Below are positions 1-64,000 of a stretch of DNA of 64,000 nt, one piece after another (the first letter of the stretch is position 1; the number at the start of each line of letters is the position of its first letter). The stretch lies in assembly GCA_016181845.1 (NCBI GenBank), contig JACOYO010000001.1:33133-97132 (forward strand), written 5' to 3'. Below the pieces are notes generated by a model that did no database searches, had not been told where the DNA came from, and saw only the letters and a list, made by a program, of their open reading frames with translations. This stretch comes from Parcubacteria group bacterium (lineage in GTDB: Bacteria; Patescibacteriota; Minisyncoccia; Phycocordibacterales; 21-14-all-47-15). The position numbers and the translations under genes are program-made.

Positions 1-2
1 AA

Positions 3-410
3 TTGAAAAAAAATCCGAACGTCAAACTAATCAAGCCGAATATCAGCGGTCTTGATATCGTCGCGAAAGCAAAATTGATAATCACCATCACGAGCAGCGC
101 CGCATGGGAAGGAGTGATGTTAAAAAAACCGGCTATCGCGTTTGGCGATTGGTTTTATAATTTTCTCCCGATGGTGAAAAGATGCCGCAATATTGAAGAG
201 CTGCCTTCTTTGGTAAAAGAACAGCTTGAACATCACCAACACGATGAAGACGCTCTCTTGCTTTTCTTGGCGGCTATCTTTGAAGACTCCATATCCATAG
301 ACATGGTTCGCATCTGGGAACAGGAGCAGGATGAGGCAAAAAAGCGCGAGCTACTTGAACCGCTTGCGGATTTATTGGCAAAAAAGATTGGTTTGGGTTT
401 AATAAATTGA
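3..410 (+). CDS. Capsule polysaccharide biosynthesis (KpsS/Capsule_synth-like) protein, 3' part, truncated by the window edge
   Basis: ITITSSAAWEGVMLKKPAIAFG resembles the C-terminal motif of KpsS-like GT-B proteins; glycan-locus context. Confidence 0.6.
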   Translation: MKKNPNVKLIKPNISGLDIVAKAKLIITITSSAAWEGVMLKKPAIAFGDWFYNFLPMVKRCRNIEELPSLVKEQLEHHQHDEDALLLFLAAIFEDSISIDMVRIWEQEQDEAKKRELLEPLADLLAKKIGLGLIN

Positions 411-547
411 ATTACAAAACTCGCCGAAATCATAGTTTTTGAGAGACATTGCGGAGTGTCGCAACGCGAGCATAGCAAATTCTGCTCGCAAGCAGAATTA
501 TGCGCGTCTATCAAAAACTTATGATGAGGAAAGAGTTTTGTAATTAA
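407..547. repeat. Structured palindromic repeat family A, copy 1
   Basis: Terminal IR AATTACAAAACTC/GAGTTTTGTAATT, inner stem ATCATAGTTTTTGAGAGAC/GTCTATCAAAAACTTATGAT; homologous to 31940-32165 and 39233-39351. Confidence 0.9.
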
Positions 548-563
548 AAGTTAATACAAAAAA

Positions 564-1439
564 GTGGAAATCGTTAATACCATACGAAAAATATACAGAA
601 GACATATCCGCCTGCCGTGGTTGGATGCTTTTATCTACATAGTGCTTGATGCGCTTACAAATACGTACGCTTTTCTTGCACGCTTTGCTTTCCCGTCAAA
701 TTACATACGAAGGTGGAAATTAAACATGCTTTTTGGAAAATACGAGCCGGAAACGTATTCTTTTTTTAAAAGACTAATAAAACCGGGAATGATAGTGGTT
801 GATATCGGCGCGCACATCGGATACTTCACCCGCCTATTCTCTCGGTTAGCCGAACGCAACGGTTTTGTATACGCTCTGGAAGCCGACCCGGAAAATTTTT
901 CTCTTTTGAAAAAAAACACCGGACATTTGAAAAATGTAACGCTTCTCCAATTGGCGGTTTCAGATAAAACCGGAAGTATCAATTTTTATCGCAGTGAAAA
1001 AACCGGATGCCATAGCACCATAAAAGACACGGCGCAACACAAAGAAACCATCACCGTTGCATCTTCCGATTTGGACAGAATTTTGGACGAGAGACAAGTC
1101 CAAAAAGTGGACGTGATAAAAATGGATATAGAGGGTGGAGAATTAAACGCATTAAAAGGAATGCAAAAAACACTGAGCGCAAATCGCAACTTATCTCTCA
1201 TCATTGAATTTAACCCGAGATGTCTCAAGCAAACCGCCATCACCCCGAGAGCATTTATAATCTACCTATCGGACTTGGGATTTTATATCTACGCCATTCA
1301 TCAAGACGCACTCATCCACATAACAGCCACCGAACCCGAGCCCGAAAAATATCTATTGCCTGGGGCGACCTTTGTAAATTTGTATTGTAAAAAAAATAAT
1401 AACCAATTACTTGCGGGGGTTGACAAAACAAAAATATAA
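564..1439 (+). CDS. FkbM-family SAM-dependent methyltransferase
   Basis: VDIGAHIGY, EADPEN and IKMDIEGGE motifs. Confidence 0.9.
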   Translation: MEIVNTIRKIYRRHIRLPWLDAFIYIVLDALTNTYAFLARFAFPSNYIRRWKLNMLFGKYEPETYSFFKRLIKPGMIVVDIGAHIGYFTRLFSRLAERNGFVYALEADPENFSLLKKNTGHLKNVTLLQLAVSDKTGSINFYRSEKTGCHSTIKDTAQHKETITVASSDLDRILDERQVQKVDVIKMDIEGGELNALKGMQKTLSANRNLSLIIEFNPRCLKQTAITPRAFIIYLSDLGFYIYAIHQDALIHITATEPEPEKYLLPGATFVNLYCKKNNNQLLAGVDKTKI

Positions 1440-1492
1440 ATGTACATAATAGACTAGATATGTATTCCCCAAAATATAATCAGGAGGGTCCC

Positions 1493-2302
1493 ATGAAACA
1501 GACATCTCTTTCATCTCAAGAGGAGTTATTTGACAATCAAAAGAAGCGCTATTTTACGAATCTTTCGATACAGATGCGCGATGCTTTTAAACTACATCGC
1601 AACGCCGGACTTTGGGAGCGAGTAAATGGCAAACGAGACTGGGGTAATGTTTCGGAACACTGCTTGGTGGAAACCGCGCGTGTGGAAATATTAGCCGCAT
1701 GGTTGCGTCTGGACGAACAAATGAAAAGCCACCTAAAAACCGCTGCGGCCTTACATGATTTTTTCAAAAAAAGAGAAAAGGAGATAGCCGCATCGGAAGA
1801 ATATAGTTGGCATGGTTTTGAAAAGGCTGAGGCAGAATCGGAGCGCCTTTTGAAAGAGGCGGGGTTTGACAAGAGTATTGTACGTATCGCCGGATCGGTC
1901 GGGCACAGTTCATTGCTTGATATGCAAAAAATAATGGCACAAGCAAGGCCATCTGGAGAAGACATCGCCTGCATGATTATGCATTATGTTGATGATTATA
2001 CGTCCGGCAGTGTATGGGTAAAACCAGCAGAAATGTCCAACGGCGAAAATATCAATGATTTGGATAAACGCATAGCAAGCGCTGAACAAAACCAACGATA
2101 TACAAAAATAAATCTGTACGGGAAAGAAAATAATCTCTTCGAGAAAGGCGAGACCACCTATCAGGCGCAACGGCGGATAGGGCATCTGGTAGAATCAAAA
2201 TTAGCCAAACTAATGAGTGCCACTACAGGCAAAACTATAGCGCCACTTGATTTGCCTGAACTGATAGATAACGCGATACGTGAAAAAATCACCTCTAATT
2301 AA
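1493..2302 (+). CDS. HD-domain phosphohydrolase-like protein
   Basis: SEHC...AAALHDF...GH...YVDD metal-binding pattern; start placed at ATG 1493 after GGAGG (ORF track starts at 1460); TTGACA at 1420. Confidence 0.7.
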   Translation: MKQTSLSSQEELFDNQKKRYFTNLSIQMRDAFKLHRNAGLWERVNGKRDWGNVSEHCLVETARVEILAAWLRLDEQMKSHLKTAAALHDFFKKREKEIAASEEYSWHGFEKAEAESERLLKEAGFDKSIVRIAGSVGHSSLLDMQKIMAQARPSGEDIACMIMHYVDDYTSGSVWVKPAEMSNGENINDLDKRIASAEQNQRYTKINLYGKENNLFEKGETTYQAQRRIGHLVESKLAKLMSATTGKTIAPLDLPELIDNAIREKITSN

Positions 2303-2311
2303 CCTCTTTGT

Positions 2312-2340
2312 AAAAAACCGCGAGGTATCGCGGTTTTTTT
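2312..2340. terminator. Bidirectional intrinsic terminator
   Basis: AAAAAACCGCGA-GGTA-TCGCGGTTTTTTT between convergent genes. Confidence 0.85.
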
Positions 2341-2350
2341 ATACAACCCT

Positions 2351-2842
2351 TTAAAGAAGCTTTTTAATTTTTTTGATAATGCCCATAGTGGAAATATTTT
2401 CAAACTCAGTGGGACATTGTCTATCTAAAACAACCATCCTTATTCCGCGCTTGCTTGTTGCTTCTTCCCGCATTTCTTTATACGGGGCATCCTTATTTAT
2501 TATGTAAATATCGGGACGAAGAAGGTCTAATATTTTTTCGTCCAACCAAACATGCTCGGGTGTTAATGTATCCAAAAAACAATAATCAACTGATTTCAAC
2601 GAATCTACACTCTTTAGTCTTATATGTTCATTTAAAATCGGTCGGTTTGCACCTTTATATTTTTTAATTATAGCGTCACTTCCAACCGCGACAACCAATA
2701 TATCTCCGTACTGTTTACAATCTTCAAAAAATAGAGCATGCCCGGCATGTGTCAAATCAAAAGTACCGGTGCATAAAACTATTTTTTTATTTTGTGATTG
2801 TTGCCGTATGATAGGCAAATCATCATAACTAATGTAAGCCAT
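2351..2842 (-). CDS. Cytidylyltransferase-like protein (TagD/RfaE family)
   Basis: GTFDLTHAGH (HxGH), KGANRPI and ISTMGII motifs. Confidence 0.85.
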   Translation of the reverse strand: MAYISYDDLPIIRQQSQNKKIVLCTGTFDLTHAGHALFFEDCKQYGDILVVAVGSDAIIKKYKGANRPILNEHIRLKSVDSLKSVDYCFLDTLTPEHVWLDEKILDLLRPDIYIINKDAPYKEMREEATSKRGIRMVVLDRQCPTEFENISTMGIIKKIKKLL

Positions 2843-2843
2843 A

Positions 2844-4013
2844 TCAAATTACGCCAACAATAACTTTATTTAATTTCCGCCCCAAAACGCGATAATCCAA
2901 ACGCTTCGCACGAGTTAAAATATCTTTGGATAATTTGGTCCTCAAACGCTCATCCTCTCCGAGCCGATGGAGCTTTTCCGACAAATCTTTTGCGTCATCG
3001 GGCTTAAAAGTCAGCGCGGAACCTTCAGTCAACCATTCAAGCGCCCCTCCTCCTGGAATAATGCAGGGCATGCCAAACGCCATCGCTTCGGTCAGAAGCG
3101 CCGAGCCGTATTCAATCCACCATTTGGGGAAAATAAAAATCTGTGACGCGAGGAAAAAGTCAAACATTTTGTCTCTTGCCACCCAACCGGGAAATGAAAA
3201 ATATTTTCCCAAACCTGTCTCGCGCACCATTGCCTCAAGGCGTTCTTTGTCCGGCCCCCCGCCGCTCATGACAACACGATATTTTTCTTTATCCGGCAAA
3301 TCCGCAAAAGCCTTGATAACCAAATCAAATCCTTTTTCTTTAAACATCCTGCCGGTGCAAAATATGTTTACCATATCACTGGAATGCTGACGTTTTTCTA
3401 ATACCGCATCGGTAATATGGTTTCGTTCAATAATTCCCTCCATATCGACAAAATCTTCTATGACCGAGCATTTTTTGCCGTCTATGCCGAAATCTGTATA
3501 CATTTTTTGCACCATCGGCGTATTAAAAATGAACGCATCAAGATAATTGGCTATTGGGATACCAAATAGATGCTCCAAAAAAACTCTCATTTTCTTTTTC
3601 ACCGATTTCAGGAAAGACACCCGCTCCGGATTCCCCGTCATGTCCGCCCAGCAATTAAGCCTGATGTTAAAAAACGCCACTACCGGCTTTTTGCCGCCGA
3701 GCATCCGATACAGCCCGCCTCCGTACAAAAACATGTGCCCGTCTATATAAAAAGCGTCCGCGTCTTTTTCGTATTTTTTAAGCAAGCCATAGATGCCCTT
3801 CTGCATACTGAGTAAATTCCCTTTGGGCGCAATGTTTTCCTTTTTAACCGGATACGGTAAGTCAATCGTAATATTATTGGCACGAGAAAAAGCGGTCACG
3901 ACGGTGACCTCGTGCCCATGGTCAAGCAGACTTTTTGCTTTCCAGTGCAAATCCAGCACCGAGCCGCCCGCGGTTTCAAAATTCAGTTTTGAGGTAATTA
4001 AAATAATTCTCAC
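2844..4013 (-). CDS. GT4 glycosyltransferase
   Basis: GRMFKEKG and EYGSALLTEAMAFG (EX7E-like) motifs. Confidence 0.9.
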   Translation of the reverse strand: MRIILITSKLNFETAGGSVLDLHWKAKSLLDHGHEVTVVTAFSRANNITIDLPYPVKKENIAPKGNLLSMQKGIYGLLKKYEKDADAFYIDGHMFLYGGGLYRMLGGKKPVVAFFNIRLNCWADMTGNPERVSFLKSVKKKMRVFLEHLFGIPIANYLDAFIFNTPMVQKMYTDFGIDGKKCSVIEDFVDMEGIIERNHITDAVLEKRQHSSDMVNIFCTGRMFKEKGFDLVIKAFADLPDKEKYRVVMSGGGPDKERLEAMVRETGLGKYFSFPGWVARDKMFDFFLASQIFIFPKWWIEYGSALLTEAMAFGMPCIIPGGGALEWLTEGSALTFKPDDAKDLSEKLHRLGEDERLRTKLSKDILTRAKRLDYRVLGRKLNKVIVGVI

Positions 4014-4390
4014 AAATTTACTTTGTCATTCATAAACGGTCCGTTTTTAATCTCAAAAATTTCCGAGTCTTCAAGCATCGTTATCGCGTGTCCGCCGGAA
4101 ACAAAAAGAAACGCCTCTCCGGCTTTTATGGGTACTGACGCCAGCCATTTTTTATTCGGAGTGTATAAATCGATTTTGACTTTACCTTTCCTGACAACCA
4201 AACACTCTTGGAGACTGGCGGTCGTTCTCTTTTTTGGAATGTGGGTATGCGGTTTTATTGAAACTCCCTTTTTATGCTTGAGGGTTAAAACCTGTAGGGC
4301 TTCAGAATCTCTGGTGATTGGGGTTACGTCCTGATTAAATTTTTGAATATGAATCCCTATGATTTCCTTTTTGTTTCTAAATACTTTCAT
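4010..4390 (-). CDS. WbuC-like cupin-fold protein
   Basis: PHTH...QECLVVRKG...GGHA...EIKNGPF cupin motifs. Confidence 0.7.
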   Translation of the reverse strand: MKVFRNKKEIIGIHIQKFNQDVTPITRDSEALQVLTLKHKKGVSIKPHTHIPKKRTTASLQECLVVRKGKVKIDLYTPNKKWLASVPIKAGEAFLFVSGGHAITMLEDSEIFEIKNGPFMNDKVNL

Positions 4391-4394
4391 GCGG

Positions 4395-5462
4395 CTAATC
4401 TATGCTAATACGTCTCCCTGGAGCAATCGAGGTGTGCAGTTCGGATTCTCGCTCGGCATGTTTTAAATCCGCTTCCGCCATCATTTGTGCCAATTTTTTA
4501 AAAGTAATTTTTGGTTTCCAACTCAAGACTTTCCGCGCTTTTCTTGGGTCTCCCAACAGTAAATCAACCTCGTTTGGTCTGAAATGTTTCGGGTCAATCT
4601 TGATAATAGTCTTGCCTGTTTTTCGGTCAACTCCCGTTTCTTTCAAGCCCCTGCCACGCCATACAATATCCATACCTAAATGATTCGCCGCCTCTTCGAC
4701 AAATTCCCGCACCGTGTGAGTCTCGCCGGTCGCAATCACGAAATCATCAGGCTTTTTGTGCTGTAAAATCTTCCATACAGCCTCCATATAATCTTTCGAG
4801 TATCCCCAGTCGCGTTTTGCATCAAGATTTCCAAGCATAAGCACCGGCTCAAGACCAAGCCTCACGCGCGACAAGCCAAGAGTGATTTTTCTTGTCACGA
4901 AATTAAATCCACGCCGCGGTGACTCGTGGTTAAAGAGAATCCCATTTGAAGCAAAGATGCCGTATCCATCACGAAAAATTTTTGTAATATGAAACGCAAA
5001 TACTTTTGAAAGCCCATACGGCGATTGAGGATTGAACTTGGTATTTTCATTTTGCGGAGTAGCGAGCACCTTGCCAAACATTTCAGAAGAGCTCGCCTGA
5101 TAGTATTTTGCCGGTAAATCAAAATTACGAATGGTTTCCAAAATGCGAAGTGGCCCGAGCGCATTCACATTCGCCGTATACTCCGGTTTATCAAAACTGA
5201 TTCGCACATGGCTTTGCGCCGCAAGGTTATAGATTTCATCCGGCTCTATTTTGTGAATAATACGGACCAAGTTAGAACTGTCAGATAAATCTCCGTATGC
5301 CATAAAAAGATTCGGGTCGGACAAATGGTCCAAGCGAATAGTATTCGGCATGCTTGAACGCCGCTGAATGCCATACACCTGGTATCCCTTCTCCAAAAGA
5401 AGCTCGGTCAAATATGAGCCGTCTTGTCCTGTTATGCCTGTGATTAATGCTTTTTTTGCCAT
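4395..5462 (-). CDS. gmd: GDP-mannose 4,6-dehydratase
   Basis: ALITGITGQDGSYL, YNLAAQSHV, NHESPRRG and RDWG motifs. Confidence 0.97.
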   Translation of the reverse strand: MAKKALITGITGQDGSYLTELLLEKGYQVYGIQRRSSMPNTIRLDHLSDPNLFMAYGDLSDSSNLVRIIHKIEPDEIYNLAAQSHVRISFDKPEYTANVNALGPLRILETIRNFDLPAKYYQASSSEMFGKVLATPQNENTKFNPQSPYGLSKVFAFHITKIFRDGYGIFASNGILFNHESPRRGFNFVTRKITLGLSRVRLGLEPVLMLGNLDAKRDWGYSKDYMEAVWKILQHKKPDDFVIATGETHTVREFVEEAANHLGMDIVWRGRGLKETGVDRKTGKTIIKIDPKHFRPNEVDLLLGDPRKARKVLSWKPKITFKKLAQMMAEADLKHAERESELHTSIAPGRRISID

Positions 5463-5495
5463 TTGCAGAATGAAACTAAAGATTGGCTAATAATA

Positions 5496-6026
5496 TCACT
5501 TGTTTTTAATGAAGGCAATAATATCCTTTGCGCCTTGCCGTATAGCGGAATGAAAATCGGAATGACTGACGTGCTCTGGAGATACCCATTGCAATGCAGC
5601 GTATTCGTCATTTGGCTTAAGCGCTGCCATTTCCTTATCGGTAATCGTTGCAGTCATTGTTATAGAAACCGTGTGTGAACCATTCTCAATCGGCTCTTGC
5701 GCCCTTTCTCCCCAGACCAAAGAGTACGTTCCGATATAAGACAGGCGCGACACTTCAATATCCAAACTAAGTTCTTCTTTTAATTTTCTAGAAGCCGCTT
5801 CTTCAAAACTTTCTCCCGGCATCATCCGCCCGCCGATAATCCACCAATCGGGCCATGGGGCTCTTGTTCTTTTTCCAAGCAATATTTCTCCGCGATTGTT
5901 GATAACCGCAATATCGGCAGTGGCAACCACCACACTATCAAGCACTTTTGCATACTCCTCAGCACTTAAAGACGCAGCATGACGATTAAACGCGCCAGTT
6001 ACAAAATGATGGTAATTCATTTTCAT
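5496..6026 (-). CDS. NUDIX hydrolase, GDP-mannose mannosyl hydrolase-like
   Basis: GGRMMPGESFEEAASRKLKEEL Nudix box, next to gmd; start uncertain (6020-6044). Confidence 0.75.
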   Translation of the reverse strand: MKMNYHHFVTGAFNRHAASLSAEEYAKVLDSVVVATADIAVINNRGEILLGKRTRAPWPDWWIIGGRMMPGESFEEAASRKLKEELSLDIEVSRLSYIGTYSLVWGERAQEPIENGSHTVSITMTATITDKEMAALKPNDEYAALQWVSPEHVSHSDFHSAIRQGAKDIIAFIKNK

Positions 6027-6043
6027 ATGATAACATCTCCGCA

Positions 6044-6850
6044 TTAAACAAAGTCACTTTTGAGTAACCCGGTATCTGTTTCTTCCAATCTCCATCCGAC
6101 CGCTCCGCAAATTTCCTTCAAGTGTCCCGCGTTAGCGGTTTTTGGTATCACAACGATATCTTGGCTGATTAACCAATTGAGCGCTATTTGAATTGGCGTT
6201 TTTTGATATTTTTTACTCAAGGTATTGAGTATTTCTTTTTGCTCGAGCGCCAGCTTTCCTTTTGCAAGCGGGCGGTGCGCAATTACTTTTATATTATTCT
6301 CTTTGCAAAACGGAATAATTTCTTTCTCCGCCGAACGTTCGAGCAAGCTGTATTCGATTTGATTTGCCGCAAGAGTCGTCTTGCTCAAATACGATTGCGC
6401 CTCCTCCATAATCGGCACGGAAAAGTTGCTGACGCCGATATGGCGCACTTTTTTATTTGATACCAATTCCTCAAGCGCCCGCATAGTCTCCAGCAAAGGC
6501 GCCGCTTCGTTCGGCCAATGAATTAAATATAGATCAATATAATCGGTCTGTAACCGTTTCAGACTTTTCTCTGCCGCTGCCAAAACAGCATCATGGCGCA
6601 GATTGGTCTTCCAGACTTTTGTAATGAGAAAAATATCTTCTCTGTTGTGTCCTTTTATGGCTTGCCCTACTATCTCCTCGGTCAACCCTTCCCCATACAA
6701 TTCTGCCGTATCAATAAGCCTTATGCCGAGAGCAAGTCCTTGTTTCAAAATAGAAATTGATTGTTCGATATTGCTTTCGTCTCTTTCATATTTTCCGCCC
6801 ATGCCCCACGTACCCATGCCAAGCGCCGGAATGTTCATTTCTTTACCCAT
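6044..6850 (-). CDS. Aldo/keto reductase
   Basis: GMGTW, IDTAELYG, DLYLIHWP and IGVSNF motifs. Confidence 0.95.
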   Translation of the reverse strand: MGKEMNIPALGMGTWGMGGKYERDESNIEQSISILKQGLALGIRLIDTAELYGEGLTEEIVGQAIKGHNREDIFLITKVWKTNLRHDAVLAAAEKSLKRLQTDYIDLYLIHWPNEAAPLLETMRALEELVSNKKVRHIGVSNFSVPIMEEAQSYLSKTTLAANQIEYSLLERSAEKEIIPFCKENNIKVIAHRPLAKGKLALEQKEILNTLSKKYQKTPIQIALNWLISQDIVVIPKTANAGHLKEICGAVGWRLEETDTGLLKSDFV

Positions 6851-6855
6851 GTTTC

Positions 6856-8094
6856 TTATACAATGATTACTGCAGGCGTTGGTATGATAAATTTCCCCTT
6901 ATATCCGGCACCCCTTATTTTCGGAATCAATTCATCTGCAATGTTCCAGGAAAGGAGGAGCGCGTATTCCGGTTGGTCAACAAATAAACGGCTTTCCGGC
7001 ACGACGGGGATGCGTGTGCCGGGCGCAAAAAGACCGATTTTTAATGGGCTTTTTTCAACCAAATAATCAACGAGGCCAGGATTTGATGCGCAAAAATTGA
7101 GAAGCGTATTGCCTTTTGCCGGCGCGCCGATACCGACAACCCGCTTCCCCATACCCCGCTGTTCGGAAATGAATTTTTGAATGGAAATTTTATTTTGATT
7201 TGCCTTTTCGGCAAAATCGGCATATGTTTCTTTTTTATACAACCCCGCCGCTTCTTCTTTGTTGATAAGATGTTCAACAGTATCAAGCACTTTATGAGCC
7301 CCCTTTTTTGCTGCATAGATGCGGATTGAGCCGCCATGGGTAGAAATTTTTTCCGCATCAAACATTTCCAGCCCGTGAGCCGCAAACAACATCTTGAGCG
7401 GTTTCAATGAATAATACCGCAAGTGCTCATGATACACGGCGTCATATTGCAGTTTGGTAATCATATCGAGCAAATACCCCGATTCCGATACAAACACTCC
7501 ATCCTGAGTAAGCAGTTCCGCAACGCCGGCCAAAAAATCATTCAGTTTATTAACATGAGCAAAAACATTCGTTGCAGTTATTATTTTCGCATTGCCGTAT
7601 TTTTTCTCCACTTGCATAGCCACTGTCTTGGAAAAAAAATCAACGAGAGTCGGTATGTTATTTTTCAAAGCCAATTGAGCCGAGCTTGACGGGTCAATTC
7701 CTAAAATTTTCACACCGTACGGCACATAATTCGATAAAAGTGTCCCGTCGTTTGAACCGATATCAATTGCAAAATCGGTATTTTTTAATTGGAAACGCTC
7801 TATCAAGGTCTCAACGAGATTGTAAAAATTAACCTTGAGACTGTTGTTGGTCGCAGTATTGTATACATAATCCACAAACAATTTTTCCGGCGGAACAATA
7901 TGGTTTAGCTGAACCAAACCGCATGTCTCGCAAAAACAAAGTTCAAGCGGATATGTCGCTTCCGGTTTGCAAAGGTCTTCTGATTTCAAAAAAGCATCGC
8001 TTGGCGGCTGGTGCCCCAAATCAAGGAAATTAAAGAAGGTTGTGTTGTCGCAAATAAAACAATGCATGCCATTACTTATCAAATCGATAGACAA
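6856..8094 (-). CDS. NDP-hexose C-methyltransferase (Zn-binding N-terminus, C-MT C-terminal domain)
   Basis: CFIC...CETCGLVQL, DIGSNDG, YHEHLRYYS and GAPAKGNTLLN motifs. Confidence 0.9.
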   Translation of the reverse strand: MSIDLISNGMHCFICDNTTFFNFLDLGHQPPSDAFLKSEDLCKPEATYPLELCFCETCGLVQLNHIVPPEKLFVDYVYNTATNNSLKVNFYNLVETLIERFQLKNTDFAIDIGSNDGTLLSNYVPYGVKILGIDPSSSAQLALKNNIPTLVDFFSKTVAMQVEKKYGNAKIITATNVFAHVNKLNDFLAGVAELLTQDGVFVSESGYLLDMITKLQYDAVYHEHLRYYSLKPLKMLFAAHGLEMFDAEKISTHGGSIRIYAAKKGAHKVLDTVEHLINKEEAAGLYKKETYADFAEKANQNKISIQKFISEQRGMGKRVVGIGAPAKGNTLLNFCASNPGLVDYLVEKSPLKIGLFAPGTRIPVVPESRLFVDQPEYALLLSWNIADELIPKIRGAGYKGKFIIPTPAVIIV

Positions 8095-9895
8095 ATAAAT
8101 TATTATCCTGAAAAACTATGTTCGGCCCATGAAGTTCATTCAATATCTTTTGGGGTAATGTCCCTTGAGACACGATGTAGTCAAGACGATAGGTACGGAG
8201 CATGTCTTCAAGATTGATAGCCGCCAATCGCCGATATATGTCGGCAAAATTGCCTATGCGTTCGTCCAATGACCGGCTTACGAAATCGGGAAAATCTGAA
8301 ACACCATATAAATCTTTCCAATCTGAAAAAATAAAATCCCTCGCCTCCACTATATGCTCTTTTACATATTCTTCAATGTGGTCATCGGTAATACCCCGCA
8401 TGCGAAGCTGAACTGCGTAATTATAATATGACCGCTCAATCGGCATGAGTGAAAATGACCATGGGGAAGCATAAACGTCGCAATGGGTAAACGCCGGTAT
8501 CAAACCAATTATTACATATGGTTCTTTCTCATTCTCGTTGGCCAAAACAACGCAATTTTTTTCTTGTTCATCAAGCCACTTGAGCGTCGGCCAAAATAGC
8601 TGGAGATTCGCGTCGTATTGATAAAATCGATTGAACGTACCTGCTTGAATATATACGCCATACACTAGAGGAACAGCCACCGCAAAAAAAACACCGATTG
8701 CCCATATAGCCCGCAACTGATGCCTTACTATGCGATACCAAAGCACCATTAACACGATCATGGCGAGCGGGATAGAATACTGCACAAAATGATAGGGCCA
8801 GACCGTTTGTCCGGTGATAATCTGCTGGCTATATGCCCAGAGCGATCCCAAAATAAAAGCAAGGGTAAACAAATGCCAATCCTCTATAAACCCTGTTGTT
8901 TTTTGTTCTACTAACTTTGTGTTTTTTCTATCTCGTATAAATTGCCATCCTACAAAAACCGCATACACAATCAAAACCAGAAAGAGCAATTTGTTCATAA
9001 GCGGGTAATGTGTATAAAAAATACCATTCCGTAAAAGAGCTTCTGCGTACCATGGACTTTTGCTTGCTTGCCAAACAAGGTACCAATACGGAAGGGTCAT
9101 CAAAAAAGCATACCCCGCAAGAACTCCCATGCTTTTGACAATCGTATATTCTTTTTTAAGAACATACATCAGGGCAAGCATAACAAGAATGGATACTGCT
9201 ATCCCCCAGCTGAAAAAATAACTCCCCACCATCAGTGCAAGAAAAATAGCCGCGCTTAAAAGCGCTCTTTTGTGCGGTCTTTCGTTTCTTATATTCGCTA
9301 TCATACGCCACAGAGAACCGAGAAAAGCCATGAGCAGAAGCGCTCCTAAAACAGGGTTAATGGGCCGAGCCCAAATCAAGAAACCGGCTGGGCTTGCGGA
9401 ACCGCTAAGAAAAGCAAGAAGACTTCTGTAATCAATCAGGTCATAACCGAGAGTAACGAGCAACGCGCCGGCAATCGCATTGATTTTTGCAAAAAAGGAA
9501 TCATCGTCTTCAAAAAGTTTGAGTAGAAGCGCATAAACCAAAAGAAACAAAATGAGCGGTAAAAAAAATTGGCTCGCAACAATAACGGCGGCTGGTTTTA
9601 CTTCAAATAACATCGCTGGGACCGCATACAGCATTTCTCCAACCGGCGGGGCAAGAGGAGTTTGGTTTTTGTATTCATAGAAAGCCTGTGACCCAACGAG
9701 CGGATGCCCATCGAGAATTTCTTGTATTCTTGCTATATAAAAATCATCATTCGCCGTATGCATCATCGGTATTCCGCGATACTCATCTCCCAAAGATAGT
9801 ATGAAAAAGATATTTGGTGCTACGTAAACAAACCCCACAAACAACGCCACCAAAATAGCTATATGATGTTCTTTGAAATAATCTTTGATGCTCAT
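8072..9895 (-). CDS. Polytopic membrane protein, possible GT-C glycosyltransferase
   Basis: Many hydrophobic helices; DD-containing first loop (NDDFYIARI); glycan-locus context. Confidence 0.5.
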   Translation of the reverse strand: MSIKDYFKEHHIAILVALFVGFVYVAPNIFFILSLGDEYRGIPMMHTANDDFYIARIQEILDGHPLVGSQAFYEYKNQTPLAPPVGEMLYAVPAMLFEVKPAAVIVASQFFLPLILFLLVYALLLKLFEDDDSFFAKINAIAGALLVTLGYDLIDYRSLLAFLSGSASPAGFLIWARPINPVLGALLLMAFLGSLWRMIANIRNERPHKRALLSAAIFLALMVGSYFFSWGIAVSILVMLALMYVLKKEYTIVKSMGVLAGYAFLMTLPYWYLVWQASKSPWYAEALLRNGIFYTHYPLMNKLLFLVLIVYAVFVGWQFIRDRKNTKLVEQKTTGFIEDWHLFTLAFILGSLWAYSQQIITGQTVWPYHFVQYSIPLAMIVLMVLWYRIVRHQLRAIWAIGVFFAVAVPLVYGVYIQAGTFNRFYQYDANLQLFWPTLKWLDEQEKNCVVLANENEKEPYVIIGLIPAFTHCDVYASPWSFSLMPIERSYYNYAVQLRMRGITDDHIEEYVKEHIVEARDFIFSDWKDLYGVSDFPDFVSRSLDERIGNFADIYRRLAAINLEDMLRTYRLDYIVSQGTLPQKILNELHGPNIVFQDNNLFVYRFDK

Positions 9896-10977
9896 GTAAT
9901 GTTATTCAAAATTGTCGCTATCTTTTTTATTTCTTGTTTTTTTAGATACGGGTACATCGGCAGTGAGAATATCTCTCGGGCGTAGCGTTCCGCCACAGGA
10001 AAGCTATTTTTTTCCTGTTTTGCGTAAAATGGGTGGCGATGGAGCGGGGTTCTATAATGGATGAGTGTTTGAATACCATGCTCTTTCAAGAGCTTCATTA
10101 TAGCATCCCTTTTTGGGGCGCGCACCACAAATAAATGATACACGCACTGGCTATCCCCCTGCGGGGTCGGTAATACAATCTTTGGATTCACAATTAAGTT
10201 CCGATACTGGAGAGCAAGCTGCTGTCTTGTTCGATTCCATGTATCTACATACTTTAATTTTACACTGAGTACAGCCGCTTGTATTTCATCAAGACGGCTA
10301 TTCATCCCCGGTATTGAACACACCTGCCTGTCTTTCTGCCCGTAAAAACGCTCCGCTAGAAGTTTTGTGTAATTTTTTTTGCTTTTTGTGATAATGGCGC
10401 CGCCGTCCCCATACGCGCCGATATTCTTGGTCGGATAAAAAGAAAAACATCCAAAATCTCCAAAACTTCCCACCTTTTTACCTTTCCACATTGCACCGGT
10501 CGCTTGGGCGCAATCCTCTATAAGCGTCAGGCGAAAACGCCGTGAAATTTTCTTTAGGGCGTCCATATCGCATGCTTGACCGTACAAATGTACCGCGATA
10601 ATCGCTTTGGTTTTTTTATTTATACGCCGAACAATCTGTTTACTATCAATTAAAAATGACTCATCGCAATCAACAAAAACGGGGCGCGCGCCGCTCATGG
10701 ATACCGCCATGGCAGTCGGCAATGCCGTGTTTACCGGCACAATCACCTCATCTCCTTGCCCGATACCCGCGCATAGAAGACTTAGGTAGAGCGCGTCGGT
10801 CCCGGAATTTACCCCCACGCAATATGGGGCATCGCAGTATTCGGCAAAACGTTTTTCAAAATTCTCTAATTCAGGCCCCAGGACAAACCACCCGCGCCGT
10901 AAGACACGATGAATTGCCTCATCAATTTCCTTTTTCAAGGATTTATATTCACGCGTAAAATCAACAAATGGGATCAT
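9892..10977 (-). CDS. DegT/DnrJ/EryC1 sugar aminotransferase (FdtB-like)
   Basis: EDCAQA, SFYPTKNIGAYGDGG and NSRLDEIQAA motifs. Confidence 0.93.
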   Translation of the reverse strand: MIPFVDFTREYKSLKKEIDEAIHRVLRRGWFVLGPELENFEKRFAEYCDAPYCVGVNSGTDALYLSLLCAGIGQGDEVIVPVNTALPTAMAVSMSGARPVFVDCDESFLIDSKQIVRRINKKTKAIIAVHLYGQACDMDALKKISRRFRLTLIEDCAQATGAMWKGKKVGSFGDFGCFSFYPTKNIGAYGDGGAIITKSKKNYTKLLAERFYGQKDRQVCSIPGMNSRLDEIQAAVLSVKLKYVDTWNRTRQQLALQYRNLIVNPKIVLPTPQGDSQCVYHLFVVRAPKRDAIMKLLKEHGIQTLIHYRTPLHRHPFYAKQEKNSFPVAERYAREIFSLPMYPYLKKQEIKKIATILNNIT

Positions 10978-10978
10978 G

Positions 10979-11410
10979 TTACTTTTTTATATATTTTAAA
11001 AATTCATCATAATCACGTAGGTAATCGCTCTCGTCATGATGGTCGTTGGCAATCACCAGGATCACGCAATCCGGAGAAAATTTAGTCATGGTGTGCCACA
11101 CTTTTGGCCTCAGCAGCAGCCCTACCGAAGGATTATCCATGGGAATTTTCTGCTTATTTTCACCGTCATCCAACATCATCTCAAAAGAGCCATTCACGCA
11201 AAAAATAATTTGCTCTAATTTTTTATGCGCATGCTTCCCACGAATCGCTTTAGGGTTTTCTAATTGGTTAATAAAATAAAATCTTTTGATGGCAAAGGGT
11301 ATTTGTTTAAATTCTTCGCCAATAAATAACTGGCCATTCGGAGCATTGGAAAAGGCCCTGAGATAAACCATGTCTGCGTCAAAATAATTTTTATCACCAT
11401 TCGTATTCAT
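10979..11410 (-). CDS. FdtA/QdtA-like dTDP-4-keto-6-deoxyhexose 3,4-ketoisomerase
   Basis: IPFAIKRFY, RGKHAHK, WHTM and DYLRDYDEF motifs. Confidence 0.9.
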   Translation of the reverse strand: MNTNGDKNYFDADMVYLRAFSNAPNGQLFIGEEFKQIPFAIKRFYFINQLENPKAIRGKHAHKKLEQIIFCVNGSFEMMLDDGENKQKIPMDNPSVGLLLRPKVWHTMTKFSPDCVILVIANDHHDESDYLRDYDEFLKYIKK

Positions 11411-11424
11411 AGGTATACTATATG

Positions 11425-12045
11425 CTATTTACCAAGAATAAAAACTTGGTATGGAGAGAGTCCGCTTTGCATATTAAAAGTCCTTTTTACGAGGAACCTC
11501 TCGGACAACAGCTTTTCGTATCCTTCTTTATCGCGTATGAATTCCCCATTATCAAGACGATGTAATAGACGTGTAATAACATTATTATCTGACCGATTGA
11601 CGTCCTCCATGATAAGTAATTCCCCATTTGGCGCAAGCACCCGTGACATTTCTTTTAAAACACGGCCGCTTGTCTCGTCGTCCAAATGATGCAGGACGCC
11701 AACAATAACAATTTTTTGGAAACTCCCGTCTTTAAACGGCAATGTTGTCGCGTCGCCCGCAAGAAAAGTTCCTTTGTAATTTTTCTTCGCGTAATCAATA
11801 TATTTTTTTTCAATATCAACGCCAGTATACATTTCCGGATTAAAAAAGACGGAAAATTCTCCAGTGCCACATCCGATATCAAGCACGCGCTCATCCGGCG
11901 CGCATACAAAATATTTTTTAAGCACTGATCGCTCACCCTTAAAATTATTCTCTAAAATCCGCCTCAAAAAGATAAAAATGCGCGGATTTTGCGATAGCGC
12001 GTGTATTGCTTGTTTAACCGTATCCATAGTTTTTACCGTATACAT
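11425..12045 (-). CDS. Class I SAM-dependent methyltransferase
   Basis: VLDIGCGTG, DATTLPF and VLHHL motifs. Confidence 0.9.
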   Translation of the reverse strand: MYTVKTMDTVKQAIHALSQNPRIFIFLRRILENNFKGERSVLKKYFVCAPDERVLDIGCGTGEFSVFFNPEMYTGVDIEKKYIDYAKKNYKGTFLAGDATTLPFKDGSFQKIVIVGVLHHLDDETSGRVLKEMSRVLAPNGELLIMEDVNRSDNNVITRLLHRLDNGEFIRDKEGYEKLLSERFLVKRTFNMQSGLSPYQVFILGK

Positions 12046-12112
12046 CTATTGTTTATATTTCCTAGCGAGGCCACGCGAAAATTTATTTTCGTGATGACCG
12101 AGCGACGGAAAT

Positions 12113-12865
12113 TCAAGAAATGCCGCGGCATTTCTTATTTTTATTCCCTACAAGCCTCTTCATCTTTAAAAAGAGTTTCAAATCACCAATAAACTTTTCT
12201 TTCAAAAGACCGATGGCGGTATAGTTTGATGTGCCATATTCGCGTTTGTAGTGGTTCACTGGAATTTCCACAAATCTTGCTCCGACCAATTCTAATTTTT
12301 TCACCAACTCTGCAAGAATGGAGGAATCTTTCGCCTCCAGAGAAACCCTATTTAAAACACTCCTCCGTATGAGACGAAAATCACAGTCAACATCACGAAT
12401 GGGAATTTGAAAGAGACGATGGACAAGAAAAGCATACCCATTCCCCAGAAAAACTCTTAAAAAATTATCCCCTCTCTTTTTTTTGTAGCCATTCACCACA
12501 TCAACTCCCGTTTGTGTCTGTTTCTCAGCCAAGAGCACCAGGTTTTCTTCCAGATGATACTGGGCATCCCCATCAGTATAAAAAATCCAGTCCTTTGTGC
12601 ACGCGGCAAATCCATATTTGATGACCGCGTATCCTTCAGTGTTATCTTTTTTGTCAACAATTTTGAGTTCCGGATATTTCTTTTTCATTTCCAAAATTTT
12701 TTGAAACGTCCAGTCTTTAGAATTGCCGCCGTGAAGCGCGATTACCTCAAGATTGTCTGTTAATGTTTCTCCGACCGCATACGCATACGTAAGTTGTCGT
12801 TCTACCGTCCCCTCATCATTATAGAACGGAAAAAAGATTGACAATGATGTTAATTTTTTTGTCAT
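12113..12865 (-). CDS. GT2 glycosyltransferase (polyprenol-phosphate type)
   Basis: SIFFPFYND, YTDGDAQY and DVDCDFRL motifs; start at MTKK. Confidence 0.85.
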   Translation of the reverse strand: MTKKLTSLSIFFPFYNDEGTVERQLTYAYAVGETLTDNLEVIALHGGNSKDWTFQKILEMKKKYPELKIVDKKDNTEGYAVIKYGFAACTKDWIFYTDGDAQYHLEENLVLLAEKQTQTGVDVVNGYKKKRGDNFLRVFLGNGYAFLVHRLFQIPIRDVDCDFRLIRRSVLNRVSLEAKDSSILAELVKKLELVGARFVEIPVNHYKREYGTSNYTAIGLLKEKFIGDLKLFLKMKRLVGNKNKKCRGIS

Positions 12866-12878
12866 ACAGCGATTGATG

Positions 12879-14327
12879 CTATGATTTCCCGCCAAACCAT
12901 ACGATTGCAATCCATAACTTTGCGAGGCGTGCCACGATAACCATAATTCTCGGAATATTTAACGCTTGTGATTTCCCGTACATTCTAAAATAATGAGATA
13001 CGCCAACTTCCGCAAATTTGAATCCTTTGTTTTGGGCTTTCTTCAATAATTCAACTGAAATAACTCCCGACTCACTTTCCAAATTTAGATTATCCAAGAC
13101 AGCGCGTCTCATCAATCTAAAATCACAATCTGGGTCCTTGACGGATAGCCAAAAAATCAACTTCATTAAATGCCGATAGATAATGTCAATAATAATTCTA
13201 TGGAATGGTTCCACATTTCCTATCTTGTACCCACTAACAATATCAATACGACTATCTAATTGTTCTAATAATTTTGGCAATTCTCGTATATCATACGATG
13301 CGTCTGCTTCAGTATAACAAACAATATCTTTTTGGGTTGCCGCGAAACCGCTTCGGAGTGTAGCGCCATACCCTTGCTTTTTATGGTGAAAAATGAGTTT
13401 TAATTCAGGAATTGAATTTTTTAATTCCAAAAGCAATTCCTGGCTTCCGTCGGTAGAATAATCATCAACGACAATAATCTCAAAATCATTAGTAAGAGAA
13501 CGTGCGACTTTTTTTGCTTCTACTATCATTGTGGCAATTGTCCCCTTATCATTAAAGCATGGAAATACAATTGATAATGATGGCACACGCGCGCTAATCT
13601 GTTTTTTATATTGCATAAATTTCCCCGCTTCAAGCAGACTGTCCGTGGTCCCAATATCAAACCAGTTTTTTTCAAGTATTATTGCTTGCAACGCGCCATC
13701 CTCAATGTATTTATTATTGATATGAGTGATTTCATATTCTCCCCGTCCTGATTTCTGTTGTCCTAGCATTTTTTCAAAAACCGTATTGTCATAAAGATAA
13801 ACACCAGTAACCGCCTTGTTTGATTTCGGATTTTTTGGCTTTTCTTCAATCTCAATAATATTGTTGCTTCCATCAATAGTCGCGACACCAAACCGTTCCG
13901 GGTCATTTACTTCTTTCAAAAAAACAAGCGCCCCTTTCTTAAAATTTTCAACATATTCGCTTATATCATCTTCAAAAATATTATCACCTAAATATAAAAC
14001 ACAATTATCGTTGCCGACATACTCTTTGGCAATATGCAGTCCGTCGGCAATACCAGATGGCTTATCCTGAATCCCGTATACTATCTGAATACGTTTGCCC
14101 GTTTTGGGGGAAATAAAATTTTGACCGGAACCCACTAATTGAACAAAATGATGCTGATACTCCGGCGGAGTAACAATCATGATGTGGTCAATTCCAGCCG
14201 ATACCAGTTTTTCAATCGCGTAAAAAATAACCGGCTTATCATATATCGGCAAAAGATGCTTATTTGTAATGTGAGTAAAGGGCGCCAATCGTGTACCGCT
14301 CCCTCCGGCTAAAATAACTCCTTTCAT
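12879..14327 (-). CDS. Glucose-1-phosphate thymidylyltransferase (RmlA-like) fused to a GT2 domain
   Basis: GVILAGGSGTRL...KHLLPIYDKP...LGDN...WFDIGT, continuing without a stop into SIVFPCFND...VVDDYSTDGS. Confidence 0.85.
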   Translation of the reverse strand: MKGVILAGGSGTRLAPFTHITNKHLLPIYDKPVIFYAIEKLVSAGIDHIMIVTPPEYQHHFVQLVGSGQNFISPKTGKRIQIVYGIQDKPSGIADGLHIAKEYVGNDNCVLYLGDNIFEDDISEYVENFKKGALVFLKEVNDPERFGVATIDGSNNIIEIEEKPKNPKSNKAVTGVYLYDNTVFEKMLGQQKSGRGEYEITHINNKYIEDGALQAIILEKNWFDIGTTDSLLEAGKFMQYKKQISARVPSLSIVFPCFNDKGTIATMIVEAKKVARSLTNDFEIIVVDDYSTDGSQELLLELKNSIPELKLIFHHKKQGYGATLRSGFAATQKDIVCYTEADASYDIRELPKLLEQLDSRIDIVSGYKIGNVEPFHRIIIDIIYRHLMKLIFWLSVKDPDCDFRLMRRAVLDNLNLESESGVISVELLKKAQNKGFKFAEVGVSHYFRMYGKSQALNIPRIMVIVARLAKLWIAIVWFGGKS

Positions 14328-15346
14328 GATAATTTAAGATGCGAGTTTATCTCTTTTTTTCGTTTTAAGATATTTTCAACCCAATCATTATTTTCTTTAT
14401 ACCATTGCAATACGTCTGGCAATTTATTTTCCAGAGAATATTTTGGCTTCCAACCAAGCCGGCGTAATCTTGATGAGTCAACAGCATATTTCCGATCATG
14501 CGCCGGTCTGTCTTTTACAAATGTGATCAGAGTTTGCGGTTTCCTTAACGCCGAGAGTATTTTTTGAGCAATAATTTTATTGGAATATTCTTTTCCTTCT
14601 GAAATTCCAAAGGTGTCCCCGCTTTTTGATTTTTGCAAAAGAAGAAGCAATGCATCGGTATGGTCATCAACATACAGCCAATCGCGCATATTTCGACCGT
14701 CTCCATACAACGGTAGTGATTCATCGTGCAAAGCGCGCACTGTAAAAAATGGTATCAATTTTTCCGGAAATTGTCGCGGTCCAAAATTATTGACTGAACG
14801 AGAGATAACTACCGGTACTCCATAGGTATGTACATACGCACGAATAAGCAATTCGGCAGCCGCTTTTGACGCGGCGTATGGCGAATTCGGTTTCAGGGGA
14901 GAATCTTCATTGAACTTTTTTTTAGAAGCAAGCGGCAAATCCCCCCACACTTCATCGGTTGAGACATGTACCATTTTTTTCACACGCGGAGATTTTTGAA
15001 GCGCTTTCATAAGCGAGTGCACGCCGATGATGTTTGATTGAATAAAAGCGTCGGCTCCTCCGTGAATAGACCGGTCCACATGCGTTTCTGCGGCAAAATT
15101 AACCACAAAATCAACCGAGCTCATGAGTTTTTCCACGAGCGCCGTATCGCAAATATCGCCTTTCACAAAAGAATACCTCGCTTGCGGCACGCCGAGAAGA
15201 TTATCTTGATTGCCGGCATAGGTGAGCGCGTCAAGGTTAATCACAGACGCATTTTTAACAACGCTTAAAAAGCGGTGGATAAAATTAGAGCCCATGAAAC
15301 CGGAGCCGCCGCAGACAAGAATCTTTTTGTGTTTGAAATAATTCAT
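14324..15346 (-). CDS. rfbB: dTDP-glucose 4,6-dehydratase
   Basis: GGSGFMGSNF, AAETHVDRSI, STDEV, YAASKA and QFPEKLIP motifs. Confidence 0.93.
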   Translation of the reverse strand: MNYFKHKKILVCGGSGFMGSNFIHRFLSVVKNASVINLDALTYAGNQDNLLGVPQARYSFVKGDICDTALVEKLMSSVDFVVNFAAETHVDRSIHGGADAFIQSNIIGVHSLMKALQKSPRVKKMVHVSTDEVWGDLPLASKKKFNEDSPLKPNSPYAASKAAAELLIRAYVHTYGVPVVISRSVNNFGPRQFPEKLIPFFTVRALHDESLPLYGDGRNMRDWLYVDDHTDALLLLLQKSKSGDTFGISEGKEYSNKIIAQKILSALRKPQTLITFVKDRPAHDRKYAVDSSRLRRLGWKPKYSLENKLPDVLQWYKENNDWVENILKRKKEINSHLKLS

Positions 15347-15384
15347 AATATTTTGCTATTCAAAATTGTACACCCCATCCACCT

Positions 15385-17235
15385 TTATATCGCATCCCGC
15401 CCATGGTGTGTAAAAACAAAAATCTTATACCCAAAAAAATTACCGAAAAATGCGATTGGGATTTCTATGGCAAGAGCTATATTTACCCATATCTTAGGGT
15501 CTATGCCATTAGGCGCGCCGATAACATTAACGATAATATGAAGCAAAAATATATTCAAGAGAGATGTGGCGCTCGTTATGGTAAAAAATTTAATGTACTC
15601 TGCTCTTCCGTTGTCGGTATTGTGCGCACGAAATGTCCAGAATTTATTCCAAAAAAAACTGTGCGTGATGGTAATTATTGAAGAAATGATCGTAAAAAAA
15701 ATCACCTGCCAGCCGCGCGCTATGTCGGTAAACCAAATAAAAAGATTGGTAATACCGGCAAAAAGAAACGTATTTAAAAGCCCTATCAATCCATATTTCC
15801 CAATTTGGAAAATTGAGGAACGCCACCGCATGCCCAATAGATATGCGCCGTATAAACCGGCAACGGTCATAAACGGAAGCAAAAAAAGCCAGAGTCCAAT
15901 TACAAAAAAGGAGAGCCCATGATTGTAGCGCGCTAATATGTCAAACACTTTTATATTTTGAAACACAGGAATAGAAAGCAGAGCGATGGCTTCCCCAATA
16001 ATAAGCGTCCGCCAAAAATCGGTTTTGGTGAACACTAAAATTTCTCCAAGTTCTTTATACGTGTTGCCTGACGTCTGGCGTAAAACAGTCCCATTATTAT
16101 GTAGGATGTTTTTCATAAAATGAATAATATTCGCGGCCCTGTTGCTCCAAGAATATTCCACCACGGTCTCTCGCGCTTTTTTTGAGAATGTTTTTAGAGC
16201 CGCGCAATCAGACAATCCGAAAACAGTCTTTTTTGCCAAATCGTTCGGGTTATCCGCATCAAAAAATATGGCCGTTGTTTCATGCAGTATCTCGCGTACA
16301 GCAGGCGTATCAGAAGCAATAATCGGCGTGCCAGAAGCCATATACTCAAAAAGTTTCATTGGTGAAGTGTACTCCCTTCCTATTTTCTCTTTTCCGCTTG
16401 TTGGCAAGACTAGCACATCCGCTGCTCTAAGCCACAACGGAATTTCCTGATGCTGGCGATGCCCGACAAAAATAATGTTTTTATATTTTATATTTTGTAT
16501 TTTGTATTTTGAAACTTCTTCTGCAGTGCCGCCGACGAGATATACGAGCATATCTGCATCCAATTTTTTTGCCGCCTCAATCAAAGTGTTAACACCCTTC
16601 CACTTGTAAAGATGTCCAGCGTAAAGAATGATTTTTTTATCAAGCGGAAGATTAAGCGTTTTTCTCGCGGCTTCTTTTGATATAACAATATCAAAACGCC
16701 TCAAATCAACGGCATCCGGCGCACAAAGTATTTTATCTTCAGAGACTCCAAAGCGCATGAGGTCTTTTTTTATGCCGTTGCTGATGACGACCAATCCCAT
16801 ACTTTTGCGCAAAACAAAATTGTGAAGAAACGATGACTTTTGAGGAAGTGTATGAAGCTCATAAAATATAGGCTTATGGAATAAAGCGAACAGAAACGCA
16901 ACCAAAAAATCACGGGTATAAAATACTGCGTCTTTTTCAAAAACCGCTCGCGCAATTGCCGACACGGAAAACGTAACGCTTTCAATCCAAAACCAAAGGG
17001 GTTTAAAAAAAGGAATCGGAATCAAATCCAAAACTGGCAAACGTTTGATATTGAATACTGCATCAACGCCATAATACAGAAAAGGGTCCTGTTTTATCGG
17101 GTTAAGCCTCCACGGCACAACAAGCGTAATTTCAATATCTTTCCCCTGTTTAAAGGCGCGTGCGGTATTCATAATCTGAACCCCGTGTGCTTTCTCCGTC
17201 GGCAAGCGAATATTTGCAATATATAAGAGTTTCAT
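15385..17235 (-). CDS. GT4 glycosyltransferase fused to a C-terminal GtrA-like membrane domain
   Basis: SPMKLFEYMASG, then hydrophobic helices with KYGLIGLLNT and SFFWNKFWTF (GtrA signature). Confidence 0.8.
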   Translation of the reverse strand: MKLLYIANIRLPTEKAHGVQIMNTARAFKQGKDIEITLVVPWRLNPIKQDPFLYYGVDAVFNIKRLPVLDLIPIPFFKPLWFWIESVTFSVSAIARAVFEKDAVFYTRDFLVAFLFALFHKPIFYELHTLPQKSSFLHNFVLRKSMGLVVISNGIKKDLMRFGVSEDKILCAPDAVDLRRFDIVISKEAARKTLNLPLDKKIILYAGHLYKWKGVNTLIEAAKKLDADMLVYLVGGTAEEVSKYKIQNIKYKNIIFVGHRQHQEIPLWLRAADVLVLPTSGKEKIGREYTSPMKLFEYMASGTPIIASDTPAVREILHETTAIFFDADNPNDLAKKTVFGLSDCAALKTFSKKARETVVEYSWSNRAANIIHFMKNILHNNGTVLRQTSGNTYKELGEILVFTKTDFWRTLIIGEAIALLSIPVFQNIKVFDILARYNHGLSFFVIGLWLFLLPFMTVAGLYGAYLLGMRWRSSIFQIGKYGLIGLLNTFLFAGITNLFIWFTDIARGWQVIFFTIISSIITITHSFFWNKFWTFRAHNTDNGRAEYIKFFTITSATSLLNIFLLHIIVNVIGAPNGIDPKIWVNIALAIEIPIAFFGNFFGYKIFVFTHHGRDAI

Positions 17236-17901
17236 TTATTTTGATGCGCTAAAAAACAATCCGAGTGCGAATTTTTCACGCGGCAGTTTCGGCTTTATTA
17301 AAAAAACTATCCAATCAGCAAAAAAGGAACCGGGCAGAATCAAAAACCTGAGCACTCTTGGCAGAACAAACTCAACCTGCGAATATGCTGCCGAAAAAGG
17401 TCCACGGCCAAGCACCGTCACTTTTACATCGCGAAGTAAGGCGGTTTCATACGCCGCCGCAAGAGTTTCACTTGTATACCGCCAAAAATCATGCGGGTCC
17501 GGATGATACCCGACCAAAAAAGGAACAGCGCCAATCATGCGTCCACCGGGTTTTAAAATCCTATGTATCTCTTTGAGCAAAAAAGAGTACCGATAGACAT
17601 GTTCAAAAATATTGAACACAAGAACCGTGTCGATGCTATTATCTTGATACGGCAGCGCGTCTTTCTCGAAATCAATTGAAACATTTTTTTCAGACGGCTG
17701 ACTTCCAAAACCGACATCAAGCGCAGCAATTTCCATGGTCTTTCCTTTTTGAAAAAAACGATAGTAGCTCGCTTGGTTAACGCCACTCCCCAAATCAACC
17801 ACCTTTCCTGAAAGCGTATAATGCGCGCATTCATTGTTCATGAATATGCGGTATAGATCTTTCCCTCGCCATATTTCTTTTATATAATTCCATCCGCTCA
17901 T
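17236..17901 (-). CDS. Methyltransferase (type 11-like)
   Basis: VVDLGSG, FEHV and HPDPHDFWRYT motifs. Confidence 0.8.
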   Translation of the reverse strand: MSGWNYIKEIWRGKDLYRIFMNNECAHYTLSGKVVDLGSGVNQASYYRFFQKGKTMEIAALDVGFGSQPSEKNVSIDFEKDALPYQDNSIDTVLVFNIFEHVYRYSFLLKEIHRILKPGGRMIGAVPFLVGYHPDPHDFWRYTSETLAAAYETALLRDVKVTVLGRGPFSAAYSQVEFVLPRVLRFLILPGSFFADWIVFLIKPKLPREKFALGLFFSASK

Positions 17902-19733
17902 ATTTCTATTTTATATGCCCTTGCCCATATTTGGAAAGTCATGACCGCCCAGAGAATGTTCAGATTGTACACTTTTGAATCTCGGTGTTCTTCCAAAATT
18001 TTTTTGATTTCTTCAAACAAAAAAAGTTGCGCTGTTGGCTTATAATACCCTTCCGACAATATATGCTCTGCCATTCTATAAATATCAGGATGACGGAGCC
18101 ACTTAGCCGCCGGAGAAAACCAGCCACGCTTTGGCTCTTTAAAAAGAAAGCTCGGCAAATCACTTTCAAACGCTTTTTTTAGTATAATCTTCGTATCAAA
18201 GAGGCTGATTTTTTCTTTGAGCGGAATTGTCGCGGCAAACTCCACCACCTCTCTATCAAGCAACGGCACTCGCGCTTCAAGCCCAGCTGACATGCTCATC
18301 TTATCGCTAAGCATGAGGGAAAAATCAACGAGCCAGCTCCTTCGGTCGGTGTCCATAAAAAGCTCTTCGAATAATCTATCCTCATTTCCTTTAAAATATT
18401 TTTTATTAAAAAAAGCTTCTGTCATTCCCTGCGATAAAAACGACTTTTGAATCACCGAGCTCAAAAGCGATTCTTTTTGAAACATAAAAAGTGAGAAGCG
18501 GTTAACCCCGCTCGGAGTATTTAATTTTTTGATATTGCTACTCACCCGAGCTAGCGGATCTCGTAGCCATTTCGGCACCGTTTGCCAATAACGCGCAGCC
18601 AAACTCAATCGATACCGCTCATAGCCGCCGAAAAGCTCATCGCCGCCGTCTCCGCCAAGCACAACATCGGCTTTTTGTTTCGCAAAGCCCGCCAATTTCA
18701 TCATCGCCAAAGCGGTCGGATTTGAGATCGGCTCATCCATGTGCCAGACGGCCCGCTCGAGCGTATCCAGCACATCAGGCACGCCAAGGAGCACTTCGTG
18801 ATGGTTTGTTCCGAAATGCTTTGCCGTACGACGCGCCAAATGAAAATCAGCATTAAACTTTTCCTGCTGTTCTTTTTCACCTAATCGGAACCCGACAGAA
18901 AAGGTATCGATATTTTTTCTTTGACCGGCAAGCGCCGAGAGCACAATACTTGAGTCTATGCCGCCCGATAAATATACGCCAAGCGGCTTGTCTGATACCA
19001 ATTGGCGCGTAACTGAAGAAATAATTTTTTGGCGAAGAGTGTGCGCCAATTCTCCCCTTTCTCCGGAGAAATACTTTCCGTGCGGCGCCCGCCAAAAGGT
19101 TTTGGTTTGCAACATTCCGTTTCTTAACACCAAACTGGTAGCCGGCGGCACTTTGTATATTCCTTCAAACATTGTGAAAGGCTCCGGCACGTACAATGCC
19201 CGAAAATAATGATTGAATGCCTCTCGGTTAAGTTTTCTCGGAACCCCGTGCTCAAGAATCGCTTTTATTTCGGAAGAAAATATAAATTTCTTGCCATCCC
19301 AAAAATAATAGAGCGGTTTTATGCCCACGTGGTCGCGCGCAAGAAAAAGCTCTTTCTTGCGCCTGTCCCAAATCGCAAACGCGAAAATTCCGTTAAATTT
19401 TTTAACGCAGTCATGCCCCCATTTTTCATAGGCGGCCAAAATGACTTCCGTATCACTCGCTGTCTTAAACTGATACGCGGTAGCGAGCTCCTGCTTGAGT
19501 TCTTTGAAATTATATATTTCTCCGTTAAAGACGATCACGAGGTTCCCAGTATTATTTTTCATCGGCTGTCCGGCTTCTTCACGCACGTCAATAATGCTCA
19601 ACCGATTGTGCCCAAAAGAAATGCCTCCATCTAAAAATATGCGGGTTCCGTCAGGCCCGCGATGCTTGGTGATTTGATTCATATTTTGAATCAAACGTTC
19701 GTCTTCAAAATTAAATCCATTGATTGAGCACAT
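17898..19733 (-). CDS. asnB: Asparagine synthase-like glutamine amidotransferase (glycan amidation)
   Basis: N-terminal Cys, HRGPD, LSGGIDSS, GDGGDELFGGY and EARVPLLD motifs. Confidence 0.92.
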   Translation of the reverse strand: MCSINGFNFEDERLIQNMNQITKHRGPDGTRIFLDGGISFGHNRLSIIDVREEAGQPMKNNTGNLVIVFNGEIYNFKELKQELATAYQFKTASDTEVILAAYEKWGHDCVKKFNGIFAFAIWDRRKKELFLARDHVGIKPLYYFWDGKKFIFSSEIKAILEHGVPRKLNREAFNHYFRALYVPEPFTMFEGIYKVPPATSLVLRNGMLQTKTFWRAPHGKYFSGERGELAHTLRQKIISSVTRQLVSDKPLGVYLSGGIDSSIVLSALAGQRKNIDTFSVGFRLGEKEQQEKFNADFHLARRTAKHFGTNHHEVLLGVPDVLDTLERAVWHMDEPISNPTALAMMKLAGFAKQKADVVLGGDGGDELFGGYERYRLSLAARYWQTVPKWLRDPLARVSSNIKKLNTPSGVNRFSLFMFQKESLLSSVIQKSFLSQGMTEAFFNKKYFKGNEDRLFEELFMDTDRRSWLVDFSLMLSDKMSMSAGLEARVPLLDREVVEFAATIPLKEKISLFDTKIILKKAFESDLPSFLFKEPKRGWFSPAAKWLRHPDIYRMAEHILSEGYYKPTAQLFLFEEIKKILEEHRDSKVYNLNILWAVMTFQIWARAYKIEI

Positions 19734-20925
19734 TGAGAATAATGTTATCTATTTTTTCTTGCGAAAATAGTGTTGACGAAAGCAACCGCGAATTTTTAGA
19801 TAATTCCCGTCGAAGCTCCGTGTCTCGGAGCCGTACTAGCGCATCTGCAAACTCTTTGGGCGTTCGCGCAAAAAGCACGTGAATATTTTCTTTAAACTGA
19901 TACCCGGCCATTCCTCTTGGAGAAATAACCGCGGGAATACCGCGCGCAAGCGGCTCAAAAATTTTTTGCTGCATGCCGGCGCCCATAAGCGAGGGGATAA
20001 GAGCAATATCCATTGTGTCCAAGAAATCATCTAATTCTTTACCGAGTTTGCGCCCTGCATATATGACGTATTCATTAAAATATCCGTTAAATTCTTGCGG
20101 TACTTTGGTTCCTAAAATATGAAACTTGAAAGATCTGGGATACGTGCGCATGACGCGCGGAGCAATATCTCTTAAAATAGAGCGGAGCGCTTCTTTGTTG
20201 TGGTGCACATTGTATGTTGAACCCATAAAAAAAACATTGAGTGGTTCTTTTTGTGAAAACATATGCCGTTCGCGCAAACACATAGGAAGCCCGCGAAGCG
20301 GCAGTATTTCCACTTTTTTTGCTCCGTATTTTTTATAGACTTTTTCCTCATCCGGCGTAATGGCAAAAAGAAAATCACTCTTTTTTATCGTAATCAGTTC
20401 GCTTATCAATTTCGGCAAAAATTTTAAATAATTGCCAAACGTGCGGCCGTCTTCTTCCAAAAAGTGCGTCGGCTCGACATTGATCGAGCGGGTAATAATC
20501 GGAATATGTCTTTTTTGAAAAATAAAATACAGCGGCCACAGATACGTGTAATCAAACCATACAACATCAGGTTGCCATTCATCGGTAATTTTTTTTACCG
20601 TTTCAATAGTTTCTTTGTGAGCATATTCATACGCGGCTCCATCCCAATAGAGCGGATTAATGAATCTTTTAAGATAGAAGAAAGCACGCTGGGCTCCGTT
20701 CTTCGCCTTTTGAGACTCATACGGAAGAAGCGTAATCGGAATATCATATTGACGCGAAAAATCTTCGATGTTCTTCGTACTCTGAAAATCAAATACTTTG
20801 CCAACAATGTGCATGTCAAAGCCGAGCCGCTTTAATTGCTTGATGCCTTCGAAACGGTCTTTCTCACAGGCGCCAAGTGCTGGCAATGGAAATCGCGGAG
20901 TAATCACTAAAATCCGTTTGCTCAT
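19711..20925 (-). CDS. GT4-like glycosyltransferase
   Basis: GAGMQQKIFEPLARG motif; GT-B length. Confidence 0.8.
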   Translation of the reverse strand: MSKRILVITPRFPLPALGACEKDRFEGIKQLKRLGFDMHIVGKVFDFQSTKNIEDFSRQYDIPITLLPYESQKAKNGAQRAFFYLKRFINPLYWDGAAYEYAHKETIETVKKITDEWQPDVVWFDYTYLWPLYFIFQKRHIPIITRSINVEPTHFLEEDGRTFGNYLKFLPKLISELITIKKSDFLFAITPDEEKVYKKYGAKKVEILPLRGLPMCLRERHMFSQKEPLNVFFMGSTYNVHHNKEALRSILRDIAPRVMRTYPRSFKFHILGTKVPQEFNGYFNEYVIYAGRKLGKELDDFLDTMDIALIPSLMGAGMQQKIFEPLARGIPAVISPRGMAGYQFKENIHVLFARTPKEFADALVRLRDTELRRELSKNSRLLSSTLFSQEKIDNIILNVLNQWI

Positions 20926-21057
20926 AAGGCAATACTATACTATTTAGTACTTCTTTGGAAATAAGGGCACTTTTTGTCTTCGCCTGTATACCGACAGGCA
21001 GGCTCTGACGAAACAAGAATCACGATTCTCATTTCGCTATCAGCTCAGCAGAAATAA

Positions 21058-21086
21058 AACACCCCGCTCAAAACAAGCGGGGTGTT
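21058..21086. terminator. Intrinsic terminator hairpin
   Basis: AACACCCCGCT...AGCGGGGTGTT just downstream of the epimerase gene. Confidence 0.75.
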
Positions 21087-21104
21087 AAACAACAAGATAA
21101 AAAA

Positions 21105-22160
21105 TCACATATTATTTCGAAGCAAGTCAAGATTATCTTTCGTCCAGTGTATCATTTTGTCGATACCATCTCCCATGTCTGTTTCCGGAAACCAACCTAG
21201 ATCATTCCGCGCTTTGCCGATGCAAGAAATATAAATTTTCTGATCTCCTGGCCGCCAATCAGAAAACGAGTAGTCGATTGTTTTGCCCAATTTTTTACCA
21301 AGCAAGCGGATAAAATCAACGACTGAAGTGATATTTCCTGGACCGCCGCCAATATTATAAATCTGCCCGGCAGTTTTTCCAATGTGCTCAATCGCCTGGT
21401 AAAAAGCACGGCACAAATCACTCATAAAAAGAATATCACGTACTTGTTTGCCATTGCCATAGATGGTAATCGGCATATCAAGCATGGCACGGGCAGTCAG
21501 ATACGCAACCCATCCTTGGTCGACAATTCCAAACTGCCGTTCACCGTATATACACGATTGACGAAACACAACGGTACGTAAGCCGTATATGCGATGATAA
21601 TCCCGCACATACTGGTCTGCGGCGCCTTTTGAACAACCATATGGTGAATGAAAATCAAGCGGATATGTTTCAGGGATCCCCAGCTTCAATTCTCCATCAT
21701 AAAAAGCGTATCTGTTGTCGTATTCATCTATGATTTCTTGCTCCATGCCGCCATACACTTTGTTCGTTGACGTGAAAATAAAGATTGGGTTTTTACAAGA
21801 TAATCTAGCCGCTTCAAGCACATTGAGAGTACCGAGCGCATTGACTTTAAAGTCGTGCATCGGGCTGGAAACAGAGCTTGTCACCGCCACTTGCGCAGCC
21901 GCATGCAATATCACATCAGGTTGTGTATCTTGCATCAATTTATTCAGAAAATATCCGCCTTTATCAACTATGTCTAACATCACGCAACGCAACGGATAAT
22001 CCTTTGGAGGACACTCGCTCAGTAACCACATCAAATTGACATCTGATCCTTTGCGCGACAAGTCATCAACTATTATCACGCGCCATCCTTTTTCCAAAAA
22101 ATATTTTGCGGCATTGACACCGATGAACCCGGCACCGCCGGTTATCAAGATAGTTTTCAA
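21105..22160 (-). CDS. NAD-dependent epimerase, CDP-paratose 2-epimerase (RfbE)-like
   Basis: GGAGFIG, STNKVYG, SPYGCSKGAADQY and DQGWVA motifs; TTG start after GAAAGGAG. Confidence 0.85.
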   Translation of the reverse strand: MKTILITGGAGFIGVNAAKYFLEKGWRVIIVDDLSRKGSDVNLMWLLSECPPKDYPLRCVMLDIVDKGGYFLNKLMQDTQPDVILHAAAQVAVTSSVSSPMHDFKVNALGTLNVLEAARLSCKNPIFIFTSTNKVYGGMEQEIIDEYDNRYAFYDGELKLGIPETYPLDFHSPYGCSKGAADQYVRDYHRIYGLRTVVFRQSCIYGERQFGIVDQGWVAYLTARAMLDMPITIYGNGKQVRDILFMSDLCRAFYQAIEHIGKTAGQIYNIGGGPGNITSVVDFIRLLGKKLGKTIDYSFSDWRPGDQKIYISCIGKARNDLGWFPETDMGDGIDKMIHWTKDNLDLLRNNM

Positions 22161-22283
22161 GATCTCTCCTTTCAAAAATTATACTTCGCGTAATCTGCTT
22201 TTTCTCTCACTCATTTGATTATAAAAGATCTCTTTGCCATCAAAGATAGTCTATTTACTTCAATTGTGCAACAGGCGGTGCAA

Positions 22284-22976
22284 TTATTTAAACACATTAA
22301 ACCGCACGATGTGCCACATGGCGGCCAGCCCGTCTTTCCAGTTTATTTTTTTACCTTCTTCGTAGGTGCGTCCGTAGTAAGAAATGCCGATTTCATACAC
22401 TCGCCATTTCCCTTTCGCAACATACGCCGTCAATTCCGGCTCAATACCAAATTTTTTTGACACTAATTTATTTTTAAAACTGTCTGCCACTTCGCGGCGA
22501 AATGCTTTGTAGCACGTTTCCATGTCGGAAAGATTGAGCCCTGTGAAAATATTTGAGAGCGCGGTCAAAAACTTATTCGCCATGTAATGCCAGATATAAA
22601 GCACCCGATGCGGTTCGCTTCCGATAAAACGCGAACCATATACCACGTCGGCATGCCCCGACAACATAGGCGCGAGCAATCTGTCGTATTCAGACGGGTC
22701 GTATTCCAAATCGGCGTCTTGGATAAGCAGTATATCGCCGGTCGCATTCTGAAAACCGGTTTTTATTGCCCCTCCCTTGCCTTGATTTTTCTCATGAAAA
22801 ATATAGCGTATCCCTTTTATGTTTTTCAGAATATCGCGCGTGCCGTCAGTTGAGCCGTCATCAATAACCAAAATCTCTTTTTCTACCTGCGGCAAAGATA
22901 CCGCTTGCACCTGCGAAATAAGCTCTTTGATTGTCAGCTTTTCGTTGTAGGCCGGAATGATAATAGATAGTTTCAT
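22284..22976 (-). CDS. GT2 DPM-synthase-like glycosyltransferase
   Basis: IDDGSTDGT, QDADLEYDP and DMETCYK motifs. Confidence 0.92.
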   Translation of the reverse strand: MKLSIIIPAYNEKLTIKELISQVQAVSLPQVEKEILVIDDGSTDGTRDILKNIKGIRYIFHEKNQGKGGAIKTGFQNATGDILLIQDADLEYDPSEYDRLLAPMLSGHADVVYGSRFIGSEPHRVLYIWHYMANKFLTALSNIFTGLNLSDMETCYKAFRREVADSFKNKLVSKKFGIEPELTAYVAKGKWRVYEIGISYYGRTYEEGKKINWKDGLAAMWHIVRFNVFK

Positions 22977-22991
22977 AAATAAGTAATGACG

Positions 22992-23126
22992 AATTATGAA
23001 ATAGTATTTTTAGCAGAGCCTTGCGGACCCCGACAGTTATCGTCGTGGGAGCAGAGCATCCGCCCTGGGCGGAAGCATCCGCCCTGGGCGGAATGCGTGC
23101 TGTGCGAGAAATACTATTTCGTAATT
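22992..23126. repeat. Structured repeat family A, divergent copy with a duplicated hairpin
   Basis: IR AATTATGAAATAGTATTT/AAATACTATTTCGTAATT; core TTGCGGA...GAGCAGAGC; tandem ATCCGCCCTGGGCGGA x2. Confidence 0.75.
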
Positions 23127-23141
23127 TATAGTAATAAAATA

Positions 23142-24464
23142 TTAACTAAACAAATGTCCTATTCGTTCCCGAATCCTATCAAGATTTCTTAGCGCGTCAA
23201 ATAAGGTATTGCTGAAAAGAAGCAGTGTAACAAGAGCCAAGACTTTCAATTCCCTGCGACCGCGCCATAAATCAAACAACCCATAACTGGCAAATATCGC
23301 AAAAAACGGATACACAAGAAATCGATACCTCGTTTCCACAATGATACCAATAATAGCGATGGGCATCATCACAAGCATCCAGAGTAACATTTTTGCGCGT
23401 TCTTTTTCATCCGCGGAAAGCTCTTTCATACGATAGATGCCCCAAAAACCGAAAATAAAAAGAATGGCGGAGTAAACCGCAGACAATGTAAGTGTTAAGG
23501 CCTTGCTCATTCCTTCCAGATGAAACCAAAATCCGGTCGGGCGAGCGAAACTAAAATAAATGGAAATTCGCTTAAAAGTAATTTCCAAAAATTCTATCGG
23601 ACGAGAGAAAATAAAGCCAAGCGATTCTTTGAGCGCGAGCTTATTCCCTTCTATCCTTCCCTCTTTCATAAATATTTCATTACCCTCGTACGGCTCAAGT
23701 TCGCCAGAGGCACCAGGATGATTTCCGGCAAGCAAATCATACCCAAACGCAAGGTTGGTCGGGATAAAGGTGTGATACATGCGATAATTGCGGACCGTCC
23801 ACGGAGTAAAGACAAGCGTAAGTACGATAAGAAACACGCCTAGTTCTTTCCAAAATTTTTGCCAGATAAAATAGCCCGCCAGCGGAAAGATTAAAAAAAG
23901 CGCCGGAGTGCGCACCAAGACCGCAAAACCAAATACCACGGCCAACAACATCAACAACCATATTGATGCATTGGCATTTCTTTCGATATATCGAAAGAAA
24001 ATATATACGCTTAAAATAATAAAAAATATCCCGAGTGTCTCTGTCATGAGCATGCCGTTTATCGTAATTAAATCGGGAGAAAAGCCGATAAGCCCAGCGG
24101 CAACGAGCCCGATTGGCAAGCTCCAATGTTCTTTGAATATTTGTTTGCTGATAAGAAAAATAAAAAACGCAGAAAATGCCGACAAAAGCGCATTAATAAT
24201 CCACACGACTTGATAGTGATGCCCGAACAAATAATAAACGCCAGCCAAAAAAAATTCATAACCGGGTCCGACGCGCAAAATGGCCAAATCTTCATCGTAT
24301 GAAAGATCCGCCTGCTCTTTATATCCGTTCCCCTGCACAAGATTCCATGCAATGTTGTCATATGCTCGCGCGTCAACCGCAGGTGCAATGTAAAAATAAA
24401 GAGAGTACGCATAGGCAACCAGAAAAATACCGAGAACGAGAAGGCCGATTATTTTTTTCTCCAT
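23142..24464 (-). CDS. ArnT/PMT-like GT-C membrane glycosyltransferase
   Basis: DARAY loop, PGY, TETL, LVRT, PWTVRNY and RYR motifs; many TM helices. Confidence 0.75.
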   Translation of the reverse strand: MEKKIIGLLVLGIFLVAYAYSLYFYIAPAVDARAYDNIAWNLVQGNGYKEQADLSYDEDLAILRVGPGYEFFLAGVYYLFGHHYQVVWIINALLSAFSAFFIFLISKQIFKEHWSLPIGLVAAGLIGFSPDLITINGMLMTETLGIFFIILSVYIFFRYIERNANASIWLLMLLAVVFGFAVLVRTPALFLIFPLAGYFIWQKFWKELGVFLIVLTLVFTPWTVRNYRMYHTFIPTNLAFGYDLLAGNHPGASGELEPYEGNEIFMKEGRIEGNKLALKESLGFIFSRPIEFLEITFKRISIYFSFARPTGFWFHLEGMSKALTLTLSAVYSAILFIFGFWGIYRMKELSADEKERAKMLLWMLVMMPIAIIGIIVETRYRFLVYPFFAIFASYGLFDLWRGRRELKVLALVTLLLFSNTLFDALRNLDRIRERIGHLFS

Positions 24465-24586
24465 ATCGTCTTGATACAAACGAGAGAACATATTCTGCAA
24501 GGACATACGCCAATCTTACCGATATCTCAAAAAAACAGCAAGAAAAAAGCGTTCTGCTTTGTTGCAGAACGCTTTAAAAATAAACC

Positions 24587-25528
24587 TCATCCTTTATTAT
24601 GTTCTCTTGCCCAATCAATATACCGAGCAATCCCATCAAAAAGATTCATACGCGGAGAAAATCCGAAACTTTTTGCCAGAGATATGTCCGCAGGGAAACG
24701 CGACACTTCGCCCGGACGCGGCTCACCGCGCACAATATCTACTTTCAACACATGCGCAATATATGCGGCAATGTCACAAACTCTAGTTTCACAGCCACTT
24801 GCAAGGTTGATTGCCTCTCCCCGTAGCGCTTCAGTATCGTTTTCTAAAATCAAATTATATCCATCAACAATATCGCTGACATGCGAATAATCGCGCGTTG
24901 CCGTCCCGTCTCCAAAAACAGTCAGGTCTTGCCCGATGAGCGCCCGAGACACAAGAATGGGTATCAGCGCCCCAAACGTACCGCTTTTTTGGCGTTCGCC
25001 ATACACATTAAACGGTCTGACAATTGTCACGTTTACACCGTATGTTTTGAAGTATGCATGACACATCCTATCGGCCGCCGCTTTTGACGCGGCATAGGGG
25101 CTATTCGGGCGAAGTTCTGCATTCTCTCGCAAACCTTCTCTTTCAGACAATACATGCCCGTCTCCATACACTTCACAAGTAGAGGCATAAATGAGCCGAG
25201 CCTGTTCTTTCCGCACTGCCTCCAAAATATACATCGTGCCTAACACATTCGCGTGGTAAAACGAAAACGGATCTTTCCTAGACTCGTCCACGTTAACGCG
25301 CGCCGCCAGATGAAAAACCACTTCATGCCCGCGAATGCTTTTTTCTATCAACTCTTTATCCGTGACGCTTCCCCATATCAGATTTATGCTAGACAACACA
25401 CGAGCAAGATTATTTTTTGCCTGTTCCGAATAGGTATTCAGAACAGAAACGTGATGTCCTTTTGCAAGCAACAATTCCACCAAATGACTACCCTGGAACC
25501 CGCCACCGCCGGTAACTAAAATTTTCAT
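24587..25528 (-). CDS. NAD-dependent sugar epimerase/dehydratase
   Basis: GGGGFQG, STCEVYG, YAASK and RPFNVYG motifs. Confidence 0.9.
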   Translation of the reverse strand: MKILVTGGGGFQGSHLVELLLAKGHHVSVLNTYSEQAKNNLARVLSSINLIWGSVTDKELIEKSIRGHEVVFHLAARVNVDESRKDPFSFYHANVLGTMYILEAVRKEQARLIYASTCEVYGDGHVLSEREGLRENAELRPNSPYAASKAAADRMCHAYFKTYGVNVTIVRPFNVYGERQKSGTFGALIPILVSRALIGQDLTVFGDGTATRDYSHVSDIVDGYNLILENDTEALRGEAINLASGCETRVCDIAAYIAHVLKVDIVRGEPRPGEVSRFPADISLAKSFGFSPRMNLFDGIARYIDWAREHNKG

Positions 25529-25650
25529 TTGCTTATCCTTATGAGGGTTTTGTTAATTTCTAAAAGAACCGATTCGCCACGAATAGTAACACGCAAGACG
25601 TAAGGAGGTCAATTTCTTGATTTATTCCGACGGAACAATATGATATATGT

Positions 25651-26289
25651 ATGTCATTTATCAAAACATTCGCGAAACTCCCCATTGATTTAGGTCAGGG
25701 ACAATTCCGCCACACCACAAAAGCAAAGCTCATCGCTTTTGACAGCGTCCCCAAAAATACAGCAGATCATACGGCACTTGATGTCGGATGCGGTGACGGA
25801 TATTGGTCTGAAAAATTAAAAAGTATCGGATATCGAACAACTTCGGTCGACATGAACAGACCATACCCGAATATAGACTGGGAAACCCCATACAAAGATA
25901 CTATTTTTACAGACCTCAATAAGAAACTGCCGTTTCAAGACGCTTCTTTTGATTTGGTTTGGTGTTCGGAAGTCATTGAACACCTGGAAAATCCTCAAGC
26001 GATAATAAAAGAAATCGAGCGCGTGATAAAACCCGGGGGAAAATATATTCTTACTACGCCAAACTCATTTTTTTGGCTTCATTATTTTTTGAAACTGTTC
26101 GGGTTCTCCCATAAAGATTGGCAAAATGAGGGACATAAATATTTCTTTCATATAGATGATATACAAAGTCTTTTCCCAAAGGCCAGTATTTACGGTTATT
26201 TCCCTTATCTAATATTAAAATTCAAAATTAAACACTTGATAGGCCTCCTCTCTCCAAACTTTGTTATCGTTGTGGAAAAAGCAAAATGA
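25651..26289 (+). CDS. Class I SAM-dependent methyltransferase
   Basis: LDVGCGDG, EVIEHL and LTTPN motifs. Confidence 0.88.
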   Translation: MSFIKTFAKLPIDLGQGQFRHTTKAKLIAFDSVPKNTADHTALDVGCGDGYWSEKLKSIGYRTTSVDMNRPYPNIDWETPYKDTIFTDLNKKLPFQDASFDLVWCSEVIEHLENPQAIIKEIERVIKPGGKYILTTPNSFFWLHYFLKLFGFSHKDWQNEGHKYFFHIDDIQSLFPKASIYGYFPYLILKFKIKHLIGLLSPNFVIVVEKAK

Positions 26290-27770
26290 TTGAACGATTC
26301 AATACCATATTTGAAAAAGCAACCGGACAATACCTGCTTCAACTTACGTCAGGCAAAGCGGGCCTCTGGATTTCCGTATTGTTCATTTTTGTATTTATAA
26401 ATATTTTTTCCCTCTCGACACTTACGACAAAACCGGCGCTTTGGTATGACGAGGGAATAAATATAGAATTGGCGCGAAATTTTTCCGAATTTGGGAAACT
26501 TGATTTGATGGTTCGGCCGATGCAATTCTCCGGACAAGGCGCGCTTATCGGCTCAACTGGATACACAACCACGATTCCTCTTGCGGCATTTTTTAAACTG
26601 TTTGGCTTTGGACTGTCGCAGGCGAGAGTGTACATGCTCCTCTGGATGAACATCATGCTTTTCTGCTTATTTTATTTCGCGAGAAAAAAATGGGGCGTGA
26701 GTGTCGCTCTCGCCACATTATTTCTAGTCGCCACTTTCGCTCCTTTTTTTGGAAATGGCCGCAGTGTTATGGGAGAAATCCCCGGTTTTACGTTTTTGCT
26801 GCTTTCTCTTATTTGGTATACAGAAAAAAACAATCTATTTGGTGCGGGCTTTTTTCTTGGCTTGGCTGTGATAAGCAAGCCGTCCGTGTATGTTTTCTTT
26901 ATCCCAGCTTTTGTCATCTTGTTATTATTTGAAAAAAAAGATTTCTTTGCGCGCATTATTCGATCGGGTGCTGGCGCGGTATTGCCGCTTCTCATTTGGG
27001 CAGGCATATATCCCGACACTGCATTCTCCCCATCAACATGGAAAAGTTTGAGCGATCATGCGAGCAACCCATACGAGCAGGCGCAGGTCACTTCTTTAAT
27101 AAACATAAAAAATAATTTGGCGGCATTTTTTGAATCGCCAACCTTACTTTATTTCTTGCTGTTTGCAATCATAATCATAAGCGCCCTATACATAAAAAGA
27201 GATTTTTATGAACAGAACAAACAGATTATCATACTCACCGCCTCATACGGAATATTGGAATTTTTTTACTATTTAAAAAGCCTGGGCTATCTTCGGTATC
27301 TTATCGCCCTGCAATTCTTAATCTTCATACTCCTTGTCCCCGCTCTAGAGACGCTCGCGAGACGCTTCGCTCCTCCGCCATACGGCAGTATTGCCATACG
27401 CGCGTGCATAGCGATACTCGTATTGTTCCAAGCCGCGTATCTTTTTTCGGGGGCAAAACTTTTTTATTCGGACAGTTCACAAAAAACATTTCAATATCTG
27501 GAAAACAATTTTGAGGGGCAAATAATCGGTATCGTCAACCTGCCAACAATAGCAAGCCTTATTCCCTCAACCCAAAGAATGCAGACTATTTCTACATATG
27601 GGCTTGACAATGTGGGGGAACATCCTTTATCGCTTGTGGCGGAGGCCTTGCCGCCAGTTATTGTTTTTGAAAATAATCATGTCTTTGAACCCCAATACGC
27701 CGAGGTGTTAAAACAACATTATTTGCCGGAGAAAACAATCGGAAATATTTTGATATATCGAAAATATTAA
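26286..27770 (+). CDS. ArnT-like GT-C membrane glycosyltransferase
   Basis: WYDEG first-loop motif; multiple TM helices; ATGA overlap with the upstream gene. Confidence 0.78.
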   Translation: MIERFNTIFEKATGQYLLQLTSGKAGLWISVLFIFVFINIFSLSTLTTKPALWYDEGINIELARNFSEFGKLDLMVRPMQFSGQGALIGSTGYTTTIPLAAFFKLFGFGLSQARVYMLLWMNIMLFCLFYFARKKWGVSVALATLFLVATFAPFFGNGRSVMGEIPGFTFLLLSLIWYTEKNNLFGAGFFLGLAVISKPSVYVFFIPAFVILLLFEKKDFFARIIRSGAGAVLPLLIWAGIYPDTAFSPSTWKSLSDHASNPYEQAQVTSLINIKNNLAAFFESPTLLYFLLFAIIIISALYIKRDFYEQNKQIIILTASYGILEFFYYLKSLGYLRYLIALQFLIFILLVPALETLARRFAPPPYGSIAIRACIAILVLFQAAYLFSGAKLFYSDSSQKTFQYLENNFEGQIIGIVNLPTIASLIPSTQRMQTISTYGLDNVGEHPLSLVAEALPPVIVFENNHVFEPQYAEVLKQHYLPEKTIGNILIYRKY

Positions 27771-28483
27771 AAGTAAATATCAAAAAAAATCACGACGAAG
27801 TCTTTTATAATCCTCGGGATGTGCCCGAAGATACCGTAGACACTTTTTCTTTTCTCTTCACAAGTAACCGGAATTTCTTTTATTTTTAGGCCGGCACGAT
27901 TCGCGCGAATCAAAAATTCAGTATCAAGCAAATCGCGATGAGTCTTGCATTGGCTGAACACGGGGGCCGCTTTCTCTCGGTTAAAAATCTTGATGCCGTG
28001 GGTATCAGTCCCCGGATACCGAAAAAGCGCCCGCAACGCGAAATTAAATATTCGGTTGAGCATCCTTCTTGAAAGCGGCCTTAGGTCATGGGCTCCCGGC
28101 ATAGATTTAGAGCAAACGACAATATCGCTCTGCTCCTTTTCAAAAGAAACAAGCGCTTTTTTTACTGCATCCATGTCCCAAAAATCAATATTGAACACGG
28201 CAATATATGCGCCACTGCTTTTCAAAACACCTTGTTTAAGGGCGTTCCCGTATCCGGCAACCGGCAGAGATATGAGGCGTATTTGCGAATATAGAGAGGC
28301 AAGTTCTTTTGCAATCAATACCGTATTGTCAGTGCTGCCGTTTTCCACTAAAATAATTTCGTAGTCAGCACGGTACAAAAAAGTCTCCACCGCCACGATA
28401 ATCTTTTCAATTTCGGTTTTTAAAATTTCTTGCTCGTTATAAACGGGAATAACGATGGATAATTTCTTAGTGTCATGTTTCAT
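27767..28483 (-). CDS. GT2 glycosyltransferase
   Basis: SIVIPVYNE, VENGSTDNT and DTHGIK motifs. Confidence 0.85.
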   Translation of the reverse strand: MKHDTKKLSIVIPVYNEQEILKTEIEKIIVAVETFLYRADYEIILVENGSTDNTVLIAKELASLYSQIRLISLPVAGYGNALKQGVLKSSGAYIAVFNIDFWDMDAVKKALVSFEKEQSDIVVCSKSMPGAHDLRPLSRRMLNRIFNFALRALFRYPGTDTHGIKIFNREKAAPVFSQCKTHRDLLDTEFLIRANRAGLKIKEIPVTCEEKRKSVYGIFGHIPRIIKDFVVIFFDIYF

Positions 28484-28511
28484 GTCTTTTTAATATTTGC
28501 TTATCATAGCG

Positions 28512-29561
28512 TCATTTTTCTCTATTGAGAAGGTCGGTCATTTTTTTTATGACAGAGACGCCGCTGTGGTTTTGTATCACCAGAGACTGAAGCTCGCGGA
28601 GTTCATATTTTGAGGCCGTCTTGATTTCTAATATTTTTTGGACAATATAATCTGCGTTGGTATTCCGCAAAAGATGTTTTTCTGGCAACATTGCAAAAAA
28701 AGCTTCGTTTGAAGTGAGCACGTTAACCCCTGACGCCATCGCTTCAAGGACCGCCTTATCAAGACTTCCGGTTTCGCTCAAATTGATAAAGAGATCGCTT
28801 TTTTGATAAAAGGAGTGGATATCGGAATACGAAACCGCGCCAACAAAAAACACGCTGTCATCTATCCCCTTCGCTTGTATCTCTTTTTTTAATCGAATGA
28901 AATAGTCATAATCCGCATTTGTAATCGGCGCCCCGACAATTTTCATTTCAAAAGAAACGCCTTCTTTTTTCAAAAGTTCTGCCGCTTCAAGCATCATGTG
29001 AATATTTTTTGCCGGCGTAATTCTACTGACAGAAAGAATATTCAATTTTTCGTGCGGCCACTTGTCCACCGGATGAAAACGCTCCGTATCAATCCCATGT
29101 CCTACTACATGCACCTTGTCGCTTTTCAAACGAAAACTTTCTTTTGAGGCGGTAAAGATAATATCGGATAATTTTTCCGCGACGCGCAATTTCATATCAA
29201 CCTGTTTGTGCGTATACCATAGCGCAATTTTTTTAGACAAAAGTTTCCAAAACACACCTCCGAGCAAAATATATATCGGATTCATGTGCACGAAGACCGT
29301 ATCGTAATTTTTTTTCTCATTCCAGATATATCTATAAAACCTTGCGATATATCGAAAGGTTTTTATTACAGTGGCACCAGCAAATTCTTCTTTGCCGAGC
29401 GATAATACGGAAACATTCTGCGGCAAATGGTATTTGCCTTTTTGCAAACAAATAACCGTAACTTTTTCAGCATGCTTGGCAAATTCTTCAATCCACCGGA
29501 CAAAAAAACCGAGGTTGTCGTCCTGTTCGTCCACTTTTTGAGTTATGATAAGCAGTCGCAT
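28512..29561 (-). CDS. GT4 glycosyltransferase
   Basis: SRITPAKN and SLDKAVLEAMASG motifs. Confidence 0.9.
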   Translation of the reverse strand: MRLLIITQKVDEQDDNLGFFVRWIEEFAKHAEKVTVICLQKGKYHLPQNVSVLSLGKEEFAGATVIKTFRYIARFYRYIWNEKKNYDTVFVHMNPIYILLGGVFWKLLSKKIALWYTHKQVDMKLRVAEKLSDIIFTASKESFRLKSDKVHVVGHGIDTERFHPVDKWPHEKLNILSVSRITPAKNIHMMLEAAELLKKEGVSFEMKIVGAPITNADYDYFIRLKKEIQAKGIDDSVFFVGAVSYSDIHSFYQKSDLFINLSETGSLDKAVLEAMASGVNVLTSNEAFFAMLPEKHLLRNTNADYIVQKILEIKTASKYELRELQSLVIQNHSGVSVIKKMTDLLNREK

Positions 29562-29567
29562 AAAAAA

Positions 29568-30677
29568 TTACAAATAAATAGCGCATGACTCCCACTGTTT
29601 TTTATATACCCGAAGATACTCTTCTTTTGAAATTTCATTTGATGCGCGTGTGAATCGCCCGCCGCTTGAAAGAGCCGCTGACAACGAGTCCGCGAGGCAG
29701 ATGGAATTGCCGACAGAGCATATAAAAACACCATCTCCTGAAACGACATCTCCCGCAATCCCCACATCAGTGGTTACTATGGGCAACCCTGCCCTATACG
29801 CCTCCACAAGCGAGAGCCCGTATCCTTCATAAAATGATGTGTGAAGATACACGTCGGCGGCGGCATAATAAGATGCAATTTCTTTTTGAGAGCCGACAAA
29901 TATAGCGCTGTCTTCCAATTTGAGATTTGAGATTTGGGACTTGAGATTTTTTCTCTCGCTTCCGTCACCAACAACAAGAAGCCCAGCTTTGGGATATGTT
30001 TTAATAATTTTTTCAAACACCTCAATCGCACGGGCAACATTTTTTTCCGGCTCAAGTCGCGAGACAACAAGAACGATTTTTTCAAACTGTGGAAACTCTG
30101 CGCGGACACGGCTGCCGTCCGCATTTTTGAATTTTTGAACATCGGTGAAAATCGGCAGTACGGCAATCGGCGCATTGGTGAATCCACTGATAGATTTTTT
30201 AATTCGCTCCGACACCACGCGGACACAATCGGCTTTGGGCAATAAAAATTTCGCAACCATCACCCGAATTTTATTTTTGATATTTTCCGCGGCAAAATAG
30301 TGGCTCATGAAATCGGTATGTACCTGCAGCTCAAGCCGCGCGCCAAGAGCGCGCGAGACGCGCCATCCGGCAAAACCGGTTTCAAACGGGTTTTGGCAAG
30401 TAACCAGGAAATCATGAGTCATGAATAATGAATCATGATTGATGCGCTTCGCGATTTTGTATGCGTCAAAAATATACAGCCAGCGGCTCAAAGAATTTGT
30501 GGAATAAATGAAAACATTGTCTGAAATCTTGATTCTTGATTCTTGATTCTTGATTCTTGCGCGGAAAATTATAATATGCAATTCTTCACACAATCTTCCA
30601 TACTCAATCATCCTCGCGCGCACCGCCGAGTCTTTTTCAAAAATTTTTGAATCAGTTGATAGCATTAGTACTCTCAT
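29568..30677 (-). CDS. GT4 glycosyltransferase containing three in-frame heptamer arrays
   Basis: SRLEPEKN and EGYGLSLVEA motifs. Confidence 0.9.
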   Translation of the reverse strand: MRVLMLSTDSKIFEKDSAVRARMIEYGRLCEELHIIIFRARIKNQESRIKISDNVFIYSTNSLSRWLYIFDAYKIAKRINHDSLFMTHDFLVTCQNPFETGFAGWRVSRALGARLELQVHTDFMSHYFAAENIKNKIRVMVAKFLLPKADCVRVVSERIKKSISGFTNAPIAVLPIFTDVQKFKNADGSRVRAEFPQFEKIVLVVSRLEPEKNVARAIEVFEKIIKTYPKAGLLVVGDGSERKNLKSQISNLKLEDSAIFVGSQKEIASYYAAADVYLHTSFYEGYGLSLVEAYRAGLPIVTTDVGIAGDVVSGDGVFICSVGNSICLADSLSAALSSGGRFTRASNEISKEEYLRVYKKQWESCAIYL

Positions 30678-31837
30678 AGTTGTTTAAAAAATTGAGTTAA
30701 ATTCTCAAGCATTTTTTCTTTTGAAAATCCCGCCGCTTTTTCACGCGCCGATTTTTCAAAACGCTGGCGCGCCACTGTCACATCCGCCAGTATTTCAATG
30801 ATTGCTTCTGCAAGAGCTTTTTTATCTTGATGCGTCACCAACCGCCCTGAAACGCTGTCTTCAATCAATTCAGAATTTCCGCCTACACGGGTCGTAACCA
30901 CGGGCACTCCCAAAGCCATCGCCTCAAGAATAGTGTGCGACAACCCTTCGTATCCGGTATTTAGCACGAATACATCCGCCACCATTAAATAAAGCATAGT
31001 GTCGTCGTGCGACAATTGCCCGATTAAGAATACGCTATTCTCCAATTTGAGATTTGAGATTTGAGATTTGAGATTCTTTCTTTCCGGCCCATCTCCGATA
31101 ATGTAGAGTTTTGCCTGCGGATATTTTTTTACTATTTCAGAAAACATTTCTATTAATGTTTCAAATCCTTTCCACGAAACAAGCCGCCCGATAGACACTA
31201 GTATCTCTCCTGGCCAGTCCCGCCCTTCAACGCGAGCCGGGGCGGACAAAAGAAGTCTCGCGCGAGCTTCATCGTGAGTGATATTTTGTTTCGGTAATTC
31301 AAACGCGTTATAGATAACTTCTACTTTTTCTGGAGCAACCCCCCATCCGTACACAATAATTTTTTTCAAATATTCGCTCGGCACAACTATCTTGTCCGCA
31401 TAGCGCGCCACATATTTTTGTATAGACCTACGCATTTCAATCCCAAGAGAATATTTTTTTCCCTGAAATTCATCCAACAAATCATATTCCTGATTTCTGA
31501 TTCCTGATTCCTGATTCACATATTCTTCCCACGCGCGGTCTCCTACAATTTTTACCACAAATTTTTTACCAAGTATTTTGGCGGCGCACAATGCGGGCAA
31601 GCCGACACCGAGCGGGTCTTGCGCGAAAATAATACCCGCCTCGGCTCCAGCGCGAAGCAGTTTGAAAAAATAAAAAAGATGTTTTACGCCAAAAGGCCAT
31701 TTTTTTACATCGCTCAATTTCACCACGGCAACCTGAAACCCACGGAGCGAGAGCTCGCGTTCCAAAAGAGCGGTGTATGTGGCCGGTCCGCCGATTTCGG
31801 GCGGATAGAGCGGTGTAGCAATAAGTATTTTTTGCAT
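30674..31837 (-). CDS. GT4 glycosyltransferase containing two in-frame heptamer arrays
   Basis: YPPEIGGPA, GRLVSWKG and EGLSHTILEAMALG motifs; start at MQKILIA. Confidence 0.9.
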   Translation of the reverse strand: MQKILIATPLYPPEIGGPATYTALLERELSLRGFQVAVVKLSDVKKWPFGVKHLFYFFKLLRAGAEAGIIFAQDPLGVGLPALCAAKILGKKFVVKIVGDRAWEEYVNQESGIRNQEYDLLDEFQGKKYSLGIEMRRSIQKYVARYADKIVVPSEYLKKIIVYGWGVAPEKVEVIYNAFELPKQNITHDEARARLLLSAPARVEGRDWPGEILVSIGRLVSWKGFETLIEMFSEIVKKYPQAKLYIIGDGPERKNLKSQISNLKLENSVFLIGQLSHDDTMLYLMVADVFVLNTGYEGLSHTILEAMALGVPVVTTRVGGNSELIEDSVSGRLVTHQDKKALAEAIIEILADVTVARQRFEKSAREKAAGFSKEKMLENLTQFFKQL

Positions 31838-31846
31838 AAGTTTATA

Positions 31847-31940
31847 TGTTGGACATCGGATGTCCAACAATATCGTATGTTTTACTTAACCATCTTCAAC
31901 TTCCAAACTGTTGGACATCCGATGTCCAACAGTTTGGAAG
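31847..31940. repeat. REP-like palindrome pair
   Basis: TGTTGGACATC-G-GATGTCCAACA at 31847-31869; palindrome with 20-nt arms and a 1-nt centre at 31900-31940. Confidence 0.85.
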
Positions 31941-32165
31941 AAACTCGCTCTCTATCATAGTTTTTGAGAGACATTGCGGAGCCCACAGGCGAGCATAGCA
32001 AATCCTGCTCGCAAGCAGGTTCTGAAGCGAATATTTGAAGCTTCAGAAAACCTTTTGAGAATTTTTGCAAGTTTTGCGAAGTAAAAAATCCAAAAGGTGT
32101 ACTAATCCTGTAAGGATTATGCGCGTCTATCAAAAACTCATGATGAGGAAGAGTTTCGTAATTCA
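31940..32165. repeat. Structured repeat family A, long copy with extra hairpins
   Basis: Same stems as 407-547 plus three additional internal hairpins. Confidence 0.9.
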
Positions 32166-33371
32166 TAGTAAAGCAAACATTCGCTCAAAAACTTTTTCTT
32201 TCATTTGTTTAGCTATTATGTTCCAATCATATTTTTCTAGAACCATAGCCCGAGCATTCGCACTAATTTTTTCTTTCAATGCTTTATCTTCCATAAGCCG
32301 CTTCACTTGCACGGCAACGCTTTCTGGGTTATCCACCTCGCAAAAAAGCCCCGTCCCTTCGTCTTTCAAAAAGTCGGTAATGCCGCCAACTGGAGTACCA
32401 ATCACCGGCAACCCAGCCGCCATCGCTTCAATAAATGAGTTCCCCATGCCTTCTGAACGTGACGGGCGTACAAAAATATCAGCGATACTTAAATAACGAG
32501 GCACTTCGGCGCTATCCACCGATTTTATAAAAACGATTCGCTCCGACACGTGCTCTCTTTGAGCAAGCGCACGAAGGAACGCTTCATCCGGCCCTGCCCC
32601 CACAACAAGAAATTTCACATGTGAAGGCAAAAACGCGAGTGAGCGAATGACATCATCAACAGCGTTCTTGTGTACCAGGCGCGACGTGGTGATAAGCAAT
32701 ATATCATAACTAGAAAATCCGAGGGTGGCGCGCGCGTTCTGTCTCTCTTCTTTTGAAACATTTTGAGAAAATAGCGCCACATCAACGCCGTTTGGGATAA
32801 CTTCAGTGTGGCTTCTATACTTCATTGTCTTTTTTGCGAATACTTCAATCAAAAATGTGGAGATACCCTGAATGATGTCGGCTCGGTCAAAAATTTCTTG
32901 AAACCACCCACGCGCAAAACGCACGCGCCGCAAAATATGTGCTATCGGGTCACCCTCCTGCAAAGCCAGCACAAATGGCACATGAGGAAACTTCTTTTTG
33001 AAAAAAAGAGCGGCAAATCCGGCGTAATTTGCCATGATAGACCACACGGCATCATACGGATTCTCCCGATGCAGTTTTTTTGCGTATAGCGCCGCCAAAA
33101 AAGGAAATAAATATTTATTGATAGACAGAGGAAACCGAATTACCATATCTTTTACGGAACCTTTTTTTAATTCCGTAAATCCGATTCGGTGGACATTCAC
33201 GTTTCCAATTCTTTCATACCGCGGCAAATCAGAACTCAACCGGAGCGTGATCATATCAAACAGAAAATCCGGAAGCCGGTCCGTAATATTTCGCACCGCG
33301 ACTTCCGCTCCGCCCACAAACGGCTCGTACATGAGAGAAAATATTAAAATTCTTTTTTTATTTTTTTCCAT
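32163..33371 (-). CDS. GT4 glycosyltransferase
   Basis: GGAE, SRLVHKN and EGMGNSFIEAMAAG motifs. Confidence 0.92.
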   Translation of the reverse strand: MEKNKKRILIFSLMYEPFVGGAEVAVRNITDRLPDFLFDMITLRLSSDLPRYERIGNVNVHRIGFTELKKGSVKDMVIRFPLSINKYLFPFLAALYAKKLHRENPYDAVWSIMANYAGFAALFFKKKFPHVPFVLALQEGDPIAHILRRVRFARGWFQEIFDRADIIQGISTFLIEVFAKKTMKYRSHTEVIPNGVDVALFSQNVSKEERQNARATLGFSSYDILLITTSRLVHKNAVDDVIRSLAFLPSHVKFLVVGAGPDEAFLRALAQREHVSERIVFIKSVDSAEVPRYLSIADIFVRPSRSEGMGNSFIEAMAAGLPVIGTPVGGITDFLKDEGTGLFCEVDNPESVAVQVKRLMEDKALKEKISANARAMVLEKYDWNIIAKQMKEKVFERMFALL

Positions 33372-33373
33372 TT

Positions 33374-34816
33374 TTATTCTACAATTTTGATGTCATCGGC
33401 GGTTAATTCTTCGCCATCTTTTTTCCTACTGAAAACGATGCCACCGACGGCAGTCAGCGTGATGCCGAGTACGCCCAAACCCCATAACCATGGCGAATAA
33501 CTTGACGCTTTTGGTAACTCCTTGACTGCGGGTAATGTTGCCGCAAGCGCAAGCACCGCCTCCTTTTTTGTTGTTTTGGTTTCCTGCGGTACCGGCAAAA
33601 AATCCTTATTTGAAGCCGTTAATTCTGTTTTTTGCAGCAATGACGCGCTTATCTGCGATTGAGATGAAGAGACTCTGCTCCGCGCAATAGGAGCCGCTTC
33701 TTCCACTTCAGTATACACCACGACGACTTCTCCGTTTGGATACAACAACGAAACCTCTTCTCTGTTCACAATAGGAAGTTTCGTAATTCTAAACGGAAAA
33801 ATTATCTTCGCGCCCGACAAAAGAAATGTATTTTTTGGAAAAGTAAAATATAAGTTCCCGGATTTTAGACGCCACCATGAAAGGTCAAGATCGCGAAGAG
33901 TCTTATTGTAGAGTTCAATAAAAGAATCAGCACCCGATGCGACACGAGAAATAATAATGTCAGCAGGCAACGCGTTGACTGTTAAAAAATCACTCGCGGC
34001 ATATTTTCCGGAAGACACGTCAAGCACGATACGATATTTGCCAGGATACAAAAACGCATGGAGCACTGATGCCCCTTCAATAGACGCACCGTCTCCAAAA
34101 CTCCACACAAACCGCGCGTCCTCAAGCGGTTTTCCAGCCGTGCCAATCGCCTTGCCCGAAAAAAGAGTGTCCGCGCCGACAATCACTTCTCTGTCATTCC
34201 CCGCAAAAGCGGAAATGCTATTGGTGTCAATGCTCCAGATGGAAGCACTTTCTGAAACAGCCGCTGACGATTCCTTTGGCGACTCACCTGCTGTCGTTGC
34301 ATCATTTGTAGTCTGTGCCATCGTATCAAGCGTCGTTGACGCCGCTTGCCATACGCCGTTTATCAATTGGAGAGATTTGCCGTCGCCGTTTGCGCCAAGC
34401 GCAGTGGTGTAGGAAGCCGTGTCTCCTGTTGAACCATCCGGCAAAACAAGCGCGACAGTATACACATTGTCATTCTGCTGTCCTATGTTCATAACAGTAT
34501 CAATCACGGAAATAGAAACCGTGTATTCGGCGACAAATTGCACCGCATCAGAAGCAAGAATTGCATACCCATGTGGAGAAAAAATCATTGAGCCAGTTCC
34601 TCCGTTTTTTGGCGGAGCATTCAACACATGATTGGAACCGTCATTAAATTTCCAGCCGGTTAAATCCACCGACTCTGTTCCATCATTGTATATTTTAATC
34701 CATTCGCGTCCGGCATCAGCACCTGGCAAGTCATACATGATTTCTACAATCCGCACGGAGGCATGCGTACAAAACGGCAAAAAAATTAAGACAAAAAGAA
34801 ATACAATTTTATACAT
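33374..34816 (-). CDS. Surface protein with lamin-tail and PKD domains and a C-terminal TM anchor
   Basis: Signal peptide; EIMYDLPG..EWIKIYN..DLTGWK; WSFGDG (PKD); TM helix followed by RKK. Confidence 0.8.
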   Translation of the reverse strand: MYKIVFLFVLIFLPFCTHASVRIVEIMYDLPGADAGREWIKIYNDGTESVDLTGWKFNDGSNHVLNAPPKNGGTGSMIFSPHGYAILASDAVQFVAEYTVSISVIDTVMNIGQQNDNVYTVALVLPDGSTGDTASYTTALGANGDGKSLQLINGVWQAASTTLDTMAQTTNDATTAGESPKESSAAVSESASIWSIDTNSISAFAGNDREVIVGADTLFSGKAIGTAGKPLEDARFVWSFGDGASIEGASVLHAFLYPGKYRIVLDVSSGKYAASDFLTVNALPADIIISRVASGADSFIELYNKTLRDLDLSWWRLKSGNLYFTFPKNTFLLSGAKIIFPFRITKLPIVNREEVSLLYPNGEVVVVYTEVEEAAPIARSRVSSSQSQISASLLQKTELTASNKDFLPVPQETKTTKKEAVLALAATLPAVKELPKASSYSPWLWGLGVLGITLTAVGGIVFSRKKDGEELTADDIKIVE

Positions 34817-34919
34817 TGTATAGAATTGTAACAACAGAAAATCGCGCGCGCAAACAAAATACGTTATACTAAATATTAAGCATTATAAAACTCAAACAAA
34901 AGAAATTAATTTAAAAAAT

Positions 34920-35771
34920 ATGTTTGGCATTATTATTGCGGGTATTGCGACTTTTTTTAATGAGATAGCGACCGCCATCGGGAAATACGAGGTATCAGAA
35001 CGCAAAGAAAGTGTTTACACAATGGGTTTCCTAAACATGTTTTGGGCGGCGCTTATTTTTTTTGGCATCGCTCTGTTTATCCGCAAAACATTCGCCTTTT
35101 CGCTTGAATCTCTGCCAACATTTAGTGTTCGCGCTTTTCTTGAGGTACTGCAAGCGCATGTTGCAATCCTCGCTATTACCACGGCCGACCGCAGCACTTT
35201 TAGTTTTATCAGGACAATAACCATTCCGCTTTTGCTCGTGGTAGATATCATACTCGGCTATTCCATAACCACAGGCAATATCATAGGCATCATTGTCATC
35301 GCCTTAGGATTTCTTATTCTTTTCATAAATCACGGCATACAAAAAAGGGGCGCATGGCTCGTACTTTTTACTGCAATCAACGCCGTAGCCACACTTTCTT
35401 TGTATAAATACGACATCACTTATTTCAATTCAATTGAGGCGGAACAAGGGTTAATGACGCTCATTCTCATGTTCTATTTTTTTGGCATGGCTTATTTTTC
35501 AGCAAAAGAAAATCCGTTTTCTTTTTTCAAAAAACGGATTTTTTTCGGGCAATCAATCTCAAGCGGTATTGCCAGCATTATTAGCAGTTTCGCATACGGC
35601 TTTGCGCCAGCGTCCATTATTACCGCGGCGTCACGCTCATTTGAAATCTTTTGGGCGATTATTTCAGGAAAAAAATACTTCCACGAAAAAAGTACGGCAG
35701 TAAAATTTATTTCAATGTTTTTTATTATTATCGGGCTTTTTCTTCTTGCTTATTCCATACAAAACGGGTAA
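34920..35771 (+). CDS. DMT/EamA-like membrane protein
   Basis: About 10 TM helices in 283 aa; C-terminal FHEK typical of EamA. Confidence 0.6.
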   Translation: MFGIIIAGIATFFNEIATAIGKYEVSERKESVYTMGFLNMFWAALIFFGIALFIRKTFAFSLESLPTFSVRAFLEVLQAHVAILAITTADRSTFSFIRTITIPLLLVVDIILGYSITTGNIIGIIVIALGFLILFINHGIQKRGAWLVLFTAINAVATLSLYKYDITYFNSIEAEQGLMTLILMFYFFGMAYFSAKENPFSFFKKRIFFGQSISSGIASIISSFAYGFAPASIITAASRSFEIFWAIISGKKYFHEKSTAVKFISMFFIIIGLFLLAYSIQNG

Positions 35772-35801
35772 TAATCAACCTGCGATATAGACGACGCTCA
35801 A

Positions 35802-37823
35802 TCACGCCTCATCGGTGTAAAGAATCTTTTTGAGCACGTCTTCAGGCACTTCCTTTTTTACCGCATGAACGAGGGATGATTTTTTTGTTTCTAACGAGGC
35901 GGTTGTTTTTGTAACCGAATCATCCGCTTTTTTTTCTGCGTCTGGTTCAGAGACTTTTTTTCCTTCTTTCTTTAGCGCATCAACATCTTTATGAAGCGCG
36001 GACGCAAGCGCTTCGCGCAGACCTTTCAGATTTTCCGGCGAGGCGCTTTTGTCAGACGGCGTCTTGTGCCCAAAACCATTTTTTAATGATGAAAGATGCA
36101 CAGGACGAATTGGCGCCACTTTTTTTTCTACCAATGAAGCTGGGGGTTGTTGTTCAAATTGTTTTTTTATTACAACCGAAGGAAGAGGATTTTTTGAAAT
36201 AGGTTGATGACGTTCAACCGGAGAGAATTTCATCGGTGGGTGTTTCATCGCTGTTGCCGCGCGAAATATGGGTGGTGAAATAGGACGCGGGGACACTGTC
36301 GTTTGTTTTGGAATTTCAATTTTTCGTCTTTCAAAAACAAGCGCCGGCTCTGGCTTGCGCGCTGAAATTTCATGGCGCTCTGTATGCGCTTTTTCACGCG
36401 CTACGACTTGTGGCAATGCTTGTTTTAATGAGGCGGCGCTTTGTTCCGGCTGTCGCGCCATTGTAGAGATAATGAAAGGGCGATAGGCACTTTCTTCGCT
36501 TTTTGGCGCCAACTTCTTGCTTGGAGCCGATTCCTCTGCCAAATGCCATTTTTCAATTTCTGCTTCCACCATCTCGCGCGGCCTGGCATATTGAGTGCGC
36601 GTATAGTCAATGATGCGTGTTTTATATGATACAGGCGGCCTTTCAATTGGAGGCAGTGTTTTTGCAGAAAAAGGATGCGAACCGACGCCGTCAATCATGA
36701 GCCGAAGATAAATCTGCGCGAAACCAAGTGACACGATATCTTCGCTCGTAAACACTTCACCGAATTCTTTTTCAAAAATTTCCGCGTCAAAAGAACCGAC
36801 GCGAAATACCGCCATGGTGCCGACGTTGCCGAATACCGCCGCGCGCACCTCCTCGGGCATCTGTTCCACGTACTGATGCGCGATGGTTAGGTTCAATTTG
36901 TATTTGCGCGCTTCCGACAAAATATCGGCAAATGACTCATTTGCAAATGATTGGAATTCATCTACATAAAAATAAAAATTCGGCAGGCGGGCGAGCTCAT
37001 GCTCAAGCAAATCTGCACGCGACATCGCCGAGAGATATATCTTCGTAATGAGCATACTGCCGATTAGACTCGCGTTCTGCTCCCCCATCCTTCCTTTTGA
37101 CAGGTTGACGATTAAAATTTTCTTGTCATCCAGAACTTTGCGCATATCAAAACTTGAATGCGGCTGGCCGATGATATTGCGAATCAGCGGATTGGAAATA
37201 AACTGTCCGACTTTGTTTTGAATCGCGGCGGTCGCTTCGGTAGCAAATTTATCGGAATACTTTGCAAACTCATCCACCCAAAACGCCTTTACTGACGGGT
37301 CGGTTACTTTTTCAACAACCTTCTTTCTATACGCCTTATCGGCAAACATTCGGTTCACCGACAAAAGCGTCGCGTCCGGATATTCAAGAAGCGCGAGCAG
37401 GGTGTTGTTCAATATATATTCCATGCGCGCAGACCACGCATCCACCCAGATTTTCTTAAACACCGACATGAGACCGTTGACAACCAAATGCCGTTTGTCT
37501 TTGCCGACGTCTTCCATGACGTTAAACGCAATCGGATAATCCAAATCAAACGGCGCAAAATAGACAACGTCTTGTATCCGCTCCTCCGGAATATATTCCA
37601 AAAGTTTTTCGGCAGTGCCTCCGTGCGGGTCAATAAAAGCAAGTCCTTCGCCGTTTTGAATATCTTGAATCGCCATGTTTTCAAGCATGGTACTTTTGCC
37701 CATGCCTGTTTTCCCGATAACATACAAATGCCGCGAGCGGTCGCTTGCTTTAATGCCGAATTTCACATGCTTATTGCGATAGTCGGTTTCGGCAAAATAG
37801 TTGATTGGATTTAGTTTATCCAT
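35802..37823 (-). CDS. VirD4/TraG-like (DUF87/HerA-type) ATPase of the kind common in CPR
   Basis: Walker A GKTGMGKS; IDPHG; YVDEFQ; EARKY; low-complexity tail. Confidence 0.85.
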   Translation of the reverse strand: MDKLNPINYFAETDYRNKHVKFGIKASDRSRHLYVIGKTGMGKSTMLENMAIQDIQNGEGLAFIDPHGGTAEKLLEYIPEERIQDVVYFAPFDLDYPIAFNVMEDVGKDKRHLVVNGLMSVFKKIWVDAWSARMEYILNNTLLALLEYPDATLLSVNRMFADKAYRKKVVEKVTDPSVKAFWVDEFAKYSDKFATEATAAIQNKVGQFISNPLIRNIIGQPHSSFDMRKVLDDKKILIVNLSKGRMGEQNASLIGSMLITKIYLSAMSRADLLEHELARLPNFYFYVDEFQSFANESFADILSEARKYKLNLTIAHQYVEQMPEEVRAAVFGNVGTMAVFRVGSFDAEIFEKEFGEVFTSEDIVSLGFAQIYLRLMIDGVGSHPFSAKTLPPIERPPVSYKTRIIDYTRTQYARPREMVEAEIEKWHLAEESAPSKKLAPKSEESAYRPFIISTMARQPEQSAASLKQALPQVVAREKAHTERHEISARKPEPALVFERRKIEIPKQTTVSPRPISPPIFRAATAMKHPPMKFSPVERHQPISKNPLPSVVIKKQFEQQPPASLVEKKVAPIRPVHLSSLKNGFGHKTPSDKSASPENLKGLREALASALHKDVDALKKEGKKVSEPDAEKKADDSVTKTTASLETKKSSLVHAVKKEVPEDVLKKILYTDEA

Positions 37824-38025
37824 AAATGAAGTAAATGCGCTTTTATCCTTTTATAATTGTATAACATCTTTGTCGTAATGACCAGTATACGTTTGTAGGC
37901 GACAGAAACACAATTTTATGTCTTTTTCATAGAGCAACATTTATCCACTCGTGTACACTTGGCTATCATTTCTCGCGTGTTAGCATACAGAAAGATACTT
38001 GCCAATCTTTTCAATGGAGGCAACG

Positions 38026-38538
38026 ATGAAAACACTATGCCGATGTTTTTTGCTTGCAGCGGCGCTGGTGATGTTCACCGTTGCCGCGCCAAAAATAAAT
38101 GCCGAGGATGACGAGCTTGCTGTGCAAAAATGGATACAATGGGTCCAAGACGGCGGGAGATGGGACATCGCGCCAAATGGCGAATTGCTCATTCCGGTCT
38201 ATTATGACCCGATAAAAGAGATGTTCTACTTCACCATCCACACCATGCTTGATAACTATCCAATATCGGAAGGATACCGCCCCAAAGAAAGAACTTTCCC
38301 GGAGCCGTCAATACACCTTGAGTGGATAGCCGAAGACGGAAACGGGCACGCGTATGTCGCGGCGCTACAACCGCGAATAGCGGCGCAAGTGCGCACGACA
38401 TTGGAAAATATGCGGAGAAAAGGCGGCATCTTTTTTGCCGGCACTTGGGAGTACTGTAAAGATTTCGGGAAACCATTTGCCAACGACGAATGCGCCGAAG
38501 TTTTCAAGAAACGACTCCCATTTCTCTTTACTGATTAA
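38026..38538 (+). CDS. Secreted hypothetical protein
   Basis: GGAGG SD, signal peptide and own terminator. Confidence 0.65.
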   Translation: MKTLCRCFLLAAALVMFTVAAPKINAEDDELAVQKWIQWVQDGGRWDIAPNGELLIPVYYDPIKEMFYFTIHTMLDNYPISEGYRPKERTFPEPSIHLEWIAEDGNGHAYVAALQPRIAAQVRTTLENMRRKGGIFFAGTWEYCKDFGKPFANDECAEVFKKRLPFLFTD

Positions 38539-38556
38539 GAATGGGCCCATATTTTA

Positions 38557-38602
38557 AAAACCCGAGTTACTGCCCACAAAATGGAGCGACAACTCGGGTT
38601 TT
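38557..38602. terminator. Bidirectional terminator
   Basis: AAAACCCGAGTT...AACTCGGGTTTT between convergent genes. Confidence 0.75.
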
Positions 38603-38615
38603 CTCTATTTTTTTA

Positions 38616-39182
38616 TTAGGCTTGCTTTTTCCTTTCTAAAAAATGCTCTGTTAAACACATACCGATTGAAAGCCACAAAGCGCCGACAAGATAGCCGGCA
38701 ATAACATCGCTTACATAATGCACGCCCAAGTAAAGGCGGCTAAATCCTATCAACAAAACAATAAAGACCGCCGCAACAGACACAACGATTTTTTCTTTTC
38801 GCGTCCGGCACATTCGAAACAGTATATAAGCAAGAAATCCGTATAAGGCAACGGCAATGGTCGCGTGTCCGCTCGGAAACGAAAAGGAATTTTCAATGAC
38901 CTCCGCCATTTCAGGCCGCGGCCGCGCAATGATATTTTTTAACAGATAGGTGAAAACTTCAGCGCCGGCAACGCTTGTCAAGAAAGGAAAAATAAAGACA
39001 CGTTTGTGAAAAAACCACAACGCAATGGAAACGGCTACCAAAAAACCGCCTGCAACATACCACTCGCCCAACCACGTTACCGTTGAAAAAACCTGAAGCC
39101 ACGGCGATTCGCGTATTGTTGAAAAAAAATTGAACGCTTGTGTATCAAACGAAAGTATCACATTGCCGAATACGGTAATCAT
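38616..39182 (-). CDS. PAP2-family phosphatase (undecaprenyl-PP phosphatase-like)
   Basis: KNIIARPRP, FPSGH and SRLYLGVHYVSDV motifs. Confidence 0.92.
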   Translation of the reverse strand: MITVFGNVILSFDTQAFNFFSTIRESPWLQVFSTVTWLGEWYVAGGFLVAVSIALWFFHKRVFIFPFLTSVAGAEVFTYLLKNIIARPRPEMAEVIENSFSFPSGHATIAVALYGFLAYILFRMCRTRKEKIVVSVAAVFIVLLIGFSRLYLGVHYVSDVIAGYLVGALWLSIGMCLTEHFLERKKQA

Positions 39183-39232
39183 TATCTCTATAGTATCGTA
39201 ATAGACCGATAAGAGCGAGCGGTTAATGTGTT

Positions 39233-39351
39233 TGAATTACGAAACTCGCCCTGAATCATAGTTTTTGAGAGACATTGCGGAGCCCACAGGCAAGCATAGC
39301 ATCCGCCCTGGGCGGAATGCGTGTCTTTCAAAAACCAACGATGAAGCAGAG
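39233..39351. repeat. Structured repeat family A, copy with an eroded right end
   Basis: TGAATTACGAAACTC...ATCATAGTTTTTGAGAGACATTGCGGAG... Confidence 0.85.
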
Positions 39352-39365
39352 AAATACAACCGTTC

Positions 39366-40709
39366 TTAAGAAATAAACGTATACGCTTGTCCGCCTTTGC
39401 CGGCGCGTCCGGTGCGGCCGATGCGGTGGATATAATCTTCGCGCGTGTTCGGCTGGTCAAAATTGATGACATGGCTTACGTTTGGAATATCAAGCCCGCG
39501 AGCCGCCACATCCGTTGCGACCAAGATATTCACCTTGCCATCTCGAAATGCTCTGAGCGCGCGATCGCGCTGCGGCTGAGATTTATTGCCGTGAATCGCC
39601 TCCGCTTTGAAACCTTCTTTTGAGAGTGTGTCAGCCAATTTTTGCACACTCCGTTTCATTTCTCCAAAAATGAGCACCTTTTCAAAGGCACTATGCGCTA
39701 GCATTTCTTTTAACTTGGCAAATTTCTCTTCTTTTGAGTGCGCGCGAATGACGTCCTGCGCTATGTGCTCGCTTCGCACGTTTGACGTCACCGATACCGT
39801 AACCGGTTCATTCAATATTTTTTCAAGTATTTTTTTAATGTCCGGAGTAATGGTCGCGCTAAAGCAAAGCGACTGGCGATTTTTTGGAATCTTGCCGATT
39901 AAAAATTCAATATCTTTGATGAAACCCATATCAAGCATGCGGTCAAATTCGTCAAGCACGAGAATAGACACGGAATCAAGCGAAAGCGCTTTTCGGTTTA
40001 CTAAATCTTTGAGCCGGCCCGGTGTGCCGATGATGACATGCGGATGCCGAGTCAATTCTCTCATTTGCTTGCCGATAGGCATCCCGCCGACACAGAGCGC
40101 CGAGTAGACATGGAGACCGTGCGCAAATTTTGTGAGCTCGTCGTTGATTTGTCCGGCAAGTTCACGGGTTGGTGCCATGATGAGCGCCGTCTCCCCGCTC
40201 TTCCGCGCGTGCAATTTTTGAATAATGGGCAACGCGAAAGCCGCCGTCTTTCCACTGCCGGTATTGGCGAGCCCGATGACATCTTTTTGTTTAAGAATAT
40301 AATGGATTGCTTCGTCTTGAATACGCGTCGGCGTCGTGAAGCCGATGCGAGTGAGATTTCCTTCAAGGGTTTTGTTCAGCCCAAAATCGGCAAACAGATG
40401 TTTCGGTTTGTATTCGCCCATGGCAACATGCACCGGCGTTTTATTGATAAACGTATCGGGATGAATATATTTCCCTCTTGATTGCGGTCTGCCAAAATGA
40501 GCGCCTCCTCGGTGTGGACGTGGCGCATAGCGGCCGTGTCCGCCGTGTCCGTGCGAAGATGATTGCGGCTTCCCATGAAAATGAGAATCCTGGCGCGAAG
40601 ATGATTTGCCGCCATGAGGACTTCCGTGACTTCCGTGAGAAGAATGCGAGGAATGAGATGATGTGCGCGAAGAACGACGTCCCCCACGTTTAAATGAGTT
40701 ATGATACAT
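39366..40709 (-). CDS. DEAD-box RNA helicase
   Basis: TGSGKT, PTRELA, DEFD, SAT and HRIGRTGRAG motifs; S/H/G-rich N-terminus. Confidence 0.95.
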   Translation of the reverse strand: MYHNSFKRGGRRSSRTSSHSSHSSHGSHGSPHGGKSSSRQDSHFHGKPQSSSHGHGGHGRYAPRPHRGGAHFGRPQSRGKYIHPDTFINKTPVHVAMGEYKPKHLFADFGLNKTLEGNLTRIGFTTPTRIQDEAIHYILKQKDVIGLANTGSGKTAAFALPIIQKLHARKSGETALIMAPTRELAGQINDELTKFAHGLHVYSALCVGGMPIGKQMRELTRHPHVIIGTPGRLKDLVNRKALSLDSVSILVLDEFDRMLDMGFIKDIEFLIGKIPKNRQSLCFSATITPDIKKILEKILNEPVTVSVTSNVRSEHIAQDVIRAHSKEEKFAKLKEMLAHSAFEKVLIFGEMKRSVQKLADTLSKEGFKAEAIHGNKSQPQRDRALRAFRDGKVNILVATDVAARGLDIPNVSHVINFDQPNTREDYIHRIGRTGRAGKGGQAYTFIS

Positions 40710-40756
40710 GAAATATCGATGTTATTTTTAATTTCGCCAATGAACAGCGAAACTAA

Positions 40757-40806
40757 GAGCCTGTTCATAATCTAATACTAACTGCGTTTAGATTATGAAC
40801 AGTTTC
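40757..40806. mobile_element. Internally deleted IS5-like MITE (about 50 bp)
   Basis: GAGCCTGTTCATAATCTAA-12 nt-TTAGATTATGAACAG; same TIR as 42619-42804. Confidence 0.75.
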
Positions 40807-40961
40807 CAACAAGCCCGATATTCATCAATGATTATGTATGCTGTATAGCATTTTTCTATTATTTTGTCAAATCGCTCGGCCGTTATATATAAAAGAAAAG
40901 CCCTGCCATTGAAATACAATAGCAGAGCTTGGAAATAAAACTTTTTTATATTGCCAGCAAA

Positions 40962-41945
40962 CTACGAAAGAAACATCTCCGCGCGCATCAGCATGAAAGC
41001 AAAGAGCGCACACACGATGAAAGTGAATATCCACGCGGCAATGATATGTAGCGCGGTCCCCCAATGGACTCGCCCTATACCGCGGCTATACATCGCGCCC
41101 ATGAGAGACGAAAGTGTAGAGTGTGTCGTGGAAAGCGGGATCCCAAACGATGAGGCGAGAAGAATGACGAGCGACCCGGAAGTCTCCGTGGCGCACCCCT
41201 GCCATGATTCAATCCGCCCCATTTTTGAGCAGGTTTTGTGAATAATCTTCCTCCCGCCTAGAGCCGTCCCAAGCCCCATGATTCCTGCGCAAACATACGG
41301 CACCCACCATTCTATATGAAATTCAGAACTTGCGTGCCCAAGAACCATGGCAAGCGCTATGATACCGACAAACTTTTGTCCGTCATTCATGCCATGGTTG
41401 AATGCCATGAATCCGGCCGATAAAACTTGCGCGCGGTCAAAAAATCGCCGCATGGGTGTTACCGGTCTGTTTCCTGCAGTCGCTATAATTGTTTTGCAAA
41501 ACAAAAGCGAAAGAAAAAATCCGCCGATTGAGCAGAGAAACAACCCAAGCAGAACTTTAATCCAGCCAGTCCAAATCAACACTCCCATTCCTGCTTTTGC
41601 CACAGCGGCACCGCCGACGCTCGCGATAAGCGCGTGAGATTTGCTTATGGGGAAACCTTTTACAGCCCCCGCAAGAACTCCCCAGCACACGACCGAGAAT
41701 ATCGCGACTCCGAGCGTGGTCAAATCAATAAGCGCCGGATCTACGATTTCTTTTCCGACTGTTTTTGAAACTTTATCCCCAGCCAAGACACCGATGATAT
41801 TAAAAAATACCGCCATAGCAATGCCCATCGGCAGAGAAATGACACGCGTGCTCACCGATGTTGCGATAGCATTTGGCGCGTCAGTCCATCCGTTCACGAG
41901 CTCTGCGCACAGCGCAAGCACGATAACAACAGTTAAGAGTTCCAT
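40962..41945 (-). CDS. pit: Inorganic phosphate transporter, PiT family
   Basis: NGWTDAPNAIAT, HGMNDGQK and PLSTTH motifs. Confidence 0.92.
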   Translation of the reverse strand: MELLTVVIVLALCAELVNGWTDAPNAIATSVSTRVISLPMGIAMAVFFNIIGVLAGDKVSKTVGKEIVDPALIDLTTLGVAIFSVVCWGVLAGAVKGFPISKSHALIASVGGAAVAKAGMGVLIWTGWIKVLLGLFLCSIGGFFLSLLFCKTIIATAGNRPVTPMRRFFDRAQVLSAGFMAFNHGMNDGQKFVGIIALAMVLGHASSEFHIEWWVPYVCAGIMGLGTALGGRKIIHKTCSKMGRIESWQGCATETSGSLVILLASSFGIPLSTTHSTLSSLMGAMYSRGIGRVHWGTALHIIAAWIFTFIVCALFAFMLMRAEMFLS

Positions 41946-41951
41946 GCTCGC

Positions 41952-42602
41952 TCACCGTCCTTCTTTGCGCACCACGCCGACGATAGTGACCGCGAGGTGA
42001 AAGCAGTGATTCGTCGTTTGTTCCAGTTTGGAAATGAGCTGCTCCCAGACATATCGCTCATTTTGAGCGATACCCAACACGAGAGCATCCTGCGACTTGA
42101 CCGCGCTACTGACATTGTCTGCCAATGTTTTGATACATCCCCATCGCAAGTCATCCGCTTCTCTTTCAAGTGCTTTGAGAATGCCGACAATCTCGCTTGC
42201 CCTCTGGGAAGAAAGCTTCGGGATTTGCGCCACCATCGCCTGAAGTTCGGATGTCATTTTTATGATAATCCACACAATCTGTACGCTGTGGGGAGTGAAT
42301 TGTTTTACGGAGTGACTCCGTATCCGGCGCACCACGCCTTCCATGCTGTCCAAAATATCATCCAGATTTTTGAACATGGCTTCAATGTCGCTTTTGTCCA
42401 ATTGGGTGATAAATGTTTTGGACAAGAGCTCATACCCCTGCCTCATACATTCATCGCCATCATGTTCACGGACAAGCACGCGGTCTTCTGCCGCTTGCGC
42501 TTTCTTTTCGTCACTGAAAACTGTATGCAAATGTGTTGCCGCATCAACGGCAAACTCAATTTGCTTTTCAAACAATTTTTGGAACTTATCATCCCTCGAC
42601 AT
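41952..42602 (-). CDS. DUF47 (PhoU-like) Pit accessory protein
   Basis: EHDGD...TFITQLDKSDI...LDDILD and LEREAD motifs; directly upstream of pit. Confidence 0.88.
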   Translation of the reverse strand: MSRDDKFQKLFEKQIEFAVDAATHLHTVFSDEKKAQAAEDRVLVREHDGDECMRQGYELLSKTFITQLDKSDIEAMFKNLDDILDSMEGVVRRIRSHSVKQFTPHSVQIVWIIIKMTSELQAMVAQIPKLSSQRASEIVGILKALEREADDLRWGCIKTLADNVSSAVKSQDALVLGIAQNERYVWEQLISKLEQTTNHCFHLAVTIVGVVRKEGR

Positions 42603-42618
42603 TGCGCGCCTCCATTTA

Positions 42619-42804
42619 GAGCCTGTTCATAATCTAAACGCAGTCAGTATAAGACTAGACAATCGCTTGCCTGCCGAAATATTCAAAATTCTGCTGCAAA
42701 TTGCATATTTTTCGTCAGCGTATCTTGATATGCTTCCTCAAAATCCGCAATTTTCGCAACGAATTTTGAACATTCCGCCTAGGCATTAGATTATGAACAG
42801 GCTC
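42619..42804. mobile_element. IS5-family-like MITE (186 bp) with TTA target duplication
   Basis: Perfect 19-bp TIR GAGCCTGTTCATAATCTAA; TTA on both flanks; no ORF. Confidence 0.85.
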
Positions 42805-42935
42805 TTAGTTTTTTCAATTTTTCAAAGAATCGCCGCAAAAAAGCTTTACTAAAAGTAGCACGCGTAACCGTTTTTGTCAAAAAAAGTTTGGTATGCGAAA
42901 GCCGAATGATAAATTTTGCAAAGGAGGAATTCTTG

Positions 42936-42967
42936 TAAAAACCTTTCGATATATCGAAAGGTTTTAT
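42936..42967. repeat. Palindromic repeat family B, intergenic copy
   Basis: Perfect palindrome AAAACCTTTCGATATATCGAAAGGTTTT; further copies at 29334-29365 and 49362-49393. Confidence 0.85.
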
Positions 42968-43002
42968 GGGTAAAAAATTTGCTACGCGAAAGCAAAGTGA
43001 CT

Positions 43003-44673
43003 TTATAAAAACAGACGCGCGAGACGTAAATCATCAAATGAGTACTCGCCCTTGAGTTTGCGGTGCGCGGGAGTTAATTTCATGTCTTTTGTCGCGGCAA
43101 ATGCCTCTTTTATTTTTTTGAAATCGCGCGCATCCGGCCTGAATCTGATTAAATCGCAATCTGGAAAAAGTGCTTTTATTTTTTCCAAATGTGAAATAAT
43201 TGTCCCCGGCGTCATGCCGCGCTCCTTCGCGATTGCTTGCAAAGAAAGTCCTCGCGCCACATACTCACGTGTCTTTTCGTAAGTTGAGACGCGCTGTTTC
43301 GGCGATTCTTTTTCTTTTTTGTGTTTCTCTCTGTTTTTCGCGATTTCTTTTTTATTGAGCGTCCCTCCGCAGGCGATAATAAATTTTTCATGCATCGCTT
43401 CAAGCTCTTTTTCTGAAAATTGCCGGAGTGAGCGCTCCCATTTGGAAGAATCAGCGAGCAATCTTTTATCAAGTACCGCGACATCGGGATACACGGCAAG
43501 CGCCATGTCGTTCATGCCGCGAAGAAAAAGCCCCGAAAGCGAGCGGAGCCGCGAGAGCGCCACATATCCCTGCCCTGGCACAAACGCTTGCGAGAGATCA
43601 ATCTCCGCCGCGTCCATGCTCATCCCCTGACTCTTATGAATCGTTATCGCCCATGCGAGCCGAAGCGGTAATTGGCTCACGGACGCGAGCGTTTTTTCGT
43701 CTTCTTTGATTTCCCATTCCGCTGAAGAAACAGCAATGTCCCTCCCGTCAAACGTCCGCACGACTGGCTGCTCGTCGTCAAAATCTGTCACCGTACCAAG
43801 CGTGCCGTTATTGTATCCTCCTTCTATATTATTTTTTACAAACATAACGACCGCGTCTTTTTTTAATTTCAGCGTTTCCGGAGCCAAAATATTTTTTTTC
43901 AATGTTTCTACCAAATGCAGCTTTCCTTTCGAGCGCATCTCGTACGTTTTCTCCTCGCCCGAAAGTTTACCCAATTCAATTTCGTTTTCGGCATCAACAT
44001 CGGCGTTGTGCGTATAAAGCCGCGTCGGAAGCGCACCGCTCTTCCTCTCTTTATATCCTGAAGCCATGAGAATTTTTTTGGTGTGCGAAGACACGGCGCC
44101 ACCACGTATTTCATTCAAAAGATTTTCCAGCACCGCGTCTCCGTGCCGAAATTGTTCATCAAGATAACAGACGCGGATGTCCGACGCTTTCCACGCGTCT
44201 GATACATGAATAAACTCCACCGCCATATTGCCGCGCGTAATTGGCGGCAGCTGAAAAAAATCGCCAGCAAGCACAATCTGCATCCCACCAAATGGTTTGT
44301 CACTTCGCTTCATCTCTCGGCACACGCGCTCCACCGTATCAAACAAGCGCGGAGAAAGCATGGACACTTCATCAATAACCAATATTTTTGTCTTTTCAAA
44401 CCGCTTCCACAAATATTCTTTTTGCGCGAGCGCTTCCAACTCATATTGCGAGAGCGTATCTCGGACGCCAACGCCCGACCACGAATGGAGCGTCACCCCG
44501 CCCAAATGAGTCGCGGCAATGCCGGTGGATGCCGTTACCGCTATCGGTATGCCGCGCTCTTTGATATATGAAATATATTTGTTCAGGACGTGCGTCTTCC
44601 CGCTGCCGGCGGCACCGGTAAGGTAAACATTTTTCCCCGCTTTAAGCACCTCAAGCGCTTGCGTCTGTTTCAT
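43003..44673 (-). CDS. PIF1-like helicase with a C-terminal HTH domain
   Basis: GAAGSGKT, IDEVSM, GDFFQLPP, AWAITIHKSQG and YVALSR motifs; start at MKQTQAL. Confidence 0.92.
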   Translation of the reverse strand: MKQTQALEVLKAGKNVYLTGAAGSGKTHVLNKYISYIKERGIPIAVTASTGIAATHLGGVTLHSWSGVGVRDTLSQYELEALAQKEYLWKRFEKTKILVIDEVSMLSPRLFDTVERVCREMKRSDKPFGGMQIVLAGDFFQLPPITRGNMAVEFIHVSDAWKASDIRVCYLDEQFRHGDAVLENLLNEIRGGAVSSHTKKILMASGYKERKSGALPTRLYTHNADVDAENEIELGKLSGEEKTYEMRSKGKLHLVETLKKNILAPETLKLKKDAVVMFVKNNIEGGYNNGTLGTVTDFDDEQPVVRTFDGRDIAVSSAEWEIKEDEKTLASVSQLPLRLAWAITIHKSQGMSMDAAEIDLSQAFVPGQGYVALSRLRSLSGLFLRGMNDMALAVYPDVAVLDKRLLADSSKWERSLRQFSEKELEAMHEKFIIACGGTLNKKEIAKNREKHKKEKESPKQRVSTYEKTREYVARGLSLQAIAKERGMTPGTIISHLEKIKALFPDCDLIRFRPDARDFKKIKEAFAATKDMKLTPAHRKLKGEYSFDDLRLARLFL

Positions 44674-44734
44674 AAAAAATATTGTAGCACAACATGGTTG
44701 CTTTAATCTCCAAAAAGACTTTCGGTTTATCACC

Positions 44735-44860
44735 TTGACATGGCAAGTGATTAGTATACACTTGTAAATACAAATGGCCTTCGGGCTCGGTTCATCGCAA
44801 GATGAACCAGACAAGTTCAAAAACGCGATTATAGCATAGCTTTAATCGCGTTTTTGATTT
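44735..44860 (+). ncRNA. Putative small RNA with its promoter
   Basis: TTGACA-16-TACACT, then UUCG and GCAA tetraloop hairpins and a long terminator hairpin; no + strand gene follows. Confidence 0.55.
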
Positions 44861-44892
44861 TTATGATAAATACAACCGAAAATCTATTTTTA

Positions 44893-45255
44893 CTATAGTA
44901 AACCAATAATAATTTGAACGACGCCAACAGCAACTCCAATAACAATAGCAGAGATTGCAATGCGCGTTGCTCTTGTACCACTTCTCTCTGCTTCTTTTAA
45001 CATGCGATATTCAATAATAGTGGATACACCCTTGGCTGTTATCGCATAACGATGTTTATCTTGCGCATCTAAATATTCAACATGTTCAATCACTCTGTCA
45101 CTAGATTGATCAGGTTTAAGTATCCTTATGTACCAATTCTTTTCTTTTGGTGTTAAAATAAATTTTTTTATCAAATCTTCTTCGAGAAACCCGCCCTCTT
45201 GTTTTTCATAAGCCCATTCTAGTATTTCCATAAAGATGCCATCTTTAGTTTTCAT
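44893..45255 (-). CDS. Hypothetical protein, wHTH-like N-terminus with a C-terminal TM helix
   Basis: YAITAKG wing-like motif; hydrophobic C-terminus; AT-rich DNA. Confidence 0.6.
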   Translation of the reverse strand: MKTKDGIFMEILEWAYEKQEGGFLEEDLIKKFILTPKEKNWYIRILKPDQSSDRVIEHVEYLDAQDKHRYAITAKGVSTIIEYRMLKEAERSGTRATRIAISAIVIGVAVGVVQIIIGLL

Positions 45256-45266
45256 TGGATTTCAGT

Positions 45267-47075
45267 TTATTTAATCTTAAAAGTAAACGTGATTGGAAGA
45301 CTGGAGACAGCGCGATAGAGACCAGAAGTCTGACCGATCGCTCTCATTTCTTTTATAGTGAAAGTATGAGTGCCAGTTGGCATGCCAGTTGTGTCATATA
45401 TTTTGATTTGATATAGAGTGGTATTCTGATTTAGAGGCGCTCCAGATCCAAAAATATTAAAGTCTAAACTGCCAGCCCAAATGCGTAATTTATTAACATC
45501 AATATCAGATTCAAATTTTATCTCGCCAATTCTAAAAGGCTCATCTGCATTTGAAAGACCAAAGGCGGCAATAGTAGCTCCTTGATAGCCAATTGGATAT
45601 TCTGGTATTTCTATAGTGTAATCAATATTATTTGAATCTTGTTGATAAATAGTTCTTCTCTCAATTTTTGGATCAATCTTTATATATTCCACTGCTTTTA
45701 TATCAACGCTTTTACTTATGCCATTCCAAGAAAAAACTATGTTGTGTGTGCCAACCGTTTTTGGATAATAAGTAAAAGAGCCTCCATCAGAACGAGTCTG
45801 GTTTTGAGTAGAATCAGGAGTAAACATTGAAATATTCTTATTTGTTTGTAGCTGCCCATTTTTAAGAATACTTACTTTCAAAGAAGCGCTATTCCACTCA
45901 TTTGCTTGTACTGATGTTTTATCTGGTTGTATTAAAATATCATATTCATCTGGTTTAGTTAAAAAAGAACCTTCCTTTTTTACAACTTGGACACCTGCAA
46001 TAGATTCAATTTCATATGAATAGGTAGTTCCGCTAACTAAATTCGTGAGATTAACTATGTGGCGAGTAGACAGGCCAGATTCAGAATTGTAAACTTTCGA
46101 AGATAAACTTCCACCGGAAATAAATATTTTTGAGTCAGTTGGAATGTTTGTTTGCCATTCGATTCTTGCCGAGGACAGAGATACTTCCACATTAACTGCT
46201 GATATTTGAATATGAATAACAGTTGTGGGGACTTGAGATTGTGCCGATAATGGTAAAATATGGGTTTGTTCCAATGCTTCCTTGATCGTACGAACAATAT
46301 TCCCATTTGAATCCATTTCCACAACAGCACCGTTGGGCAAATTTACGGTGCTGTTTTTTGGCTCTTCTGTTTTGTCTTTTTTATCATCAATTTTCGCTTC
46401 TTTTTCTTTCGGCTCGCTTACTTTTTGTTTAAGATTTTCTATTTCATCTTTGAGTTTATTGATGGTTTTTATTTGTTCATCTTTTTTATCCTCGCCCACT
46501 TGCGGAGTTGCTTCTTTGTCTTTCAATTCCGCTTTCAAATCTTCAAGTTGTTGTTTGAGTCCCAACACTTCTTTTTTAAGTTCGGTCATTTGTTTCGCCG
46601 CTTCTTCCTGCCCTTTTTTGCTTGCTTCAATGGCTTTTTCAATCGCCGCTTTGGCTTCTTCGGGTACTTTAATCAGGACGGCAGACAATGCTTCATGATT
46701 TTTTGCAGTGGTGTCTTCAATGGAAGTGAACAGGTTTTCCGCTTGTATTTTGTCTTTGACATCTTTTGATTTTTCAATTGCTAGAGCGACATTTTCTTCA
46801 TAACTAGCGAGAGCTATTTTTACTGCGTCTGGGTTTTTGTCTTCCGCGACAGATTCTATTTCCGCCAATCGTTCATTCGCATATTCCAACGCTTTTTTCG
46901 CTTTCTGTTCGGGATTGAATGTGAAGAAAAGCCCGATTTTTTCGAAAGTGGTATCAAAGAGATAAAAGAAGCTCCCTGGTTTTACGCCTGCGCTTGTGGC
47001 AGCAGATACTGGGGCAGGCACTATAAAAGCAATTGAAATAAATAGTATTGATAATATTGTGAGTGATTTTTTCAT
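45267..47075 (-). CDS. Secreted DUF5667-like coiled-coil protein with FN3/Ig-like C-terminal domains
   Basis: Signal peptide; GVKPGSFFY..D...ERLAE; IEWQTN...HIVNLTNL...YSYEI. Confidence 0.7.
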   Translation of the reverse strand: MKKSLTILSILFISIAFIVPAPVSAATSAGVKPGSFFYLFDTTFEKIGLFFTFNPEQKAKKALEYANERLAEIESVAEDKNPDAVKIALASYEENVALAIEKSKDVKDKIQAENLFTSIEDTTAKNHEALSAVLIKVPEEAKAAIEKAIEASKKGQEEAAKQMTELKKEVLGLKQQLEDLKAELKDKEATPQVGEDKKDEQIKTINKLKDEIENLKQKVSEPKEKEAKIDDKKDKTEEPKNSTVNLPNGAVVEMDSNGNIVRTIKEALEQTHILPLSAQSQVPTTVIHIQISAVNVEVSLSSARIEWQTNIPTDSKIFISGGSLSSKVYNSESGLSTRHIVNLTNLVSGTTYSYEIESIAGVQVVKKEGSFLTKPDEYDILIQPDKTSVQANEWNSASLKVSILKNGQLQTNKNISMFTPDSTQNQTRSDGGSFTYYPKTVGTHNIVFSWNGISKSVDIKAVEYIKIDPKIERRTIYQQDSNNIDYTIEIPEYPIGYQGATIAAFGLSNADEPFRIGEIKFESDIDVNKLRIWAGSLDFNIFGSGAPLNQNTTLYQIKIYDTTGMPTGTHTFTIKEMRAIGQTSGLYRAVSSLPITFTFKIK

Positions 47076-47122
47076 ATATCTATAGTACAGAATAATTAAT
47101 GATTTAGGAACATATCCACACA

Positions 47123-48106
47123 CTACAAAACATCCTTTTCCGCCGCTTCTTTCAAAATGATTTTTTGGAGCGCTTGCACATCTTTGTCGTCGTACAATGA
47201 TACTGTCGTAACTATCGGCGCTAGTTTTTTCAATTTTTGAATATCTTTTTTAAGGCGCGCAACGTCGTGAGTGATGTCGGTTTTTGTGATGACCACGATT
47301 TCTTTTTTCTCAAGCAACACGGGGTCAAATTGTTTCAATTCTTTCCGCACCGTCTTATACGCCGCGAGCAAATCGTCGTTTTCAAGCGAAACAAGGTGCA
47401 CGAGTATCTTGGTGCGGCGAATGTGCCGCAAAAATTTATGCCCGAGCCCTTTCCCTTCTGCCGCGCCCTCCACAAGCCCCGGAACATCGGCGATGATATA
47501 TCCGAAACATTCTCCCAAGTTTGGTTCAAGCGTCGTAAACGGATAGTCGCCCACTTTCCCCCGCGCGTTTGAAAGCGCGTTCAAAATACTCGTCTTGCCC
47601 GCATTAGGAAAACCGATGAGCCCGATGTCGGCGATGAGCTCCACTTCAATATAAAACTCCGCATCTTCGCCCGGTTTCCCCGGCGTCGCTTTTTGCGGCG
47701 AACGATTGACCGAGCTTTTGAACGATTCATTGCCGCGGCCGCCCTGCCCCCCCGAAAGCAAGAGCACGCGTTCTCCTTCTTCGTACAATGAAATTTGCTG
47801 TCCTGTTTTTTTGTTGGTGATAATTGAACCGATTGGAAATAAAATATCAAGGTCTTTTCCGTTGGCGCCGTGCAAACTTTTTTTGCCGCCATTTTCACCG
47901 CGCTCCGCGGCAAATTCTTTGATCGCACGATACCGCGCGAGCAGATGCACATCGCGTACGGCTTTTGCATAGACATGCCCGCCGCGACCGCCGTCGCCAC
48001 CGGCAGGTCCTCCCAATTCAATCCCCTTCTCATGACGCCAGCGCACGACGCCGCCACCGCCGTCGCCCGCTTTCGCGTATATAGTTAATTCATCAATAAA
48101 AGCCAT
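47123..48106 (-). CDS. obgE: GTPase Obg
   Basis: FIDE..AGDGG glycine-rich Obg fold; GFPNAGKT, YPFTT, DVPG and TKTD motifs. Confidence 0.96.
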   Translation of the reverse strand: MAFIDELTIYAKAGDGGGGVVRWRHEKGIELGGPAGGDGGRGGHVYAKAVRDVHLLARYRAIKEFAAERGENGGKKSLHGANGKDLDILFPIGSIITNKKTGQQISLYEEGERVLLLSGGQGGRGNESFKSSVNRSPQKATPGKPGEDAEFYIEVELIADIGLIGFPNAGKTSILNALSNARGKVGDYPFTTLEPNLGECFGYIIADVPGLVEGAAEGKGLGHKFLRHIRRTKILVHLVSLENDDLLAAYKTVRKELKQFDPVLLEKKEIVVITKTDITHDVARLKKDIQKLKKLAPIVTTVSLYDDKDVQALQKIILKEAAEKDVL

Positions 48107-48118
48107 AAAAAAATTATT

Positions 48119-48221
48119 AAGAAGTCCAACTTCTTGTGTGTGAGACGTCCGACTTCTGCTGTGGTAATTACTTTATTTGTGGCCAATGCCGATGTTTTAC
48201 CACTTCAGAAGTCGGACGTCT
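48119..48221. repeat. REP/REPIN-like inverted doublet
   Basis: AGACGTCCGACTTCTG..GTGGTAA / TTACCAC..CAGAAGTCGGACGTCT, plus AAGAAGTCCAACTTCTT. Confidence 0.75.
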
Positions 48222-48239
48222 AAACGGTCAATGCCGATT

Positions 48240-49022
48240 TTATGTTATTTTTTTACTTGGAGGTTGAGCCTCCAAGTGAAGCGCTTTCGGATGTCCCAAG
48301 CTCCATTGGTGGAGCGCCACAGCGGCGGACGCGCCGACATTGAGCGATTCGCATTGTTCGTTCGTGGCAATAGAGAGAAGCACATCACAGAGCTCGCGCG
48401 TCTTTGCGCGGATACCTTTTGATTCGTTGCCCAAAATAAATACCGCCGGCGCGTCAAAAACTTCTTTGGCAATCGGATGTGGCGCTTCTTCATCAAGCCC
48501 GTAAATCCAAAAACCTTTTTCTTTCAAATCACGCACGGTCATATTCACGTTGCCAATTTGCACCAAAGGAATCCGAAATGCCATACCCGCCGACACCTTA
48601 ACTACAGAGCCGGTAATCTGCGCCTGATTGTGTTCCGGCAAAAGCACGCCCGAAATGCCAAATGCCGCGGCGCTACGAATAATCGCGCCGACATTCTGTG
48701 GGTCTTCCAGTTCGTCCAAAAGCACGAGCGCTGTGTCGGGATTGACAGATAGTGTCCGTATAAATTCATCGTATGGCAACACGAGAGCATCAGTAGAAAC
48801 AAGCGCAATAAACCCTTGATGCACCGCGCCAGCATCAATGCCGCGCGGCGGCGTATCGGCAGGAAAGCTCGACATAAGCGCGCCGGCTTTCCGTATCAAT
48901 CCTTTCAGCGCGTCATCGTGTATATGCGTTGCCAAAAAAACCTGCTCCACCGTTTTCGGCGCGTGGGTGAGCGCCTCCATAAGCGCGTGCCGTCCATAAA
49001 TGTATGTTTTGCTTCGTATCAT
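48240..49022 (-). CDS. rlmB: 23S rRNA Gm2251 methyltransferase (TrmH/SpoU family)
   Basis: IYGRH, HQG, DPQNVGAIIRSA, GNESKG and ESLNV motifs. Confidence 0.9.
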   Translation of the reverse strand: MIRSKTYIYGRHALMEALTHAPKTVEQVFLATHIHDDALKGLIRKAGALMSSFPADTPPRGIDAGAVHQGFIALVSTDALVLPYDEFIRTLSVNPDTALVLLDELEDPQNVGAIIRSAAAFGISGVLLPEHNQAQITGSVVKVSAGMAFRIPLVQIGNVNMTVRDLKEKGFWIYGLDEEAPHPIAKEVFDAPAVFILGNESKGIRAKTRELCDVLLSIATNEQCESLNVGASAAVALHQWSLGHPKALHLEAQPPSKKIT

Positions 49023-49192
49023 AATTGTTTAGAGTGTAGCAGAAGACTTGCATCTGCGCGAGGTTGCAAAAAGTTGCATACGCAACTTGAAGGCTTAGCC
49101 TCCAAGAGCACACAGCGACAAACTATGCCAGTATACTGGCATAGTTTCATTTGTTGCAGAACGACACAAAAAAAAGATAGTATACAAACACA

Positions 49193-49981
49193 ATGCAAGA
49201 AAAGAGAAGGGAAAAGAAAAAAATGCGGTGGAGAAAACAAAAACGCCAAGCCAGCTCTTTTTGGGAAAAAGAATATAAGAGCGGCGAGCATTTGGCTCTC
49301 TCGACAAGCGCGAGCGAAGACCTGCAAAAATTCACGCGGTGGCTTTCGCGCGAAAATGATAATAAAACCTTGCGATATATCGAAAGGTTTTTACCAGTAA
49401 ATAAATACTCGACGACAAAAGCATCCGTTGCTGATTTAGGCACCGGCAATGGGAGAAATCTTATATACCTTGCAGAAACGTTCGGCATGAAAGGCACTGG
49501 ATTTGATATTTCCCGCGAGGCGATTGAACAGGCAAAAATCGCGAGCAAAAACAAAAATTTGCCGCTTGAATTTTTCGTGCGCTCAATCGCGGAGCCAATT
49601 CCACTGCCCGATAATTCACAAGACATCGTCCTTGATATGATGACCTCGCATTTTTTAAACAACTCCGAGCGAGCGATCCTCCTTTCCGAAATCGCGCGCA
49701 TTTTGAAACCGGGCGGCTTTCTTTTTTTCAAAACATTTCTTCTTGATGAGGATATTCACGCGGCGCGTCTTTTGCGCGAGCACCCAGCGGGAGAACCGGG
49801 CTCATACATTCACCCTGAAATCGGCAAAGCCGAGCATGTATTCACCGAAAATGAAATCGTTGCTCTCTTTTCTCACTATTTCACGATACGAAAAATTACC
49901 AAATCGCACCGCCACAAAATCAAAGGACATGCCGCCAAACGCAGAAGCATTTCCGTATACGCAGAAAAAGAAATCCGTTAA
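49193..49981 (+). CDS. Class I SAM-dependent methyltransferase
   Basis: ADLGTGNGRN, GFDIS and RILKPGG motifs; start uncertain. Confidence 0.85.
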   Translation: MQEKRREKKKMRWRKQKRQASSFWEKEYKSGEHLALSTSASEDLQKFTRWLSRENDNKTLRYIERFLPVNKYSTTKASVADLGTGNGRNLIYLAETFGMKGTGFDISREAIEQAKIASKNKNLPLEFFVRSIAEPIPLPDNSQDIVLDMMTSHFLNNSERAILLSEIARILKPGGFLFFKTFLLDEDIHAARLLREHPAGEPGSYIHPEIGKAEHVFTENEIVALFSHYFTIRKITKSHRHKIKGHAAKRRSISVYAEKEIR

Positions 49982-50075
49982 TTTTTTTGTTGGAACTGAA
50001 AACCCATATTCGCTCAATATTTCCATTTGCTTAAGAAAAGGGTTGCTTTTAAATCAAACGCATGTTTGGTATCAA

Positions 50076-50100
50076 AAATATGACAATAATTTTGTCGTCA
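50076..50100. promoter_or_regulatory. 25-bp motif identical to the reverse complement of 56344-56368
   Basis: AAATATGACAATAATTTTGTCGTCA. Confidence 0.75.
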
Positions 50101-50413
50101 CTTTTTCAAAGTTGTCCAAAAATTTGGCTTTGAAAAAACGGCTTCATATAATAATATAATATATATATTTCAATGATAAGCGGGGGAATTTTACTAATCA
50201 TGTATTTCAAACGGTAAAAAAATTATCAAAAAATGTTTTGGGCATATAGTTGTAGCAGAAAATAGTTTGATTGAAAATTTTTTATGTACTTCGGTAATGG
50301 TTCAGGAAAGGAGGCTCGGGGAGCATACACCTCTTATGCTGTAAAACATGTTGGCTTTCCCCAGCGCCAACACGCACCAACATTCATATCAAAATTCTAA
50401 ATGGGAGGAGCGT

Positions 50414-51517
50414 ATGAAAAAGATTTTAATTGCGGTTCTATCTGTATTCTTCCTTGTTGCCATGGTTGCAATTGGAATAAATACGGCGAGCGCCGCAGAA
50501 GATCCAAGCGCAAAAAAGGTGGCGTCTTTGTTTGAGGGATGGAAAGCGAGTGGCCATGTATTGTTTGGCGCGAATCTTTCCAATAAACGAGCCGCGCACG
50601 ACGCAGAAATGTATTTTGACCGCGGACGATTGGATTTAAAAAAAGAGGGTCTCTCGTTTTTTAAAGAACATGACGGCGGATTACGGTTTACGTTTGAGAC
50701 CTTCAACGATGCGAATTCAAAAAAGCCGGAATTCTTCCTGAAATATGTATATCCGTGGATTAAATTGACCGATGATATTACATTGCAGGCCGGATATATT
50801 CCGACACCGCTTGTCGGGCCGGAGGAAATGGAAATTCGATGGCTCGGTGAAGAAATCGGAAAATCCCTTATTGATACGCACCTGAAAATGTCCTCAAGAA
50901 CGCTCGGTGCCGGATTAGAATACACATTCCCCATCGGTAAAATATACGCGACCGCCGGCGAAGGTTCGTATAATAGCGGAAACGCAATTGAGGGGATTGT
51001 TGAACTTACGCCATTCAAATCATCGGAAAATTTTTTGAAGTATTTCTTCGCGCATGTAGGCGGTATGTATAACATGACCGCCGAGGAAGCAAATGCTAAT
51101 AGTTCAACTCTGTGGCTGGCGCGCGCCGGTTTTAAAGAAAAAGGCGTCTATAGCATATCCGGCATGGTCTTGACGACAAACGGACCGTCTTCGCGGCTTG
51201 CGAAAGAGTATCCCGGCCTTACAAAATATTTCAAAAACCAAGACATTGAAAACAGCGGTTTTGAACTGCTTGGGCGCGTATATCCCTGGAAAATTATCAG
51301 TGGTGATAGCGTCAGTGAAATGAAGAAGGTGTGGATTATGGCGCGACACAGAAACATTACCGGCGATTTTGATTACACTCAAAACTTGTTCATGACAGGT
51401 TATGACATAAGCAATAACCTGCAAATCGGTATCGGTACCGCCATCTCTTCAGCATCGGCAAATACCAGTATTGCAGACAACGCAAAAGTCGTTGTCGCTC
51501 TCCAATTAAAATTCTGA
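50414..51517 (+). CDS. Putative outer-membrane beta-barrel porin (OprO/P-like)
   Basis: GGAGG SD; signal peptide; amphipathic beta-strand pattern; C-terminal VALQLKF beta-signal. Confidence 0.65.
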   Translation: MKKILIAVLSVFFLVAMVAIGINTASAAEDPSAKKVASLFEGWKASGHVLFGANLSNKRAAHDAEMYFDRGRLDLKKEGLSFFKEHDGGLRFTFETFNDANSKKPEFFLKYVYPWIKLTDDITLQAGYIPTPLVGPEEMEIRWLGEEIGKSLIDTHLKMSSRTLGAGLEYTFPIGKIYATAGEGSYNSGNAIEGIVELTPFKSSENFLKYFFAHVGGMYNMTAEEANANSSTLWLARAGFKEKGVYSISGMVLTTNGPSSRLAKEYPGLTKYFKNQDIENSGFELLGRVYPWKIISGDSVSEMKKVWIMARHRNITGDFDYTQNLFMTGYDISNNLQIGIGTAISSASANTSIADNAKVVVALQLKF

Positions 51518-51531
51518 ATTTTAAAACATAA

Positions 51532-51564
51532 AAACCCCCATGCAATAAAATCGCATGGGGGTTT
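51532..51564. terminator. Bidirectional terminator between porin and molybdoenzyme genes
   Basis: AAACCCCCATGC...GCATGGGGGTTT. Confidence 0.85.
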
Positions 51565-51586
51565 AAACTATCTAAAAAAGAACAAA

Positions 51587-54238
51587 CTAAACTTTTTCAA
51601 TGGTGACAATGGTGTCCATCCATCGTTGCTGTCCTCCAATCGGGTCTCCTTTATTTGGAATAATCCAATTGGGGTGCACACCTTTGTCTTTCCACCAAAT
51701 TCTCGCAATGTCTTCGTCTTCCCTTCCAAACGGAGATTTGACAGTGCCGGCAGTCGCGGCTCTTCCATGAGCCCAATGCCCGCAATGATGGGAAATGGCG
51801 ATAACTCCCGGGATAATTCCTTCCCGCAAACTGGCCTCGGTAATAATAGAACCAATTTCAGAAGTTACTCTGATTTTATCGCCGTTGTGAATCTTAAATT
51901 GCCGTGCAGTAAGCGGATGTATCATCGCTGGATTGCGATGATACAGCTCGCTCAACAACCAATTTCCTTGCGTCCTAGAGTGCGTTTGTTCGGCAACTTT
52001 ATAGGTAGTCAGCACGAGCTGACTTTCCTTGAGATTCTCAAATTCCGGAATTGGCATCCACGCCGGTAAAGCGGGGAAACCTTTTTCTTCAAGAAACTTT
52101 GAGTAAATCTCCAACAAACCGCTTTTATTGATTTTATCCGGCGTGAATCCTTTATACGGAGTACCGTCGACTATCTGGCCAACGTAGTTTTTATACGCGT
52201 CTTTTGTCGTCGTATAATCTTCTTCCGATTTGCCTTTCCAGATTACACCGGTTTTTTTATCAACAATGGTTCCTTCCATATCCTCTGGTTTAAGAATTTT
52301 TGCGTGTCCGTCATATGACGGTTTTTGAGCGCGGTCATACCATGCGCCAAACCGTTTCATATATTCAAACCCACTTATTCCAAGCTCTGCGCCGGCATCT
52401 TTCACGCCAGGCGTATTTTCGCACGCATCGCGGACAACTTCTTCCGCGCTTTCTACCACAAACGAGCCATCTCCATCTTTCCCCATTCCGAGACGACGGG
52501 CGAGTTCACAAACAACATTCTGAAAATCGCTGGCTTCGCCAGGTAATGTTTCATACACCGGCTGGCGAATATAGAATTCAGGAATCTGATCCATAGAGGC
52601 CATATCTTCCCATGCCCATCGTTCTAAATAATTGGCATCCGGAAGAACCAAGTCCGCGTACTTTGTTCCTTCGCCATACCCGACATCAACGGCGACGCTA
52701 AACGGAATAATCGATTCATCTTTGAGGATGGCGATATTTTCCCGGCAATTGCCGTTTGCATATGCCGCATTGTAGCAATACGCCATGTATATTTCAGGGC
52801 GTCCGTATTTTCCTTCTTTGATTAAGCGCAAGACATCTTGTCCGGCATGATGGTTTGGAAACGCATATCCTTCGCCATCAAGAACTTTTAGCTTTTTCGG
52901 ATGCCCTTCTGGTTTCTTGAAAGAATTTTTCCACTTCGCGCCGATAGCCATCATTCGTCCGCCTTTGCGATTCGTGTATCCGCAAAGCGCTTCAAGCATG
53001 ATGACGGCGCGTTCCGTCATGACACCGTTGTAATGAGCCACCGCTCCGCGATACGAAATGATTGTTCCCGGTTTTGCTTTTGCATAGCCGACAGCAATTT
53101 CACGAATCGTTTGCGCCGGAACACCGCTTATCTTTTCTGCCCATTCCGGCGTGTAACCGGCTACATGGTCTTTGATTTGAACAATGGTTGTATTCGTCCA
53201 TTTCTCAAAAAATTCTTTGTCATAAAGCTCTTCGGAAATGACGACATTCGCCATCGCAAGCACAACCGCGAGGTCGGTTCCGGGTTTAATCGGAATCCAC
53301 TTCGTTGATTTCGCCGCTGTGTTGCTTAAGCGAACATCAAACGTATACATAGGGACATTTTTCCCGATCGCTTTCATAAGCCGTTGGGCGAGCGGAATAT
53401 GCGAGGTATGCGCTTCAAGCGGATTTGAACCGAAATTCAAAATAAAATTCGTATGCACGACATCGTTGACATCGTAATGTTTTCCCCACGTCAGCTCTTG
53501 CGCTACAAATTTTCCGCCTTCGCAAATCGTCGTATGGTTCCCTATTGTTTTCGTGCCATACGCGGAAAGAAAAAGGTCTTTGATCAAAGTGCTCGTTGAA
53601 CCTTTCATTCTTCCGTATTGGAACATGAAATATTCAGGGCGACCTTCGTCCCGAAGCGTCTTCAAACCTTTCACGGAACGGCCAGCAATTTCTCCGCCGT
53701 TTACTAAAAGATTAAGCGCCTCTTCCCAACCGATACGCTCCCATTGGTCATCGCCGCGCTTGCTTCCGTTTTTTCTTTTCATCGGATACAAGAGACGGTC
53801 CGGATCATAGAGATGCTGCCAGCCGGAACGGCCTTTTGCGCAGAGTCCGCCGTTGTTTCTCGGCAAATTAGGATTCCCTTCAATCCTCTTTACTTTGCCG
53901 GTCTTTGTGTCAACAACGAATATTGCTCCGCACCGAGATACGCATTGCCAGCAAGCGCTTGGGACAAACGTTTCATATTCGTTTGACAAGCCGGCGATAT
54001 TAATCGCCGCGGGTCTGCCCAATACGTTCGTGTCCGTTTTTTGCTCCACTGTCATCAACGCTTTTTCTACCGTAATAAACGGCGACTTTTTGAGCGCGGC
54101 CAAGGCGTCTTTTTTGTTATGAAAGACATGCTCTTCCACCAATTTGAGCGCGACAGCATACGCCGAACCGCTAAAGACAGTCGCTCCGCCAAAAACAATG
54201 CCGCATTTTTTTAAGAAATCTCTTCTGGATGTATCCAT
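51587..54238 (-). CDS. Mo/W-bisPGD oxidoreductase catalytic subunit (PsrA/ArrA/TtrA-type), Tat-exported
   Basis: SRRDFLK Tat motif; CWQCVSRC...LCAKG FS0 cluster; YDPDRL; NHTTICE (putative Cys ligand); ADLVLP..YLER; SD GAAAGGAG. Confidence 0.9.
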   Translation of the reverse strand: MDTSRRDFLKKCGIVFGGATVFSGSAYAVALKLVEEHVFHNKKDALAALKKSPFITVEKALMTVEQKTDTNVLGRPAAINIAGLSNEYETFVPSACWQCVSRCGAIFVVDTKTGKVKRIEGNPNLPRNNGGLCAKGRSGWQHLYDPDRLLYPMKRKNGSKRGDDQWERIGWEEALNLLVNGGEIAGRSVKGLKTLRDEGRPEYFMFQYGRMKGSTSTLIKDLFLSAYGTKTIGNHTTICEGGKFVAQELTWGKHYDVNDVVHTNFILNFGSNPLEAHTSHIPLAQRLMKAIGKNVPMYTFDVRLSNTAAKSTKWIPIKPGTDLAVVLAMANVVISEELYDKEFFEKWTNTTIVQIKDHVAGYTPEWAEKISGVPAQTIREIAVGYAKAKPGTIISYRGAVAHYNGVMTERAVIMLEALCGYTNRKGGRMMAIGAKWKNSFKKPEGHPKKLKVLDGEGYAFPNHHAGQDVLRLIKEGKYGRPEIYMAYCYNAAYANGNCRENIAILKDESIIPFSVAVDVGYGEGTKYADLVLPDANYLERWAWEDMASMDQIPEFYIRQPVYETLPGEASDFQNVVCELARRLGMGKDGDGSFVVESAEEVVRDACENTPGVKDAGAELGISGFEYMKRFGAWYDRAQKPSYDGHAKILKPEDMEGTIVDKKTGVIWKGKSEEDYTTTKDAYKNYVGQIVDGTPYKGFTPDKINKSGLLEIYSKFLEEKGFPALPAWMPIPEFENLKESQLVLTTYKVAEQTHSRTQGNWLLSELYHRNPAMIHPLTARQFKIHNGDKIRVTSEIGSIITEASLREGIIPGVIAISHHCGHWAHGRAATAGTVKSPFGREDEDIARIWWKDKGVHPNWIIPNKGDPIGGQQRWMDTIVTIEKV

Positions 54239-54269
54239 AATCAATTCTCCTTTCTTTCGTTGGCAATGT

Positions 54270-55157
54270 TTATGCGAGCGGAAGCGTGAGACCGCCGATA
54301 ACAACGGCATATCTCATCGCGAAAATACCAACCATGACCAGAATAGACGCAATCGTATAGCTTGCTACTGTTTTTTTGGAAAGCAATAGCGCAAGAGGAA
54401 CAAGCGCTCCCAGAAAAATTTCAACTCCCAAAAAGATCGGGGCAAAACTTCCCTGTGTTAAGAAAACAAAAGCCGCAAACGCCTCTTTTGAACCATACGC
54501 CAATGTCAGGAGATCGGTGCCGATTAAAAACATATCAAGCGCGATCATCCACACAAGCATGCCGCCAAGGTCAAAGATTAATTCCTTGCCAAATCGTTTT
54601 TCTTCCGGTAATAAAACATTCGCGAAAGATAAAAGGATAATAACAAGCGCCAATCCTGACACGGTCGCCGAAACTAAAAATAGCGTCGGCATAAGCGCCG
54701 TGTGCCAGAGTACGCGTGATTCAACAAGGCCTAAAATAAAGCCGGTGTAACCGTGTACCGAGATAGCGAGAGGAATGCCGATAGCACCAAACAATTTCGT
54801 AAGCGACCAATTCTTATTCCACATAAAATATCCGTACACAAGACAATTGATCGGATACAGAATCAGAAGAATCGTGCCCCAGCTTATTGCCGATGTTGCG
54901 TTAAAAGTAAAAAATAAATACCAAAAACGCATCGGTTGTTCCAAATCCGCAATAAGAAAAAGTGGCGCGATAACGAGCAATACAAATGCCAATACAAGAG
55001 CCGGCATCGCGATTTTTTTATATTTTTCTACACCGAATACATACGCGAGAGTCGATAACACGAACGACCCGGCGCTTAATCCGGTGAAGTAAAAATACAA
55101 CGCGATAAGCCAGCTCCACGCGGGGCCATTCGCAAAATCAGAGATTACTTCCGTCAT
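54270..55157 (-). CDS. NrfD/PsrC-family membrane anchor subunit
   Basis: WSWLIALYFYFTGLSAG, DLEQPMRF, SAISWG and YTGF motifs; about 8 TM helices. Confidence 0.9.
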   Translation of the reverse strand: MTEVISDFANGPAWSWLIALYFYFTGLSAGSFVLSTLAYVFGVEKYKKIAMPALVLAFVLLVIAPLFLIADLEQPMRFWYLFFTFNATSAISWGTILLILYPINCLVYGYFMWNKNWSLTKLFGAIGIPLAISVHGYTGFILGLVESRVLWHTALMPTLFLVSATVSGLALVIILLSFANVLLPEEKRFGKELIFDLGGMLVWMIALDMFLIGTDLLTLAYGSKEAFAAFVFLTQGSFAPIFLGVEIFLGALVPLALLLSKKTVASYTIASILVMVGIFAMRYAVVIGGLTLPLA

Positions 55158-55200
55158 GGCGTGTCCCTTTCTATAACAAAGGTTAATGAAAATTTCTTAT

Positions 55201-55986
55201 TCATTTTTCCATGTTTATCGGGTCAGTCTTCGCATGGACGGTATACTCATCCAAACCGATATAATAGACCTTCGGTTCAGTGCCGTGTTCCGAACCCAAA
55301 CGTTGTACCGAGTTTTGGCTTATCGTTTTACTGATTTCACTATTCGGGTCATTCAAATCCCCGAATATCCGCGCGCCGTAACGGCACGCGTCAACACAAG
55401 CCGGCAATTCGCCACGAAGAACTTTGTGCATACAAAAAGTGCATTTATCAGCAGTTTCTTTTTTGGGATCCATGTACCGCGCCCGATATGGACAAGCGCT
55501 AACGCACATGCCGCATCCGATACATTTATCGTATTGGATGAGCACGGCGCCAGATTTATCTTTGTAAGTCGCACCTGTGGGGCAATTTTTCTCACAGGGC
55601 GCCTTATCGCAATGCATGCACAATCTAGGCATGAAGTGTCGCGACACATCCGGGAATTTTCCACAGTCAACAACCTTCACCCAAGACCGAAATACACCCG
55701 GGGAAATATGATTTTCAGACTTGCACGCGACGTGGCATGCTTTACATCCAATGCATTTCCGCAGATCAATAACCATTCCCAATCTCTTTCCGGTTTCCTT
55801 GCCATTTTCTGTAAGATTTTTTTCTACAACAGTGGCAATAACCGGTTCAGGTAATGCGGCGCCTCCGACAACGACTCCGGCCGCTATAGCCGCGTTTCTT
55901 AAAAAATGCCTTCGGTCAATATGCCCGGTATCGTCCACGATTGAACATTCCTTAATGTCATTCGCTTCTTTTTTATTTTTTTCCAT
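55201..55986 (-). CDS. 4x[4Fe-4S] electron-transfer subunit (NrfC/PsrB/TtrB-like) with Tat motif
   Basis: DRRHFLR; CIGCKAC, CMHC..PC..CP, CIGCGMC..CPY, CTFC...ACV..C. Confidence 0.93.
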   Translation of the reverse strand: MEKNKKEANDIKECSIVDDTGHIDRRHFLRNAAIAAGVVVGGAALPEPVIATVVEKNLTENGKETGKRLGMVIDLRKCIGCKACHVACKSENHISPGVFRSWVKVVDCGKFPDVSRHFMPRLCMHCDKAPCEKNCPTGATYKDKSGAVLIQYDKCIGCGMCVSACPYRARYMDPKKETADKCTFCMHKVLRGELPACVDACRYGARIFGDLNDPNSEISKTISQNSVQRLGSEHGTEPKVYYIGLDEYTVHAKTDPINMEK

Positions 55987-56343
55987 AACGTCCCGCTCCT
56001 TTCAAAAGTATACGGCGTTGCATTATTAAGTAACGCTAGTGCCAGAAAAAAATTCCTTCAGGTGAGATTCACCTTATAGCCAAATTCAAGCGAGCAACCA
56101 TTTCTTTCTGTTCAGTAGTTCAGATTGGATAATTCTATATTGTCAAAAAGCTTCTGCCATAACGGCATATTAAAATTCTCATTCTGGCTAACAGAATACT
56201 ACTAAAAAATTTCTTGACAAATTTTATGATTATTTTAAATACTTAATAAAAAATCATCGCGATAATGATCTGAATTATCTAAACAAAACCTATATGCAAA
56301 GCCGTTTTTCTTGACAAAAAAATTATTGATACTATCATAAATA

Positions 56344-56368
56344 TGACGACAAAATTATTGTCATATTT
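56344..56368 (+). promoter_or_regulatory. Putative TrmB operator abutting the start codon
   Basis: Lies within the palindrome AAATATGAC-N12-GTCATATTT; TTGACA and -10-like sequences just upstream. Confidence 0.65.
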
Positions 56369-57100
56369 ATGCATTTACAACACACCATACAGCAATTGGG
56401 TTATACGCCAAATGAAGTAAGGGTATATCTTACCTCGCTTGAATTAGGTGAAGCGACCATTTCAGAGATTGCAGAAAAGGCAAAATTGCCGCGAACAAGC
56501 GTCCAGTTGATTATTCACGATTTGCATGCAAAGCGCCTTTTGTATTCATACGCCAAGAACCGCCGAAAATGCTATATCGCTGAAAATCCGGAAAAGTTGC
56601 TTATTCAATTGCGAGAACGCGAGGCGGCGCTGAAAGAAATATTGCCAGAATTGCACGGCATAAGGCACGAGACTGGCGTAAAGCCGACCGTACGTTCGTA
56701 TAATGGCACCGGTGGCATTTGGAATATCCTCAACGATATTCTGGAAACGAAACAAAATCTCCGCTCTCTTTCGTCAATTGACGACATGTCTTTGCTTCTT
56801 GGCGATGAATTCAATGATTTTGTTACCCTGCGACATAAAAACAATCTCCGCGTTCAATTGCTCACTCCGCGCTCCAGAGAAACAGAGGCGCTTAAAAAGC
56901 GCGACTCGCTTGAATTGCGGGAAGTGCGTTTTCTTAAACCTGAAGTAAAAATTCACAACGCAAACTTTATTTACGGAGAAAAAGTCGCCATTATATCACT
57001 TAATAAAAAACTGCCCGTTGGAATCATTATTAAAGACAGGGACATCGCCGCCACACAAGCAATGCTTTTTGATACGCTTTGGGAAACAAGCAGAGAATAA
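56369..57100 (+). CDS. TrmB-family transcriptional regulator
   Basis: LGYTPNEVRVYL..L...RTSV HTH; AENPEKL; IYGEKVAII. Confidence 0.9.
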   Translation: MHLQHTIQQLGYTPNEVRVYLTSLELGEATISEIAEKAKLPRTSVQLIIHDLHAKRLLYSYAKNRRKCYIAENPEKLLIQLREREAALKEILPELHGIRHETGVKPTVRSYNGTGGIWNILNDILETKQNLRSLSSIDDMSLLLGDEFNDFVTLRHKNNLRVQLLTPRSRETEALKKRDSLELREVRFLKPEVKIHNANFIYGEKVAIISLNKKLPVGIIIKDRDIAATQAMLFDTLWETSRE

Positions 57101-57569
57101 AAACATCGGGGCATTTTCGTGTGCGCAGAAAAAAAGTGACGCGCCAATTTATAGAAATAGTTCTTTGTGTTAAATCAGCATGTTTTTTGTGCTCAAGACA
57201 CACTGAATTGATGCAGTAGCGTTTTCCTCTCGGTGTGTGGCCGTCGTCAAACACATGCCCTAGATGCGAGCCGCATGTTGCACAAACCACTTCGGTGCGA
57301 TGCATGCCGTGCGAATCGTCGGTGATATATTCCACCGCGCCAGGAAGAGCGCTGTCAAAAGAAGGCCAGCCGGTGCCGGAATCAAATTTTGCATCGGAAG
57401 AAAAGAGTTTGTTTCCGCACACTTTGCACGCATACATTCCCGCTTCGTTTGTCTTTGCATACACGCCCGAAAAAGAGGCTTCGGTACCCTTATCACGCAA
57501 GACGGCATACTCTTCGGATGTGAGCCGTTTTTTCAATGCTTCTTCGTTTTTGATATATTTGTTATTCAT
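57030..57569 (-). CDS. msrB: Methionine-R-sulfoxide reductase with an abnormal C-terminal extension
   Basis: GTE, CKVC, KFDSGTGWPSF, HLGHVF and RYCINS motifs. Confidence 0.92.
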   Translation of the reverse strand: MNNKYIKNEEALKKRLTSEEYAVLRDKGTEASFSGVYAKTNEAGMYACKVCGNKLFSSDAKFDSGTGWPSFDSALPGAVEYITDDSHGMHRTEVVCATCGSHLGHVFDDGHTPRGKRYCINSVCLEHKKHADLTQRTISINWRVTFFLRTRKCPDVFILCLFPKAYQKALLVWRRCPCL

Positions 57570-57588
57570 ATAATTTATATCGCGTCTT

Positions 57589-58074
57589 TTATACATGGCA
57601 TGCGCCGCCGCCGTGTTTTTCAAAATACCGCTGATGATATTCTTCGGCACGATAAAACGGACTGGCTTTGGTAATTTCCGTCACGATAGGATTATTAAAT
57701 TTTTTTGACGTATCAAGCGTTTCTTTAGATTTTCGCGCCGCGATTTCCTGTGTCGCGCTATGAAAAAATATCGCCGAACGATACTGCTCTCCAACATCGG
57801 GACCCTGACGGTTTGCTGTCGTAGGATCGTGCATATCCCAAAACGCCTGGAGCAAAACTTCGTATGAAACTTCTTTCGGGTCAAAAAGCACATGAACGGC
57901 CTCCGCATGCCCAGTTTTTCCTCCGCATACGTCTTCATACGTTGGATGTTTTGTGTGTCCACCCACATAGCCGACGATGACGTCTTTCACCCCTTTGATT
58001 TTTCTAAACGCCTCCTCAACGCCCCAGAAACATCCTGCGGCAAACGTTGCTTTTTCAAGATTGATGGTTGTCAT
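57589..58074 (-). CDS. msrA: Methionine-S-sulfoxide reductase
   Basis: GCFWG, GHAE, HDPT and AEEYHQRY motifs. Confidence 0.96.
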
Positions 58075-58114
58075 GAAATACAGCGCCTTATTAACGACAC
58101 CTGTTTGTATCACG

Positions 58115-58378
58115 CTATTTCAACTCGGAAAACTTCTCTCGCAATTCTTTTTCGGTTGTCCCGCCCATGGCAAACAGCTCATCATTGATGATAATTCCAG
58201 GGCTCGACATAATACCGTATTTCCCAATGAGTTCCTGGCCTTCGGGAGTTGTCATGTCTACTTCCCTGACATCAAGTTCGGGATACTCCGAGCCTATTTT
58301 TTTTAATAATTCCTTGGTTTGCGCGCAGTGTATACATCCTTCGCGAGTTACTAGAGTCATTTTAATTGTTTTGCTCAT
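58115..58378 (-). CDS. Thioredoxin/glutaredoxin-like protein
   Basis: CIHC active site; YGIMSSP cis-Pro loop. Confidence 0.85.
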
Positions 58379-58535
58379 AATGATTTGATTTTTTAATTTT
58401 TTTAATATGCTTGGCTGCGACTATTGCCAAGATGATAATAAGAAACGCCAAAACAGGACCAAGAGCATTGTCAATCGTTACAGTCGTAGCGCCCTCCTCA
58501 TGGGCATATGCAATTTGAATAATAGAAAAATTCAT
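58362..58535 (-). CDS. 57-aa single-TM protein, missed by the ORF track
   Basis: MNFSIIQIAYAHEEG...LAFLIIILAIVAAKHIKK; ATGA overlap with the ccdA stop. Confidence 0.6.
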   Translation of the reverse strand: MNFSIIQIAYAHEEGATTVTIDNALGPVLAFLIIILAIVAAKHIKKIKKSNHYEQNN

Positions 58536-59503
58536 AATGATTGACTTTGTGTTAATTTTTTGCGCTCCACAAACGCGTCACAAATAATAACCGCTCCGAC
58601 CATAAGCCCGATTAGCACCCACGGCAGTATTGTTGCGGTTCCGCCTTGAATGTTTAGCAATACTTCTATGTCCGCGCTCTCAGCGATACTTGGCAATGCT
58701 TTCGTGATTAAATTATTCCATGCGACATGAAATATTGATTCTTCCCAAAATGCCATCTTGAATGGAAGATACTGAAAAAGATAGGCGCCAATGCCGACCA
58801 GCCCCCAGCCCATTGCTCTTTCAATTTTCGTTTGCTGACGGCTTACCCAATCAATTGTGTTAATCCCCAAAATGGCAAGAATGGTTAAGAAAATAAGCGG
58901 CGTGGCTCTACCCAAACCGTGTATCACTCCTAGGGTAATCCCGTCTCCAACATTGCCGACAGTCGCAATATAGGTCAGCAAAACATAAAATGCGGGGTTG
59001 GGACAGCCCACACCGGCATTGCCCAAGAAAAGACCCATAAAAAATGATTTTGAATAATCACCGCTTTTTTGCAAGCGCGTCGGCAGAACCTTCGCCATGA
59101 AAGGCAAGCGTAGGGTGAACAGCCGCAATTCAGACAGCCCGAAAATAAATGCCATTGCTCCGGCAATGCCGAACATGAAACGGATAAGAGTATTCATGCC
59201 GATATATTGCCCGAACCATGAGACAGCCGCTCCATAGATGCTCAAAGTGATTGCGAGCCCAAGACCAAAAAGAATCGCCATCGTAAGCCCCTTCACTGGC
59301 GATTGCCGCATTGCAAGCGGAATAATCACGAATACCAATGGCAGTGTGCATGGCAGAAAAATCATGGAAAGACCGGCCGCGTATGCAAATACTAGACCGG
59401 CTTGCGCTCCGGGCGTGGTGACTAGCCAAAAAATGCCGATGATTGTTATTGAGAGAAGGAGAAAAGAAAAAATTATCAAACCGTTGCGGATTTTGGATGT
59501 CAT
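58532..59503 (-). CDS. ccdA: CcdA/DsbD-type transmembrane thiol-disulfide transporter
   Basis: AGLSMIFLPCTLP and GVGCPNP Cys motifs; multiple TM helices. Confidence 0.8.
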   Translation of the reverse strand: MTSKIRNGLIIFSFLLLSITIIGIFWLVTTPGAQAGLVFAYAAGLSMIFLPCTLPLVFVIIPLAMRQSPVKGLTMAILFGLGLAITLSIYGAAVSWFGQYIGMNTLIRFMFGIAGAMAFIFGLSELRLFTLRLPFMAKVLPTRLQKSGDYSKSFFMGLFLGNAGVGCPNPAFYVLLTYIATVGNVGDGITLGVIHGLGRATPLIFLTILAILGINTIDWVSRQQTKIERAMGWGLVGIGAYLFQYLPFKMAFWEESIFHVAWNNLITKALPSIAESADIEVLLNIQGGTATILPWVLIGLMVGAVIICDAFVERKKLTQSQSL

Positions 59504-59599
59504 ATTACTTTTTCATAAACAATTTTGCGTTGTTGATAATTTTTTGAATTATTTGGTCAATTTTCTATAGTATAATCAAATTCCATACGCATTCTCATT

Positions 59600-60100
59600 T
59601 TAGCACAGAGTACAAACTTTACTTATCTTTCTTGCCGTCAGATAAATAGCAATGAGCAAAGCCAGGATTATGACAACAACAAAATACAACCGATAGTTCA
59701 GAGCAAAGACAACGCCACCAAATCCAATACCGAAAAATGAGAATAACGGTGCGAGACAAGAAGTGCAAAATGCCGTGCCGGCAATGCCGGCAAACAATGC
59801 ACCAACGCCTCCACTGACTGTGGTTCCTAATCCGTCAATCTTTTTTTTCTGACGCATAACATATATCTGCATCGTCATAAAAAGAGAATATAGTCCTGAA
59901 AGTAATCCGACCACTAAATAATCACGCAAAGTAAATATTTCAAGTTGTGTTGCGACAGTATTCCCAGCCACGGTAAATACAGGAATAAGTATAAAAAGAA
60001 TAAACATCACTACAAAAGCCAATAAAAATAGCACGATATAATTTTTGTCTTTAAATGGCGTTTTGATGCCGAACCAAGTTGTCAAGAAAATATTCTTCAT
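59600..60100 (-). CDS. Membrane protein with an intramembrane CxxC and a C-terminal CxxC (MerT/MerC-like)
   Basis: AFCTSCLAP and KVCTLC; directly downstream of merA. Confidence 0.6.
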   Translation of the reverse strand: MKNIFLTTWFGIKTPFKDKNYIVLFLLAFVVMFILFILIPVFTVAGNTVATQLEIFTLRDYLVVGLLSGLYSLFMTMQIYVMRQKKKIDGLGTTVSGGVGALFAGIAGTAFCTSCLAPLFSFFGIGFGGVVFALNYRLYFVVVIILALLIAIYLTARKISKVCTLC

Positions 60101-60101
60101 A

Positions 60102-61508
60102 TTAAATACAGCAACTTAGTTGTGAGAGATCTTTGGTGAATGAGAGTGCAACATATTTGACTGCTTCTGACATTGTTGGAAACACTGGTTCAGAGTTAAG
60201 CACATCATCAATGGTATTTTTGTTTTTAACGAGCACCATTGCTTGGGCAATAAGATCAGCGGCGTTTGGAGCAAGAATATGAACTCCTAAAATAACTTTG
60301 GTCTTTGGGTGGATTCCCATTTTAATAAGTCCTTCTGTTCTGCGTGTGATACCTGCCTTTGGTATTACCTCAAAAGGCACGGTGCGACATGCGCATACGC
60401 CGTCTCTTTCCATTTGAGCGTCTTCAGTAAGTCCAACACTTGCATATCCCGGGTCAGTAAATATTGCATATGGAACAGTATCGTAATCAATACTGTTTTT
60501 CTCTTCATTAAGTGCATTTAGAGTAGCAATGGTGCCTTCATGACCAGCGGTTGTCTCTAGTCGTAGTGGTAAATTAGTTACATCTCCCACAGAATAGATA
60601 TACGGCACATTTGTCTTAAAATTAGTATTTACGACAACTGCTTTTCGTTCGTTTACATCAACACCTGGAATATCAAGGTTGAGTGATTCTGTGTTTGCTG
60701 TCTTACCTGCCGCAAGTAAAATTTCATCTACTGCAACTTCCTCGGTTTTTCCATTTATTGTGTACGAGAGAACTTTTTTACCGTTTTCACTTCGGGCGCT
60801 TTTAACTTCCGCGTTGGTTTTAATGATGATACCTTCTTTCTCCAGTAACTCTGCGAGCCTGGTTATAAGCTCAACTTCACCGTGAGGGAATATTCTTTCT
60901 CTGCTTTGTAGAATGGTGCATTTCGTACCAAATCGGGAATACATTTGTGCAAATTCAAGCCCAACTGGACCGGCGCCAATAATTGCCAACTCTTTTGGTT
61001 GTTCTTTCAACTTTAATGCCTCAACGTGCGTTATATATCCTACTTCTTTAATCTTGTCTATTTGCGGCACGTTGGCGGTAGAGCCGGTGGCGATAATGAA
61101 TTTATCTGCTGTAAGTTTTTTTCTATTAACCACCACTTCTTTTTCACCTGAAAACGAGGCTCGTCCTTCTATGTAGGTCACGTACTCCAGACTCTTTAGC
61201 ACTTTTTCATATTTTTCATTTCTAAACCCACCAACCATTTTCAGTTCATCGTCAATAACTTTATTGAAATCAAAGTTTTTTACTTCAAGCTCAATGCCTG
61301 AAACACCGTGGTTTTTCGCCATATAGAGCACTTCTCCCGCATGAAGCAGTAGCTTGGAAGGCACGCATCCAACATTCACACATGTTCCACCTGCGGGTAG
61401 TCCGCTATTAATAATCGCTGTCTTCTTTTTTAATTCGTTTGCTTTTATAGCAGAAGCAAATGCTGACGCTCCTCCTCCTAATATAATAAGGTCGTATTGA
61501 TTATTCAT
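60102..61508 (-). CDS. merA: Mercuric reductase, core enzyme without NmerA domain
   Basis: GGTCVNVGCVPSK redox disulfide; GAGPVGLE; C-terminal LSCC. Confidence 0.88.
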   Translation of the reverse strand: MNNQYDLIILGGGASAFASAIKANELKKKTAIINSGLPAGGTCVNVGCVPSKLLLHAGEVLYMAKNHGVSGIELEVKNFDFNKVIDDELKMVGGFRNEKYEKVLKSLEYVTYIEGRASFSGEKEVVVNRKKLTADKFIIATGSTANVPQIDKIKEVGYITHVEALKLKEQPKELAIIGAGPVGLEFAQMYSRFGTKCTILQSRERIFPHGEVELITRLAELLEKEGIIIKTNAEVKSARSENGKKVLSYTINGKTEEVAVDEILLAAGKTANTESLNLDIPGVDVNERKAVVVNTNFKTNVPYIYSVGDVTNLPLRLETTAGHEGTIATLNALNEEKNSIDYDTVPYAIFTDPGYASVGLTEDAQMERDGVCACRTVPFEVIPKAGITRRTEGLIKMGIHPKTKVILGVHILAPNAADLIAQAMVLVKNKNTIDDVLNSEPVFPTMSEAVKYVALSFTKDLSQLSCCI

Positions 61509-61810
61509 ATATTGTTTAAGATATTTTTTAAAATTTTATTAAATCCCATATTGGCAAGTTTATAATATACGATTTTGTGGTCTCGGCGTGAATCAACAAG
61601 ATAATTTTCACGTAATCTCTTAAGAGAGTGCGACACAACGGATATAGAAACATCTAATATATCGGCAATTTCTCCTACAGAAAGTTCAGGGTGCTTACAC
61701 AACAACCAGCAAATCTTCATACGCGTAGGGTCGCCAACTAAACCAAACTGTTCAGCACATTGAAGTACTGATTCCTCATTCTCTAGCTCCTTTTTAATTT
61801 TTTTAGTCAT
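61505..61810 (-). CDS. ArsR/SmtB-family repressor
   Basis: DPTRMKI...VSHSLKRLR...YYKL; start at MTKK. Confidence 0.9.
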   Translation of the reverse strand: MTKKIKKELENEESVLQCAEQFGLVGDPTRMKICWLLCKHPELSVGEIADILDVSISVVSHSLKRLRENYLVDSRRDHKIVYYKLANMGFNKILKNILNNI

Positions 61811-61836
61811 ATCACTTGAACGTATATTCAAATGAT
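61811..61836. promoter_or_regulatory. ArsR/SmtB-type operator
   Basis: Inverted repeat ATCACTTGAA-CGTATA-TTCAAATGAT immediately upstream of the arsR ATG. Confidence 0.7.
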
Positions 61837-61909
61837 AACATCATTGTGCAATAGTTGTAAATGAGGCTAATGTTGTGGAAAATAAAGGGCTACCCTTTGT
61901 TTTCATACG

Positions 61910-63061
61910 CTATTTCAAATACCGCTCAATATTCGCCTGATGTTCTTTGAGTGTCGCAGAGCAGTGGATATTGCTGTCGCTATCGTGAAGGTAGTAGAAG
62001 CAATTTGTTTCTTTCGGATAAAGCACGGCTTCAATTGCATTGACGCCGGGGTTGGCTATCGGATGTGGCGGTAGCCCCTTATATAAGTATGTATTGTAGG
62101 GAGAATCAATACTTCGCGTATCGCTTCCGCCAATCGGCGCCCACCATTTTTCAATGCCTCGGTATTCCACACTTGGCTGAAGTATTTCAGAATTGAAGCA
62201 AAGATTATTTTTTGGATTACGCGCATAGCTGTCGGGGTCTTCACACGGGTCGTTTTTGTATGCGAGCCGTGTGTCTCGCGCGTACTGAACAGTCGCATCA
62301 ATATCTAGTTTTTGACCATTCAAAAGCCGGTTCCAAAGAATACCTGCGATGAGCGGCATGTCGTCCTTTCCCGCCGCTTCTCGTTGTACAAGCGAAGCTA
62401 TTTTGAGAAGCGTCGGCCATCTGATGTTTTGTTTATTTGCTTCTTTCAAATACGGCGCAAACATTTCGTTAAACTTGGCTCGCAAACGGTCGGCAACTTG
62501 AAGCAGGCCTTCGTCTACCGGAATGAGGTACGTGTCTGGGAAATAGACGCCTTCCACCTCATCAAACTTCATAGAAGTATGCGTGTTCACCCAGCTGTTT
62601 TTTTGCTGACCTGTCCAGCCAAGCGTGTCTCCGATGAGTTCGGCGATTTGTTCTTTCCGTAATCCTTCTGGAATAACCACCCATTTCATGTATGGTCCTT
62701 TCTTTAAAACGCCAGCGACCTCAAAGACATTCATCGACTTGGAGATTTTGTAAGCGCCAGACGCGATGCAGTCCACACAGCGCGATGAAATCCTACCGGA
62801 AAACGCGATACTGAAGCCCAAGGTACTTTTGATAAAGCCTTTTTCCTTAAGAAGTTCTGCGACCTCGCGCGAGTCATCAACGATTTTCTTGTCATGATCT
62901 TCCGCGGTGGTTATGGGAATCGTAAATTGCTCAAGTTCCGCCTGTTTTTGAGGAGCGCCAAAAAGCGATGTATATAGCAAAAAAGCCGCGCCTGTGGCAA
63001 GTAAAAAGCCAAATACGACGATGAGTATCGTCCTGTATTTTGAATCCTGCATAAAAAGCAT
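61910..63061 (-). CDS. mltG: Endolytic transglycosylase MltG
   Basis: IPEG, EGVYFPDTY, ASLVQRE, SPYNTY..GLPPHPIANPG motifs. Confidence 0.92.
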   Translation of the reverse strand: MLFMQDSKYRTILIVVFGFLLATGAAFLLYTSLFGAPQKQAELEQFTIPITTAEDHDKKIVDDSREVAELLKEKGFIKSTLGFSIAFSGRISSRCVDCIASGAYKISKSMNVFEVAGVLKKGPYMKWVVIPEGLRKEQIAELIGDTLGWTGQQKNSWVNTHTSMKFDEVEGVYFPDTYLIPVDEGLLQVADRLRAKFNEMFAPYLKEANKQNIRWPTLLKIASLVQREAAGKDDMPLIAGILWNRLLNGQKLDIDATVQYARDTRLAYKNDPCEDPDSYARNPKNNLCFNSEILQPSVEYRGIEKWWAPIGGSDTRSIDSPYNTYLYKGLPPHPIANPGVNAIEAVLYPKETNCFYYLHDSDSNIHCSATLKEHQANIERYLK

Positions 63062-63161
63062 AACTACATTTTATACTTTTTTGTGTGTAAACGCTCGCCA
63101 CACAACAGAAAAATCCTCTCTGTCTTTTTTCACCATATTTTTTTGACTATCCACAGATTTA

Positions 63162-63266
63162 TTGACTTTTTGTACTCATTTGGTATATACTAACTCTAGT
63201 AAGCATCGGCTTGCACGGATTTTGATCAAGGTCCCACCCGCAATGGTGGGACCTTTGATATTTGTT
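63162..63266 (+). ncRNA. Putative small RNA with its promoter, convergent on the NYN gene
   Basis: TTGACT-18-TATACT; hairpins at 63199-63214 and 63225-63259. Confidence 0.45.
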
Positions 63267-63877
63267 TACCGTCTCTGAAAACGATCCATGTTCAGTCGAT
63301 ACTCAAAATCATCAGCATACAAAATCTCCTCAATAATTCCATCGCGCTTGGCATCTATCACCTCACGTCCAATATGACCACGCGCCCCCATTATTATCGC
63401 TTGTTTTTTATATTCTTCCTTTAGATATTGAATCGCCGTAACCAAATCACCATCGCCAGAGAAAAGTACGACAGTATCATAATTATCCCTTTCACGAATG
63501 AGATCAACTACCATTTCTACATCAAGATCGCATTTTTTCTCAAAACCATATATGTTGTCAGTACTGTGAATATACTTTACTCTTTTATCCACGACATTAA
63601 AGCCATTGAGGTCTGCCGTACGAAGTATGTTTTTTGACCAAGGTACCAAATCTATTGATTTTTCCTTTTGTCCATAGTCTGCCCCATAATAAAATCGCCG
63701 CAAAAATTTTTGCCCAAATGAAAAATTTTTAACAAACGCCGCAAGCTCTCGAATGCCGACACGCCACCCTAGGTTATGTTTCCATTTTTCCACATTGCCA
63801 AAATCAACAATAACAATTGTTCTTTCTCGCCGTGGCATATATCCACTTAAGTATTGTTTGATATTATTCTGATTCAT
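63266..63877 (-). CDS. NYN/LabA (DUF88) PIN-like domain protein
   Basis: VDFGN, KCDLDVEMVVD and LFSGDGD acidic motifs. Confidence 0.9.
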   Translation of the reverse strand: MNQNNIKQYLSGYMPRRERTIVIVDFGNVEKWKHNLGWRVGIRELAAFVKNFSFGQKFLRRFYYGADYGQKEKSIDLVPWSKNILRTADLNGFNVVDKRVKYIHSTDNIYGFEKKCDLDVEMVVDLIRERDNYDTVVLFSGDGDLVTAIQYLKEEYKKQAIIMGARGHIGREVIDAKRDGIIEEILYADDFEYRLNMDRFQRR

Positions 63878-63958
63878 AAAACTATTTTATCAATCCTTAA
63901 TCTCTATGTTCCATCTATCTGCTACACTTACCAACGACAAATAGACTCGAGCTCAAAA

Positions 63959-64000
63959 CTGCGGGACTAGGATTCGAACCTAGATGACATGATTCAGAGT
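63959..64000 (-). tRNA. tRNA-Gln(CTG), 3' half, truncated by the window edge
   Basis: Reverse complement ACTCTGAATCATG...CTAGGTTCGAATCCTAG TCCCGCAG shows a CTG anticodon loop and T-arm; CCA not encoded. Confidence 0.88.

Follow-up and report, generated by a model that had tools for sequence, protein, structure and literature searches.

A five-gene molybdoenzyme cassette in a Parcubacteria-type genome in which no genes for cofactor or quinone synthesis were found

A module of five genes, coding for a TrmB-family regulator, an iron-sulfur (FeS) subunit, an NrfD-type anchor, a putative molybdoenzyme (MopB) and a porin, appears to be kept under selection in a 742-kb Parcubacteria-type genome. The leading explanation, held at a little under an even chance, is a putative outward-facing electron sink that would run on molybdenum cofactor (Moco) and quinone derived from a host.

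Gene content and host genome

In the window (the whole analyzed stretch of 64,000 nucleotides) the FeS-NrfD-MopB operon lies on the minus strand; its genes are chromosomal and intact. The FeS subunit (55201-55986, 261 aa, 4x[4Fe-4S]) has four Cys motifs and its own Tat signal, DRRHFL. The NrfD/PsrC-type membrane anchor (54270-55157, 295 aa) matches PF03916 (E 6e-41), and the MopB catalytic subunit (51587-54238, 883 aa) carries the Tat motif SRRDFL, the FS0 cysteines and Cys239. A prior sequence-only reading had described three open, co-oriented genes in B-C-A order with these two Tat motifs, and the description holds. A twin-arginine regular expression applied to all six-frame ORFs longer than 100 aa gave three matches: FeS, MopB and a 121-aa ORF on the strand opposite to ribosomal-protein genes. 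The start of MopB was corrected from the ORF-finder position 54310 to the ATG at 54238, which is preceded by AAGGAG and gives the N-terminus MDTSRRDFL; the exact 883-aa protein is present in a public collection.

The unit comprises five genes, since a convergent porin and a divergent trmB, both absent from the sequence-only reading together with their shared operator, belong with the operon. The porin gene (50414-51517, plus strand, 367 aa) is separated from mopB by a hairpin of 15 pairs with a T tail, a likely terminator (51532-51564). The trmB gene (56369-57100, plus strand) codes for a regulator of a Paceibacteria-associated group. A 25-bp imperfect dyad, the likely TrmB operator, occurs in two identical copies, one upstream of the porin (50076-50100, plus strand) and one upstream of the operon, where it abuts the trmB start codon (56344-56368, minus strand). 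The porin-side copy sits in a 167-bp duplicate (50073-50239) that is 70% identical to the trmB-operon intergenic region and is followed by a -35/-10 match (50124-50152, by consensus only); TTGACA-16-TATCAT lies directly before the second copy on the trmB strand (56311-56338). In L054, a diverged contig with 77% identity in the intergenic region, the 25-mer has not changed. The porin and the operon genes are likely to be co-regulated.

The predicted outer-membrane porin falls into ESM atlas porin clusters (0.97), and its AlphaFold2 model has 16 long strands (pLDDT 81.7) with Omp32 and PorB as best Foldseek matches (E 2-3e-12), while searches of Pfam and NCBIfam gave no match. The predicted 16-strand beta-barrel, the N-terminal hydrophobic leader peptide and the C-terminal Phe fit a 16-stranded general or anion porin. 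None of 10 candidates in viral contigs was confirmed, and a search run with no positive control did not find the porin in four genomes with a related MopB.

Absence of ribosomal proteins L30 and L1 is a CPR hallmark. In this genome the L30 ORF is absent between S5 and L15 and L1 is absent after L11; the small genome, the lack of any detected electron transport chain or quinone synthesis and the CPR relatives (genomes of 0.4-1.2 Mb in the order) likewise fit Patescibacteria (Parcubacteria/Paceibacteria), as had been proposed. The horizontal origin and rarity claimed for the operon were also upheld: NrfD exceeds the cut-off in 1 of 401 genomes of the phylum, which is this genome. Shine-Dalgarno-like motifs are kept before all four cassette genes, although the 16S 3' end has no anti-SD and strong SD motifs precede only 28 of 403 genes, a pattern that would be expected of foreign genes and weighs against the leading explanation.

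Identity of the MopB subunit

The presence of PF00384, PF04879 and PF01568 places the catalytic subunit in the DMSO reductase (MopB) superfamily, as a CISM catalytic subunit with FS0 cysteines Cys96/99/103/133 and metal ligand Cys239. The 4x[4Fe-4S] subunit, the NrfD subunit and the Tat signals, with tatAC in the genome, fit a CISM complex with an NrfD anchor. Residues D71, S89, Y137-T138 and R282 of NrfD stand, by eye, at quinone-site and gate positions of PMC8076601; against PDB sequences NrfD had no match.

The segments GRMKG and NHTTICE, singled out before, are present (Y208-G213; Cys239). The putative Mo/W-bisPGD enzyme belongs to an uncharacterized Cys-ligated clade ('YGRMK/HTxIC') with an ArrA-like pocket, which by alignment would consist of R210/H235/T236/K243/Y255. 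The ArrA pocket residues given in PMC10654088 are Tyr166, His189, Ser190, Lys198 and Tyr210; four of the five are matched by alignment, with H235, T236 (Thr for Ser190), K243 and Y255 aligned to the last four and Met in place of Tyr166. Of 115 members of the clade, 114-115 retain these four positions. The clade is large, and the best 120 MopB matches all have at least 52% identity.

On comparison with TtrA, PhsA and ArrA, the putative enzyme falls outside Ttr, Psr and Arr, and probably outside Srd as well. Membership of one family corresponds to at least 40% identity according to PMC10100899. The proposed match to ttrBCA/srdBCA could not be maintained. The B-C-A order, the Tat signals on B and A and the NrfD anchor are shared but not diagnostic, the order also being found in Azoarcus KH32C, in a cluster within an arsenic island (L088), and TtrA (~1020 aa) is 23% identical, with the TtrA model scoring 129 bits against a cut-off of 1750. 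PsrABC/PhsABC (PDB 2vpw) share the NrfD-type anchor and Cys ligand, and PhsA gave the best HMM score (310 bits) and best PDB match (185 bits). However, the PhsA cut-off is 694 bits and PhsA is 29% identical, which does not support assignment to PsrA/PhsA/SrrA; Psr/Phs also lack the clade's pocket Arg and Tyr, have the order A-B-C and are separate in the trees.

ArrAB(C)/ArxAB (PDB 6cz7) share the Cys ligand and, going by alignment, pocket positions for Arg, His, Ser/Thr, Lys and Tyr. They differ in their motifs, (R/K)GRY in ArrA and XGRGWG in ArxA as described in PMC6549141, versus YGRMKG here. The ArrA model scores 181 of the 1600 bits needed. ArxA, represented by a plasmid cluster of Cereibacter azotoformans ORIO that was assigned to arx on its GRGWG motif, is 30% identical and has the order arxB2ABCD, which does not allow assignment to ArxA; the order here is B-C-A, with no ars or arx regulators nearby. 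Among more distant relatives, L048 and Azoarcus L088 adjoin PhnD-like sensor/kinase/regulator genes and acr3. Antimonate reductase clusters have the order anrXSRBAD, and the relatives L047-L049 show X-S-R-B-A and B-A-TorD arrangements.

The MopB phylogeny suggested in the sequence-only reading was realized in part, as a quick 48-row tree which separates the enzyme from Psr/Phs and contains no ArrA, AnrA, SrdA or SrrA; a quick 23-row tree agrees on close branches. In both, the sister group is a Nitrospina sp. MAG (JABIAY010000072.1), the nearest named relative (MopB 73%, NrfD 72%, FeS 54-58%, and 68% at the nucleotide level across 4.2 kb). It likewise has the B-C-A order and double Tat signal, but differs in having modABC-like genes directly upstream, no porin match and no trmB beside the operon, and its genome is a 3.2-Mb diderm with MoCF_biosynth genes. 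A close form occurs in only 1 of 120 Nitrospinota genomes; Nitrospina is therefore better read as a co-recipient or sister than as the donor. Elsewhere in the order (400 genomes), three further MopB-like matches show 26-31% identity; one of these loci looks formate-dehydrogenase-like and one is on a 1.4-kb contig.

Supply of cofactor, quinone and export

Genome-wide searches with positive controls found no MoCF_biosynth (MoeA/MogA), MoaC, TorD, radical SAM protein of any kind (hence no MoaA), UbiA/MenA, ATP synthase or Omp85/BamA; the Omp85 control was positive in 7 of 14 genomes. MobA-family matches occur only inside sugar-synthesis clusters, MobA proper was not found, and one query run with no control did not find ModA. 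The earlier statement that the window lacks Moco, TorD and tat families agrees with the 57 window proteins scanned, and for cofactor synthesis it extends to the genome. MoCF_biosynth was found in 0 of 6 related CPR genomes tested, nor were Moco-pathway genes. A LOG-family protein considered as a Moco carrier is of the TIGR00730 type; no Moco carrier was found. ATP synthase is also below the cut-off in 10 of 20 relatives, so its absence here is ordinary.

Suf/Isc-type Fe-S assembly genes are present, as is tatAC, outside the window. The tat search proposed beforehand thus succeeded, but tatAC is not specific to the operon: 45 of 401 order genomes have a TatC above the cut-off, often with no MopB. 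The TatC here is 78% identical to that of another order member. An arrival of tatAC with the operon was rejected, as it forms an island of its own next to tRNA-Thr, and the same-genus genome G001 lacks this island at the syntenic site. Among 251 order genomes, 6 have a proline dehydrogenase (ProDH) above the cut-off, this one included; it also occurs in four order genomes with no MopB match and in G001, and so does not require this sink.

In the electron-sink explanation, the horizontally acquired module would be kept as a whole, with the porin and the operon under joint control of TrmB. TatAC would export the B and A subunits, already loaded with Fe-S clusters, and these would then dock on NrfD. 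ProDH, the only candidate quinone reductase found, may feed in electrons from proline/ornithine breakdown, which would pass from scavenged menaquinone through NrfD and the Fe-S wire to Mo, both Moco and quinone being taken from the host. The likely acceptor, at about an even chance, is an oxyanion of As, Sb, Se or S, ranked above polysulfide or thiosulfate, which are rather unlikely. With no ATP synthase found, the benefit would lie in redox balance or in a proton-motive force through H+-pyrophosphatase, and 'respiratory capacity', if taken to mean oxidative phosphorylation, is not supported.

The porin is the step that this explanation accounts for worst, as it would need a host outer membrane and BAM. 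It also counts against the electron sink that, with no MobA or TorD, finished cofactor would have to be imported and inserted unaided. No prokaryote is known to take up intact bis-MGD cofactor. Cross-species Moco uptake is known in Caenorhabditis elegans, where a molybdoenzyme likewise relies on cofactor that a different organism has synthesized (PMC7849362). C. elegans is a eukaryote with dietary uptake of a simpler cofactor form, whereas the bacterium would need finished bis-MGD.

Sister cassettes, selection and alternatives

The cassette seems to recur in two more TrmB-linked lineages with MopB at 84-85%, linkage being inferred from equal contig sizes: one on a 10,041-bp contig (TrmB 92%, NrfD 90%, MopB 85%, porin 82%), the other on a 5,564-bp contig (TrmB 95%, NrfD 96%) and an 8,609-bp contig (MopB 84%, porin 89%), whose NrfD sequences are 99.7% identical. 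A porin/TrmB pairing on 3,415 bp (P0146, P0167) may be due to chance and was left out of the count. The suggested dN/dS analysis used one partner, L054, in which homology ends at about 49999: the ratio is 0.088 for the porin (367 codons, dS 0.58) and 0.051 for the MopB C-terminus (55 codons). The porin is probably under purifying selection, and the cassette as a whole appears to be kept under selection.

It is unlikely that the products instead act in the host envelope, with the porin inserted by host BAM and the enzyme using host Moco and the host quinone pool, and so altering the respiration of the host or rendering an oxyanion harmless where the two cells meet. One assumption would then cover all the missing parts (Moco, TorD, quinone, BamA), and the selection on the porin, the shared operator and the retention of SD motifs that the symbiont's own ribosome cannot pair with all fit. 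However, no delivery route is known for the integral NrfD protein, the Tat signals put B and A outside the symbiont rather than inside the host periplasm, and slow decay of foreign sequence would also account for SD retention.

It is doubtful that the cassette is a non-functional relic from a diderm anaerobe, as yet undecayed, with sister copies that belong to the donor group rather than to CPR. The sister cassettes were compared as contigs, which leaves room for this reading, and the end of L054 homology and the foreign SD motifs agree with it. The same-family genome G002 keeps only a 41-aa 3' trmB remnant (76%), 2.4 kb from msrB, and neither MopB nor tatC was matched in G001 (67% complete), which together indicate frequent gain and loss. 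On the other hand, that remnant, the 92-95% identity of TrmB beside the sister cassettes and its named relatives (Ca. Paceibacterota/Pacebacteria) speak against a relic, as do codon use and GC3 in line with the rest of the genome, the lack of any stop or frameshift across 5.4 kb of coding sequence, and the duplicated, exactly conserved operator.

Genes for Moco, quinone and envelope might improbably lie on DNA missing from the 11-contig assembly. No tRNA-Asn or tRNA-Asp was found, so some DNA may be missing, and a diderm relative, L049, carries the enzyme amid moa/moe/mob-like genes (by eye). However, completeness, which covers marker genes only, is 100% with 0.36% contamination, the unassembled DNA would need to hold several separate pathways at once, MoCF_biosynth was found in none of the 6 related CPR genomes tested, and ATP synthase is below the cut-off in half of the 20 relatives compared.

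The OmeA/OmeB/HupX module of Dehalococcoides and ActB/QrcB are models for a Mo-free, quinone-free electron conduit or scaffold. Such a role is similarly improbable: it would dispense with Moco and quinone, and Fe-S assembly genes are present, but Cys239 is intact along with the residues of the pocket, a partner reductase was not found, and departures from 265 conserved columns number 24-29 in TrmB-linked copies, no greater than in Moco-making Nitrospina (26-28 in Nitrospina-clade copies).

An assembly chimera or non-CPR genome is very improbable, for although runs X1-X4 come from one study and three may be the source of the assembly, the X4 contigs break near both cassette ends (50154/50181 and 56199/56272) and none of the listed contigs spans the whole 19.9 kb, both junctions are crossed with 0 differences by X1 (49364-58042) and X2 (49364-58403; depth 10.0 versus 10.9-11.9 on listed flanking contigs), X3 contigs bridge each separately, the same TrmB is linked to the cassette on independent contigs, and the genome features described above fit CPR.

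Patescibacteria are held to be without complete electron transport chains, having only scattered horizontally acquired pieces, according to PMC7507113. Among titles and beginnings of abstracts no report of the cassette was found (supplements of PMC7507113 and PMC10100899 could list one), and 'molybd' is absent from the main-text passages searched in PMC12455944 and PMC5220378. Here selection apparently maintains a whole three-subunit complex with porin and regulator in a genome in which the machinery that it needs for cofactor, quinone and outer membrane was not found. It is possible, if somewhat short of an even prospect, that this is a bacterial Moco and quinone auxotroph actively using a bis-MGD enzyme, and a symbiont with no outer membrane that deploys its own porin, perhaps also the enzyme, in the host envelope, tapping host redox chemistry under its own regulator. 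A large uncharacterized MopB clade with an arsenate-reductase-like pocket is marked out, and two questions become testable: can a bacterium obtain ready-made Moco and quinone from its host, and do CPR symbionts insert proteins into the envelope of the host?

Operon genes and enzyme family

The sequence-only reading described three co-oriented, intact genes with a double Tat signal, and this is borne out by ORF reading and a motif search. All three have intact reading frames on the minus strand and run in the order B-C-A: a 261-aa 4x[4Fe-4S] protein (55201-55986), a 295-aa NrfD (54270-55157) and an 883-aa MopB (51587-54238, start codon at 54238). A strong hairpin follows mopB. Both the FeS protein and MopB carry a Tat motif; the regular expression matched three times genome-wide, these two proteins being the only credible cases.

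MopB falls below the cut-offs of the PhsA, ArrA, TtrA and DmsA models and shares 23-30% identity with TtrA, DmsA, PhsA and ORIO ArxA. The suggested ttrBCA/srdBCA identity is not supported, with the TtrA cut-off failed and TtrA inside this identity range. The available part of PMC10100899 draws families at at least 40% identity and notes novel Cys-ligated lineages. The proposed MopB phylogeny was carried out in part, as quick trees that left out ArrA, AnrA, SrdA and SrrA. In these, MopB grouped with P0002 and P0139 and then P0003 (relatives in a public protein collection), with a Nitrospina clade as sister, all within a well-supported uncharacterised clade. AnrA is described as an Sb(V) reductase in the accessible portions of PMC12183865 and PMC13284237; in those portions, and in the corresponding parts of PMC13768755, PMC3578206 and PMC11462812, this MopB clade is not described.

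In the alignment, MopB H235, T236, C239, K243 and Y255 correspond to ArrA His189, Ser190, Cys193, Lys198 and Tyr210, but ArrA Tyr166 is replaced by Met. According to the excerpted text of PMC10654088, His189, Ser190, Lys198, Tyr210 and Tyr166 are presumed substrate contacts. MopB R210 is invariant in the clade (115/115 members). The ligand segment had been said to match no Arr/Psr type exactly; the motif differs from both (R/K)GRY and XGRGWG, as these are given in part of PMC6549141. Quinone-site and gate residues of NrfD follow PMC8076601. In larger genomes, related MopB genes adjoin TorD-like, Moco, modABC-like, PhnD-like sensor, acr3 or porin-like genes. At one such locus (L049:6277-13041), a related FeS-MopB-TorD-like set sits within a Moco-type gene cluster, with two barrel-like ORFs, neither having a Pfam match, immediately upstream of the set (by eye). 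The best inference for the MopB substrate would be an oxyanion.

Integrity, extent and distribution of the cassette

The stretch is present in four groundwater runs of one study, three of them possibly its source. The coverage check suggested at 50 kb and 56.3 kb supports continuity: single contigs span 49364-58042 in run X1 and 49364-58403 in run X2, both with 0 differences, and X2 depth is host-like (10.0 on the cassette contig vs 10.9-11.9 on the listed flanking contigs). In X3 each junction is bridged separately, and X4 contigs end at 50154/50181 and 56199/56272, within or beside duplicated promoter regions. In GC3 and codon use, mopB and nrfD resemble the host. An assembly chimera was rejected on the X1 and X2 contigs, the X3 bridges and the codon use, and is very improbable.

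The ORF at 50414-51517 (plus strand), convergent to the operon, has no family match; it is a predicted porin, modelled as a barrel of 16 strands that is similar to Omp32 and PorB. Three clusters of homologues were found by word-based search and four more distant ones by profile search. Several sit on contigs sized exactly as those of the closest MopB relatives (10,041, 8,609, 7,592, 6,006 and 7,466 bp). A 167-bp stretch upstream of the porin duplicates, at 70% identity, the intergenic region between trmB and the operon. Both versions include a 25-bp dyad of unchanged sequence, which also recurs exactly in a diverged contig (L054) holding a porin and a MopB C-terminus; the genome contains no third close copy of the dyad. 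One dyad abuts the start codon of trmB (56369-57100, plus strand), placed as an autoregulatory site would be, and may bind TrmB. Judged from sequence, the cassette is a five-gene unit in which porin and trmB belong with FeS-NrfD-MopB.

Named relatives of TrmB belong to Ca. Paceibacterota and Pacebacteria. A same-family genome lacks the cassette and has a trmB remnant (76%) near msrB; there (L131:5360-6757) the 3' remnant is followed by a 384-aa gene, FBP aldolase/phosphatase-like by eye, with a mopB-like SD context. A 10,041-bp contig carries TrmB (92%), MopB (85%), NrfD (90%) and porin (82%), co-location being taken from equal contig size. By the same token, a 5,564-bp contig carries TrmB (95%) and NrfD, the latter sharing 99.7% identity with its counterpart on the 8,609-bp contig. 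Because relatives of TrmB, NrfD, MopB and porin share contigs, two further lineages probably hold the whole module, with linkage drawn from equal contig sizes and DNA read for L054 alone.

Among 400 other genomes of the order no close MopB was found (three weak matches). NrfD exceeded its cut-off in 1/401 phylum genomes, this one, and the close MopB form occurs in 1/120 Nitrospinota genomes. Strong SD motifs precede 3/4 cassette genes vs 28/403 genes genome-wide; their retention is a mark of foreign origin, with no power to separate the functional readings. Several of the 28 look acquired.

What the host genome supplies and lacks

The assignment to a CPR-type host is supported. The genome has 741,763 bases in 11 contigs (the window lies on C7), and order relatives range from 0.4 to 1.2 Mb. 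S5 directly adjoins L15 and L11 has no following L1, which we take to be CPR/Parcubacteria traits. The 3' end of the 16S gene lacks an anti-SD (C1:about 5400-7720, L006); a LAGLIDADG ORF lies in this region.

A Pfam scan (E 1e-14 or 1e-16) covered 565 of the 612 predicted proteins of at least 95 aa outside the window, plus 57 window proteins. Most remaining proteins, 11 tile-boundary proteins and 41 ORFs masked by the gene caller (9 of them also scanned) were read by eye. Type IV pili, glycolysis, pentose phosphate genes, amino-acid catabolism, an H+-pyrophosphatase (C8, L031:12822-14819) and Suf/Isc-type genes together give the picture of a fermenter. No match to NADH dehydrogenase, hydrogenase or oxidase was seen among the scanned proteins. 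Contig C6 (L022, 2,272 bases) has phage- or plasmid-like replication ORFs and may be non-chromosomal. A sensor kinase at C5:2332-5070 has a ferredoxin-reductase-like N-terminus (by eye) followed by PAS domains, and is 71% identical to the copy in the same-genus genome G001. Adjoining the cassette, positions 57030-61831 hold a redox and mercury-resistance block: msrB, msrA, glutaredoxin-like, DsbD/CcdA-like, membrane protein, merA (above cut-off) and ArsR-family regulator genes.

The genome-wide search for tatAC was positive. Both genes lie on a tRNA-Thr-linked island of about 18 kb (C2:1-15,500 and C5:1-2,300; L007, L019) with large surface (FG-GAP) proteins, absent from the syntenic site of G001. 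TatC exceeded its cut-off in 45/401 order genomes (about 11%), mostly without MopB. The searches for Moco, TorD and quinone genes came back empty: a six-frame search with controls found no MoeA/MogA, MoaC, radical SAM, TorD, UbiA/MenA, ATP synthase or Omp85, and MobA-family matches lie in sugar-synthesis clusters. A single query for ModA gave no match. ATP synthase is above cut-off in 10/20 relatives. A fatty acid desaturase (C9:16125-16955) and a UbiB/ABC1-type kinase (C8:39121-40758) are present, with no quinone synthesis gene found.

Proline dehydrogenase (C10:91940-92965), above cut-off in 6/251 order genomes, is accompanied by aldehyde dehydrogenase (C10:30936-32537), glutamate dehydrogenase (C10:18430-19683), ornithine aminotransferase (C7:103737-105089) and a 2-oxoacid:acceptor oxidoreductase. 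There are also two tryptophanase/tyrosine phenol-lyase genes, and amino-acid catabolism is rich for so small a genome.

Possible function

The best single reading, held tentatively, is an electron sink that would be built on scavenged Mo/W-bisPGD and quinone, fed by proline dehydrogenase, and would serve redox balance or proton-motive force, not ATP synthesis. Gene content, conservation and the shared dyad were observed; all further steps of this mechanism we infer. Moco uptake across species is described for Caenorhabditis elegans (PMC7849362).

That the cassette products act in the host envelope is unlikely, yet this reading stays alive because the porin is hard to place under an electron sink. 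That the cassette is a relic is likewise unlikely. The dN/dS check, run against one partner (L054), gave values of 0.088 (porin) and 0.051 (MopB, over 55 codons), and conserved-column departures showed no decay of cassette MopB copies relative to the Nitrospina clade. The needed genes might lie on DNA missing from the assembly, where tRNA-Asn and tRNA-Asp are absent; with the assembly rated 100% complete and 0.36% contaminated, this is improbable. A conduit working free of Mo is also improbable.

Patescibacteria are reported to have no complete ETC, and isolated ETC pieces are already known in them, since putative complex IV homologues of likely horizontal origin occur in 14% (PMC7507113, as partially available). 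The available portions of PMC5220378 and PMC12455944 do not mention molybdenum enzymes, and literature searches covering titles and abstract beginnings found no published report of the cassette. The cassette is genuine and rare, and appears to be maintained in a host that lacks what the module needs.
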